A stretch of DNA of 64,000 nt, from NCBI RefSeq assembly GCF_032191835.1, contig NC_083237.1:21762001-21826000 (forward strand), read 5' to 3'. Below the pieces are notes generated by a model. It saw only the letters and a list, made by a program, of their open reading frames with translations. It was not told the origin of the DNA and made no database searches. The DNA comes from Heteronotia binoei (Eukaryota). Both the position numbers and the translations under genes were made by a program. This document shows positions 1 to 64,000 of this stretch, piece by piece; position 1 is the first letter of the stretch, and every line of letters begins with the position of its first letter.

Positions 1-497
1 CAGGCACAGGTTTAAAGTTTGAATGTTGTTCTCCCACCCCAAACAGTAGCATGTGGGACAAGTATTCGGCCCTGTCATTTCTCTTGCGTGCCAGTTTTCT
101 ATGAGGAGGGAAATGTTTTTCTGCAGGGGTGGGTGGGAACATTGAAACATGCGCTTCTTTGCCTGCAGCGTGAACTGACACATTCCAGGAAAAAAGCAGA
201 TTGCTTTGACCCCCATTTGCGATTTCTTTCCTGCATGTATATAACTGCCTTCCTGCCAGTACATTCAAGGTGCTTTACAGTGTAAAATTTAAGACAAAAT
301 TTAACTAAACAAAACAGCAGAAGCATGTTGGTGTATGATGGATCACCTGCTTTTCAGGAATCCCAACCAATCCCTGCCTACGGGAGGAGTAGGCGGATAC
401 TCAGCAGCATCAGGCAAGGAGAGGTTGTAGAATCTCTGAGAGGAGGGTGGGGAGTTAAGTGGAGGGAAAGTCTATCATTGCCCAACAGGAAAAAACT

Positions 498-622
498 TGG
501 GATGCCAGCCTCCAGGTGAGACATGTAGATCTCCTGGGATTGCAGTTCATCTCCAGACTACAGTTCCCCTGGAGGAAATAGATGCTTTGCAGGGTGGACT
601 CTGTGGTACTGTACCCCACTGA
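498..622 (+). mobile_element. Partial non-autonomous hAT-like MITE (TAGGGTTGCCA-terminus family)
   Basis: Degenerate 5' terminus TGGGATGCCAGCCTCCAGG. Body (ctccagactacag...cagttcccctgga) is shared, in the opposite orientation, with copies at ~23180 and ~40250. Confidence 0.55.
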
Positions 623-697
623 GGCGCATGATCTAGCACAGTTATTTGTTAACATTTCCTTATTGACCACTTGCAGCCCATACCATAACTAAAATCA

Positions 698-1118
698 ACT
701 TTTTTTTTAAACAAACCAATCAAACTTTATTGAAATAAATAGTGGTTACAGCAAAAGGGATAGCAAAACTGAGAAGTCGTATCAATGAGACATATAAACA
801 ACCATATGCATCAGATTATCTTCATAACAATAATACATAAGAATGAATGGAAAATCTGGTTTGCTTAAATAAATACAGAGGTGCTTGTCAAAACATTAGA
901 AATAAAGCAAATCACGATAGTAAGCATTTTTTGGGATGACATGATTTGTCAGGTATTCCACTACGGGGTACCAAAGAGCTTGAAATTTCTGCTGATAAGT
1001 TGCTAGATCTGGCCTTAAGGTGTTATTTGGGATCTTGCCATACACAAAAGAGTCCCAGAGTTTATTTGCCATTGTTGGAGGTTCTTTGTCTTTCCATTTT
1101 GTGGCCATGACCTGTCTA
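698..1118 (-). mobile_element. L1 LINE 3' end fragment
   Basis: Minus-strand ORF ...KWKDKEPPT...WYPVVEYL resembles an L1 ORF2 C-terminus. It is followed on the minus strand by AATAAA and an A-tail (poly-T at ~698-708 on +). Confidence 0.7.
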
Positions 1119-1260
1119 GCAATACACAGTAAATATGAAATTAAGGTAAGAGTTATTTTGTTACCAGAAAAGGAAGGAAAGTGAGCTAAAAGAACTGATT
1201 CAGGTAAGTCTGGAACTTGGACTCCAGTAATAAGGAGGATGAACTTGAATAAAGTTTGAG

Positions 1261-1395
1261 CCCAGTGGCACCTTTAAGACCAACGAAGTTTTATTCAAGG
1301 TATAATATCTCATGTGCATGCACAGGAAAGCTCCTATCTTGAATAAAACTTGGTTAGTCGTAAAGGTGCCACCAGACTCAAACTTTGTTCTGCTG
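1261..1395. repeat. Imperfect palindromic repeat, probably Penelope-like-element derived
   Basis: Inverted arms cagtggcacctttaagaccaacgaagttttattcaagg / cttgaataaaacttggttagtcgtaaaggtgccacc. Related pieces at ~24290-24440, ~24790 and ~46355. Confidence 0.55.
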
Positions 1396-1754
1396 TCACA
1401 TGGTGGTCTTTTGGAAGCTGAGTGCATTAGCACTTTGCCGTGGTCTTCTCTGCTTGAGAACATTCAGCTCTGGGGAAGGAAAGAGGCTGGCTGGATTGCA
1501 GCACAGAATGGGCAGCCCGTCAGTGGTGAAGGATACTGTCAAGGTTGCCTGTGGTTTTATCGTGACTGAGATGCAGTGAGGCCTGGTACCTTTTTGCTGC
1601 ATGGAAATGCAGCTGGGGGTTTTTTGCATGAAAAGGGTGGTGTGTGATCCTGTTCTGCTGCACCAGAATGTTTGATAACACATTTTTAATACAGTTCTTT
1701 CCCCCCCCCTCTTTTTGTTTTCTACTCTTTCCCTGCCGGCTCCATCCCCTACAG

Positions 1755-1781
1755 TCGTAGAAAAGACCAGCACTCAGAATG
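1755..1781 (+). CDS. PRSS8: Candidate PRSS8 micro-exon (phase 1-1, VVEKTSTQN)
   Basis: Long polypyrimidine tract + CTACAG acceptor and G|GTAAGA donor. 27 nt, keeps frame into the exon at 3086. The signal-peptide exon could not be identified with confidence. Confidence 0.45.
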
Positions 1782-2558
1782 GTAAGAAACCTCTGAATGT
1801 TACCCAGAAAACATCCCTTGATGTTTTTCCTGTTTCTTCGTGGATAAATGTTGCTATACATCTTGGCTGCCATTATTCAGGCTCCCAATAGCAGTGCCAT
1901 CCATATTTCCTGTTACCAAAGGAAATCCTGGAGCAGAAGATGGCAGCTTTTTCAGTCTTGGTGCCAAAAAGCCTGAAATGTCAGTTTCTGAAGAAGTTGG
2001 AGTGTTGGCAAGCAAGGGGGAGGGTAGCTGGGGATTGCATTTTGCCAGTCACTCTGGAAGGCGGGCAAGTTGACTCTTAGTGCCAGTCAGTCTTTATTAC
2101 AACCCATAGGCTGCTCAGAGGCAAGAGTAAAGCAGATAATAACACCAGTATAAAATTAATTACTACATAAAGCCCCTCAATAACATCAGTTGTCTTAAGG
2201 AAAGGTTAGAATCTGAATAATATTATGCATGGGATGTTATCTTGGCTTGTATTTTAATTGCAGAACATAGAAAATTCTCAACAGAAAGAGTAGCTTTTTG
2301 GTCATCCTCTGCCAATAAGATTGTTAGAGTCTTGTTGACTTGTCGTGGCCCTGCCACTGCTCAAAGGGCTTGTCCTGGACAGAGAACTGGCCCTCTGTGC
2401 CAAGCAAAATGGTGTCTGGCCCACAAATAAGGGTTCTCTTGCCTATGCCCGTTCTCTTGTCATGTGCAGGGAACTGAAGGCCTGCCTCCTGAGTTCTGCA
2501 CATCTTAAATCTTTGTTTATTCACTGAAGTAAATTTAAAGTAGATTATATGTACATAT

Positions 2559-2915
2559 GTGCTGTCGTGTCATAACTGACTTATGGTGACCCCAGCATGG
2601 CGCTTTCAAGACAAGTGAGAAGCAGAGGCTGGGCATTGCCCTTCTCTGCAAAGTCTTTCCTTGGTGATGTGTCCCATCCAGGGCTTTTTTTGTAGCAGGA
2701 ACTTCTTTGCATATTAGGCCACACCCCTGATGCAGCCAATCCTCCTGGAGCTTACAGTAGGCCCTGTACTAAGAGCCCTGTAAGCTGTTAGAGGATTGGC
2801 TTCATCAGGGGTGTGTGGCCTAATATGCAAAGGAGTTCCTGCTACAAACAAAGCCCTGGTCCCATCCAAGTACCAACCCTGCTTAGCTTTCAAGAGCTGA
2901 CAAGATTGGTCTATA
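2559..2915 (-). mobile_element. 5S rRNA-derived SINE interrupted by a hAT MITE
   Basis: Reverse strand reads atcttgtcagctcttgaaagctaagcagggttggtacttggatgggac (5S-like) and is split at 2679-2858 by a MITE. Confidence 0.6.
2679..2858. mobile_element. Palindromic hAT-type MITE with perfect 8-bp TSD
   Basis: Ends CAGGGCTTTTTTTGTAG...CTACAAACAAAGCCCTG and is nearly a full hairpin. GTCCCATC is duplicated at 2671-2678 and 2859-2866. Confidence 0.85.
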
Positions 2916-3085
2916 CCATACCATACCACCAAAGCAGGTTACGGAATTATAAAAACAAAGCAATAAAAAGACCAGTTGAAGAGCCCAGAGTGCTGACACG
3001 CACGTGCCAATTACTTATCATGTAAGAAACCTTTTCTTCCCCACTGTACAAAGCTTTTCATAGACTGTTTCTCTCTTGTCTGCAG

Positions 3086-6000
3086 TATTATGTGGGGTGC
3101 CTGTCCTAGGGCGGATCTTGGGTGGCACAGATGCCAAGAGTGGACAGTGGCCCTGGCAAGTGGGCTTTAGTATCCACAGTCAGCATCATGTCTGCGGAGG
3201 CACCCTCATCACCCCCGAGTGGGTGATCACGGCAGCCCATTGCTTTCCCAGGTAAGTGTCCCCCTAGCCCAAGGTTGCAGGTGTTCGAGGGCAGCAATGG
3301 GGAGGGAAGGTGCCTTTTGGAAGTGTCATCGATATATATATTAAATATCTGGTGTGGGTTCAAGTTTCAGAACTAGTTGTCAGTCTGGTGAGGCACAAGG
3401 ACAGTGTGGGATACAGCAATAAATGCTTCGTCGTCTTCTGTGACGCTAGAACTTGAAGTCATAATAATCATGCTTAGCTTTGTGTAGCACTCCCGAGTGC
3501 TCAAAGCCCTCCATGCATGTAATCATTCCAAACAGCCCTGTAGGGCAGGTCATTGGTGTTATCCCCACAATAAAGATAGGATGCTGAGGCTGGGGGGCTT
3601 ATTCAAGATCGACTCACGAGTTGTGATGGGAGGGAGGTTCAGCCCAGAGATTCCCTGATGGAAAGGTCTGCATCAGATCTCAGTAAAACTGAGTGCCCAA
3701 GGAAAGGAAACCTTTACATAACACGTTGTTAACTTGTAGAATTCACCACCCCAAGATGTGCTGAGAAAAAGTCATGCAGGGTTGGGTCTTTCCTTAGCTA
3801 GGATACATAAATGTAACCTCTGTGTCCAGAGCCAGCTTGCATCAAGTATCTGTTTCTAGGGGCCAGATGTGGGGAAAGGCTTACTGCCCTCAAGGGCCTA
3901 TTTATGTGCTTCCAAGAGAGGGATAGTCGCAGCTGGAAGGACTAGATTGGATGGTTTGGTCCAGGGCTAGATAAGATGTTTTGGTCCACTGGGATGTCTC
4001 TTAGCTTCTCAGTGGCATATCCCTTTTGCTTGTTAAGAAATGTATCTCAGTGTGTTTTCTCTTTTTTTTCAGTGTGCACCCGATTGGTATTTATGACGTG
4101 ACCCTGGGGGCCTTCCAGCTCAAAAACCCCACAGGGGACATGGTAGTGAGGCAGGTGGAGAAAGTTATCAAACACCCTGACTATACAGATGAAGGGTCCA
4201 AAGGGGACATTGCCCTGGTGAAGCTCAAGCAACCGGTCACTTACAGCCGCACCATCCGGCCCATCTGCCTTCCCGCCTCTTCCGTCAACTTCCCTGCCGG
4301 CATGAAGTGCACCATCACTGGCTGGGGCAATGTGCTCACATCTAGTAAGGAGGGATATTTCATCTGGGGACCATAATCTTTCAGGTTTACTCAGCAATTC
4401 TTGCCCTAGCTCTGGGACACAAACCAGCGCCAGTTCCAGGTTTTTGGAGCCCTGGGCAGACAATGCCCTTCTGCCTGCCATTCTACCCAGCCTACCTGTG
4501 TATTCCCATCTGGCAGTGAATCCTTCCTTTGCTCACCAGCCCTCCCACTGCCTGTGCTCACAACCACCTGCATCACATTTGTGCCCTTTTCCCAACAGCA
4601 CTGGCTGGTGCAGCTACCAGGAATGCTGCCCTTGTGTGCTACTAGTAGGAGCTTCCCCATCACCACTGGGAAGCTGGGAGTATGGGAGGCAAAATGGTTG
4701 CAAGCTGGGAAAGGCATGTGGACAGGTGACAGGGGAGGTGGACAGGTGAAATGATGTGTGACAGGGAGTCCCACCAGAAGCTTTGGACCCTGCAAGTTTC
4801 CCTGCCTCAGAATATGCTGTCAGCCCTGACACAAACCACGTTTGGGATGGGAGGGTCTAGCTGTTAGTAGAGGGGCCTCATACTGCCAAATATTTCCCCA
4901 AGGCAGTCTGCACTCACCAGGGCTCAGTCCCAGATCCTGACAATTTCAGCACATTTCAAATTATAATGGGGAGGGGGTGCCTTTGAATATTTGTAGAGCA
5001 CTTTTTCTCTTCGAGAGCCAGTTTGGTGTAGTGGTTAAGTGTGCGGACTCTTATCTGTGAGAACCAGGTTTGATTCCCCACTCCTCCACTTGCAGCTGCT
5101 GGAATGGCCTTGGGTCAGCCATAGCTCTCGCAAAGCAGTCCTTGAAAGGGCAGCTTCTGGGAAAGCTCTCTCAGCCCCATCTACCTCACAGGGTGTCTGT
5201 TGTGAGGAAGGAAGGTAAAGGAGATTGTAAGCTACTCTGAGATTCAGAGTGAAGGGCGGGGTATAAATCCAATATCTTCTCCTTCTCACACTTGCACAGA
5301 AAGCTACTGTCTTTAACCGCAGCCCAGTCCCGCTTCTAATAAATCTGTGGTGCGGCCTGTATTTGGAATGGAGTCTGCAGTTCTAAATGAGTGTTGCATC
5401 CCTCCTTCCAAGCCCCCAGCCACTAATCCTGAATGTTCTCTTGCGTTCAGCCAGCCTCCCTGCGCCCATGACCCTGCAGCAGCTAGAAGTGCCCATTATT
5501 GGGATTGACACCTGTCGCTGCCTATACAGCTTGAACCCTGATCCTGAAGACCCCCACGTCATCCACAATGACATGATGTGCGCTGGCCATGCCGAAGGCA
5601 AGAAGGACGCCTGTCAGGTAAGGTTGCATGGAGGGGAAGTCGGTGGGAGTGTCCAGGAAGTGGAGGAGGAGGAAGGAGTAGAGGGAGTGAATTAAAAGAA
5701 TGGCACCTTTTGTGAAACTTGGCCTGCTTGTTCATTTCAGTTATGTTTGAACTTCCTGGTAGATCCATGCCCCATATTAATTAGTGCTCATTAGGACAAT
5801 TTTGAGGAGCCCCGTGGCACAGGGTGGTAAGCTGCAGTACTGCAGTCCAAGCTCTGCTCACGACCGGAGTTCGATCCTGGCAGAAGCTGGGTTCAGGTTC
5901 CTGCCTCAAGGTTGACTCAGTTTTTCACCCTTCCGAGGTCAGTAAAATGAGTACCCAGCTTGCTGGTGGTGAAGTGTAGATGATAGGGGAAGGCAATGGC

Positions 6001-8075
6001 AAACCACCCCATTAAAAATCTGCTGTGAAAATGTGATGCAACGTCACCCCAGAGTTGGAAACGACTGGTACTTGCACAGGGGACTAACGTTACCTTTTAG
6101 GGACTTCCTCTGCTGGTTCGTCAATAACATTAAAGTTACAACTTCTGAAAATCTCCTTAAGCTCCTTAAGAGTTGTGGGTGCTGAACCATTAAAGCCCCC
6201 CACCCCTGCTGAAAGACCCTTGTGAAGTGTCATCCTGTTTTCCTTCAGGTCCTGTGTTTCCCATAATTCCCTGCCAGACGCTTAGCACAGAGAGGGGAAG
6301 CTGCCTTGATAGCCAACTGTTCAGACATTAGAGTGCCAAAATGTAGCCGAGGAGGGGGAAGTCTCAAAGGAGGGGGTGGAGACAATGGGTGCAACAGGAC
6401 GTCATCCCATGGGTTGATAACTCAGTGCTTGCACAGGGGACTACCTTTTTACCTAGGACGATTTTGCTCTGACCTGGCTAGCTCATCCTTGTCAGATCTT
6501 GAAAGCTAAGCAGGGTGGCCCTGGTCAGTACCTGGATGGGAAATCACTGAGAAATTCCAGGGTCATGGCATGGAGGCAGGCAATAGCAAACCACCTCTAA
6601 ATATCTCTTGCCTTGAAAACCCTATGGAGTCACCATAAGTCGGCTGTGACATGACAGCGCTTTCCTCCACCACCACCGCACAGGAGAATTTTGGTGTTTT
6701 TCTCAGCCACCAAAATGTCTTGGCAAAGCATCCGTTTATGTATACGGAAGTGGGGGAAAGAAAGCTGTTCTGGTTGACTTGTGGATTCAAATCCCCCTTT
6801 TCTTTTAGAAAACACGCGCTAAACATCCCTTTGCTGCTCAGATTATGATGTCTGTTCTAAATTTCAGCGGTGGCCAAGGAGCCATTTTCTCTGAGTTTTC
6901 ACCACAGTGCTGCTGTGAAATGCCTAAACGGTTCCCAGCTGTGTAGGCTGAGCTGGTCACATAAGTCCTGATAGCAAAACCCTCACCTCTGATTGTGGCT
7001 AACGATGGTTTTGAGTTGAGGTTGGCCCCACTTGTGAGGTTGCAGGCTTTTAAATGTTTAAGCAACTCCATAGTCATGGCCCTAACGCATTTCCCTACTG
7101 GACTGAGAAGTACAAGATCGCTAATCCAGATGGATTTTGTGATGACTATCCCAGTATGCTGGACTCCTTAACTGATGCTTGTGACCAATGTTCCCTCTAA
7201 ACTGACTTAGTGTGAACTACCTCACAGTTTTGAAGCCTCTGGGCCACACATTTTTGTCTTAGCTCAGGAAGGCTGGACTCAAAGCAAACTAATTTATGCC
7301 GTAGCTCAAAACTTTAATGCCAGTAGCTCACAAAGTAGAATTTTTGCTCACGACTCTACAGTTTATAGGGAGCACTACATGTGACCAATGCTGCCTGTAA
7401 GCTGTGGAGTCTTGTGAGCAAAAACTCTACTTTGTGAGCTACTGGCATTAAAATTGTGAGCTGCTGCATAAATTAGTTTGCTCTGGGTCGTTTTTCCAGA
7501 GTTAAGAAAAAATGTGAGCTGGAGGCTAAAAAACTGAGCAAGCTCACACTAACTCAGCTTAGTGGGAATACTGCTTTCTAGAGTGAAGTGTCATTTCCTG
7601 GCCTCCCAAACTTCCTCCTCCCCATCTTCCAACCCCCCCAAGCCCCCTCGCCACATGTACCTTCTTTTCCTAATTCCTGCCGTTTTTCTAGGGTGACTCC
7701 GGAGGGCCCCTGTCCTGCCGCGTAGGCAATTCCTGGTTATTGGCCGGGGTTGTAAGCTGGGGAGATGCATGTGGGGCTGCCAACAGGCCTGGTGTCTATA
7801 CCCGCACCTCGAACTATGCTGCCTGGATTAAGGAGAACATTCCAGAGATGGAGTTCAGCCAATCAACTGTCAATATGGAGCCCGTGTCCGAGGAGGGCAT
7901 GTGCAATGATACAGCTGGCCAGCCAGGCCGTTATGATGAGTTTCAGCCTCTGCCAGGCGGGTTCCGCCCCATCACCCCTAAACCGCCTTCTGGGAACAGC
8001 GCCACCTCCTGGGCCTGCACTGCCACCCTGCCCCTTCTGTTTCTCCTCCTCCTGAGCCTCTGCTACCTCCTGTAA
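3086..8075 (+). CDS. PRSS8: Prostasin (GPI-anchored trypsin-like serine protease); exons 3086-3251, 4073-4344, 5451-5617, 7692-8075 (terminal exon A); 5' exons unresolved
   Basis: GT-AG exons with matching phases. Activation site LGR|ILGG; triad TAAHC / GDIAL / GDSGGP; S1 Asp in DACQG; prostasin-like LQQLEVP..CxCLY; hydrophobic C-terminal GPI signal. Tail-to-tail with KAT8 as in mammals. Confidence 0.9.
5013..5285 (+). mobile_element. tRNA-related SINE (Squam3-like)
   Basis: agccagtttggtgtagtggttaag head and ...gggtataaatccaatatcttct tail. Same family at 12800-13032, 14886-15156 and 21004-21276. Confidence 0.75.
5806..6097 (+). mobile_element. Sauria-type SINE
   Basis: tRNA-like head with B box (ggagttcgatcc), central aaggttgactcag...gagtacccagc, RTE-like ggggaaggcaatggcaaaccacc, and an ACCTTT tail. 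Confidence 0.8.
6470..6676 (+). mobile_element. 5S rRNA-derived SINE with RTE/Bov-B-like tail
   Basis: gtcagatcttgaaagctaagcagggtggccctggtcagtacctggatggga parallels the 5S internal control region and continues into ggcaatagcaaaccacctct. Confidence 0.7.
7186..7573. mobile_element. Two oppositely oriented hAT-like MITEs forming a ~390-bp inverted repeat
   Basis: Copy 1 at 7186-7377 has TSD CTTGTGAC/CATGTGAC. Copy 2 at 7386-7573 is its reverse complement, separated only by that 8-mer. Confidence 0.75.
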
Positions 8076-8953
8076 ATTGCACTTCAGATCTGGTCAGTAA
8101 ACCCACCTGCCCAATGATTGTATAGGGAAGAGGTCCCTTCTTTACTACCACTTCCACTCCATGTTCAATTGGATGGTTGCAATATTTCAGTCAGTCACAT
8201 CTCAAAATTTTGCTGTCTTCTGAAAGCAGGTGATTGTGTTGAATAGACTCTGGTCTTATTTTACAAGATGGCGGCCTGGTGCCTCAGCAGAAGCTTCCTC
8301 CAGGAAGTGAGGTTCAGTCCGATGTCTGCCTTGGGCCAGTGCCATCAGCTAGCCACCATCTAGGATAAACTGAGGTCCGCTTGATTCACATCTCACTTCA
8401 GTTGCTTCTAGCCGGTTAATTCGTTAACAGCCCGCTGCTTTTAAAAAGCTGTACTGTGGCTTGAGGCAATGGTGTAGGCCCAAAATGGCTGCCCCCCTGC
8501 AGCTTCACAGTGGAGAACAGGCTCCCGCCAAACTAGGAAATTCAGTTCACTCTCCTCTTTGTGCCAGTTCCTAGTTCTCATCCCTTCCCTTATCTCTGAA
8601 TTTGCTGTTTGGCATCCCATGCCAGTCTCCTGCCAGATCCTCACATAAATCCTTCAACCTTGATAGCTTGTGATTGACATTTCTGCCAGTTCCCTTCAAG
8701 CTGTCTGCAAGGTCAGACCTCCTGTGGCTGCCAGCCATGGCTCTTTGTGGAAATGATTTCATCTACCTACAAAACCGTCCCAGAGGCTTTTGTTGCTTCC
8801 TTCTAGTTCAGTCTAACACTGTCCACGCTGTTTCTACCACCATCACATTGTACTTTATCTGACCTCACTCCAGGGAATGAGCCGGGCCTTCCTCATTGAA
8901 CTCTGTGTTATTCTTCAGTTCCCAGCCCACCTCATGGGCAAGCCTAATGTTGA

Positions 8954-9271
<318 letters not shown>

Positions 9272-9444
9272 GAAACTGCCATTTTACCCACGTCTCCTGC
9301 CAGCCCAGGGACTGAAAGTGGAGATGGAGAAGCACACTGTTACAAGGCCCTTCTTTGTGTGGCAGTAATAGCCTTATTTTTGTACTGACTGATGTGCATG
9401 TTTGAAGCAGGACACTGATTTCATTTTAAGCTTCAGTGCGGGCC

Positions 9445-9450
9445 AATAAA
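9445..9450 (+). terminator. Poly(A) signal AATAAA after PRSS8 exon B (a second one at 9854-9859)
   Basis: Canonical hexamer 174 nt after the exon B stop. I saw no AATAAA between exons A and B. Confidence 0.5.
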
Positions 9451-11953
9451 TCCCTCCATTGGGGTTTAGGCTTTCTGGGATGCATGTATGGATGTGGCAG
9501 TACTCTGGAGAATCATGTCATCAGCACAACACCCAACCCCTCTTCCTTCTGAATGAAGTCTTCCAGGCCTTATTTATGATCCAGTGGGACTTAAATGTGA
9601 AGTGGGCTGGATGAGGATCTCTCAGCACACGCAGGCTGGCAAGATATCTATGGACAGAGCTTCTACCCATATGGACTAAAAGGGGGCGGTTCACTGTTCT
9701 GTGAAAACCTGCAGCTTGCCTTCCCTGGGAACTTAAGCAATCTTTGTATTTGCACATTTTTATCGCTTGAACTAAATCCAGGTATATGAGCATCTCTTTC
9801 TTGATCAAATGGGAAAGAGAGCTTTTGAAGATACTCTTGCAATGAAGGTTTTTAATAAACTTAATGGTAGTTGTGGCGTCAAGAAGGCTGTGTTACTTAA
9901 AGACAACCCAGGTGCCCTCCTCCTGCTGTGTTAGATGGCATGGCTGAATTTATGAGGAAGAAACAAATGCACATACATTTACTGGAGTGTAGTGGCAAAA
10001 AATGGAAGCGAAACAGAACAAGGAAAGGCCATTCTGGGTCAGGCTGCTTGGGTAAAACAGCAGGCACTGATCTCTCTGGAAGCTGCACAGGAGCTTAACT
10101 TTCACCTGGTACTGTCAGGAACATGACAGCCCTGCTGGATCAGACCAATAGTTTATCCAGTCCAGCATCCTGTCTCTCAGAGTGGCCAACCAGTTACTGT
10201 GGAGAGCCAACAATAAGGCATAGAAAGGCTGCTGCCTCTGAATATGGAGGTTCTATTTAGTCACCTGACTAGCAGCTGCTGTTAGACTTTTTCTGCATGA
10301 ATCTGTTGAAGAAGCTGCCCAGCTGGAATTACATTCCTACCCCCGAGATCTTCAGTGAGTGAGGCTACTTCTCCACTGTCTCTATTTTTGCTTTCTGGAA
10401 TAGTGAACAGAAAAGGGGGAGGTACATGTGGTGAAAAGCAGTGGTGGCTTGGGAGGGAAGGTAGTAGAAGTACATTCTCTTCTACAAACAGGAACTTACG
10501 TTTGCGTCCTCCTGATCTTAGCAGAACAGGCAGTGAAGTGGAATGTTGGCTAACCTTTAGTACATGTGCTGAAGATAACAAAACATCTGAGCCCTGCCTG
10601 CCGAAACTCGGTCTTCCACCATTCCTTTTCTGAGCCCCACCTCCATCCACTACCAGTTTCCCATTTCTGGCCATCTCCCCCATGCAAGGTTCTTTACTAC
10701 GCTAGCAGTAGTAAAGATGCTGTTCAGCACACACACCAAACCCCTATATCATACTTCTTTTTTTAATTAAAATAATTCTCAAGATAACAGAAAACACATT
10801 GTGTACATGGAGCATGAGCCTACTAGCTATAGCCAGACTACCATGTGGCTAGTGTATCTTGTGCAGGCCTCAGCCCTGCCAGCAGGTACCAGGTATGCAA
10901 GGAGGTGGCTGCAGGAAGATAAGAGGCAGCCCCTCCCCCTTCTGACAGGGGCCAAGGGACTTGCTAGACTCTCCTCTCTCACTGAGCACCAATAAAGTCA
11001 GATTTCACCACTGGAACTGGGGGGTGGGGCAGAAAGAGAACCATCACACATTACATCTAAAGCGGTTCGAAAGAAAAAGCTTGAAGCACTTCCTAAACTT
11101 CCCTTTCTTGATATAAGATCTCTTTTGTTCAAAGGGGAGACGCAAAGGGCAGGGCAACTCACATCTCGCTTAGAAACCCACTATTCCTGACACTGCCTTA
11201 AATGCAGTTTTGGCAGCTACTGAAGAGGAGGGGAGCTGCAGTCTCTTCTGGCTTCACTTTAAGAGCAAGAAACTGTCAGTGGTAACTGGCCCCATCCTCT
11301 TTTTCCAAACAGACCATAGACAGATGACACAGGGAAGGCCCAGGGAGCCAGAATTTTAAGAGTTTCTGCCCTTTAGCATCCATCTGCTAGAAAGGGAGGG
11401 GGGAAGGATGACAGTTTGACATGCACAGAGCAGAAAAACCACCAACCATTTCAACTCTCAAAACTGATGGGTTGGGGAAAACTGTTCTTCCACCAGCAGG
11501 GTCCTAAAAGCCCCTTAAATACTGCTGCTGCCACCCACCCATTTTCTGCAAATGGCTTCCCCAGCATCCTTCCCACTTAAGCTTTCCCCCTCTTTAACCT
11601 GCCTGCTAAGGTACGCAGAGGCAGCCCAAAAGGCTTGTGCTGGAGCAGCTCGGAAACTGGCTGTGCTTTCAGGCCTAAAAGGGTGACTCCCAACCATAAC
11701 ATTCTGTGGGAAGATGAGAACAGGACTTACAAGCTGAAGGGGCCTCGAAAGAGCCAATGAACAACAGTACTTGAGATGCTGCAACAGTGGGGGACTCTTT
11801 CCCCCTCCCCCATTTCCTCCAACCCATCGGCTCAAAGCACATCCAATCAATGCAAGTCCAACACAAAATGTCTGGCCTTCGACCATCTCTTAAAATGAAA
11901 GGTGGATGTGAACTGAGGGGGAGCTTCTTCCATTCTTCTTGTCCCTGGCTCCC

Positions 11954-21826
<9,873 letters not shown>

Positions 21827-23179
21827 GACGACCGCCACGGCGACAGCTCCGGCACACACGCGCTACCCCTCCGCAAACAACGGTTTCCAACCGTCTAGGC
21901 CGCAACCGGAAGTGATACCTCCAGATGGCGGAGCACAAGATGGGCTTGGCGGGGGGGGGGGCGTCTGGCGCGCGGGAGTGACGTCACCGACTCGCGGGTC
22001 ACATGACAGGGAGGCTGGCGACAGCAACGGCGCGTTGGAGAGTGCTGAGAGGTTGCCAGGAGACGGAGGCTGATCAGAACTGAAAACATCCGTATGTTGT
22101 TGGACCGAACAAAATCCAGAAAAAGAAACAGTTTGGTGTGCTACCTTTAATTGAGGCCAGTCCAAATGTCACAACAAGGTTCATCAAGTGGTTGTTTTAA
22201 AAATTTAAAAATGGAAGATGAAAAAAGATCAATTTTTCCATATCCACCTCTTAAGACCCCGTCATGCTGGATTCTGTGTTTGTTTCCCTCCAGAATGTTA
22301 TGACCCACCGTTATTTGTAAGGCAACTGCAGAAATCTAACGTGTCCAGCAAAACTGAATCTACTTGTATCCAATGGCTAAGGCTGGCATGACTGTGTCTT
22401 TGAGACCTCGACCTGGAAAATTCGCTTTTTCCTCCGTCATTTTTTATTCTTGTAACATCTGCCTGATGAAGGGCTCTATAGAACTGGGCAGCTTCCCCAA
22501 CATGTCAGTAAAAGGTATTAAATGATTTTGTTTCTTTGAAGAGGTAGGCAATCAGTGCCAAATCAGTGTGGGAGCTGCTGAAGAACATTTTCTCCTCCTG
22601 GAATAAAATGGGTTGCAGACATGTTTTTGACCTACATTGGGAGCTAAAAGTAGCCTTAAAATTTAAAGTGTTTTCCCTTTGGGTTCTGTTAGAAAGAACT
22701 ACCTGTCCTTAGAGGAACTCATCCTGTTCTCCAAGTTTGTTTGTGAGGCAAAAACTCTGTGGGATTTATCCCCAGAACCTTTGTCTGGGAATAAGTCCCA
22801 CAATTAAGACATACTTTCAAGTAAACATGCAAAGGTGCCTCACTGAACTGAGACTAATTCAGAGCAGCAATTCATACAGAGATGCAACAGGCAGCTACCT
22901 CAAGGCAGGAAATCTGACTAAGGTTCTGCTGAGGGGCAACCAAATTATACAGACATGCTCTGTACAGAAATATCAGAGCTGTCAGAGCTCAGCAAAAGGT
23001 GATCAAAAGGCAAACTCAGAGGAGTGATTCATGTGTTAATGTGACAGGCAGCCTTCTTTGTAGGCAAGTCATTCTCTGACGCCTGTATAGGAATGACTGT
23101 GTGATCCAATAATAGTCAATGCAGAGACATAACCCACTTGCCCTACATGAAGACTGTCTGGAAAGAGACAGCAGTAAAA

Positions 23180-23402
23180 TAGGGTTGCCAGTTTCAAACT
23201 GGGAATGGAAAATACCTGGAGATTTGGGGGTGGAGTCTGGGGGGGCAGGGCTTTGGGGAGGGACCTCATTGGGGTATAATGCCATAAAGTCAACCCTCCA
23301 AAGCAGCCATTTTATATCAGGAAACTGATCTCTTTTGTTGTCTGGAGATCAGTTGTAATTCTGGGAGATCTTCAGGCCGCACATGGAGGTTGGGCAACCC
23401 TA
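23180..23402 (+). mobile_element. hAT-like MITE
   Basis: Termini TAGGGTTGCCA ... GGGCAACCCTA. Confidence 0.7.
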
Positions 23403-26400
23403 GCAATTAATCATGCAGAGGCATGCAGGAAAGCATCTTCTGAGTAGATTCTTTAAGCTTATGGTAAGACTTAATATCTTAAAACTGATTATTTTGATAG
23501 TTGGGGAGTTATTGCTCTACTGTCTATGATTAAGTTTTCCATGGATAGCACCTCAGAATGTACCTCACCAGATCCCTCTTCACAAAACATAATTTTTTTA
23601 GTGTGAGGCTGGAGGAGAGAACTTGTTTGAGGCTGGGTGAAGAACGAATCTCCATTTAACTTTCCACATTTCTAGAACAAACTCAAGAGTGCTGCAGACA
23701 AAGCCAGAATGTTTAGACTGAAATGTCTATCTCTTTTAATTATGCATTTGAGAGCAAAATGGAGGAAAGAAAACTTTCACAGTTGATCAGGAACACAGTA
23801 CAAAACTATTACACACACAGGGTAGATAGTCTACACAGCCTTTTGCTCACTCCTTCTCCAAGGACAACACTATAAAATTTATTTAACATATTGACATTGG
23901 GAAATAAACGATTCTGTTGCTCCCTATTAACAGAAATAGGAATAAGGCTTTTTGTTTTCCGATGTCCAGAAAGAGCTTGCGGTTATTATTATGTGGTTAT
24001 TTTGGAGAAGTAATGTTTGAAATTTGACTTGAAGCTCCAGGGGCTGTTATATCAACTTGGGCTAACTGTTGTGTTTCTAACTAGTTTTGTAGCCTTCTGT
24101 ATAACTCGGTTACATAGTTCTCATATTTTAGGGTTTTAAAAAAATTGATCTCTGGCGACCACAGATGACATTTTCTTACAAAGCTTGTAAAATGTTTAGA
24201 TTTTCAAAGAGAAATCAAAATTCATGGGATGACAGACTAGATCCCTCAAACTTAACAGCACAGTTGACATATTGACGACTAGCTACATTCAAGTCCAGTA
24301 GCTCTTTAGATTTGGAGGGGGGGAGGTGGATAAGCTTTTGTGAATCAAAGCTCCTTTTGTCAGACACAAGGGAGCTTTGACTCTTGAAAGCTTATACGCC
24401 AAAAATCATCTTGATCTCTAAGGTGCTGTGCGACTTGAATCTTACTGAGTAACTGACCTATTGCAGACCAACATGGCTACCCTCTGAAACATTAAAACCT
24501 TGAGACTAGCAGGTTTTTTGGCCATGATAACCTCAGTACTTCTATGTATGTGAGAGAATGAGTCTATTATTTTAGCAAGTCTCACATACACAGAACCAGC
24601 ATGTAAGCCATGTAAGTTTGTCCAGCTTTTGACAAGGGAAAATGGACTAACTTGTGCATTACATGCAGAGTTAGTCAGTTAATCTGTGGCTTTGAAAGCA
24701 GAATTTTAGGGGGTCAGTAAAACTGAGATTCCTTGCAATGTTGGTTCAGGTGGGTAGCCATGTCGGTCTGAAGCAATGTGACAAAGTTAGTGTCCAATAG
24801 CACCTTTGAGACCAACAAAGTTTTATTCAGGTTGTGAGCATACAAGCTCTCCTTGCAATGTTATGGATAAAGGTGGGCACAATTCTGGAATTACACAGCA
24901 AGTGATCTTAGACGAAAGGCAAAACAGTTGCTTGGGATGGCAGAATATCCTAGGCTGGCTGTGACTATGTGAAAAAAGATCTTGTTATCAGAGAACACAC
25001 CAGTGTCGTTCATCCTGCAAACCTTTTGGTTCTACATGAGCTATTGGTTCTACATGAGCTATTTGCTCTGTTAAGTCTTGTTCCTTCTTCCTTTGCCATA
25101 GTGTGAGAGTGACAATCCAGCACTGTACACTTCCTTGTAATCATGCTTGTGGATGGGCATCATTTCACATGTGATGCCAGCATTGCCAGCCTCTACTGTG
25201 CCACTATCTGAAGGGCCTTCACAGGGCAATCTATTCAGTGCTTCAAGTGTTTGCTGAAATGTTGTGCTGTGTCTCAGACTCTTGATGTCTGCTTTCTGAA
25301 CTTACTCCATATTGCAAAGGTATTACTTGAGGTGTCAAGACCCAGTTTGGGCATTTGTCTGTGACACATCAGAGCATTTGTGTGAATGAGGCCTGGGATG
25401 GATTCCTTTTCAGAGATGTCTGCTCACATCCAGCCTTTTTTTTTTTTTTTAACAGGCCTGAATTCCAAATCAACGTAATGGCAAGCAAGAGTCTTCTTCA
25501 ACTATAGTGCACTTTTTCTTTTCTATCCTAGACAGGGATGAAATTCTGGCCCCTGAAGACAAAATCCTCAATGCGAGAACTGAAATTGTTCACAAAGGAT
25601 GGGCATCCCAGTGGCTACTAATCAGTGCAATTTCTTGCTCAAGATATACTTTTGGGGAAAGTTCAGGTAATAACCAGGGAAGGACTGCTCCATCTCACTA
25701 AACAAGGGCATCATCCAGCCAAAGTTGATCACTCTAAAGACTCAGTAATTTTAGTAAAAGAGAGTTAAGCACCTATTTAACTCTTTCCTGTTCTAACCAA
25801 CAGGATTTGAGATATTTAACTTTGGCTGGGCATCATCTTCTTTCCCTTACATATAGCAGCAGTCCTTTCCATCTAGCAGTTAGATGTCTTCTGGGATACC
25901 CTTACTTTGCTTGTTGAATGCCTTCAAAGCAACAGCAAACTAAGGGTCAAGAACATGAAATCTGAAATTAATCAAAGAAATCAAGGGAGAACATAGGGCT
26001 TTTGACGGCTAGTGAGCCATGAGAACCTTCTAGAACAATCAAGAATGGTCGGCTAAGGTGGACTTCATTATGATATACCTAAGTGATATCATGAGGCTAT
26101 TCACAGTTATTCTGAAGTCCAAACAATTATTAAAATTCCTCTACTCTCAAGCAAGATGAAGGCCCACAAATCACATTGTGGTTCTATGTGGGTTATTGTA
26201 AATACGCAGATAGAGGGGCCATCAGGGTATTTATTGGAATTGTAAATCAGATATGACATTTTGTAGCTTTCTTCCACCTGATACTACACATCTATCATAT
26301 CCAAACTAAGGATAAAAAACACAAATCCAAGTGTTGTCTTCTATGTAATACTGTAAATACCCTTTAAAAAGGAGCATCAAAATTTTGCTTGTCCTTCAAA

Positions 26401-27084
26401 TTAAAAAAGGGGGTCAGGCCCAGAAAACACACATTTGCATGCCTTCTTAAGCAATCCTGCAAACGTAATAAAAATAAGGCCCTCATAAAATAATTTTGTC
26501 TGTCGTTGGTTGATCTCATAAATACATGAATGGGAAGGAGAGGCATGGTGTCAGTAGAGAACAATCTTGGTCTTCGTGCATTGCATAAGACAACGTAATG
26601 CTATTAACATAATCCTTGCGGATATCTTCCCTTTGAAACAAGGTCTTAAGTTGGCACCTCCCTTGGCACTACTGTAAATACATTCTGAAACAATATGGCC
26701 TCACTTCTGTTTCCGGGTGACATGCTACAGATGCTAATAAAGGAATTACTGCAACTCCAGAGGGCAGTCCTTGAGAAAGAGGCTGAAACTTATATTGGAA
26801 GCCAGGATACCCAAGTCTGATTGGAATCCAGTACATGCTTAACTTGAAAGTAAGCCCCATGACTCTGCTCAGATCAGTGGGACTTACTTCCTAATCAAAA
26901 TGCATAAGAGTGGACTGCACTGATGATACCAGAAATATTTTTGACAGCTCCCAGGACCTGCTTACTAAGTCAGCAATGACACCCTCGGCTGGGCAGTTTA
27001 TGGACCACCCAATTTTGGCAAGACTCACGCCTTTAACTGGAGTCAGTCTCTGTAGGTTCTGAAACCCAACAGCCAGGGGCTGGT

Positions 27085-28262
27085 TTATGCAAGTAGCATA
27101 TTAACACTGGTGCCCAAGGTGAGGACAGAAACGTGGTCCTCCCCAGGGTGGACGTGGGCCTGATGGCGTGGGAACTGCTGCTTGTATCGGAAGGTTTTCC
27201 CGCAGGCAGAGCAGGCGTAAGGTTTCTCGCCTGTGTGGATTCTCTGATGTTTGACCAGTTTGGAATTGACATAGAATCCCCGGCCGCACTGGGCACATTT
27301 GTAGGGCTTCTCCCCAGTGTGGATTCTCTGGTGCTCGATGAGGGAGGAGCTCTGGGAGAAGCACTTCCCGCACTCCTCGCACCGGTAAGGCCGCTCCCCG
27401 GTGTGCACCCGGTTGTGCGAGACCAAGTGGGTCTTCTTCTTGAAGCATTTCCCGCAGAGCGGGCAGGGGAAGGGCTTCTCCCCCGAATGAGTGCGCTCGT
27501 GCTTCAGGAGATTGGAACTAAGGGAGAAGCGCTTCCCACAGAGGGTGCAAGAGTAGGGCTTCTCTCCTGAGTGCGTGCGCAAGTGCTTGACCAGGTTGGA
27601 GGTGCGGCTGAAGGCCTTTCCACACTCTCGGCATGGGAAAGGTGTCTCCCCAGTGTGGGTGCGCTGGTGCTCAGTCAAGGCCGAACTGCGGCTGAAGCCC
27701 CGTCCACACTCTGGGCAGGCAAAAGGTTTCTCGCCAGTGTGGATCCTCTGGTGCCCCATCAGTGTGGAGCTCTGGGAGAAGCGTTTCCCGCACACGTTGC
27801 ACACAAAGGGCCTCTCTCCTGTGTGGATTCTCTGGTGTTCAATCAGCACTGAGCTCTGCGAGAAGCTCTTCCCGCACTCAGTGCAATGGTAGGGCTTATC
27901 CACTGACCTGCGGCTGATGGGAGGAGGGGGTGGTTCCAAGATCCCCAAAAGGTTAATAAAGCCCGGAGGATCATGGGAAGCCTTCTTGGAGCGGCGCCTT
28001 CTGAACTGACTCCCCCACTGTTGTTCCTGACTTCTGCAGATACTGGGGATCGGTGAATCATGCAGCTGGTGTGGTTCTGCCTCCCTCATGCTTCCACTTT
28101 CTTGGTCCCCAAATTCTCTTCCTGGGCTGCAATCACTCCCTGACACCATCTCTCCCTGTTCAGGACTTGGAGGGGATCCCAGCAACAACTCCTCCATGTC
28201 GTCTTCTTCCTCCAGTACCTCCTCTGGGAGATCGTCTGTCACTTGACTTCCAAATGCAGCAT
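27085..28262 (-). CDS. C2H2 zinc-finger gene 1, main exon with 9 fingers; upstream coding exon(s) unresolved
   Basis: Nine CxxC..HxxxH repeats with TGEKP-type linkers. Phase-1 acceptor at 28262. Candidate small upstream exons at 28478-28429, 28855-28828 and 31302-31137 all fit the frame; an internal ATG at 28197 is also possible. Confidence 0.9.
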
Positions 28263-30496
28263 CTTTTAGAATGAAAACAGAAGTGGGATCTGCTGAAGAA
28301 GTTGAGCAAAATTGTTAAGGGTATCACAATCTTACTTTTGGCCCATAATGAAGCCAGGTTCTCTGTCCCAACAACCCGTTTGCATTAGAAGCTACAGACA
28401 GATCAATGGATCAGTCTCCTCCACTGACCTGCAAGGCTTTCGATGTTCCAGAAGTTTCTCAGAGAAGAGCGCAAATAGCTTGATATAGCACAAGGTCAGG
28501 ATAAGGCCTGATTTAAACATGCCAAGCAGTTGCTTTGCCCAAGCACAGAATAAACAAGACATGCACATTCTTTTGCTTCAGACAGCCTCACATTTTAATC
28601 CAGCATCCAAGGCCGGCCCTAGACTGTCTGGCACTGGTGCCCCCCCTGCACTGATAACATCATGGGGGGAGCCCAATTTGGTGCCCCCAGAAGGCCGGCA
28701 CCCTAGGCGGTTGCCTAGCTTTCTTAGTGGCAAGGCCAGCCCTGCCAGCATCAGCAGGACTCTACCATGTCAGGAACGTGTGGATTAGCCATTAGACAAG
28801 AGGCATGGAAAAGATGCCACAACTTACCATGGATCAGATGCCAGAAACATGTCATGGGAGAGTCTTATTGCAAGAGTGACCAGTTGGCTAGTTTGTGCAC
28901 AGTTTTACTGAGGGGAAGGAGTTGAGGGAGTGGAATTTTCAAGCTGAGGTAACAGCTGGATGGTTTTTCTGGAAAGCTCACGTTGTGCTTGTTAGGGGAG
29001 TTTTAAGTCTCTGAATAGGGGGATGCCCTCAGACTGTCTTGCCTTTTTTAAAAAAGTAATCAATTAGAGGTGCTGCTCTTTCTGGAGAATTGGGGCTACC
29101 TCTCCACATCCCATTATCCTTGGGGAAACACTGAAGCCCAACTGATCAAGTCTCAGTTATGTACATAAGTGCCAGCAAGTCATGGCCAACTTACGGCAAC
29201 CCCAGCAAGGGGCTTTCAAAGCAAGTAGAAGGCTGAGGAGGTTTGCTATGGCCTTCTTCTGCAGAGTCTGCCTGGGTGGTCTCCCACCCAAGTACCAACC
29301 CTGTTCGGCTCCTGAGATCTGATAAGGTCACCCTATTCATGCTGCCTCCTCTCCCAAGCCCCAGCTGCAGTGGCCCAAATTCAGCTACATGCCTTGGCTA
29401 AAAATGTTGCTACCAAGTCTGACCAAGACTCAAGATATTGTTTCTCTTTTACTCTGTGGATTAAAAAGGTAAGAGTGATAAGGGTAACAGTGGGGAGTAT
29501 ACTTTGTAGGTAATTTTGGTTTCATTTCAATTGTTGTCACTGGTTTAACTGGAAAATGTCACCCTTCCAAGCCTATGGATTGAAATACTTTGGATAGCAC
29601 TCTTATCGGAATGACCTTTTCTTCCTCATTTCTGGGGCCACTATGAAAAAAAATTGGGAGTGATGGTACACAGGTCTCGGATTCAGGAGGCGCTCACAGG
29701 AGCGCAGCTCCTGAACCTTTCTGACGGCTCCCCCTCTTCCTCCCCACCTACATTGTTTATTGAATAGTAGGTGCAGCTGCATAACAATCCCTGGATTAGG
29801 AGAACGGGCAGCCAGCCAGCCACCAGAAGCTTTGCCATGTCCCCAGCAGCCCTCATTAACCCCTGGAGAAGCCCACGCCACCTTTTCTCCACTTCTTATG
29901 TGATTCTGGGCAGCAAGTGGCTTGCTGGCAGCCCAGGAGAGCCCCAGGCAAGCCTTGCTTCCAGGGCTCTCCTTTATTGCATCGGGTTGCTTTTGGCTGT
30001 GGGAGGGGGGCGGGCGGCAGCATATGCTAATGAGTTGTGCTAATGAGCTCTGCTACCTATTTTTCTACAAAACGTCACCTGATGGTACATACTGATTTGT
30101 GTCAATGCTGTTTGAATTAATTGTCAGATTTAATTTCTTTATATTCTGTTGACCAGAGGAAATTAAAACTCTTTTGTCATTATTCCAAATGAAATGAGCT
30201 TTATTTTTTAAAAATGTGAAGGAAAGCCCAATATCCAGGGAATTGGGAAGCTTGGGAGTTGCCAGTCCTTTTTTCTACTCAGACACTTGTCTTTCACTCT
30301 CTCACCTCTGGGCACTATCCGAAACTAGCTAATAGCAGCTCCAGGAGTGACAGTGTTGCTACACACAATCCTAAGGATATGTTCTTGGGACCAGGCCCCA
30401 CTGAATTGACCTGCTTAAGATTGTTCTCTCGGGAACCAGAGGTAGAAACCCTTCATAGGTTTCATGAACCAAAGCAACATTGACAAGCATTGGGGA

Positions 30497-30700
30497 GGGA
30501 CTGTGGCTCAGCGGTACAGTATCTGCTTGGCATGCAGAAGGTCCCAGATTCAATCCCTGGCACCTCCAGTTTTTTAAATAAAAGGGCCAGGTATTAGGTG
30601 ATGTGAAAGACCTCTGCCTGTGACCTGGAAAACCACTGCCAGTCTGGGTAAACAATACTGACCTTGGTGGACCAGGGGTCTGATTCAGTACAGGGCAACT
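30497..30700 (+). mobile_element. tRNA-Ala-like-head SINE (also ~35620-35820 and ~47975-48215)
   Basis: gggactgtggctcagcggta...tgcttggcatgcagaaggtcccagattcaatccctggc followed by a shared non-tRNA body. Confidence 0.7.
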
Positions 30701-31650
30701 TAATGTGTGTACCTTTATGAAGTTCTAGTAGGCTTCCCAACCCTCCCGCCCTGGCGGGGGACCCCAGGATTTCCACCCTCTTCCCCCACTCCAAAAAAAG
30801 GGAAGCGGGGGGAGAGGAGGGAAACGGCGCCGGGGAGCATGGCAAGTCGCCCGGAGGCCCCGCGCCGCACCGCTGCCGCCCCCTCCCCGCCCACCGCAGT
30901 TGCTCCTCCCAGATGGGCCCAGGCTGAGCCCATCTCGGAGGAGCAGCCAAGAGACGGCAGCAGCACAGGGGAGGGCGAGGCAGGCCAGGAGCATGGCGAG
31001 CCGCAAATCCGGGCCCTTCTAGGACCCGGACTTGCGGCTCGCCACGCCCCCCGGCCCACCTCCACCACCCCCTCTGCTTCCACCCCAGAGGCCGAGCGGG
31101 CGAGGCGGAGCGGGCGGGCGTGGCGCTCCTTGGTACCTGAGGGAGCCGTATCTCCCCAGAAGCCTGAGGCGCAGCCAATCCGCACAGGGCTCGGCTGAGA
31201 GGTGCAGGGCTCGCTACTCCAGAAGCGGCAGCCGCTTCCTTGCCCCAACAAGCGAGGGGCAACAACCGCTGCCCAGAGCCCCAGAAGTGCGGCGCTGCTC
31301 ATTTTGTCTTCTCACCAGGCGCAGCCTGGGCGGGCTCCCAGAAGGGAAGTTGCGCCGAGGAGAAGGTCCGCCCGTTGTGGTCGCCGCCACTCCTCGCTGA
31401 CTGGAAATCTTTCCCCGGCCCCTGTCTGACTCAAGCAACTTCTGGCGTCACGTCAGCATATGCTGTCTGAGTGAATTCATGGTTGCTAGGAAAGTCGCAA
31501 AAGAAGTTGTTGTCTTTCTCCTCTTTCAAAGGAGTGAAGTGCTTGTGGTGCCACCTTTCTACCAGCGCTAGGCTTCTGATTTCCCGCCCTTCTTGTAAAC
31601 GGCCATGCTCCCCGGCGCCGTTTCCGCCCTTCTCCCTAGCTCCACCCGTG
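30700..31650. promoter_or_regulatory. CpG island, probable promoter of ZNF gene 1
   Basis: GC/CpG-rich, about 2.5-3.4 kb upstream of the ZNF1 main exon. Minus-strand donor CAG|GTACCA at 31137; CCAAT and CRE-like motifs. Confidence 0.6.
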
Positions 31651-34600
31651 TCTCCTGGCTCCACCCCCAAAGTCTCCTGGCTCCACCCCCAAAGTCCCCA
31701 GATATTTCTGGGGTTCGACTTGGCAACCCTAAATTCTAGGAAGTTATAATAGGATTAACCCTTCCGTCATTCATCTAATGCTTGTTATGAGATTGTGTCC
31801 AAGCACTGTAATCCATTCCTTATTAGCAACTTCCTTTTTTTGTTCCAAACTATTTCAGCTCCACACAATATAATGGCGGGGGCAGGGGGGTTGTCATTTT
31901 TTCTGACTATTTCTGCTTCCCAGCTCCATAGAGTCCCTTGTTTTTAGTCTCAGTGAGAGTTATACAGGAATGAAAATTATTCCAATCATAGCTTTTGTTG
32001 CAGTAGCTTCTTTAGTAACTGAACAGTCTTAAGGGTTGCAGAAAAACAACCTGAAGAATGATTCTGTGTATCTCAGAAGTTTGCTATTTATCAATGCAAT
32101 TGCTCACATGCACAATTTCTTAAAGTCCTAGGCACTTCTGTCAACTTGTGCAGCATGATACAGACTCATAGTTTTTGTTCTGAACACTTCTATCTGAAGA
32201 AGATTCCTATACCACTCAAGAAGTCCTGGCCTCTTAAATTTTGACACGAGTCTGCCATAATGAAAGGAATCACCTCACTTCTATTTTTATATCTGGAATT
32301 AAAATGAGGGAGGAACATCTTGCTTCCTAACAAAGATTTCTTCTCCAATCTTACCTGTGTCGCCAGATCTCTCCCATTCCTCTGTCTCTTGCAAATCCTT
32401 CTGTTCCATCTTGGGCAGTTCCACTGGATCCTAGTAAATCTGAAGGAGCTTTTACCCCCTTCCCTTCCTCCACTCCCCCCCAACAGAAGAAAGCTCAACC
32501 TTCGAGCATTAGACAGTTATAACAGTCCCATGGTCTGCAGATCGGTGGTGCCTGCAGAGTGGCAGAGGGAACCCAGTGATGATGTCACATCCTCGCACCA
32601 GTTCACATGATGCAGGGGAATCAAAGGGAGAGGGGAGGAAGAGGAATGCTGGAGGCAGTTGCTAGGGAACCAGAAGAGACACACAAGGCGAGGAGGGGCT
32701 AGAGGAAGCGAGAGCTTTCAGTTCCTTTAAAGTCCAATAAGTTGTGCCTAGAGACTGATAAAAGGCGACAAGCGAGAGTATTTATAAGTTGAAATGAGAT
32801 CTAACTCCTTCCCACCCATGATCTCTGAAGTGGTTCCTGAAAAGAAAGTAAACAATCCTAAGATAAATTCTAAATGAAAGCAGGCTGAAATAAATATCAT
32901 GGCCAATATCCATTGGGGGGGGGGGAGAGATAGCAATAAACAATTTAGTAAGGTTGCCAACTCCAAGATGGGAAATTCCTGGAGAGCTGAGGACGAGCCC
33001 GGGCAGGGCCAGAGTCTGAGGCAATCAGCAGGGATGTGATGCCATATAGAGTTTGCCTTCTGAAACTGCCAGTTTTTTTCTGCCACCATTTCCTCTTTAA
33101 CCGTTGCACAAGAAGCAGTTCTCCAGGGGAACTGATTTCGGAAGTCTAGAGAGCCGCCATAGCTCTGGGAGAACTCCACATCCCACCTGGAGGTTGGAAA
33201 GCCTAAAGTACAGTCATATTTCACTTGGAAAGACAAAACTTTTTTTTTAACCTGCTGCTGAAAAGGTAGCGGCATGTACCCAAGCATGTGATTCTTCTGA
33301 CAGAACAGCACATCTGTTTGTGAAAGAGCAGGCAGAGATTTCCCTGGATCCCCCCTCCACACACACACTGCAGGCTCATTTTCTTTTGCCTCTACACTGC
33401 TCCGAAGCGACCACTAACCACCAGGAATGAAAGGGCAGGGAGGCTGAATGGGCTGTGCTGAGAGGAAGAAACAGGAAAGTCTTGCTGCATGAAGTTCACA
33501 GCTTGTTGGATACGTGCCAATAAAAGGAGAAGCCAAATATGCAAGGGAAGGCATTTCATACTGAGAGTTCCCTGGTAGGAAAGTCCCTGTTCCCAGTAGC
33601 CACACATCTAATTTCTACCCTGCTCCCCAAATGTCCACAGAATCCCCAGATTGGAGCTGACAAACCTACTCTACTGAACCTGGAATAAATAGGATCATAC
33701 AAGGAGGCAGGTCTTCGGAGACAAAGTTCTTGTCCATGTAGGATTTTCTAAACCAGCACTTTAAATTGCCCAAACTGGAGGCTTAGGGAATTGCTAACAT
33801 CCCTTCTGCAACCAGCACATTGTTAACTGCCACAGAAAGGCATTCCATGGCATGTTGAATATATATCACATCCTTATGTCCACTTAGATCATTGGTTCAT
33901 GTAGTTCTGCTAGTGACTAGCAATGGTTCTTCAGAGCCTTAGGCCAAAAAAGGCCTTTCGCAGCCTCAACCCGAGATCCTTCAGGGATCTTTGCACACTG
34001 TGCTCTACCACACAGCCACTGCCTCCTTCACTGATGACTGCCTGCCTCTTGTACAACAGTTGAAGGGGAAATGGTGGCAGAGGAAAAATAGCAGCAAACT
34101 TAGCTTAGTTTTTTCTTCTCCTATGGCCCAACAAAGCAACCAGTCGCCTTTTGTTTATTGCACCTCATGAAATAATGCTGCCATATTTGTGCTGTTAGAA
34201 TGATAAAACCTTTCCACCCAACCACTGGCCAGATCTCCCCCATCTTGCATGCTCCAACCACTGGTATTTCTTGTTTCCTGAGCTGCCAACTTTGAGAAGG
34301 ACTGGAGAGCTAAGAGAAGGTAGTGGCTCATTTGGATATGTTGACTCATTGAAATATAGGGACAGTCCTCTTAACTAACATAAACTGCTTTTAAAAATAA
34401 AGCCAGTCCCAAGATGACAGTATCTCTGAGCATCAGTTGTACTTTTAATTTCAGAGAAAAATGCCTTTTAAAAAATTTGGCATTAAGAATTTGTTCTGCT
34501 CAACCAATGTAAAGAATATTCCTGCCAGTCCACATATTTTAAATACCCCAATTGCATAGAGTTTTTTTTTTTAAGGATGACTACAGTGAACAAAGTAACT

Positions 34601-36184
34601 GGGAGAATAACATTTATTTTTATTTATAATGAACAGCGTTTAGGTAACATACAATCGGTTCACAAATGAAGATTCCTCCTACCCCCACCCCACCCAGGAC
34701 AGTGATATCTGTCTTTTTTTAAAAAACAAAATGTATTTCAGGGATATTTGCCAGCAGAAGAGGAAATGCGCTCCACCACAGAGGCTGTCCAAAGGACCCA
34801 AGCTGATATCCTTGGACTGGATCGAAACATTTTTTATTCAGGTTAGAAAAAAAAAAAGACAGGTGTGTCCTTTTTCACCCTCCCACCGCATATGCTGGGG
34901 GATCGTGGGACTTGCATGGACTAAAGGCACATGGGATAGGGGCTGAAGGAAGAACACTGAGAATAAAATCTGACTGGATCCAACCCCTTGTTAACAAGAA
35001 AGCTTTGGATAAGAAAGGATGGGACGCTAACTGACAACAGGACAACAAAGGCTTGGCAATTATTCAGGAGGTGAAGAATCTAGGTATCTTCCTGCTGGGT
35101 TACTACTTGGATGGGAAACTCCTAGGGAAGTCCAGAGTCATCACACAGAGGCAGGCAATGGGGGCAAACCGCCTCTGTTAATTTCTTGCCATAAGCTGGT
35201 TGTGGCTTGACAGCACTCAGTTATTAATGACAGGTTTAGGGCAGGTTACATCTTATGGTCCAAATGCAGGGGGGGAAAAAACCCTGCAAATTCTGTGAAG
35301 CTGCTGGTGCACACCCAACAAAATGGAGGATGGGGGAGACAAGGGCTGTACTTGGCTAAACACGTGTGGAGCAAGCTGAGCCACAGCAGTCTTGCCAGCC
35401 TTACAGGGAGTCCCTGTGGACTCAACCGGCGATGACAGGCATAATCCACACCAGCCTTCTCCCCCACTGCTGTTCCCAGCAGAGTTGATAGCACCCTGGG
35501 TCCTGGCCACAGGTGACATGGGGTCAGCATGATAACTATCAGAGAGCAGCACAGACTTGGTCAGGGCACTGAAGTTTATCCACTAAGTGTTGGAACTGAG
35601 CAGGCAAGGGTAGGGGGGTGGGATTGTGGCTCATTGGCAGAGCATCCGCTTGGTATGCAGTCGGTCCCAGGATCAGTTCCTGGCACCTCCAGTTAAAAGG
35701 TCCAGGTAGGGTGATGTGAAAAACCTCTGCTTGAGACCCTGGAGAGCAACTGTCAGTTTGAGTGGACAATACTGGCTTTGATAGACCAAGGGTCTGATTC
35801 AGTATAAGGTAACTTCCTATGTGTGTTCCTGTGGGAATTTAGTTTCTGAGCCTTGCCTAGACATGACATAAATTCTCAAATTATTCAGAACCCCCTTATA
35901 TTTGAGGTGTTTTGTTTCTGCAGTTTTGGGGGAGAGAAGGAAAGATGTTGCCCAACACATGGTTATGCACTAAAAAACCCCAGACCCAAAGGGATCGGTC
36001 AGTCAGATCAGAGGAGCAGTGAAGGGATCTAATGCCTGGGTTGATGGGCTCAAGGGAAACTACTAGATTCAAGGGCAAAAACTGGTAGGACTGTAGCCTC
36101 TGGGAGTCCTGGCCCACAGCTCTACAGGGGCCAATAGCTGTGAGAGCAGGAGAACAAGAAGGGAAACGAGCCTGAAGAAGAGCT

Positions 36185-38340
36185 CTATGCTTTCTCAGAC
36201 ACTTGTAGGATAGCAGTTGTCTCTGCCCAGGGGCTGAGAGCAGTTACTGATTCACCCTCTTCCGAATGCATCTGTTTCTGGTGACGGGTGAACTGGGGCT
36301 TGTAACGGAAAGCTTTCCCGCAGACCAGGCACTCGTATGGCTTCTCTCCGGTGTGAATTCTCTGGTGTTTGATGAGGTTGGAACTCACGCAGAAGCTCTT
36401 CCCGCAATCTGCACACTTGTAGGGCTTCTCGCCAGTGTGGATTCTCTGGTGTTCGATGAGGATGGAGCTCTGGGAGAAGCACTTCCCGCACTCCTCGCAC
36501 CGGTAGGGCCGCTCCCCGGTGTGCACCCTGTGGTGGGACACCAGGTGGGTCTTCTTCTTGAAGCATTTCCCACAGAGAGCGCAAGGGAAGGGCTTCTCTC
36601 CCGAATGAGTGCGCTCGTGCTTCAAGAGATTGGAGCTGAGGGAGAAGCGCTTCCCGCAGAGCGCACACGTGTAGGGCTTCTCGCCTGAGTGGGTGCGCAG
36701 GTGCTTGACCAGGTTGGAGGTGCGGCTGAAGGCCTTCCCACACTCTCGGCACGGGAAAGGCGTCTCCCCCGTGTGGGTGCGCTGATGCTCTGTGAGGGTA
36801 GAGCTCCGGCTGAAACCCCGCCCACACTCTGTACACGTGTAAGGCTTCTCACCCGTATGGGTGCGCTGGTGCTCCACCAGGGTGCTGCTGCGGCTGAAGC
36901 TTTTCTCGCACTCGCTGCATGTGAAAGGGCGCTCTCCCGTGTGGATTCTCTGGTGCTCTATCAGGTTGGAACTCTGCGAGAAGCTCTTCCCACAATCAGT
37001 GCAGTAGAAGGGCTTCTCTGGTACACGCCGGGTTGAAGTGGCGGCTGGTGGCTCTTCCAGGATGCCCAGAATGTTGATGTAGCCTCCCAACCCTGGTGCA
37101 TTGGAGCGCCTCCGCCGACGTCTGAATGGTGTGGGAGTCACCTGTGGCTTCTCTGGGCTCTTGCAGGTGTCTTGGAGGGTCTGAGCAGCGCTTTTGAGGG
37201 ATGACGCATTCTCAAGAAATTCTGTTTCCTCCTCCATCATCTCATCATCTGCAAAGAAAAAAATAGCTTTCTCAGAATGACAGGGATCTCCACATTAAAA
37301 ATGCACAAATTTTGTTCCTCACCCTTATCAAGAACCTGAGAATTCCTACGATTGGTTAAATCTCTTGTCCTCCGATTTCAAGGTTCCCTACTTTATTCTG
37401 TTAGGAAGTTAAATGTTAAGCATATGCCCTTCTTGTAAATTTCTGAAAAACAGCAACTGTAACTCATGCCTCCCTGGAAGCCCCACAAGGTGATTTATAC
37501 CAGTCTTTAGCTTCAAATGTGTAAAGAGACTGTGGCTATTCAATATCAAGGAAAAAAATAGTTACACATGTGTAAGTACTGGAACATGTACAGAACCTTA
37601 TTAACGCTACACTTTTAAAATTTTATTTTACTACATTTCTACTCCAACAGGCACCCAAAGCAGCTTACACCATTCCCTGTTCCTCCATTTTTTCCTCACA
37701 ACAATCCTGTGAGGTAAGTTAGGCTGAAAGAATGTGACTGCTCAGTCACTCCGTGAGTTCTCACAGCAGAGCAGGGAACAGAATGTGGGTTGCCCATATC
37801 TTGGTCCGCTATTCTAGCCTGTACACCACACTGGCTCTCACATGTTCCAGAACTGGACACTGGCTCTGAAAACAGGTTTTAAGGTCAGGCCTGGTTTTAA
37901 GCTCAGGCAGTACCTGAGCCCTACATCTGCCACCTGGCACACAACTGAGTATAAAAAAGGACGTTGCTAAATGCTGACAATCTGGGGACATCTCTATGTA
38001 TTCCCTTTCTGTTCTCCCAAGCTGTTCTTCTGAGAAGTCCCAGTTATTTAAAAGCACCAAGCCCTGAAGCAGAATGAATCATACAAAGCTAGGCATATTT
38101 ATTTTCAAGGCTGGTTGGGATTACACAACACGGGCATCCAGGCTGCAGAATATGCCTGAGACGGTCTGAGGGACACAAATTGCAGACATCTGAAAATATT
38201 CATCCTATCAAAGGAAAGGGCATCACACCCATTGGCAGTTCCACTCATTTCTTACCTGGACACACTTTGATGCTTAGAATATCCACTTCCTCAGAGGCCT
38301 GAAGTTCTGGGAGACTTTCACAGCTTTCATTTTGGGCCAT
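36185..38340 (-). CDS. C2H2 zinc-finger gene 2, 382 aa, 9 fingers; exons 38340-38256 and 37248-36185
   Basis: The first coding exon starts TTTTAG|ATGGCC ([10 protein letters not shown]...KVCP) with a G|GTAAGA phase-1 donor that joins the finger exon in frame (1149 nt total). Confidence 0.88.
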
Positions 38341-39649
38341 CTAAAAGACCAAGGCAAACGGTATTGAGTCGAAAACCTGCTTGCGAAAGACGGAGAATCA
38401 AGATTTTATATTCTCTTTCTTTCTAAGAGGCTCTAGGTTGTATGTCAACATGAAAATTATTGCTATACAAACACACACACATGCTGCCCTAAATAACATC
38501 TTTCCAGAATATATAGCCCTTAGAACTCTTAATCCTTTTATACAGATAATTCCAAATCATTAAAATAATTGGATCACAATCACAACCTAAAACTGGCACT
38601 GAGGTAGATGTCAGATAAACAGGACTTAATTTGAGCCTGCAAAGATATAAAACATTAACCAAGCACACCCAGAGCCCTTGATAATCATCACTGTAACTTT
38701 GGCTACTCTAACTTTTAGGGTAATTTTAAAAATTAATTTGTGCTTTTCTCATTTTTTAAAATGAACCTGGACAGACCAAGGAAAAAAAATAGTGCTCTGC
38801 TACAGTACCTTCGCTTGAGCAGGACTGAGTCCCTGAATCTGGCTTCAATGCCAGGACTCAGCCCTAGAACATGGGCGGTTAGTAACTGCATGCTAAATGG
38901 AGTTATACTCTCCTGAGCCCAATAGCTTCAGTGCACCTATTAAAATGTGACAGTTCTGAATTGCGCTGACAGTGTTTCTGGCCATGCAAAGAGTGCCTTT
39001 CCTTTGCTAAATGACATCATTAAGCTCTCCGGCATCTTGGATTAGGGGGAAGTGTTTTCTGGGTCAAAGGGTGTGACTTCCATGCAGGTCTGAATCCACA
39101 AGGAAGTGTGCCAATGGATGAAGATCAGGGTGGAACACTAATTGGATCAAAACGCACTACAACAGGCTATTGCCTCTGCCTGTCACTTTGTTCTGTACAA
39201 CACCTGTAGCAAACAGGCTGCCTGGACTGGCCAGCCCCACAAGTCTGCACAAGACAATAAACTTTCTTAATGTTGGCTGATAGGGGGTGATGTAAAATTG
39301 GAGCTTGTACTTTTTGACAGCACCTCAGAGCACCTGAGTCGCTGCTAGGATGGTGCAGTCTACGTTAGGGAAGGACAAAAACTAGCCAGCTAGGAGCAGA
39401 GCACTGTTACACAGAGAAAAAGAGGCAGGCAGACGGGGTGGGGGGAGAAATTATTTTGTGAGGAAAGTAGAAAGAATTCAGTTCCGATCAGAATTGGCCC
39501 GATTTCTTTCCTCTCCGAGGGGAGAGTCACACGCACCACCTTCATCATGCAGACCACATGCATGGGTGAAAGGACGGAATGGGGCTGGAGAAGCCAGAGA
39601 CAGCGTGGAAGGGTGGGAAAAGAAAAGGCATTCCGAACAAAAGCATGCT

Positions 39650-40200
39650 TTGACACTCTTCCATGCAGCGCAGTTCTAGAAGTGGGGCAGAGTAGGTGGA
39701 GGGAGGGTCATAAATGAACCACAAACCATCCCGCCCCCCACATTTGCAGGGTTCGAAGCTATAGCCAAGCACTCCCCCCACCCCCGTTTCTCTGCACCCC
39801 CCGCTCCCCTTCCCCCGGTCTCTTTTGTCTCCCAGCCGCAAACCAGGTCTAAAGCAGCGCCGCCTCAGCAACGATCGCGGGCCTCGCTGCCCGCCCGCCT
39901 CCCCTCGCGCGCTCCTCACCCGGGGGCCGCAGCTGCTCACCAGGCTTCCCGGCCGGCCCAGACTGCAGGCGCAGGAGACCGTGTGCCCCCAGGAAGGCCG
40001 TCCCCGAGAAACCCCATCCCGGCCTCGGCAGTTCCCCTCGCTCAGGCAAGTACCGGGGTTGCAGCCCTTCCCTTCTGCAGGCTGCAAATCGAAACTGCTG
40101 CGAAGGGAAGAGGCCAGAAACAAGACGCTGGCGTGGGCAGATTTGACTGCGGGCTAGTCGATGGCTGGAAAAACTCGTCCAAGGATTGCACTGTGTATTT
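39650..40200. promoter_or_regulatory. CpG island, probable promoter of ZNF gene 2
   Basis: CpG-rich, with minus-strand donors (GTGAGG after 39920, GTGAGC after 39941) suitable for a non-coding exon 1. Confidence 0.6.
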
Positions 40201-40661
40201 CTCCGGGGTTTCTATATAGACTTTATATTTGACGCGTGTTCAGTAAAAAGTTAGCGTTGCCACTGCCAGTTTCAGATTGAAAATTCCTGGAGATTTTAGG
40301 GAGGGGGATTACAGCCTGGGCGGGTGGGTTTTGAGGAGGGGATGGGCCTCAGTGGGCCATAATGCCATAGAGTATACCATCCCCATGCAGTCGTTTTCTC
40401 CAGGGGAAGTGATCTCTGTTGTCTGGAGATCAGTTGTAATTCTGGGAGATTTCCAGGCTCCACCTAGAAATTGGCAACTGTACAACAGGGAGGAGGTGTG
40501 TCATCCGTCTAGGTAGAAATCACAGGGCTAAAGCTGTACGGGATCGCCCCGGGGGAGCTGCCAATGCACGTTTCCCAAGGATTACAGCTGGGATGTTCCG
40601 TCACTCAAAGTCAGGACATACAAAAACTAAGGACAGTGAGTGCTGATACATGAGTAGCCAT

Positions 40662-41153
40662 TAGGGTTGCCGAGTCCAATTCAAGAAATATCTGGGGATT
40701 TTGGGGGTGGAGCCAGGATGCATTGGGGTGGAGGCAGGAGAAACAAGATAAGCATAACTGAACTCCAAATAGAGTTCTGGCCATCACATTTAAAGGGACC
40801 ATGCTCCTTTTAAATGCCTTCCCTCCATTGGAAATAATGAAGGATGGGGCACCTTCTTTAGAGGCTGCTAGAATTGGACCCCCTATTCCAATCCTTTTGA
40901 AACTTGGAGGGTGTTTTGAGGAGAGGCACCGGATGCTGGGCTGAAAATTTGGTGCCTCTGCCTCAAAAAACAGCCCCCCCGGAACCTCAGTTACCCAAAG
41001 AGCAATTCCCTATTATATCCTATGGGAATCGGTCTCCATAGAGAATAATGGAGAGCCCTGTAGACATTTCCCTCCCCCCCCCTCTTTCGGATGACCCTGG
41101 AGGGGCTCAAAATCGGGGGATGCCCCGCCCCCAATTTGGGATTGGCAACCCTA
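40662..41153 (+). mobile_element. Full-length non-autonomous hAT element
   Basis: TIRs TAGGGTTGCC...TGGCAACCCTA; 8-bp TSD GTAGCCAT/GTAGCTAT. Confidence 0.85.
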
Positions 41154-42148
41154 GTAGCTATAGGGGAAAATGGGGAGCATGCTTGCCAAAGGGAATAGTG
41201 ACGGGCACGCTTGCACATAAGGAAAAATGGTGGGCACACTTGTGCTTGATTTTCCTGTTCAGAGAAACAACAACTAAGGTTTCTAAAACCCTCCATGCCA
41301 GACTCATGTGTTTTCTATCTGCAGTTATTTATTTTAGCCCACCCCCTGGAATTGGAATTAAGGCTTGCAGGTCAGAAGAAATACCGTCCAAGAAGGTATA
41401 ACGTCCTTTACCATTGTAGAGATCGCTCAAGTCAGCCTTTTAGGATCACCACTTCCTTTTGATATATGTATAGACAGCAAGCACGCATCCTCAGCAGGCG
41501 CACTCTCTCACTTTCACGGAAATGACTGACGTATTGTTACCGTTTCCTTGCACATACCGTCGCCTTTCCCGGAGGCGGCCAAAGCAAGAGTAAGGAAAGA
41601 AAGCCACTGACTTCCTGGAAATCGGACTAAACTTCTCCACAACTGACTCTTCAACCACTAGAGAGCAGTATTGGGCGGTTGCTTTTCAGGGCTAAGGGGT
41701 GGGTTGTTTTTTTTGTCATGACGAATGACTGTTTCTTCTCAGGCACCATCCTGCCAATGCATGAGATCAACAGCTTTCCACCTCCCAGGGGAACTTGGCC
41801 TGTCTGAAAAGATCAGGAAAGCTCCCAGTCCGGTCATTCCACAGAATGCGTGAAAGGGAACTGCTCAGGAAGACTTTTTAATGAAGTGAATTAGGTGTAG
41901 TTAATGTCTGTGGAATTTGAAGTAGTGTTCACTGTGTATGTTACTGCTTTTGTTTGGTATTTTTAACATTGTCCTATAATTCTGTAATTGATTGATATTT
42001 CACTGACTTGTTCTCCTATATTTTATTGCGGATTTATTGTCTGTACTGGTTTGCTCTCTAATTATGTTTGTGGGGGGTATGTACTGTGCTTTATTGTTTT
42101 TGGTTCTAATCCACCCTGAGTCTCAACAAGAAAAGCAGACTAGAACTG

Positions 42149-42354
42149 AAGCAAATAAATCCGTGTGCAATTCACTGACTGTAATTGATACCTTCAAATC
42201 TACCATCTCTGCCTGACGAATGCTAAGATTCTTATTAACAGCATTCTAAAGCAAATAAATCCGTGTGTAATTCACTGACTGTAGTTGATACCTTCAAATC
42301 TACCATCTCTGCCTGACTAATGGTAAGATTCTTATTAACAGCATTCTAAGCAAA
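42149..42354. repeat. 100-bp tandem duplication
   Basis: The unit aagcaaataaatccgtgtg...cagcattct starts at 42149 and again at 42249 with few mismatches. Confidence 0.9.
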
Positions 42355-44897
42355 ATTAACCCTCTGAAGCCCCTTGACTTCCACTTGGGATTATATGGTA
42401 TGTCTCACAGATTTTTAAAAATATTGACAGATGTCTTGGGTTCAGTGAGTGTGGAAGTCATCCGGTGTTGGAAAATTCTCGCAACTGGTAAACCTGAATC
42501 TGTCTGATAACCAGAACTGCAATGGGAATCTAGGATCTTGTTTACAGATCTTCAAGGGAAAAGAAGAGTGGATAATCCAATAGTTTTGTGAGTCATAAAC
42601 TGACTTCCTAAAAGGATTATGGCTTGAATCCTATGAACAAGCTCCATGCACATTAGACATACTCTGCTGCAGAACTCACTTCCTTTTTCACTAGCCTCTT
42701 TCACTCTTCCTCTTTCATTTACTTAATGCACACTCCATAGAAGAGGCTGCCTGGCAGACATGGAAGTTTTCTCACAAGATCCAAGTCTATGTGATTAACA
42801 GGGTAATTCTGAACAGGTCTTCTTAAATCCCTACTCAGGTAATTTCAGAGGGGCTTATTCCCAGAAAATGTCCTAAGGATTGCACTGTCATTTGGATCCA
42901 TCCCAGCATCCTATTACTTAAGTTCACACAGTGTGCTAGAAGTGCCCCAAGTCCCTGGTTAGGGATAGGCCAGCCCATAACTTCTCCACTCCTCCACCAG
43001 GGAAGTCCATATACACCTCTTACTTGTTTCCATATCAGAGTTCAGACTTCCTTTGCTCAACGACATGCTCAAGTATTCTGTGACCAGAGCTTCCAGTGTT
43101 GTTATTTTTCATTTTTGTGCACAGGGTGGTGATGATTTGGACTGGAACCACAGCACAACAAGCGAGAAGGATTTAAGCCATGTACCCCACCATTTTCCCT
43201 ATCTGAAATGGCCCCAGAGTGTCACTATTTGCCGCAGTAGGACAAACATTACAGATGTTTTCCAAGAGGACTATTTATAACATGGATTCTCAGGTTCTTT
43301 CAACTATTGCTCTGGTTTTCAGGTAATTGTGTCTTTGTTCCATTTTTTGAAAGGAACTATCCATGCAGGAGAGAAAGACCATCACTCTTTCTCCTGATGG
43401 ATCCACATAAAACCTGCTCACTTGCTAGCACGGGTATGTGTAAGCTCAAATGGAAGAGAGAAGCGGAGGAGAACTGACAAAAATTGTGAAATTCAGCAAT
43501 TGTGAGCTGTTCTTTATAAGGTTTTACACCAGTTTATTACTTGCCCCCCAACCCCAAAAAGGAAAATCTGATGTATTCATCTGAAGGTATTCAAAGCCTG
43601 CATCCAGGAAGCCCCCACAGAGGAAAGAAGTTTCCAACAGGGCACCATGATCCCTGGGAGAATTCTTCTGGATCTCAAATACCAAATCATTCTATTCTAT
43701 TGTCTCACCCAGCAAATAAACTCACATCTCGGAATCACACACACAACTTGTATTAATTAAAAAACATCCAAAAGACATAGCAAGCCTCCAAAGTACAGAA
43801 TTGTCAAGATACTTGTTTCCCAATTTAAAATTATCTATCTGTCTGTCTGTGGTGGGGGGCATTGGCAATATAATCTAATAAAATAGGAAGAGGATTGTGG
43901 GAACATACCAGCAAAGAACAGGAGCAAGAAAGGCCATTAGAACAGAGTCCTGCACGCTGCAGAATCAAGATCAATTGGTCATTATGCCATCTGCATCATG
44001 AAGAAAACCTCATCATGCACACATCGTCCTGATACATTTCTCTTCGTTTTCTGTTCAGTAGCACCACTGAATATTATTCAGAATGGAGGTCAGCACCAAT
44101 GTGGGAATGGCTGAGGCAACCAAGGGAGGTCACAAATGACGAATGTTTGTTTTTCAGGGCACTTAAATTAGCATACTTCATGTGTGTTATTGGGCAACTA
44201 GGGATCTGTTATTTCACTTACTGTTTTGTGCTTTACTGCCTCATTTAATGTGCATTTTATGTCTCATGGATTAAGATGGGTTGCCCCTACTGAAATAGCT
44301 GCTATGATTTGGCAAACAAAGGGAGTGAAAAGGTCTTCTCCTCGGCCTCTTTCACTGGCATAGGCCAATATGGGTCTCTTTGCTTGTCGATCAGACCACA
44401 GTATCTACCAGCGATGGCCAGAAGAAAGAAAAGGGCTTTTTACTGAACAGCTGTTATTTTTGTTTTGCTTTTCTACAACAAGGACTGGTGGGATATTTCT
44501 TATGAAGCTGACAATATGGGCTTGGTAATGTCCTACCAGAGCACCTGGGGAAAGGCTGATCTCTGGGAAATATTAAAACAAAAAAACACCATGGGCCCCT
44601 GGCTCAGAACTTATGTTCTCAAATAGAGGACAAAAATTGTTTCCTGTAGAAGGTTACTACACACCAAGGAAATGCATAGAGAACAGTTAGCTAATCCTGC
44701 CCTACCACCCTCAACTGTTCCTACACTCACAGGGTTGTTCCCACAGGGCCTGCCTGCAGTTACTTCCCCTCAGTAGAAAAAGGACATCTTCCCACAATTT
44801 TCCAGTGTGGGTGGTAAAATGGGTGGGAATCCATGAGATTCCCACATGTTCTGATTTTGGGGTGCCTTGGGAGTAGTGTGACTATCATCTTTACAGC

Positions 44898-47428
44898 TTA
44901 TCTCTCTTCAAGATCTTGAATAAGGAACTTGTTCTTGGCTTTCAAGGCCTCGTACAGCTGATCCTTGCAAGAGCGGTTCCAACTCCGCGTCAGCCTGTAC
45001 AGCTCCCGCATTTTGTCTTGGGTGGTCTCCCGCGAAATGATTCTTTCATACTGATCATCATCCAGGACGCTTCCATGAAGCAGATCCAGAACCGCCTCCA
45101 CGGTGGAAGTCCTCTGGATCAGCTTTTCCCGGTGCTTGTCAATGAAGTGTAACTCCATTGAGCGGGGGTCCCGTGGCCCTGTCAGAGAAAGAACGGAGAT
45201 TTAGGGAAATGGCTTATCAGTTATTTCTTCCTCTCCAGAGCCCTGAGAATCATAGCGTTGTGAGGGGAGGCTAGAGATTCATATGCAGAATTCTTCACAC
45301 CTCACTAAACTACTATTTTCAGGGCTTTTTGGAATGGGAAGGCCATGATGCTTAGAATAGTATGAAATTAATTTGTAATAGGGATAATGTGGCCCAAATG
45401 AATGTGGCAAGAAGGCGTGGGCAGAATGAGACTCAGTGGCTGGTGAACAGCCACACAGTCAGGCTCCTAAACATTAATTGGGGGTGGGGTTGACAGTATC
45501 TGAAGAGACTGGGAGGGCTTACCATAGATTCCTGATGCACCAGAGGAGGACTGCAAAGGCATCTGGACTGAGCCATTTTCACCTGCAAGCGGAAGAGGGA
45601 ACAAGTGAGCACACGTGTGAAACTATAGGAGTGATTCATACTCCAGAATCCTGTCAGAAACACGCTTGAATATTCTGTGTCGTGGCCCATTTAAGCGCAA
45701 TCCCAAATGTGTGAGTCAAATAATCTGCTTAGACAAGAAGAACAGGATAGGAAAAGGGGGCTTTGGAAAGTGCAAAGGACTTCCCAAACTTCAAATCTTT
45801 GGGAAAATTGAAGTTTTTAAAGTCAGGTTCTGTAATTGTTTTACCTTAGGCTCATGGCAATTTGTAGCCTATGATTCTTTGGTGGTTATAGTAAAATCAT
45901 ACTATTTAAGTCCATTTAAACAGCCCCTGGGAGAGGAAATAAGGCAGCAGGAAAGCTGGATGTTGGGAAGCAGCTGTTGGTAGAAAGGGCTCTCAATAAG
46001 TATGAAATAAACCAATTTACATAACGGAGCCTGAGCTGTTTTCTGCTTCTGCTGGAGAGTCCTGTGCCATCCAAAATCTTGACTATATCTCTAATCAACT
46101 ACAGTCAAGGCAAATGTGACAATCACCACAGCCATTTACTGTATTGGTGATTAATGGCTTTTGTGCCAAGCACTGTAGCGCTAAATTCTGGGACGCTTTT
46201 TCAAATAGAGCTCAACATCCTTTGTCGAGAACGCTCCAAGGTGCATATTTTGCACAGTCCTGGTACAGGGATTAACATTTATTCCAGGACCCCAATTAGG
46301 GTAGATCAAAATAGGGTGCCTTGTTAGTCTGTCTGTAGCGGCATAAAAGAGCAAAAGTCCAGTAGCACCTTTAAGACTAGCAACATTTGTGGCAGGGTTT
46401 GTGAGTCACTGCTCACTTCACAAGCAAACCCTGAACTCAGTGCTCTTCAAATAAGGAAATCCAAAGCCAATTTTTTTTAATTCCAAAAAAGTTTAGCCAA
46501 AATGTCTTTAATTGTCTTTCCTTTTAATGTATATTTCTGCAGGAGGCATTTGTGTTCAGTGGAATTATTCGCTCTCCCTTCCCCTCAGCTTCTGCTTTCT
46601 GATGCCCTTTTGCCCAGCCTCTCCCCTTCTAGTTTAAATTTCAAGACAAAGTTTAATCTGATTTCCAGGGGCAATTATTGCCTGACTGCTGGCCAGCACA
46701 ACCACCTGTTTTTTATGACACTCCTGCAGAGGGCAGCTGAATTGGGCAGAAGGGAAACCCTTCATTTCTAAAGGGGGGGGGGGGGAAGTATTGGGTGTTT
46801 AGTGGAAGGTTCAGGGACTGCCTTAAACCAGTGGGGCTACGGGTTTCCCCCCAGCAAATAGTTTTAGTTCACGGAGTTCGTTTACATTAGAAGAACCAGG
46901 CAGTTTCAGGAGATGAAGGGTCAGGCAGGAAACGACTAAACAGGAAAGTGAAAGTAGACCGAGCCATTTCCAGGAACAACCGCTGGGAGGAAAAGGCTTC
47001 TTTGCCCAGTTTTGCCAAGCCGTCCCAAAAGGTTCCTGTGCAGCACCTGCACCGCGTCAGGGAAGGACAGAGAACATTTCTCCCCCCGGCTCCCCCCTCC
47101 CCACCCAGAGGGGGCTGATCAGAGTCAAGCTGACGCCGCCCGTCTCCTTACCGATCCCGGTGACAGAGCGGAGCTTCTCGGCCTCTCGCTTGAGGTGGAT
47201 GCTCTCCAGCACCTGGGCGGCCACCTGCACGGCGTAAGGCTCGGTGTAGTAGCTGAGCAGCAGGTCGCTGAGGTCCAGCACGTCGGCCTTCTGCAGCCGC
47301 CCGCGGGGGATGTTGGCGAAACCCTCCTGCAGCGGGATCTCGTTCAGCTTCCCCTTGAACTTCTTCAGCTGCTCCTCCTCCAGGTCTTCCAGGGCGTCCA
47401 CCAGGTGGTCCCGCACCGTCTTCCCCAT
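44898..47428 (-). CDS. PYCARD: Inflammasome adaptor ASC, 205 aa; exons 47428-47152 (PYD), 45582-45523 (linker), 45178-44898 (CARD)
   Basis: [28 protein letters not shown]...; [18 protein letters not shown]...[14 protein letters not shown]. Three phase-1-joined GT-AG exons total 618 nt. Confidence 0.95.
46944..46976 (+). promoter_or_regulatory. Adjacent ISRE/IRF-E and GAS elements in PYCARD intron 1
   Basis: GAAAGTGAAAGT at 46944-46955 and TTCCAGGAA at 46968-46976. Confidence 0.55.
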
Positions 47429-47850
47429 CGCCGCGGCTCACCGCCCGCTGCAAACAGCGGCGCCACCACCAGCAATGCCTCTTCCTACGACAATGGAGCG
47501 GCGCCGAGAACACCCCCCACCACCAGGGAGGGAGGCTGCGGCGGCTCCGATTGGTGCTGCGGAAGAAGGGGGCGGAGTCAGAGCCCGGAGACCGTCTCGC
47601 TGTCTGCTGAACTCCAGCCCAGACTTGTCGGCTGGCGCTTTCCTTTCCTCTGCAGTTGGAACTTGCAGCGTTTAAGGGTCCGTGGCTGTTGCAAAGACCC
47701 CGAGAGAGAGGCGCTTCTTCGCCCCTAATTCGGACGATTCAGCTGGGGGGAGTGGGGTGGGTGGAGGGCTAGACTGCGGCCCCCTTGGGTGAGTTCAGCA
47801 GGGCTGCTCGGGGGTGGGTGGGGGCTCAGTACCTGATTGACGTGCAGAAG
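47050..47850. promoter_or_regulatory. PYCARD CpG island, possibly bidirectional
   Basis: CpG-rich over exon 1 and upstream; GC box GGGGCGGAG; strong + strand donor GG|GTGAGT at 47788/47789. Confidence 0.65.
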
Positions 47851-48562
47851 GTCCCGGGTTCAATCTCCGAAGTCACCAACGGGGAAACAAAAAAGATATT
47901 CATCTCTGAGTCTTGGAAAGCCGATGCTGCCAGCCGTCGGGTCTTGATAGATTGCAAAATTGCTTAAATGAAGATGTCGGGTTTAGTGGCGGTCGAGCCT
48001 CTGCTTGGCATGCAGAAGGCCCCAGGTCTCCCGTTTAAAGTGAAAGACCTCTGCTCGATACCCCGGTTCAGGAGTCTGAACTGTCTCCCGTTTAAAGTGA
48101 AAGACCTCTGCTCTGCACTGTCTCCCGTTTAAAGTGAAAGACCTCTGCTCGATACCCCGGAGAGCCCTCGGCGGGACACACAATAATTATACTGGCCTTG
48201 TGAGATCAATGGTCTCTGATTCACTAGTCGCGTTCTCAGGTTGCAGTAACCACGCGTAGGTGCAGCATCTGCATGTGCCTGTCTGTTTGTGCCCCCGTAA
48301 GAGTCAAGGCACGCTCAAATTTTGGGAGTGAAGAGGGGAGGGACTTCAAGTGGGGTATGATGCTGTAGTCTGCCATCCATTTTTTCTAGGTGAATTGATC
48401 TCTCTTACCTGGAGACCAATTATAATAGTGGGAATTCTCCAGCCACCACCTGGAGGAGAAAGGTCACTGAAACTTAGGACAACCTCTACCCAAAAGGCCA
48501 CTGTGACCCAAAATAACTACGAACACTGTGCCAATACAACTCGGCATTTTCCTACCCCGGAA

Positions 48563-51500
48563 GTCCTTTTACCCCATGACTCTCAAGCTTTCTAAGGAGC
48601 CTTTGATGAGGAACTTTATCAAAAGCTTTCTGGAAGTCAAGATAAACAACATCTATCGGGTCTCCTTTGTCCACATGTTTGTTCACCCCCTCAAAGAAAT
48701 GTAACAGGTTAGTGAGGCAAGATCTTCCCATACAGAACCCATGCTGAGTCTTCCTCAATAACCCATGTTCATCAGTGTGCCTACTCATTCTGTCCTTGAT
48801 AATGCTTTCTACCAACTTTCCCGGTATTGAAGTCAGACTGACTGGCCTGTAATTTCCCGGATCTCCTCTGGAACCCTTTTTAAAGATGGGGGTGACATTT
48901 GCTACCTTCCAGTCCTCAGGAACGGAGGCAGATTTCAATGAAAGATTACAGATTTTTGTCAGGAGATCCACAAGTTCAACTTTGAGTTCTTTCAGAACTC
49001 TCGGATGTATGCCATCCGAACCCGGTGACTTATTAGTTTTTAATTCGTCCATCAGTTGTAGGACCTCCTCTTTTGTCACCTCAATCTGACTCAGGTCTTT
49101 CAACACCCCTTCCAAAATTAGTGGTTCTGGGGCGGGCAAAAAGTTCTCATCTTCCACAGTGAAGACGGAGGCAAAAAATTCATTCAGCTTCTCAGCCATT
49201 TCCCTATCCTCCTTCAGTAATCCTTTTACCCCATGGTCATCCAAGGGCCCCACTGCTTCCCTGGCTGGTTTCCTACTTCTAATATATTTGAAGAAATTTT
49301 TATTGTTGGTCTTTATGTTTTTTGCAATATGCTCCTCATAGTCCCTTTTTGCCTACATGATCACAGTCTTGCATTTGATTTGCCACAGCCTGTGTTCCCT
49401 TTTATTAATCTCACTTGGACTGGTTTTCCACCGCTTAAAGGAGTCCTTCTTACCTTTTACAGCTTCCATTACTTTGTTTGTTAACCATGCAGGCCTTTTC
49501 TTATGCCTGTTTGTGCCTTTCCTAACTTGTGGTATGTATTTTATCTGAGCTTCTAGGATTATAGTTTTAAATAGTCTCCAAGCTTCCCCAAGGGTTTTGA
49601 CCGTATTTACCTTTCCTTTCAGTTTCCTCCTCACATGCCTCCTCATCTTAGAGAATTTACCCCTTTTAAAGTTAAACGTGGTTGTGGTGGTCTTTTTGGG
49701 CAACTCCCTATTTATACAAATGGTGAAATCAATAACATTATGGTCACTGCTCCCAAGTGGCGCAATCACTTTTACATCTCTCACCAAGTCTTGGGCATTA
49801 CTTAGGACCAAATCCAGGATCGCCCCACCCCTGGTAGGTTCTGAGACCATCTGCTCCATAGCACAGTCATTGAGAGCATCAAGAAACTCAATCTCTTTCT
49901 CTCGACCAGAACACATATTGACCCAATCAATCTGCGGTAGTTAAAATCACCTATTACGACACAGTTTTTATGTTTAGCCGCTATCTTTAAGCCTTCCATC
50001 ATATTATAATCATCCTCTCTCTTTTGATTTGGTGGGCGATAACAAACTCCCATAGTTAAATTTTTTTTGGGCCCTCTATTTCAACCCAAAGCATTTCTAG
50101 AAGGGAATCTAATTCTCTGACCTCAGTCTTACTGGACTGTATATCCTCTCTGACATACAGAGCCACCCCACCTCCAACCCTTCCCTCCCTATTCTTCCGA
50201 TATAACTTATATCCAGGAATCACCGTGTCCCACTGATTCTCCTCATTCCACCAAGTTTCTGAAATTCCCACAATGTCTATGTTTTCTCCCAACACTAAAC
50301 ATTCCAATTCACCAATTTTACTTCGAACACTTCTAGCATTTGCATACAAACATCTATAATTTCTCAGGCAAGCTAGGCCCACCACCTTCCTCCTGCCGCC
50401 TCGAGACTCTGGCAGACAGTCCATACTGTTTGTCACCATCACAGTGGACAACTCTGATCCGTTACCCGGTAGAAAAATAGCAGCCAACCCTTCATCTCTT
50501 TGAGATGAGTCCTCCCGAACCAGAGACATTTCATCTCTTGTCAGCTTTTCCCCAAGATTTAGTTTAAAAACTGCTCTGCCACCTTTTTGATTTTAAGCGC
50601 CAGCAGCCTGGTTCCATCCGGGGACAAGTGGAGACCGTCTCTTTTGTACAGCTCCCGCTTGTTCCAGAAAGCATCCCAGTGCCTAACAAACTTAAACCCT
50701 TCCTCCTTACACCATCATCTCATCCACACATTGAGACTTCTAATTTGTGCCTGTCTCTCCTGCCCTACACATGGAACAGGTAGCACTTCTGAGAGGGCTA
50801 CCTTGGAGGTCCTAGCTTTAAGTCTCCCACCTAGCAGCCTAAATTTTTCCTCCAGGACCTCACGACTGCATTTCCCCACATCGTTGGTGCCAACATGCAC
50901 CATGACCACAAGCTCCTCCCCAGCACTGTCTATCAGCCTATCTACTACACGCGTAATGTCTGCTACCTTCGCACCAGGCAGGCAAGTCACCATACGGTCA
51001 GTACGCGGTTTCGCCACCCAGCTGTCTACTTGCCTAAGGATCTAATCACCAACTACCAAACACCCCCCCTCTCCCCCTGCCCAGGGATGGTTCCTTGGCG
51101 CGAAAGGATTCCCGCTCATCAACCGAAGAAGAGGTCCCTTCTGAGGGCGCATTCCCCTTATCCTCAGCACGGTGCCCTGTTCCCTCTTGACCCTCACGCT
51201 CTCTGGCAGCAACGGGGCTGCTACGTTCAGAGCGGGGCTCATCTAATACACCCCCGAGAGTCTTCTCCAAGTTCCTAACTGACCGTCTCTGCTTCTCCAG
51301 AGCAGTCACCTCGGCCTCAAGGGTACGAACTCATTCCCTGAGGACCAGGAGCTCCTTGCATCGAGCACACACCCAAGACTTCTGTCCTTTGGGCAGACAG
51401 TCGTACATGTGACACTCAGTGCAAAACATGGGAAAGCCCCCACCCCCCTGCTGGCATTCTATCTTCATGATATATATATATTTTTAAAATATACAGTCCT

Positions 51501-51890
51501 CTTTAAATGCTGTTTGTTTAAGTGGCTCCCCTTCTGGAGGGTCAACTTACCTTACTGGGAGAACAAGGAAATTAGGGATCTGGGTTCCTGGTCCTTAGAG
51601 AGCCCCTAGGCGAAGAGCCACAGGCCAAGAGCCCTTTGGCAAGGCGCAGCTTAAAATGCAAAGAGGGTTGAGCAGAGCCACTCCTAAGCAATCAGCAGCA
51701 ATCACTCTCAATCACTTTTACTTTTAGCCCACTCAGCCAAACAAACAGCAGTTCCCCACTATCACAACTCAGAATTTTAAGCAGTCCCACAAACCTCAGA
51801 ATGAAGTCTTTCAAAACTCAGAAATTCTCAGCAACTTCTCCAGCTGTCTCTGCTTTCAGAGCTGCTCTGCTCTGTTCTGCTCTCTCTCAG
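48563..51890 (-). mobile_element. CR1 LINE: 5'UTR, ORF1 (Zn finger/coiled coil/SGNH esterase), ORF2 endonuclease and first part of RT; 3' half missing
   Basis: CTECHMY..CARCKEL, MVTCLPGAKV..VHVGTND, YANARS..ISETWW, KSPGSDGIHPRVLKEL, NYRPVSLTS, YLDFQKAFDKVPH. Several frameshifts and stops; homology ends at ESHGVKG. Confidence 0.92.
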
Positions 51891-51899
51891 ACCTCTGTG

Positions 51900-51959
51900 T
51901 AGGGTTGCCAAGTCCAATTCAAGAAATATCTGGGGACTTTGGGGATGGAGCCAGGAGAC
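51900..51959 (+). mobile_element. 5' fragment of a hAT MITE fused to a FIIND exon
   Basis: TAGGGTTGCCAAGTCCAATTCAAGAAATATCTGGGGACTTTGGGGATGGAGCCAGGAGAC, same family as the copies at 40662 and 63045. Confidence 0.85.
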
Positions 51960-53568
51960 AAGTTCTTCAGTGTGCATGCCGTGGTGATACTTTATCAGAT
52001 TTTGAAGAATATCACAACACTTAACCTCTACTTGGTTCCCAATGACTCTTCCCTGATACAGGTGAGAACCAACAAGATGGGATGCATGCCTCCCCCTGTT
52101 CAGTGCTGGTAGGTAGAATGCAGGGCTCAGGCAGGTGTCTATTAATGGATGACAATCTTGCTGAGTATTATAAATAAAACAGAATCCATTCAAAAAGTAC
52201 ATGGAAGTAAAACTGCTTCTTGGTGCTGGAACTACAATGATGGTCTCAGAAGAAAGGCTGCCAAAAGAGCTCCTGCATGCTCTTTCCACACCTTCTGGGG
52301 CTCACTTTGCAATTCATCCGGAACTAATCATTAGAACTGAGACTGCAGCACACCTGCCTGGGATCACAGAAATGATTCATTCCACAGTCTTAAGAGCCTT
52401 CTACACATTTAAAGGGAGGGAGGGTGCTCCAACTCTGTTGGGAAGAGCTAGAAAGCTCTGGTAGCTGATCTCTCTAGCTGGCCTACACAAGAACATTTCC
52501 CATGTGTGTCTGCACAGAAGAGCATTCAATGACCAACAGTTAAGTGCGACCAGGTTTTCCCTCTAAATAGGCAATCCAGGATGCCGAAGAGAAGTTCCAC
52601 TCAGTGCTGGTGCGAAAGCCCCCTCAAACAATAATGCCCTTGCGCTACGGTTCTCGCTATACCGTATCCAGTTCAGTAGACCTCAAGATAATCCCAAAGG
52701 TAGGTGCATCGTCTTCAAAAATACTTGGGCACCATTGCAATGAAATATGTTTGCAACTCTCCTATTTTGATTGTTCTAATGGTATTCCATGACTTACACA
52801 GAATTGAGAGAGAAGCTGGGGGCTTGGGGGAAGTGAGACTGCTGGTTGACTCTTAATTAATAACATGACATTTTGGGGCATTTATTTTGTGCTCACACAG
52901 TTTAAATGAAGGTATAGTGTCCAGCATTATGAAAATCTCAGTTCAGGGGTTTTTTGTTTTTGTTTTTTTAAATCAAAGGCAGATTTTCAGGCTCAAAGCT
53001 CCGATGTTAGCCTTGAAAGTTGTTGACAGTCTCCAGTGAAATTTCTGGGAGATTCTCAAAAGCAGTTCAAGTGACCTGCTCAGTGGCATGACAAGGGGAC
53101 CAGTCTTTGTTTTGGAAAGCTGCTACGCTTTTAAAGATTATCATTAAGATGTAACTTATCTAAATAAAATACACAAGTTGTGGAGGGACATCAGCCAAAA
53201 TAAAAAGTAGTCCCTACTCCGGGGAGGATAATCCAGATTCCAGTGGTAGGGGAGGGAGGGAGGGGAGAAGCAGGGATAACAAGGGATGGGTGTGAATTTA
53301 TGCAGTTCTATCCTGTTAGCCCCCAAACTCCCCAAGTACTAAGAGTAACTTCTTGATGAACAGTTGGCTGAATTGTTCTTTTATGCTCTTTGTTTCTCCC
53401 TAACTTGATGTCCTCCAATTCTGTATCAGGAACTGCACTTTACTTACAAGAACCCTCGGCAGCAGCAATCCTATGTGCAATTCAGTATCAGAAGCACTGA
53501 GATAGTGGATATAAGTCTGAAAAATAAGGAAGATCTTTGCTCTGTCTGGGACACTTCACTCGAACCAG
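51945..53568 (+). CDS. NLRP1/CARD8-like FIIND UPA subdomain; exons 51945-52061, 52571-52699, 53430-53568
   Basis: The spliced translation MEPGDKFFSVHAVVILYQILKNITTLNLYLVPNDSSLIQ|AIQDAEEKFHSVLVRKPPQTIMPLRYGSRYTVSSSVDLKIIPK|ELHFTYKNP...VWDTSLEP(G) is colinear with the recalled human NLRP1 UPA (FIPVTSVVLLY..HLYLIPSD..AIDDLEMKF..KPP..RYTVS..ILPKELELCY..VWEALVKPG). Splice sites are canonical, phases 0/0/1, no stops. Confidence 0.82.
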
Positions 53569-54442
53569 GTACATCTTGCTGGATTGTGGATTTTTATGGG
53601 GAGGTTAAGACACCCTTGCAGAAAAGTTCACAGATATTACTGTTTCACAAGCATATTGATATAGAGATGTGAGAGATTTGTTGAACTGAATCTCTTGAGT
53701 AGAAGAGTGTGTTGGAAGAGCTCCACTGAACTGTGAGTACTGAACTGTCTTGCTCTCCCAGCTTCCCCAACCTTTGGAGGGTTTATCTTTTCCTTTTTTG
53801 GTAATCCACTGACAGCCCCTGACCTTTGCAGGAATTCCCATTGAGAAGACTGAGGTTCCCAACTTCCCTGTGTTGCTGTTTGAAGGCCTTGCCTAGCGAG
53901 TGCATCTCCTGCAATCCAGCATCTGGTTACTGCAGGGACACCTTACTGCACTTGTGCTCCACTGGGGGATTAGCACCTCGCCATGTGACTGCCTCCTCCT
54001 CTCCTGGTGCCCATTCAAATAATAATGTGTTCAAGTGGTGGAGGTCTGTGTAGCACAGAGGCAGTTACTCACATTAAAAGCTTTAAAATAGTTATTAGAA
54101 AGAAAATGTCCATGTACAGATTCTTAGCACAACAACAGGCTGAGCAATGATACAGAAAAAATATGTAAAACCTGCCATTTCTCTGTCACTCTCTACATGC
54201 TGACCTTATTCTAAGGCAGGCTGCTTAATTTAGAAAGTTAACCATTAAAGCTTCCCATTCCCGTGCGGGTTTTGTTCAGGTCTGCAACCCTCCTGCACTT
54301 TTTTTTTCATTCCACGGCACAATAAAAAAAAAATCCAACTTGAGGCGCACTGGCCAAAAAAATTGGGAATAACCAGCCTTGCAGATGCCCAGTTCGATGT
54401 GTTTGCCGTATGAAAAATACCTGCAAGCAACATACACCTTCC

Positions 54443-57400
54443 TTTTTCTTTTTCTTTTTTTTACTTTCAAACAAATCCTTTATTAACAATTCCATATACA
54501 ATAAAGCAATAACAAACAAACAAACTATACATAGATCATACATACCATACTCAAACCACCACCCACCCTTCCACCCAAGGAGCTTAAGGGGCTTTACCAT
54601 AGCACAAATCTGGTTTTCTCATAATAAATCCCATGCTTTTTATCCATATATATAAATAGTCCTAGGTCTTCCTACAATCTTGTAGATTACCTCCTCTTCG
54701 TCTTACAGTTAATGTGTCCATCTCAGCTGCCTCCAATAATTTCTGTATAAATTCGTCTCTATCCGGTAATTTAGAGACCTTCCAATATTTCGCATAGAGA
54801 ATTCTCGCAACAGTTATTATATGCAATAATATTTTTTTTTCTTGTCTGGATACACTTCCTTTACATACATTTAGCAAGTATAGTTCGGGAGTATGTTGAA
54901 GCCTTATTTTTAATATTTTTTGTGTCCAAAGGTTAATTTGGGCCCAATATTTTTTGGCATATTCACGTTGCCACCAAATATGGTAGAGGGACCCCTTTAC
55001 TTTCCTACATTTTCAACATTTGTTGGAGTACTTAGGGTAGATTTTACTCAGCCTTTCCAGGGTTAAATACCATCGATACATCATCTTGTAAATATTTTCT
55101 TTGAACACTGCTGATTTAGTGAATTTTAAATTTTGATTCCAAATTTTTTCCCATTCCTCCATCTCAACACTATACCCAAAATCCTTCAACCATTTTACCC
55201 AGCTTTCTTTAACTTCACTCTGCATTTTAATTTGTAGGAGCCAATTATAGATTTTCGAAATTAGTTTCTGATTATCGCAAATTATCATATCGAATTCATT
55301 TGGTTTTTTAACAAATCTTACTTCCTTGTCTAGTTGGAACTTAGATTTAACTTGGTTCTTCAGCCACCAATCCAATTTCACATTATCCTCCAGTTTTAAG
55401 TTGTTTTCTTTGTCTAATAAAACTCTATAATTGTAATTGTTTTCCCAACAGTATAAATTGGGTTGGCAAGAGGCTTCTACTGGGGATAGCCAGAGAGGTA
55501 TATTAGGATAGATCATATTTTTAACTTCATTCCAAACTTTGTACAGCGATTTTCTTACTTCATGTCTAAAAAAAATATTATTCCTTGTAGGGGGCAAATA
55601 CCACAAATAGGAATGCCAGCCTCTAACTAGACCTATACCTTCCAATACCAATAACCTTTTATTTTCCAGTGCAAACCAATCTGTTAGCCATACTAAACAA
55701 CATGCCTTATAGTCAGGCAAGGCGAGCCCTCCTCTAGATTTACTGTCTTGTAGTACCTTCAATTTGATTCTGGGTTTTTTGTTTTGCCATATAAATATGG
55801 TTGTCAAGTTATTCAACTGATGAAAGAATGTTTGGGATAGTATGATTGGTATCGTCTGAAATAAGTACAAGATTCTTGGTAGAATATTCATCTTGATGGA
55901 TGCGATTCTTCCCAATAAGGAAATTTGTAAGTCTCTCCATTTATTTAAGTCTAATTGAATTTCTGTTAAGATCTTGTCATAACTATCTTTTTGTAATGTT
56001 TTTAAATCATTTGAGAAGTAAATGCCTAAATATTTGATCTTCTTTTCGTGGCTGAACCCAGATTTCGTTTCTAATTGAGCAATTTCCTCCTTAGTCATAT
56101 TTTGGGTCAGGAATTTAGTTTTCTGGAGATTAACTTTAAAGCCAGATATTCCTCCGTATTCTTCCAGTCTTTCCATCAGATATTCTATCGAAGAAATGGG
56201 GTCTTCTAATATTAATAGCAGGTCGTCAGCATAGGCTCGGACTTTATATTTCCCCCCCTTAATCTTGGTACCTTTAATTCCGTCATCGTCCCTTATTTTT
56301 GTTATTAAGAGTTCTAATGTTAAGATGAAGAGCAAGGGAGATAATGGACAGCCTTGTCTGGTCCCCCGTTCAATTCTTATCGCTTCAGTAAAGTGCCCAT
56401 TAATATTTATCTTTGCACTTTGTTTGGTATAAATGGCTCTCACTAATTTAATAAAAGTCGGCCCACATCCAATAGCCTCCAGTGTTTTAAAAATAAGATT
56501 CCAATTGACGTTATCGAACGCCTTTTAAGCATCGAGGGCAATACCTGCAAACTGCTTCTCAGGGTGTATCCGATAATACTCTAGAATATTCATAAAGAAT
56601 CTTATATTCTGCCTTATAGCTCTCCCGGGAACAAACACCATTTGGTCTTCATCAATGACTGTGGATATAGCCTTTTTAAGTCTGTTAGACAAGATTGCCG
56701 CAAATATCTTATAATCTGCATTTAAAAGCGAGATTGGCCTGTAGTTGCAAATTTCTGTAGGGTCTGTCTCTTTCTTGTGAATCAGCGATATCGAAGCCTC
56801 ACTCCAAGATGGGGGGAACTTAGCTGTTTCTTGTATTTCCTCTATTACGCATTTATAGGGGATCAACAATATCTCTTCAAACGTTTTAAAGAACTCGATA
56901 GGTAGTCCATCAGGACCTGGAGATTTGTTGCTTTTCTGTTTTTTCAGTGCCTCTGTTATTTCATGCATGGTGATGGCACTCTCTAATCCGTCCCACTGCT
57001 CTTTTGTTATTTGCTTGATCCCAACATTCTTGATATACTCCTCCTAGGTTGTTGTGCAATCTCTTGTTTCTTATAGAGATTCTGATAGTAATTTTGTACA
57101 ATTATATTCATTTGAGATTTTTCTGAGATTTCTTCTTTTTTTTTCATTCTTAAGTGATCTTATAGCTTTTCTCCCTTTCTTTTCTTAGTTTATAAGCTAG
57201 CCACCTACTGGTCTTGTTAGCGCTTTCAAAATAATTTTGTTTGGTCCACTTCAGCTTCTTCTCTAATTCTTCAACCAATAATAGATTTATTTCATGCTGT
57301 AGTGCGTAAATCTTGGCTGTTACTTCTTTGGAGTTTTTATCTTTTTGTTGTTTTTTCAATTTCTTTAATTCCGTTATTAAGTCATTATATGCTTTCATTC

Positions 57401-58600
57401 ATTCTTTTTTCCTTTTTGTAGTGTAGCTAATTGCAATCCCTCTAAAAAAAGCCTTGAAGGCATCCCAAATTACTTGCATCGGGGTGTCCTTTTTCAGATT
57501 GCATTCAAAAAACATCTCTATATCTTTCTTTGCCTTCTCGATAAACGCTTCTTTTAAAATTTGCAAATTTAGCGTCCAACGTGTTTTGCGTAGGATATCT
57601 TTCAAAATAATCTGGATTGGGTTATGATCAGCGTATGTTTTAGGATTGATATCTGTTTGGATAACCGACCACCCTAGGGAGGCCGACATCCAGCACATGT
57701 CTAACCGGGACCAACATTTGTGTACATGTGAAAAGTATGTAAAATCCCTTGTTTGTGGGTTTTTCATCCTCCAGGCGTCAACTAAATTAAACTCATCTGC
57801 CATTTTAAAAAATGTCTTTGGCAGTTGGCTCCGGATCTTTTTTGCCTTGGCTTTCTCGTATTTTTTTTCTTTCCCTATATCAAATACAGCGTTGTAGTCA
57901 CCCACAATACAGAAATTCTCCAAACTATAATTCAGCAACTTTTCATGTAGTCTGGCATAAAATTGCTCTTGGTTGTTATTTGGTGCATATATGTTGCCCA
58001 AAATTATTTTATTTCCGTTTATCTCAATTTCTATTACTAAGGTTCTACCTATCTCATCCTTATATAGCAATTTAGATTTTATGTGTTCCTTAACGTAAAA
58101 AGCAACGCCTCTTTTTTTCTTCAAATCACATGAGTAGTAGAGCTATCCTAACTTTTTGTTTTGTAGATATTTTGTATCTCCTTCTTTTATGTGGGTCTCT
58201 TGTAAACAAATTATTTGGGCCCCAGTCTTCTGAAGTTGCAAAAATGTCTTTTTCCTCTTTTTTTGGTTCATTTAGTCCGTTTGTATTAACAGAAAAAATC
58301 TGTAATCCCGCTTTGGTCATCATCTTGTTGTTAAGTTACTATCCAGTATCTTTCTTTGTCCTTTTTGTACTTGTGATCTTGTCTTAATTCTTTCTCTTTT
58401 CTTTTCCTGTAAATCTTTTTTTCCCGGGCTGTTATAATAGGGTTCTTCTCCTTGATCTTCTCCAGAATCGGGTTCTTGACTGTGCATTTCTACATACTTT
58501 TGCCAGAATTCTTCCAACTTTTCTATTGATGTTATATTATGCCTCCTAGTCTGGTAAATGAAGAAGATTCCTTGGACTGTGCAACTGAATAACAACAAAG
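54443..58600 (-). mobile_element. Decayed L1 LINE: ORF1 C-terminus, ORF2 (APE, RT, CCHC), 3'UTR and A-tail
   Basis: SVNTNGLN, GNIYAPN, SRLD, KSPGPDG, NYRPISLLN, GTRQGCPLSPLLF, AYADDL, IKYLG. AATAAA at 54479-54484 (minus) and A-tail at 54443-54462. Multiple frameshifts; 5' boundary approximate. Confidence 0.92.
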
Positions 58601-58764
58601 CTTAAAGAAACCCCTCCCTCTCAGTGTGAACACAAATATCACTCTCTCTGAGGGAGCAGTGTCCCCTTCTCTCAGCTCCTTCTTTGCAGCCTCTTGGATA
58701 GGAAGCTCCTAGGTGATGGTGGTTGTTCAGTTTTTTTAATATCTCCACGGGTTCCACTTCTTAG

Positions 58765-58806
58765 GGAATTTTTCCTCCGGCTCTGCTATGGCCCATGTTT
58801 TCTGTA
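58765..58806 (+). CDS. Candidate 42-nt phase 1-1 linker exon of the UPA gene
   Basis: CTTCTTAG acceptor and A|GTAAGA donor; open (GNFSSGSAMAHVFC). It lies 313 nt before the CARD exon, similar to ASC intron 2 (344 nt). Confidence 0.4.
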
Positions 58807-59119
58807 GTAAGAAATGAAAAGAAGGTACATGGGCTTTTAAAGCAACAAATTATGCGAATATCAATAAACCTGCAAAAGCCTTGCTTTTGGGAAACTCTGG
58901 TTTACACAATTTGTTTTGCTTAGATACAACTTTAACTGTCATGACTTCCTTTAATAAATCCTCGGAATTGGTAGGGTGTTCAGTTGGTAAAAAAAAAAAT
59001 CTGTTGGAAATCTCTAGACTCCTCTCAGTTTCTGTGCTCGATCAAGACATGACTGGAAAAGCCATTTAAGCCAACTGTGATGTGGCGTGTCCCTTAGACC
59101 CCAGTTGTTTCTCTGACAG

Positions 59120-59250
59120 GGACTCAGGCGTCCCTCTCACTGGAGCCTCATTTCATTTAGCAGCACCTGGTGCAGCTGATCCTGAGGACAGCCACAGTGG
59201 ATGGAATTTTGGCTCTGCTGTATGGAGTTGTTCCAGATGAAAAGCAATAT
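59120..59250 (+). pseudogene. Disabled, truncated CARD exon similar to ASC exon 3
   Basis: Acceptor tttctctgacag|GG is identical to that of PYCARD exon 3. (G)TQASLSLEPHFI*QHLVQLILRTATVDGILALLYGVVPDEKQY is ungapped against ASC at 21/44 identical positions; TAG at 59158-59160. Confidence 0.82.
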
Positions 59251-59911
59251 CTCTTTGTTGCACTTCTGAATCACTGTGGTGTGCTGTTTAAAATGTCCGT
59301 ATCGCTTTCTACAATGCCACTCACCCACCCTTCATTGTGCAATCTTCCTTGGACTTTAAAAAAAATGTTCTTCTAAGGTGAGCGCTATAGCACAAAACTG
59401 TCATAGCACTTCAGTGCTCACCTCAAGAGTCTTTTTTAAAATCCAAGGAATATTATGTGGTGGAAAAGGACAGGGGGGAAATGGCACTGTTTGAAATGAC
59501 CATTGCTCTTCAGAGATGGCTCACTGATGGAAAGGAATTTGCTGGATGAAACCCTCATCCCAGTATCGCTTTACTCAAAACCAGGTCAATTACATCTGGT
59601 TTAGAATGCTAATGCATAAAGGGCCAAAGTGGAATACAGCGCAATAAAATATCTAATTTGATCCATATTACCAGCCACAATGTTAGAGAGCTAGTGGGTG
59701 GTGGTGCTCTGCTGCTTGTATTTTCCAAAGCTGTTTCTGGAGCACCTAAAATAAACTGCAAGATGACCCCCTCACTGCTCCTCAGAATCCCAAACAGCAA
59801 GCAGAAGACCTCAACCACAGGGTGGGAGTAAATGAACTGGGACTTCATCCAGAATGACCCCTCATCTATGGCTCTGCCCATCACATTTTCAACCACCTGC
59901 TTCTCTCCTAG

Positions 59912-60007
59912 GGGACCTGGACCAGAACTTTGAAGCGCTTTCTGTAGGAAATCTGAGTGACAGTAATTCTCAAGCTGAAGGGACTCCTGTATCTTCTGAT
60001 GCAGAAG
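59912..60007 (+). CDS. Candidate symmetric exon (GDLDQNFEALSVGNLSDSNSQAEGTPVSSDAEG), gene unassigned
   Basis: ttctctcctag acceptor and AAG|GTAATC donor; 96 nt, phase 1-1, open. Confidence 0.45.
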
Positions 60008-60064
60008 GTAATCAAATAGTGAACATAACTCCAGAAAGAAAAAGGCAGTATGCTCATCAACCAC

Positions 60065-61043
60065 CAGGGCCTTTTTTGTAGCAGGAACTCCTTTGCATAT
60101 TAGGCCACACACCCTTGATGTAGCCAATCATAGAATCATAGAGTTGGACGGGACCTCCAGGGTCATCTAGTCCAACCTCCTGCAATAAATCCTCCAAGAG
60201 CTTACAGGGCTCTTCTTACAGGGCCTACTGTAAGCTCTCAAAGCAGGGGTGGGGAATGTCCAGCCCACGGGCCATTTATAGCCCACAAGATCACTTGGTC
60301 TGGCCCGCAGGGGATAGTGGGGCCGAACTGCATAGTGGCCTCCTCAGGGCCAGCTGGCCGGCAGGGATCACTGGGTGAAACTGTGCAGCAACCTCCCTGG
60401 GGCCCAGCTTGCCAGTTGGGATCACTGCAGGGCCTAGAAGAGTCACAGACGCAGTTCAGATAAGTCCCCCCCCCCATTTCTTTCTTCCCCATTCTCTCTC
60501 TCTGTGGTGCCTGAGTGGTGGGCATTGTGAAGTTGGTGCCTTTAAAGGTCTTGTGGGAGCAGCTGCAGTTTCTTGCATGGAGGAGGGAGGGGTGGAAGCA
60601 CGCTACTACCAGTTCAACTTGCACCTGATTATCCTAGATGGTGTGGCCTAATACACTAACGAGTATGTGACCTAATGTGCTAATGAGTTAATATGCTAAT
60701 ATTAGGGGGTATGTTCTAATATGCTAATGAGTTCCTGCTGGGCTTTTTCTACAAAAAAAGCCCTGACCTTAGACACTTGCCAAGGGCAGTGGGCTGGGGG
60801 CGGGGTGCCAAGTTAGGCTCCCCCCATGTGACTTTAAATAATTTTGCCGGCCTGAATTGTTCTATCTTGGTGGAGCACTGTTTTTTAAGTTGATCATTTT
60901 GTATGGCCCGTGAATGATGTTATAAATATTCAAATGGCCCTTGGCAGAAGTAAGGTTCCCCACCCCTGTTTTAGAGGATTGGCTACATCAGGAGAGTGTG
61001 GCCTAATAAGCAAAGGAGTCCCTGCTACAAAAAAAAAGCCCTG
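60065..61043. mobile_element. Palindromic hAT MITE carrying nested insertions
   Basis: Outer ends CAGGGC..GCCCTG with TSD TCAACCAC/TCAACCTC. Contains a CR1-tail fragment (~60128-60188) and a second hAT element at 60244-60968 (TIR CAGGGGTGGGGAA), which itself carries a MITE end at ~60640-60767. Confidence 0.75.
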
Positions 61044-61915
61044 TCAACCTCAACACTCCATCATGTTCCAGACCATTCGGGAAGCCTGCCCTTTTGTGTT
61101 CCAGAACATTAGATGCTTATGATTCTTAGGCGAAGGTCAGGTGGCATGCTTATCACGTTGTGGGTGCACCTCTAATTTTATCCACGTTTATTTGTTCTGT
61201 AGAGATTCTGTCAGACGTCCCACTCTTCACCTGCTTCACCATTCACTCACCCTGTGGGTGACCATCCAGACCATTGCTGCGTGGTAACCACAGTGCTGTG
61301 TTTCTTTTAAAATTATCACACACGCATGCGCATAAACATTTAAGGTGCTGTTCCACCCCAACAAACGAGAGAGGGGTTTTTTTGGAGGGAGGTTTCCACT
61401 TACGGACAACTGCCCTGGGGGCTCCCAATCCTGAAAGATGGCTGGAGTATTGAAGCGCATCAGCAGTGATGCCGTAGCTTGGGGGTAAGCGACCACTTAT
61501 GTGCACATCACTAACTTGCCTTTTAAAAATGGAGCCAAAGCAGAAAGCTTGACTTTGCATGAAAGCGATCTGGAAATGTGTGATGAGCTGGCAAGATCTG
61601 TAAAGATCAGACTTTATTCGGTGTCAGGAAAGTCAGGGTTGAGAAGGCAGGGCTGATAACTGGTACAGGATACCAATGATGCTGTCTGAACAAGCAATTT
61701 AAATATGGGAGAAGCAATGACACCAGATCAAAAAGCCTGTCTGACCCCAACCTTAATCTGATTGCATCTAATGCCGTCATGTTATTTACATATATGACCT
61801 CCTAAGGAAATAACAGAACAGATTATGTAACTGATCATAGGAGAAAACTAGATGAGCTGGGAGAAGTTTTTTTTTTTTTTAAGAGGACAGACTCTCTTCC
61901 CCTCTCCCCTCTCAG

Positions 61916-61942
61916 GTTATTGCAGCAAGAAGACAAAGGCAG
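61916..61942 (+). CDS. Candidate 27-nt symmetric micro-exon (GYCSKKTKAG)
   Basis: Strong polypyrimidine tract + CTCAG acceptor and CAG|GTTGTA donor; phase 1-1. Confidence 0.3.
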
Positions 61943-62935
61943 GTTGTACATCAAGACTGCATGCAACACTTAAAGCAGTGGGAAAAATTAAGTTTATAAA
62001 GCAGTTTGAGGAAATACTTGAAGGGTGAAGGATGGTGGCAATAAGGAATTTTACAAACAGTGAAGGAGTTATGAGTGGATTAAGAGCTATGATTGGGCGG
62101 CTCACAGTTTACAATGAAACAGCAATAAAAATGGAGTTAAACATTACGTTAAAAGCCATTAAGCTAAAAACAATTCAGGTGCTAATTTCAATACAATTTA
62201 AAGATAGCAAGATGAAACGAGCATTTTAAAGAAAGGAGGAGGGACATCATATGAAAAGGTCAGGGTTTAGGCTTGGAACTAAAACTAAAAGGTGAGGGTT
62301 GGAACTAAAACTCCTGGATGAACCCAGAGCCTCTATGTTGTGACTCTAGGGGGTCCGTTACAACCCATTTTTACAAGCCACGTCAGGCAGCAACAGCAGG
62401 AGATTGTTGAGCCCCTGTTGTTCTGCCATACATGGTTGTTGGGTTGGTTGCATTCACCTGGAAAGGCTGTGCAGGTAAGATCCCATAAACTGGAGACAGG
62501 GGCAAGTGAAAAGACACCTGGTTTTCAGCTGTTCCTAATTCATTTGAACTACCAAGCCAGTAAACTAGGGTTGCTGTCAGCGCAGGGTTCATCGAGGCTT
62601 CAACAATGATAGGACTCTTTTCTTTTGAAAATAAGTTTCATTTATTGAATACACAATGTTACTCATGCAGAAGGTCTTTGAAAGTGATAACATACATAGG
62701 GCAAGCACTAGCCTTTATGGGGGTACATCAAAGCCAGGGGGCTTTAAATCATTCTCATAACAAAGTTGCTTTCTACTTTCTGAGGTGTTTGATTCACACG
62801 CCTGCTATCTTTCTAGCTGGGCCATTTCCACTCCCCCTCTCAGCCGATGTCCTTGTGGCGCCTGGAAAGCGGCGGCGGTGCCTCTCCCTTGCCCTCTGGC
62901 CGTTTATTGCCTTTGGCGCCCAATTCCCTCCTGCC

Positions 62936-62945
62936 TTTCACTTCC
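62936..62945 (-). promoter_or_regulatory. ETS-IRF composite element (GGAAGTGAAA) in a small CpG-containing patch
   Basis: TTTCACTTCC on the + strand, within GC-rich 62830-62950. Confidence 0.35.
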
Positions 62946-63044
62946 CCCTCAGGCATACCTAAGATTCTACTATAGATCACTGGGGTTAGTCCTAAGCAAA
63001 TAAATACTATAGGCAATATAGTTAGTATCAACAGAACACAAGCT

Positions 63045-63531
63045 GACAGTTGCCAAGTCCAATTTAAGAAATATCTGGGGACTTTGGGGGTGGAGCCAAG
63101 ATCAAGGCTATAACAAGCATAATTGAACTCCAAACGGAGTTCTGGCCATCACATTTAAAGGGACGGCACACCTTTTCAATGCCTTCCTTCAATAGGAAAT
63201 AATGAAGGATAGGGGCGCCTTCTTTTGGGGCTCATAGAATTGGATCCCCTGGTCCAATCTTTTTGAAACTTGGGGGGGTATTTTGGGGAGAGGCACTAGA
63301 TGCTATACTGAAAATGTGGTGCCTCTACCTAAAAAAACAGCTTCCCCAGAGCCCCAGATACCCACGGATCAATTCTCCATTATTTTCTATGGGAATAAAT
63401 CTCCCTAGGGAATAAAAGAGTCCCCAGCAGACATTTCCCTCCCCTCCCCCCGCTTTCTGATAACCCTGAAGCGGGGGGAGGGCCTCCAAACCGGGGGATC
63501 CCCTGCTCCCACCTGGGGATTGGCAACCCTA
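63045..63531 (+). mobile_element. Non-autonomous hAT element (same family as 40662)
   Basis: Body colinear with 40662-41153; 3' TIR TGGCAACCCTA; 5' TIR degenerate. Confidence 0.8.
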
Positions 63532-63717
63532 CAGTAAACAGAAGGGAAATGTAACAGAGCATATACCTTTGCCAAGCAAATCCTCGTAATTATTCAAGTG
63601 TGTACCTAGTAAGAAGACTTGCAGCTTTCATTTGTCTTTCTTTGTGGTAAAAGTACCTCTGTCTCCAGCTGCTAAATTTGGATTATGACTGATCTTTCCT
63701 TTGTCATTTATATACAG

Positions 63718-63789
63718 GTCCAAGCAGTCAGGAGGTGAACAGCAATAACAACAGAACGTCATGGTTATTTTCCTGGTTATTTAAATTCT
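63718..63789 (+). CDS. Candidate symmetric exon (GPSSQEVNSNNNRTSWLFSWLFKF), gene continues beyond the window
   Basis: ctttcctttgtcatttatatacag acceptor and T|GTGAGT donor; 72 nt, phase 1-1, open. Confidence 0.45.
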
Positions 63790-64000
63790 GTGAGTTTGGA
63801 ATGACTGTAAAAGATTTGCCCCTCCCTGTAATATCAGGCGAAGGGCTTTTCCCACATTCTCAATTTACTCTTAAGTTTCTGTTTCTTTGGGAGAGGGCGG
63901 TCCTTGTTCCACACGTTTTGTTCCCTGTAGTGGTCAATTCAATATTAAGCAGGTTTATTTCCAGTTTATCTTCCTGCAGTTTAAATCAACAGAGAGATAA

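Follow-up and report, generated by a model that had tools for sequence, protein, structure and literature searches.

UPA exons beside PYCARD in Heteronotia binoei: probable origin as a young, 5′-truncated duplicate of a neighboring CARD8-like gene

In humans, the gene PYDC1 adjoins PYCARD, the gene for ASC, and the CARD-only and PYD-only decoy proteins (COPs and POPs) are expressed, demonstrated inhibitors, each of which comprises a whole interaction domain. In geckos, PYCARD is flanked by a cluster of CARD8-like genes whose products have a (CARD)n-ZU5-UPA-CARD architecture. The proteins of this cluster share the cleavage motif F|SL, which in mammals takes the form SF|SP, and their C-terminal CARD is close to that of ASC. 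In Gekko kuhli, the gene for one such protein (KAL8176569.1, here P0001) is located on the chromosome of PYCARD, about 125 kb off. In Eublepharis macularius, the gene for XP_054848445.1 (P0003) is also found on the PYCARD chromosome, and a related gene (1177 aa) reaches to within 9 kb of PYCARD on its upstream side.

We analyzed a 64-kb stretch of the H. binoei genome, referred to below as the window, which contains PYCARD and, beyond it, a set of UPA exons (Table 1). Window positions 34898-57428 match L004, the PYCARD locus of H. binoei, at 100.000% identity, and the PYCARD exons, recognized by the Pfam CARD (E 7e-16) and PYRIN (E 2e-24) profiles, are 100% identical to H. binoei ASC (P0021). 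The UPA exons begin 4.4 kb from the 5′ end of PYCARD, and much of this gap is taken up by a LINE remnant. The annotation shows no coding gene over window positions 47428-57428, the interval holding the UPA exons. Comparison with the neighboring DNA makes it quite probable that these exons are a young, 5′-truncated segmental duplicate of a nearby CARD8-like gene.

Table 1. Features of the studied stretch (positions in the window unless a contig is named).
Feature	Position	Strand	Description
Studied stretch	CM063339.1:21,762,001-21,826,000	+	Heteronotia binoei, 64 kb
PYCARD (ASC)	44898..47428	-	CARD exon 44898-45158, PYD exon 47153-47428
LINE remnant	48552..50529	-	Endonuclease and reverse-transcriptase ORFs; Pfam RVT_1 E 3e-14, Exo_endo_phos E 3e-6
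Repeat fragment	51903..51956	+	Initial ~55 bp of an interspersed repeat (~500 bp), interrupted at the duplication breakpoint
Duplicated segment	51957..64000	+	Duplicate of the 3′ portion of a CARD8-like gene (CARD-ZU5-UPA-CARD)
UPA exon 1	51957..52061	+	3′ remainder of the ancestral ZU5-end/cleavage-site/UPA-start exon; Pfam UPA-FIIND profile 1-31
UPA exon 2	52571..52699	+	UPA-FIIND profile 33-74; equivalent to human NLRP1 residues 1262-1305
UPA exon 3	53430..53568	+	Phase 1 end; 86% identity to G. kuhli P0001 residues 244-293
Dead CARD exon	59120..59373	+	TAG 59158-59160, second half frameshifted; intronic
Linker exon	59912..60007	+	Intact, phase 1 to 1; AG 59910-11, GT 60008-09

A first-pass annotation had proposed three intact UPA exons (51945-52061, 52571-52699, and 53430-53568), and their AG/GT borders and phases (0/0/+1) were confirmed. 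Their assignment to the UPA of the NLRP1/CARD8 FIIND family is likewise supported by PDB, Pfam (PF23679), and gecko homologue matches. In the PDB search, exon 2 alone matched CARD8 residues 346-387 (E 1.4e-5) and the corresponding stretch of human NLRP1. The exons were searched singly, and against the UPA-FIIND profile (PF23679) exons 1 and 2 gave 21.4 and 25.0 bits, just below the 27-bit cut-off, with collinear matches over profile positions 1-74. The near-identical parent protein P0013, which stood in for the whole spliced 128/141-aa product, scored 83 bits over profile positions 1-116. In comparison with G. kuhli P0001 (residues 170-293), the three exons showed 75-91% identity. Exon 3, the dead CARD exon, and the linker exon, each alone, gave no Pfam or PDB match, and their identity thus rests on the gecko homologues. 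A further, optional exon of 42 nt proposed at 58765 was rejected, as it has a counterpart in no homologue and falls outside the blocks alignable with G. kuhli. The G. kuhli exon encoding P0001 residues 294-324 had no match in the window or in the parent gene.

The claimed absence of ZU5 and of the self-cleavage site was upheld. A tblastn search of both strands of the 64 kb with the lizard ZU5-UPA proteins P0001, P0003, and P0004 returned no ZU5 match at E<1. The parent reads KPKF|SLLGVLIKPLY-DKFF around the cleavage site, while the copy begins at DKFF; UPA exon 1 hence starts with Asp-Lys-Phe-Phe and the 11 residues that follow the F|S cleavage site are missing. The first UPA strand is absent from the window copy. 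Exon 1 is indeed open and in frame from 51945, as had been suggested, but the proposed ATG at this position and the first four codons belong to a repeat fragment, and UPA homology starts only at 51957. Judged from the sequence, it is by coincidence that the repeat supplies the ATG. This fragment is matched at 90-99% by more than 1000 RNA contigs, with loose ends at 51899-51902 and 51957-51960; RNA contig depth over the repeat family is thousands-fold, and further copies of the repeat are found in the window at 40662-41153, 63049-63531, and 31731-31674. A possible splice acceptor at 51902/51903 is located within the fragment.

Alignment of window positions 51957-64000 with the region of the neighboring gene (L006 2108-14149) revealed 99.36% identity, with 63 mismatches and 11 gap openings over 12,050 columns, and alignment against L002 gave the same duplication result. 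The parent gene is on the same strand of the same chromosome, 77.3 kb downstream (CM063339.1, about 21.88-21.905 Mb), and is intact: its N-terminal CARD exon and its ZU5 exons are open, and it has the cleavage site KPKF|SLLG. NCBI splits it into a FIIND-only product (P0013, with Pfam FIIND and UPA-FIIND matches) and a CARD-only product (P0051, with a CARD match); the 90% sequence clusters of these proteins have one member each. P0013 is named “caspase recruitment domain-containing protein 8-like,” and the CARD-only model is named ASC. The alignment of copy and parent breaks cleanly at ...GGA|GACAAGTTC, inside an exon; upstream of this point the window contains the 5′ end of the repeat family and the two 5′ flanks are entirely different. 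The near-identical match includes the introns, the copy is incomplete relative to its parent, and its breakpoint is within the gene, which is the pattern of a truncated segmental duplicate or unprocessed pseudogene. The duplicated segment reaches the end of the window and probably continues beyond it. In G. kuhli, UPA sequence is absent from the 10 kb upstream of PYCARD. As copy and parent differ by 0.5%, vs. 22-25% between the introns of the two species, the copy is younger than the split of H. binoei and G. kuhli.

The exon at 59120 had been taken for the CARD exon of the gene. The reported stop after HFI (TAG) and the AATAAA signals at 59643 and 59750 are present, but the exon is instead an ancient dead one, left out of the gene models in both the parent and G. 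kuhli. It has no Pfam CARD match. An origin as an inverted copy of ASC exon 3 was rejected, since the exon is closer to the real CARD exons of CARD8-like genes (59-65% identity) than to those of PYCARD (55-58%) and is on the + strand, at the same place as in G. kuhli. Copy and parent have the same TAG and differ in this exon by a single 1-nt indel. The orthologous dead exon in G. kuhli (L001 22331) has a lesion of its own, an 11-nt deletion, and shows an intron-like identity of 74% to that of H. binoei; a 13-nt frameshifting insertion is common to both and is found in no real CARD exon. The sequences indicate that this CARD-like exon was already dead before Heteronotia and Gekko diverged.

The predicted end of the product, at the point where the CARD would begin, was not sustained: next comes an intact linker exon, overlooked in the first-pass annotation, and the real CARD exon should be found shortly past the end of the window. 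The linker exon is 71% identical to P0001 residues 325-359 (tblastn) and has zero differences between copy and parent; in the parent model P0051, it is lengthened upstream to an ATG matching window position 59854. The order in G. kuhli is UPA exons, dead CARD exon (skipped), linker, and real CARD, and the window is collinear with this gene to within about 950 bp of its real CARD exon. In the parent, 1,264 bp separate the point equivalent to window position 64000 from the real CARD exon, which is thus outside the window. It is probable that the copy includes this exon as well.

The contrast of clean UPA exons with a ruined CARD exon had been put forward as a sign of selection. This argument is not supported, as the 12-kb segment is only 0.5% diverged and the CARD-like exon was dead before the duplication. 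The UPA exons are clean, and the frame of the copy is open, only because the copy is young and about 0.5% diverged from an intact parent. Three of 372 coding bases differ between copy and parent (0.8%, vs. 0.54% overall), two of them non-synonymous. These are 52644 in exon 2 (G in the copy, A in the parent; Arg vs. His) and 53462 in exon 3 (G in the copy, C in the parent; Gln vs. His), and the synonymous difference is at 53459 in exon 3 (G in the copy, A in the parent). The dN/dS values against G. kuhli are nearly equal in copy (0.24) and parent (0.26), indicating that the constraint seen in the copy is inherited; with few changes (3 in 372 nt), no sign of constraint was detected on the truncated copy itself. 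RNA evidence came from the contigs of one small metatranscriptomic run, and such contigs drop rare variants. The expected junction 52061>52571 was recovered in a spliced contig, the only one found, yet this contig has the parent’s base, A, at 52644. The individual used for the RNA run may differ from that of the assembly, and the A at 52644 is thus no strict exclusion of the copy.

In the light of these data, we consider it unlikely that the copy is a working gene, driven by a promoter that stems from the repeat or is close to PYCARD, translated from the ATG of the repeat, and giving a UPA-only decoy or a ZU5-less UPA-linker-CARD protein that modulates the CARD8-like/ASC inflammasome. Such a gene would agree with the open frame, the canonical splice sites of the UPA and linker exons, and the two AATAAA signals, and the NCBI split of the parent into FIIND-only and CARD-only products suggests that transcripts of this kind may exist in the family. 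Yet, a neutral copy at 0.5% divergence would show an open frame too, the sole splice evidence has the parent’s allele, and the annotation calls no gene at the UPA exons. Moreover, no such copy is present near PYCARD in G. kuhli, the ATG belongs to a repeat fragment, and the first UPA strand is missing. The UPA-only decoy variant would draw on the dead CARD exon together with the poly(A) signals of that exon.

It is also improbable that a parent haplotype was falsely duplicated or misjoined during assembly and that no truncated copy exists beside PYCARD. A divergence of 0.5% would fall within the inter-haplotype range; on the other hand, the window contains no N and the junction is in continuous sequence, the 5′ flanks are entirely different with a clean breakpoint within an exon, and at least 54 kb of other sequence separates the copies. 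More doubtful still is a copy that retains the real CARD and is transcribed from the repeat or PYCARD-proximal region as a ZU5-less, pre-“cleaved” UPA(minus first strand)-linker-CARD, acting as a constitutive seed or filament cap. If so, the product would escape restraint by ZU5 and DPP9, and a CARD8-like/ASC regulator would be newborn. That the UPA exons form the 3′ part of a larger gene with ZU5 exons spliced in from elsewhere is hardly credible: with the possible acceptor at 51902/51903 the frame would stay open, but neither strand of the 52 kb upstream has any ZU5-like sequence, the upstream space is taken by PYCARD and the LINE, and the break at 51957 physically severs the ancestral exon.

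The young pseudogene, which the first-pass annotation had kept as a fallback, is favored by the 99.36% copy, the intra-exon breakpoint, and the parent-allele RNA. The alignments show that at least 12 kb was copied, from a point midway through the exon for the ZU5 end, the F|S self-cleavage site, and the UPA start. The copy is placed 4.4 kb upstream of PYCARD and is joined to a truncated interspersed repeat. The three UPA exons, the old intronic dead CARD exon, and the linker exon were carried along, whereas the cleavage site, the ZU5 exons, and the N-terminal CARD stayed behind. Such a copy would have no promoter of its own and may be an unexpressed or barely expressed fragment heading to decay. 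Hence, the copy is probably non-functional and most likely represents a young gene fragment, not a new inflammasome regulator. As a counter-point, its UPA exons, splice sites, and linker are intact and an in-frame ATG is present, so that a product could be made.

As it stands, the finding matters little and adds one more partial duplicate to a fast-evolving innate-immunity gene cluster. It does call for caution in two respects: where a near-identical parent is close by, a contrast of clean exons with a broken neighbor is not in itself a sign of selection, and a dN/dS value measured against a distant relative (here 0.24) reports only the parent’s history. Duplication in the gecko CARD8-like cluster can yield ZU5-less UPA-CARD fragments and, if expressed, a ZU5-less fragment would be a natural test of free UPA-CARD action.

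Among known systems, the H. binoei parent (P0013 and P0051) is the closest, with the same exon structure and with UPA, dead CARD, and linker exons and introns 99.4% identical to those of the copy. The parent, however, has an N-terminal CARD, ZU5, and the F|S site, whereas the copy begins 11 residues past the cleavage, behind a repeat fragment. G. kuhli P0001 and E. macularius P0003 belong to the orthologous family, with UPA identities per exon of 75-91% and 62-81%, respectively, and with an exon order collinear with that of the copy, which in G. kuhli extends to the skipped dead CARD exon as well. Both are full-length (CARD)n-ZU5-UPA-CARD proteins; in contrast, the window copy is devoid of everything upstream of UPA residue 12. 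The UPA is also common to the copy and to the FIIND of human CARD8 and NLRP1 (PDB 7jkq, 6x6a, 6x6c) and rat NLRP1 (7crv). Compared with the human proteins, the copy has no ZU5, self-cleavage site, or neo-N-terminus for DPP9, and no CARD was found for it in the window. In relation to COPs and POPs, to which the first-pass annotation had likened it, the copy is far younger, the one spliced RNA contig has the parent’s allele, and no sign of constraint was seen; its likeness to them, e.g., to PYDC1, is that of a partial inflammasome-gene duplicate beside ASC.

All three UPA exons proposed in the first-pass annotation were recovered with their coordinates, AG/GT borders and phases intact, and combined they give an open frame of 128 codons. 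Among solved structures, exon 2 alone matched human CARD8 residues 346-387 (E 1.4e-5), rat NLRP1 and human NLRP1 1262-1305, while rat NLRP1 UPA residues 16-47 aligned collinearly but weakly with exon 1. On the Pfam UPA-FIIND profile (PF23679), exon 1 occupies positions 1-31 and exon 2 positions 33-74. A search of a representative library with exon 2 as query returned P0001 from Gekko kuhli (453 aa, ZU5-UPA-CARD; 91% identity over exon 2), P0003 from Eublepharis macularius (1097 aa; four CARDs, then ZU5-UPA-CARD) and FIIND proteins from Varanus and Pelodiscus. With these relatives, tblastn on both window strands gave four matches only: the UPA exons (P0001 residues 170-293), a broken CARD exon, the PYCARD CARD exon and the stretch 59911-60015 (P0001 residues 325-359). 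The reported absence of ZU5 also held, as P0001 residues 1-169 had no match at E<1 in the whole window on either strand.

Positions of the exons and neighboring features (window coordinates unless a locus or protein is named)
Feature	Position	Strand	Borders and phase
UPA exon 1	51945-52061	+	AG/GT borders, phase 0
UPA exon 2	52571-52699	+	AG/GT borders, phase 0
UPA exon 3	53430-53568	+	AG/GT borders, phase +1
Intact linker exon	59912-60007		AG 59910-11, GT 60008-09, phase 1 to 1
PYCARD	CARD exon 44898-45158; PYD exon ending 47428	-	
LINE remnant (endonuclease + reverse transcriptase)	48.5-50.5 kb		
Tandem N-terminal CARDs	L001 5326-9168; L002 695-985; P0003 residues ~365-690		
CARD exon comparison	44947-45198 vs L001 25638-25888		

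The UPA exons belong to a duplication, 12 kb or longer, that is cut short on its 5′ side and abuts a repeat fragment beside PYCARD. The window PYD exon matches H. binoei ASC at 100% identity, and 34898-57428 matches the locus of that gene, L004, at 100.000%, which places the window at CM063339.1:21,762,001-21,826,000 (assembly GCA_032191835.1). P0001 residues 170-453 as query returned two H. binoei proteins, the paralogue P0012 and P0013 (221 aa, "CARD8-like"), the latter two residues off the window UPA translation and encoded 77.3 kb further along on the same strand. The locus of this parent gene is 99.36% identical to window 51957-64000, the copy, through the last window base (12,050 alignment columns, with 63 mismatches and gaps opened 11 times); the sequences 5′ of 51957 bear no relation to each other. 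At the breakpoint the parental sequence runs ...KPKF|SLLGVLIKPLY-DKFF, where the window is repeat until GGA|GACAAG. The N-terminal CARD exon and the ZU5 exons are all open in the parent, which also has two small exons; the parent's real CARD exon (L006 15413-15691) begins 1,264 bp past the base matching window 64000. NCBI splits the parent into two models (L002 10001-13231, L006 10001-15694): P0013, FIIND-only, reads on past UPA exon 3 and ends within the following intron, and P0051 (144 aa, CARD-only, named 'ASC') starts within the intron that precedes the linker exon. These are either fragmented gene models or genuine separate FIIND-only and CARD-only transcripts. The gene called next (L006 25073-25694) encodes 757 aa, in which Pfam recognizes P53 and, weakly, a CARD; this odd domain pair may reflect a fused gene model.

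In the G. kuhli locus L001, which encodes P0001, the order is two small exons, a ZU5 exon, an exon with the ZU5 end, F|S and UPA start, two UPA exons, a small linker, a CARD-like exon skipped by the model (22331-22435), a linker and the real CARD exon (25656-25946), with three more CARD exons upstream. Window 51958-64000 is collinear with L001 13974-24708, so that the window ends ~950 bp (G. kuhli scale) short of the real CARD exon; L001 13974, equivalent to 51958, falls inside the ZU5/UPA exon. The exon set first proposed was incomplete, in that the match at 59911-60015 is an intact linker exon, overlooked at the time, downstream of the "ruined CARD exon".

That CARD-like exon, from 59120, reads G-TQASLSLEPHFI and then the expected stop (TAG 59158-59160); its later half shows no CARD resemblance, and the AATAAA signals were found at 59643 and 59750 as claimed. 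H. binoei and G. kuhli have in common a frame-shifting 13-nt insertion that none of the compared real CARD exons, whether CARD8-like or PYCARD, contains. The H. binoei TAG is GAG in G. kuhli, which has its own 11-nt deletion. Identity of the dead exon is 59–65% with CARD8-like real CARD exons and 55–58% with PYCARD CARD exons. The exon died long ago; between the two species it is 74% identical, close to the figure for introns (75–78%) and not to the 84% of the real CARD exon. Copy and parent differ at three coding positions, 52644 (Arg/His), 53459 (synonymous) and 53462 (Gln/His); exon divergence is 0.8% vs. 0.54% for the whole segment, and the dN/dS of 0.56, from three changes, is uninformative. 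Against G. kuhli, dN/dS is 0.24 for the copy and 0.26 for the parent, a constraint inherited from the parent's history. The contrast of clean UPA with ruined CARD, previously read as hinting at selection, is more simply explained by a young copy carrying an old dead exon.

The ATG lies within 51903-51957, the first 55 bp of a ~500-bp interspersed repeat, and is thus an accident of the junction; other repeat copies read GTG there (loose-end consensus). Further copies occur at 40662-41153, 63049-63531 and 31731-31674. Expression data came from the contigs of one run, a small metatranscriptome, in which over 1000 contigs were 90–99% alike over the repeat fragment, with loose ends at 51899-51902 and 51957-51960. 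The repeat starting GGTTGCCAAGTCC... (51400-51960, 40662-41153, 63049-63531) was very abundant in this run; summed contig depth reached ~67,000 over 51800-51999. A contig of 171 nt, at depth 3, links 52061 with 52571 across GT..AG and extends 8 nt beyond 52699/52700, departing from intron sequence. This contig carries A at 52644, the parent's base, and so documents splicing of the parent and not of the copy. Contigs of this run never extend over 51957 into exon 1, annotation leaves 47428-57428 without a gene, and P0013 and P0051 each stand alone in their 90%-identity cluster, hence no near-identical protein annotated from the copy. All these results count weakly against its expression.

We infer that the copy probably has no promoter and is not a working gene. 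The active species of NLRP1/CARD8 is the UPA-CARD once freed; the ZU5 fragment restrains it, as does DPP9, which binds the new N-terminus. A ZU5-less UPA-CARD minus its first strand, such as a working copy might yield, could in principle be constitutively active or a cap; a working copy is improbable and finds no support among the present results. An assembly artefact is just as improbable, and splicing to ZU5 exons located elsewhere is very unlikely.

CARD8-like genes share the PYCARD chromosome in all three geckos examined. The distance from PYCARD is 82 kb to the H. binoei parent and ~125 kb in G. kuhli, also head-to-head; in Eublepharis 9 kb separate PYCARD from the end of a CARD-FIIND-UPA-CARD gene (1177 aa) upstream of it. 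UPA sequence is absent within 10 kb upstream of G. kuhli PYCARD, which makes the truncated copy specific to the Heteronotia lineage. A 37-bp tandem repeat (48075-48150; 2.1 copies, 97% match) has the PYCARD promoter region on one side and the LINE on the other. Beyond the PYCARD 3′ end, a minus-strand gene called to ~38340 (L004 19089-22531) has a 631-aa product without a Pfam match. P0012 (162 aa, annotated 'ASC'; L003 10001-18371, 21.95 Mb) has half a UPA spliced directly to a CARD; its model is probably incomplete, since 9.4 kb upstream there is a ZU5/UPA exon (L003 235-513). CARD8-like C-terminal and PYCARD CARD exons are 70–77% identical in DNA and 58–62% in protein, and this likeness is why NCBI names CARD-only fragments 'ASC'. 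At the N-terminus, 5′ of ZU5, the CARD8-like genes of geckos have between one and four CARD exons in tandem; mammalian CARD8 has a disordered N-terminus instead. CARD8-/NLRP1-like proteins are reported from every vertebrate clade surveyed but lamprey (PMC11258412).

What the first reader, a model, noticed from the sequence alone, without database searches (positions are those of the whole stretch)
51900..51965. A transposon point mutation supplies the start codon exactly where the autoproteolysis site was lost
Seen: a 60-bp MITE 5' fragment is fused directly to the middle of the FIIND exon. Three other copies in this window (~31660-31730, 40662, 63045) read GGGGGTGGAG; this one reads GGGGATGGAG. 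That creates an ATG (51945) in strong Kozak context (G-3, G+4), in frame with UPA and after an in-frame TAG at 51900. By alignment to recalled human NLRP1, MEPGD replaces only ~14 residues beginning at the cleavage Ser. Inference: TE exaptation genetically encodes what is normally a proteolytic fragment.
Basis: partly seen in the sequence, partly recalled or inferred. Interest (0 to 1): 0.75.

Follow-up and report, generated by a model that had tools for sequence, protein, structure and literature searches.

The report
Truncated gecko inflammasome gene, transposon-derived ATG
In Bynoe's gecko a CARD8/NLRP1-like immune gene next to ASC has lost everything upstream of its UPA domain through a deletion that ends inside a small transposon. 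A single G-to-A change in that transposon remnant gives the only possible in-frame start codon, but nothing yet shows that a protein is made from it.

Summary
The window is Heteronotia binoei chromosome CM063339.1.

- **Repeat remnant:** 51900-51962 is the first ~62 nt of a ~490-bp inverted-repeat transposon (MITE).
- **Broken exon:** the intact Gekko kuhli relative has a 254-nt ZU5/UPA exon. Homology to it starts at 51958, at a 5-bp microhomology (ACAAG).
- **What was lost:** the ZU5 part, the F|S self-cleavage site and the 12-residue beta0 strand. MEPGD stands in their place.
- **The ATG:** the remnant differs from the four-copy consensus of the window's copies only by the G>A that makes ATG 51945. 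It has G at -3 and +4 and lies in frame after TAG 51900.

- The decayed "CARD exon" at 59120 is an old intronic relic also present in Gekko.
- An intact CARD exon lies about 1.26 kb beyond the window end.
- The frame stays open through five exons (253 codons).

One RNA contig joins exon A to exon B. No RNA covers the ATG, the 5' end is unknown, RefSeq calls no protein gene here, and the clean remnant suggests a recent truncation. So intact exons and low dN/dS do not prove selection since the event.

My odds: transcribed young relic about 0.45; genuine UPA-CARD protein starting at this ATG about 0.3.

The parts
51900..51962 (+). 5' remnant (about 62 nt) of a ~490-bp MITE with terminal inverted repeats; TA plus GGGTTGCCAAG...GGAGACAAG
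   Evidence: blastn and alignment to copies at 40662, 63045 and 31731(-). Inverted repeats in the full copy. Other copies continue ...GGAGAC AAGGGTGTGACAAGCATAAT (loose ends).
51900..51902 (+). In-frame TAG that closes the frame upstream. It is made of the TA at the transposon end plus the first G of the inverted repeat.
   Evidence: Sequence. It lies 45 nt (15 codons) before the ATG.
51945..51947 (+). Candidate start codon. The A at 51945 is G in all other copies seen. G at -3 and G at +4.
51958..51962 (+). Breakpoint: ACAAG is shared by the MITE interior (GGAGACAAGG) and the ancestral exon (TACAACAAGTTC). This 5-bp microhomology marks the deletion junction.
   Evidence: Homology to G. kuhli L001 and L008 starts at 51958. 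Exon sequence; MITE continuation.
51945..52061 (+). Exon A: MEPGD plus 34 UPA codons; GT donor at 52062. Only the last 104 nt (51958-52061) are ancestral exon.
   Evidence: Pfam UPA-FIIND profile positions 1-31, E 3.9e-4. Aligns to residues 15-47 of a human and 17-47 of a rat NLRP1 C-terminal fragment chain in the PDB. 84-89% nt identity to G. kuhli.
51969..51970 (+). Heteronotia-specific AG (TTCTTCCGT became TTCTTCAGT, R to S). A possible but weak alternative splice acceptor that would bypass the ATG.
   Evidence: The sequence upstream is purine-rich. No RNA evidence either way.
52571..52699 (+). Exon B (43 codons) of UPA
   Evidence: Pfam UPA-FIIND positions 33-74, E 3e-5. 91% amino-acid identity to G. 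kuhli P0001. An RNA contig joins 52061 to 52571 across a GT..AG intron.
53430..53568 (+). Exon C (46 codons plus 1 nt, leaves in phase 1), end of UPA
   Evidence: 86% amino-acid identity to P0001 residues 244-293. 87-89% nt identity, ungapped. AG and GT splice sites present.
59120..59250 (+). Decayed CARD-like pseudo-exon with an in-frame TAG at 59158-59160, followed by a repeat at 59249-59580. It lies in what is an intron in the Gekko genes.
   Evidence: The same relic is in G. kuhli at L001 22334-22438 and L008 24796-24900. The repeat is seen.
59912..60007 (+). Linker exon E (96 nt, phase 1 in and out)
   Evidence: 71% amino-acid identity to P0001 residues 325-359. 89% nt identity over the block that holds the exon, 59858-60064. 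AG and GT splice sites present.
48552..51899 (-). CR1-type LINE with broken ORFs. Its 5' side abuts the MITE remnant, and it fills most of the 4.5 kb between ASC and exon A.
   Evidence: Reverse-transcriptase and endonuclease ORFs. High multi-copy contig depth. Copies in G. kuhli and elsewhere in Heteronotia.
44898..47428 (-). ASC/PYCARD, head-to-head neighbour (PYD exon 47150-47428, CARD exon 44898-45158)
   Evidence: Pfam PYRIN E 4e-24 and CARD E 7e-16. The PYD exon (query residues 1-92) is 100% identical to RefSeq ASC of Heteronotia binoei.

Best explanation
This is a real and probably recent 5' truncation of the ASC-proximal member of a gecko CARD8-like (CARD repeats, FIIND, CARD) gene cluster.

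How it arose (inferred). A deletion joined the interior of a MITE (position ~62) to the interior of the ZU5/UPA exon at a 5-bp microhomology (ACAAG). It removed the N-terminal CARD exons, ZU5, the F|S self-cleavage site and the beta0 strand.

What is left (shown). The UPA exons A-C, a linker exon and an intact CARD exon about 1.26 kb beyond the window keep canonical splice sites and one open frame of 253 codons. The locus is still transcribed and correctly spliced, at least from exon A to exon B.

How I read the ATG. It was created by the only substitution seen in the MITE remnant. I take it most likely to be a coincidence in a young, not yet decayed gene relic, or at most a nascent gene. No stable, selected protein has been demonstrated.

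Shown: anatomy, breakpoint, intact frame, one splice junction.
Inferred: the deletion mechanism, its recency, and the absence of a selected product.

The confidence figure refers to the 'relic, not a selected protein' reading. The structural part alone I hold at about 0.9.
For: - **Breakpoint:** mid-exon break and microhomology.
- **Nothing upstream survives:** no ZU5, NACHT or N-terminal CARD hit anywhere in the window.
- **Recency:** the MITE remnant shows 1 difference in about 62 nt from the window's copies, whereas synonymous divergence between Heteronotia and Gekko is about 0.3. The low dN/dS (UPA 0.23-0.27; CARD on the Heteronotia lineage 5 synonymous to 3 nonsynonymous) can therefore be inherited from the time before truncation.
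- **Annotation:** RefSeq calls no protein gene over 47429-57428. It assigns the CARD exon to a 'p53-like' model with its own first exon at window 62432.
- **RNA:** a single depth-3 contig, with no coverage of 51963-52028.
- **Lineage-specific:** G. kuhli, Paroedura picta and Eublepharis macularius show no UPA exons within the 10 kb fetched upstream of ASC.
- **Biological cost:** direct expression of UPA-CARD kills inflammasome-competent cells (bioRxiv 10.1101/2020.08.14.246132), so a constitutive gene of this kind would be costly.
Against: - The only change in the remnant is one of just 5 in 180 that would make an in-frame ATG (P about 0.025), and it sits in a good Kozak context.
- All five exons, their splice sites and the frame are intact.
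- Very few Heteronotia-specific amino-acid changes are seen.
- Exon A is still recognised by the splicing machinery.
- The cut falls exactly between the two Pfam domains and leaves a complete UPA core plus CARD.
Confidence: 0.45

Rival explanations
1. This is a genuine new protein-coding gene. Translation starts at the MITE-derived ATG 51945 and yields a ~253-aa UPA(minus beta0)-CARD protein. That is a germline-encoded version of the fragment that NLRP1 and CARD8 normally release only after self-cleavage and degradation of the N-terminal part. It lacks beta0, so it can neither be held by a ZU5 domain nor insert into the DPP9 tunnel. Its activity would be set by transcription, or by UPA-UPA capture by full-length paralogues. 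It would seed ASC/caspase-1 assembly, or act as a dominant modulator of the paralogues.
For: - ATG created by the sole substitution in the remnant, P about 0.025 by chance, with G at -3 and +4.
- It is the only in-frame ATG that would give a whole UPA.
- Complete Pfam UPA-FIIND coverage from profile position 1.
- Intact CARD, E 1.1e-14.
- Phases 0, 0, 1, 1, 1 are compatible across the exons.
- Exon A to B is spliced in RNA.
- Exons are 84-91% identical to Gekko against 75-78% for introns.
- beta0 (S1213-N1224) is exactly the element that tethers UPA to ZU5 and enters the DPP9 tunnel, and Met-initiated UPA-CARD is active (paper).
Against: - No evidence of translation, and no RNA over the ATG.
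- No gene model in RefSeq.
- If the transcript starts upstream of 51801, an in-frame upstream ORF precedes the ATG.
- The pseudo-CARD at 59120 has the same acceptor context and would end the frame after UPA.
- A constitutively free UPA-CARD is expected to be toxic.
- The constraint signals may predate a recent truncation.
Confidence: 0.3
2. The UPA exons are parts of a different, longer transcript rather than of a gene that starts at 51945. One version has an upstream exon spliced into the Heteronotia-specific AG at 51970, or into AG 51922-51923 inside the remnant. Another has exons A to CARD reading on through the donor that overlaps the CARD stop codon (AG|GTGAAG) into the downstream p53-like/CARD exons, as in RefSeq model P0049.
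For: - RefSeq P0049 splices the CARD exon in the same frame to p53-like exons.
- The C>A at 51969 creates TTCTTCAG|T, which is absent in G. kuhli.
- Tandem arrays often give read-through transcripts.
- The 5' end of the RNA is unknown.
Against: - The acceptor at 51970 has a purine-rich upstream tract.
- The RefSeq model uses its own first exon at window 62432 and does not include the UPA exons.
- No joint into 51970 or 51924 was reported, although contig coverage there is nil.
Confidence: 0.15
3. The MITE-exon junction or the A at 51945 is an assembly or consensus error, or a private allele of the sequenced animal.
For: The junction and the A are seen only in one assembly (GCA_032191835.1). 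No independent read evidence could be laid over 51945-52028. Only one public run was served.
Against: - This is a chromosome-level assembly.
- The junction is clean and sits at a microhomology.
- The flanks are colinear with two G. kuhli paralogues right up to the break.
- The RNA contig matches exons A and B with 1 mismatch in 132 nt.
Confidence: 0.07

Closest known systems
CARD8 / NLRP1 C-terminal fragment (UPA-CARD) released after FIIND autoproteolysis
   Same: Same domains in the same order: UPA (Pfam PF23679) followed by a linker and a CARD. The closest intact relatives (G. kuhli P0001, P0046, P0048; Eublepharis P0003) have ZU5, the F|S site, UPA and CARD. The predicted product starts within 12 residues of where the natural fragment starts.
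   Different: It would be encoded directly, not produced by self-cleavage and proteasomal removal of the N-terminal part. It lacks beta0 (human S1213-N1224), the strand that sits in ZU5 and enters the DPP9 tunnel, and has MEPGD instead. No ZU5, catalytic H/E/S or N-terminal sensor region is left at the locus. No protein has been demonstrated.
Transposon-supplied alternative starts or first exons that give N-terminally truncated proteins (for example LTR-driven truncated receptor kinases; transposon-initiated transcripts)
   Same: Transposon sequence sits at the new 5' end of a truncated ORF and contributes the first codons.
   Different: Here a 62-nt MITE remnant contributes the ATG through a later point mutation, after a genomic deletion. 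No transposon promoter or transcript start has been shown.
Partial or unitary pseudogenes in tandem immune-gene arrays (truncated NLR/CARD copies)
   Same: Lineage-specific 5' truncation in a fast-evolving tandem cluster, flanked by LINE and MITE insertions, with a further dead CARD exon in an intron and no annotated protein model.
   Different: All retained exons are intact, correctly spliced in RNA, and provided with an in-frame ATG in good context.

Membership tests
FIIND-containing inflammasome sensors (CARD8/NLRP1-like) | ZU5 subdomain (Pfam PF13553 'FIIND') | tested here: not met
   tblastn with five FIIND proteins finds nothing N-terminal of P0001 residue 170 anywhere in the window. In P0001 the PF13553 match covers residues 42-167, all of which lie upstream of the break.
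FIIND-containing inflammasome sensors (CARD8/NLRP1-like) | Autoproteolysis site (F|S) with a catalytic Ser at the start of UPA | tested here: not met
   The G. kuhli exon encodes PRF|SLLGLLIKPLYN. This stretch is deleted in the window, where homology begins at 51958.
FIIND-containing inflammasome sensors (CARD8/NLRP1-like) | UPA subdomain (Pfam PF23679) | tested here: met
   Exon A matches profile positions 1-31 (E 3.9e-4) and exon B positions 33-74 (E 3e-5). Each exon alone is below the 27-bit gathering score. Exons B and C show 91% and 86% amino-acid identity to G. kuhli P0001, whose UPA scores 80.7 bits.
FIIND-containing inflammasome sensors (CARD8/NLRP1-like) | C-terminal CARD on the same polypeptide | tested here: inconclusive
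   An intact CARD exon lies at L006 12833-13113, equivalent to window 65,264-65,544 and so outside the window. Pfam CARD E 1.1e-14. The phase is compatible. No RNA shows it joined to the UPA exons, and RefSeq joins it to another model.
MITE (non-autonomous DNA transposon with terminal inverted repeats) | Terminal inverted repeats, small size, no ORF, many copies | tested here: met
   The copy at 40662-41153 has 25-nt arms that are 80% complementary. The element is about 490 bp. There are 4 copies or fragments in 64 kb, very high multi-copy contig depth over 51800-51999, and a related copy in G. kuhli. A TA target duplication is suggested but not established.
Exapted transposon-derived start codon | Translation initiates at the transposon-derived ATG and the product is under selection | not testable with these tools
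   Only Logan contigs of one run were available. There is no coverage of 51963-52028, no Ribo-seq and no population data.

The most novel reading that the evidence does not exclude
Bynoe's gecko carries a germline-encoded, 'pre-released' inflammasome seed. This would be a UPA-CARD protein that needs no self-cleavage and lacks the beta0 strand, so neither a ZU5 domain nor the DPP9 tunnel can restrain it. It would start at a codon born from a point mutation in a MITE remnant and would sit 4.5 kb head-to-head with ASC. Control of this otherwise lethal fragment would have shifted from proteolysis to transcription, or to capture by full-length paralogues.
Probability: 0.22. Interest if true: 0.8.

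Novelty: new variant of a known kind. Interest (0 to 1): 0.5.

Why it matters
NLRP1 and CARD8 are thought to work only through 'functional degradation': self-cleavage in the FIIND, destruction of the N-terminal part, then release of UPA-CARD, which DPP9 helps to hold back.

A natural gene that encodes the released fragment directly, and without the strand that both restraints use, would be a natural experiment. It would bear on how much of the control is needed, and on whether such a fragment can be tamed by transcription or by paralogues.

It would also be a clean case of gene birth in three traceable steps: a microhomology-mediated deletion, a transposon remnant, and one point mutation.

If it is only a young relic, it is still a well-dated snapshot of how tandem immune-gene arrays shed members. 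It also serves as a warning that intact exons and low dN/dS do not show function after a recent break.

Tried and rejected

2. **'Pseudo-CARD is an inverted duplicate of ASC exon 3': not supported.** The similarity to ASC, including the acceptor tract, is shared by all CARD exons of this gene family. For example, L001 25638-25888 matches the ASC CARD at 76%.

3. **A possible relic of the same unit next to G. kuhli ASC (L003 2530-2932, similar to 59249-59580): rejected.** It turned out to be a dispersed repeat inserted elsewhere.

4. **Insertion in Heteronotia versus deletion of an ancestral first unit: left open.** The G. kuhli ASC-proximal region matches Heteronotia 69-75 kb, but the units are paralogous repeats. 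A deletion of the 5' part is the simpler reading.

5. **P0002 (3022 aa) from the representative search:** a low-complexity repeat protein, discarded.

6. **Linker exon D of G. kuhli (L001 20606-20701):** not found between 53600 and 59100. Its absence keeps the frame.

7. **More MITE copies to census the G>A:** none in the extra 40 kb of L006, and one (with G) in G. kuhli.

8. **Sequencing runs:** only one run was served, and as contigs only. The site 51945 is too near the end of the matching part to be listed.

9. **Third word-index protein search, for transcript-derived ORF fragments: not run.** It is costly, and Heteronotia ASC has no Logan-derived member, so the expected yield was low.

10. 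**Look-up of Eublepharis P0003 DNA:** failed.

Full report
**What is at the coordinates.** The stretch 51900-51962 reads TAGGGTTGCCAAGTCCAATTCAAGAAATATCTGGGGACTTTGGGGATGGAGCCAGGAGACAAG. It runs straight into TTCTTCAGTGTGCATGCC..., which continues to a GT donor at 52062. The first part is the 5' end of a ~490-bp non-autonomous element.
- Full copies lie at 40662-41153 and 63045-63531, and a 5' fragment lies at 31731-31648 on the minus strand.
- The copy at 40662 has 25-nt terminal inverted repeats.
- All other copies in the window read GGGGGTGGAG (31657-, 31679-, 40699, 63082), as does a distant subfamily copy at 23222. Only this locus has GGGGATGGAG. One Gekko copy also has G.
- The ATG at 51945 has G at -3 and at +4. 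It is in frame with TAG 51900-51902 and with the downstream coding frame.

Against the four-copy consensus, the G>A is the only difference in the remnant. Only 5 of the 180 possible single substitutions in the 60 in-frame nucleotides would create an in-frame ATG, which gives P = 2.2-2.8%.

**Which genome.** The ASC PYD exon is 100% identical to RefSeq ASC of Heteronotia binoei. The fetched locus L002 is 100% identical to window 34898-57428. The window is CM063339.1 21,762,001-21,826,000 of GCA_032191835.1.

**What the exon is.**
- Exon A (51945-52061) and exon B (52571-52699) hit Pfam UPA-FIIND at profile positions 1-31 and 33-74.
- Exon A aligns to residues 15-47 of a human NLRP1 C-terminal fragment chain (6x6a_G) and to residues 17-47 of a rat one (7crv_D) in the PDB.
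- A HMMER search with exon B found gecko FIIND-CARD proteins: Gekko kuhli P0001 (91% identity), Eublepharis P0003 (81%) and others.
- P0001 reads ...ENPRF|SLLGLLIKPLYNKFFRVHAVVVLYQ...
- Its genomic exon is L001 13824-14077 (254 nt).
- Homology between the window and two G. kuhli paralogues (L001, L008) begins exactly at 51958.

The five bases ACAAG (51958-51962) are shared by the MITE interior (other copies continue GGAGAC-AAGG...) and by the ancestral exon (TACAACAAGTTC). The junction is therefore a 5-bp microhomology, the usual mark of an end-joining deletion.

The loss comprises 150 nt of the exon and everything upstream. No ZU5, NACHT or N-terminal CARD match exists anywhere in the window. 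In Pfam terms, all of 'FIIND' (ZU5 plus beta0; P0001 residues 42-167) is gone and all of 'UPA-FIIND' (residues 175-290) is kept. MEPGD replaces SLLGLLIKPLYN. These 12 residues correspond to human beta0 (S1213-N1224). That strand completes the ZU5 fold in the resting protein and threads into the DPP9 substrate tunnel in the sequestered free fragment (bioRxiv 10.1101/2020.08.14.246132).

**The rest of the gene.** From 51958 the window is colinear with the G. kuhli genes to its end. Introns are 75-78% identical and exons 84-91%.
- Exon C is 53430-53568 and leaves in phase 1.
It is followed by a repeat (59249-59580).
- That exon has counterparts inside the corresponding intron of the Gekko genes (L001 22334-22438, L008 24796-24900). 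It is an old relic, not the gene's CARD.
- A linker exon (59912-60007, phase 1 in and out) follows.
- Locus L006 overlaps window 52432-64000 exactly. It shows an intact CARD exon at L006 12833-13113, equivalent to window 65,264-65,544, with its own TGA. Pfam CARD scores E 1.1e-14.
- All phases fit. The frame from ATG 51945 would run 39+43+46+1+31+1+92 = 253 codons.

**Expression.** Only one public run was served, and only as contigs. One 171-nt contig (depth 3, one mismatch) joins 52061 to 52571 across a GT..AG intron and runs 8 nt past exon B. The exons are therefore in spliced RNA. No contig covers 51963-52028, so neither the ATG nor the transcript start is documented.

If transcription starts upstream of 51801, an in-frame 33-codon upstream ORF precedes the ATG and ends at TAG 51900.

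RefSeq calls no protein gene between ASC and 57428. Its 'p53-like' model P0049 has a first exon at window 62432. It takes the CARD exon and, through a donor overlapping the CARD stop codon, joins it to p53-DBD and CARD exons downstream.

**Selection or recency.**
- Pairwise dN/dS between Heteronotia and Gekko is 0.23-0.27 for UPA and 0.37-0.49 for CARD, with dS about 0.3.
- Polarised by Eublepharis, the Heteronotia lineage shows 5 synonymous and 3 nonsynonymous changes in the CARD.
- That is purifying selection, but it is averaged over the whole lineage.
- The MITE remnant has 1 change in about 62 nt. The MITE insertion, and therefore the deletion that cut it, are probably recent compared with the roughly 0.15 per-lineage divergence.
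- The constraint signal and the intact frame are therefore what one expects from a gene that was whole until recently. They do not show function since the break.
- The truncated unit is absent from the 10 kb fetched upstream of ASC in G. kuhli, Paroedura picta and Eublepharis macularius.

**Reading.** The structural story is secure: a deletion at a microhomology between a MITE and the ZU5/UPA exon. The functional story is open.

In favour of a real UPA(minus beta0)-CARD protein:
- the improbable position of the only substitution in the remnant;
- the good start-codon context;
- a cut that falls exactly on the domain boundary;
- the intact CARD exon;
- correct splicing of exon A to exon B.

Against it:
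- no evidence of translation and no RNA over the ATG;
- no annotation of a protein gene;
- competing acceptors (the pseudo-CARD at 59120, and the Heteronotia-specific AG at 51970);
- the expected toxicity of a free UPA-CARD;
- the apparent recency of the break.

My odds are about 0.45 for a transcribed young relic, 0.3 for a genuine gene starting at 51945, 0.15 for the exons serving another transcript, and 0.07 for an artefact or a private allele.

**Comparison with what is known.** CARD8- and NLRP1-like proteins occur in most vertebrate clades, including lizards (PMC11258412). I know of no natural gene that encodes the released fragment directly; this rests on my own knowledge, and the two literature searches here were not aimed at that question. 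By the membership test the locus is not a FIIND sensor, because ZU5 and the cleavage site were tested and are absent. If translated, it would work like the sensor's active fragment.

Noticed in passing
L006 17627-41327 (window-equivalent about 70-94 kb); G. kuhli L008 1-3981: In both geckos the FIIND-CARD units alternate with exons that encode a p53 DNA-binding domain followed by CARDs. Heteronotia RefSeq 'p53-like' P0049 has CARD, P53 (Pfam E 3e-25), CARD, CARD. A G. kuhli model has P53 plus CARD. Either there is a p53-DBD-CARD gene family in the ASC-linked cluster, or the p53-like domain is the N-terminal part of the multi-CARD-FIIND-CARD genes.
   Followed up: partly
window 59120-59580: The decayed CARD pseudo-exon shares its acceptor tract (TTTCTCTGACAG|GG) with the true CARD exon and with ASC exon 3. 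It is cut short by a dispersed repeat (59249-59580) that also occurs about 7 kb upstream of ASC in G. kuhli. The pseudo-exon is conserved in position in two Gekko paralogues, so it is older than the split of the two genera.
   Followed up: partly
G. kuhli CM122952.1 43.61-43.97 Mb (L003, L008, L001, L007): At least three FIIND-CARD paralogues (K2H54_036357, _036395, _036495) lie on the same side of ASC. The synonymous distance between the closest pair is only 0.06, against about 0.3 to Heteronotia. This points to recent duplication or gene conversion inside Gekko.
   Followed up: partly
window 31648-31731 (-): A second 5'-only fragment of the same MITE, with a 22-bp tandem duplication of TTTGGGGGTGGAGCCAGGAGAC, abuts a GC-rich, promoter-like region (30.6-31.6 kb). 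I did not test whether it is this family.
   Followed up: no
window 55013-58124 (-): An L1-like LINE with long open ORFs (476, 241 and 147 aa) is inserted in the intron between exon C and the pseudo-CARD. The region where Gekko has linker exon D shows no match in Heteronotia.
   Followed up: partly
L004 (Eublepharis CM053288.1): In the leopard gecko the FIIND gene (1177 aa: CARDs, FIIND, CARD) ends 9 kb upstream of ASC on the same strand. In Heteronotia and Gekko the FIIND genes are divergent from ASC. An inversion therefore separates the two gecko families.
   Followed up: no
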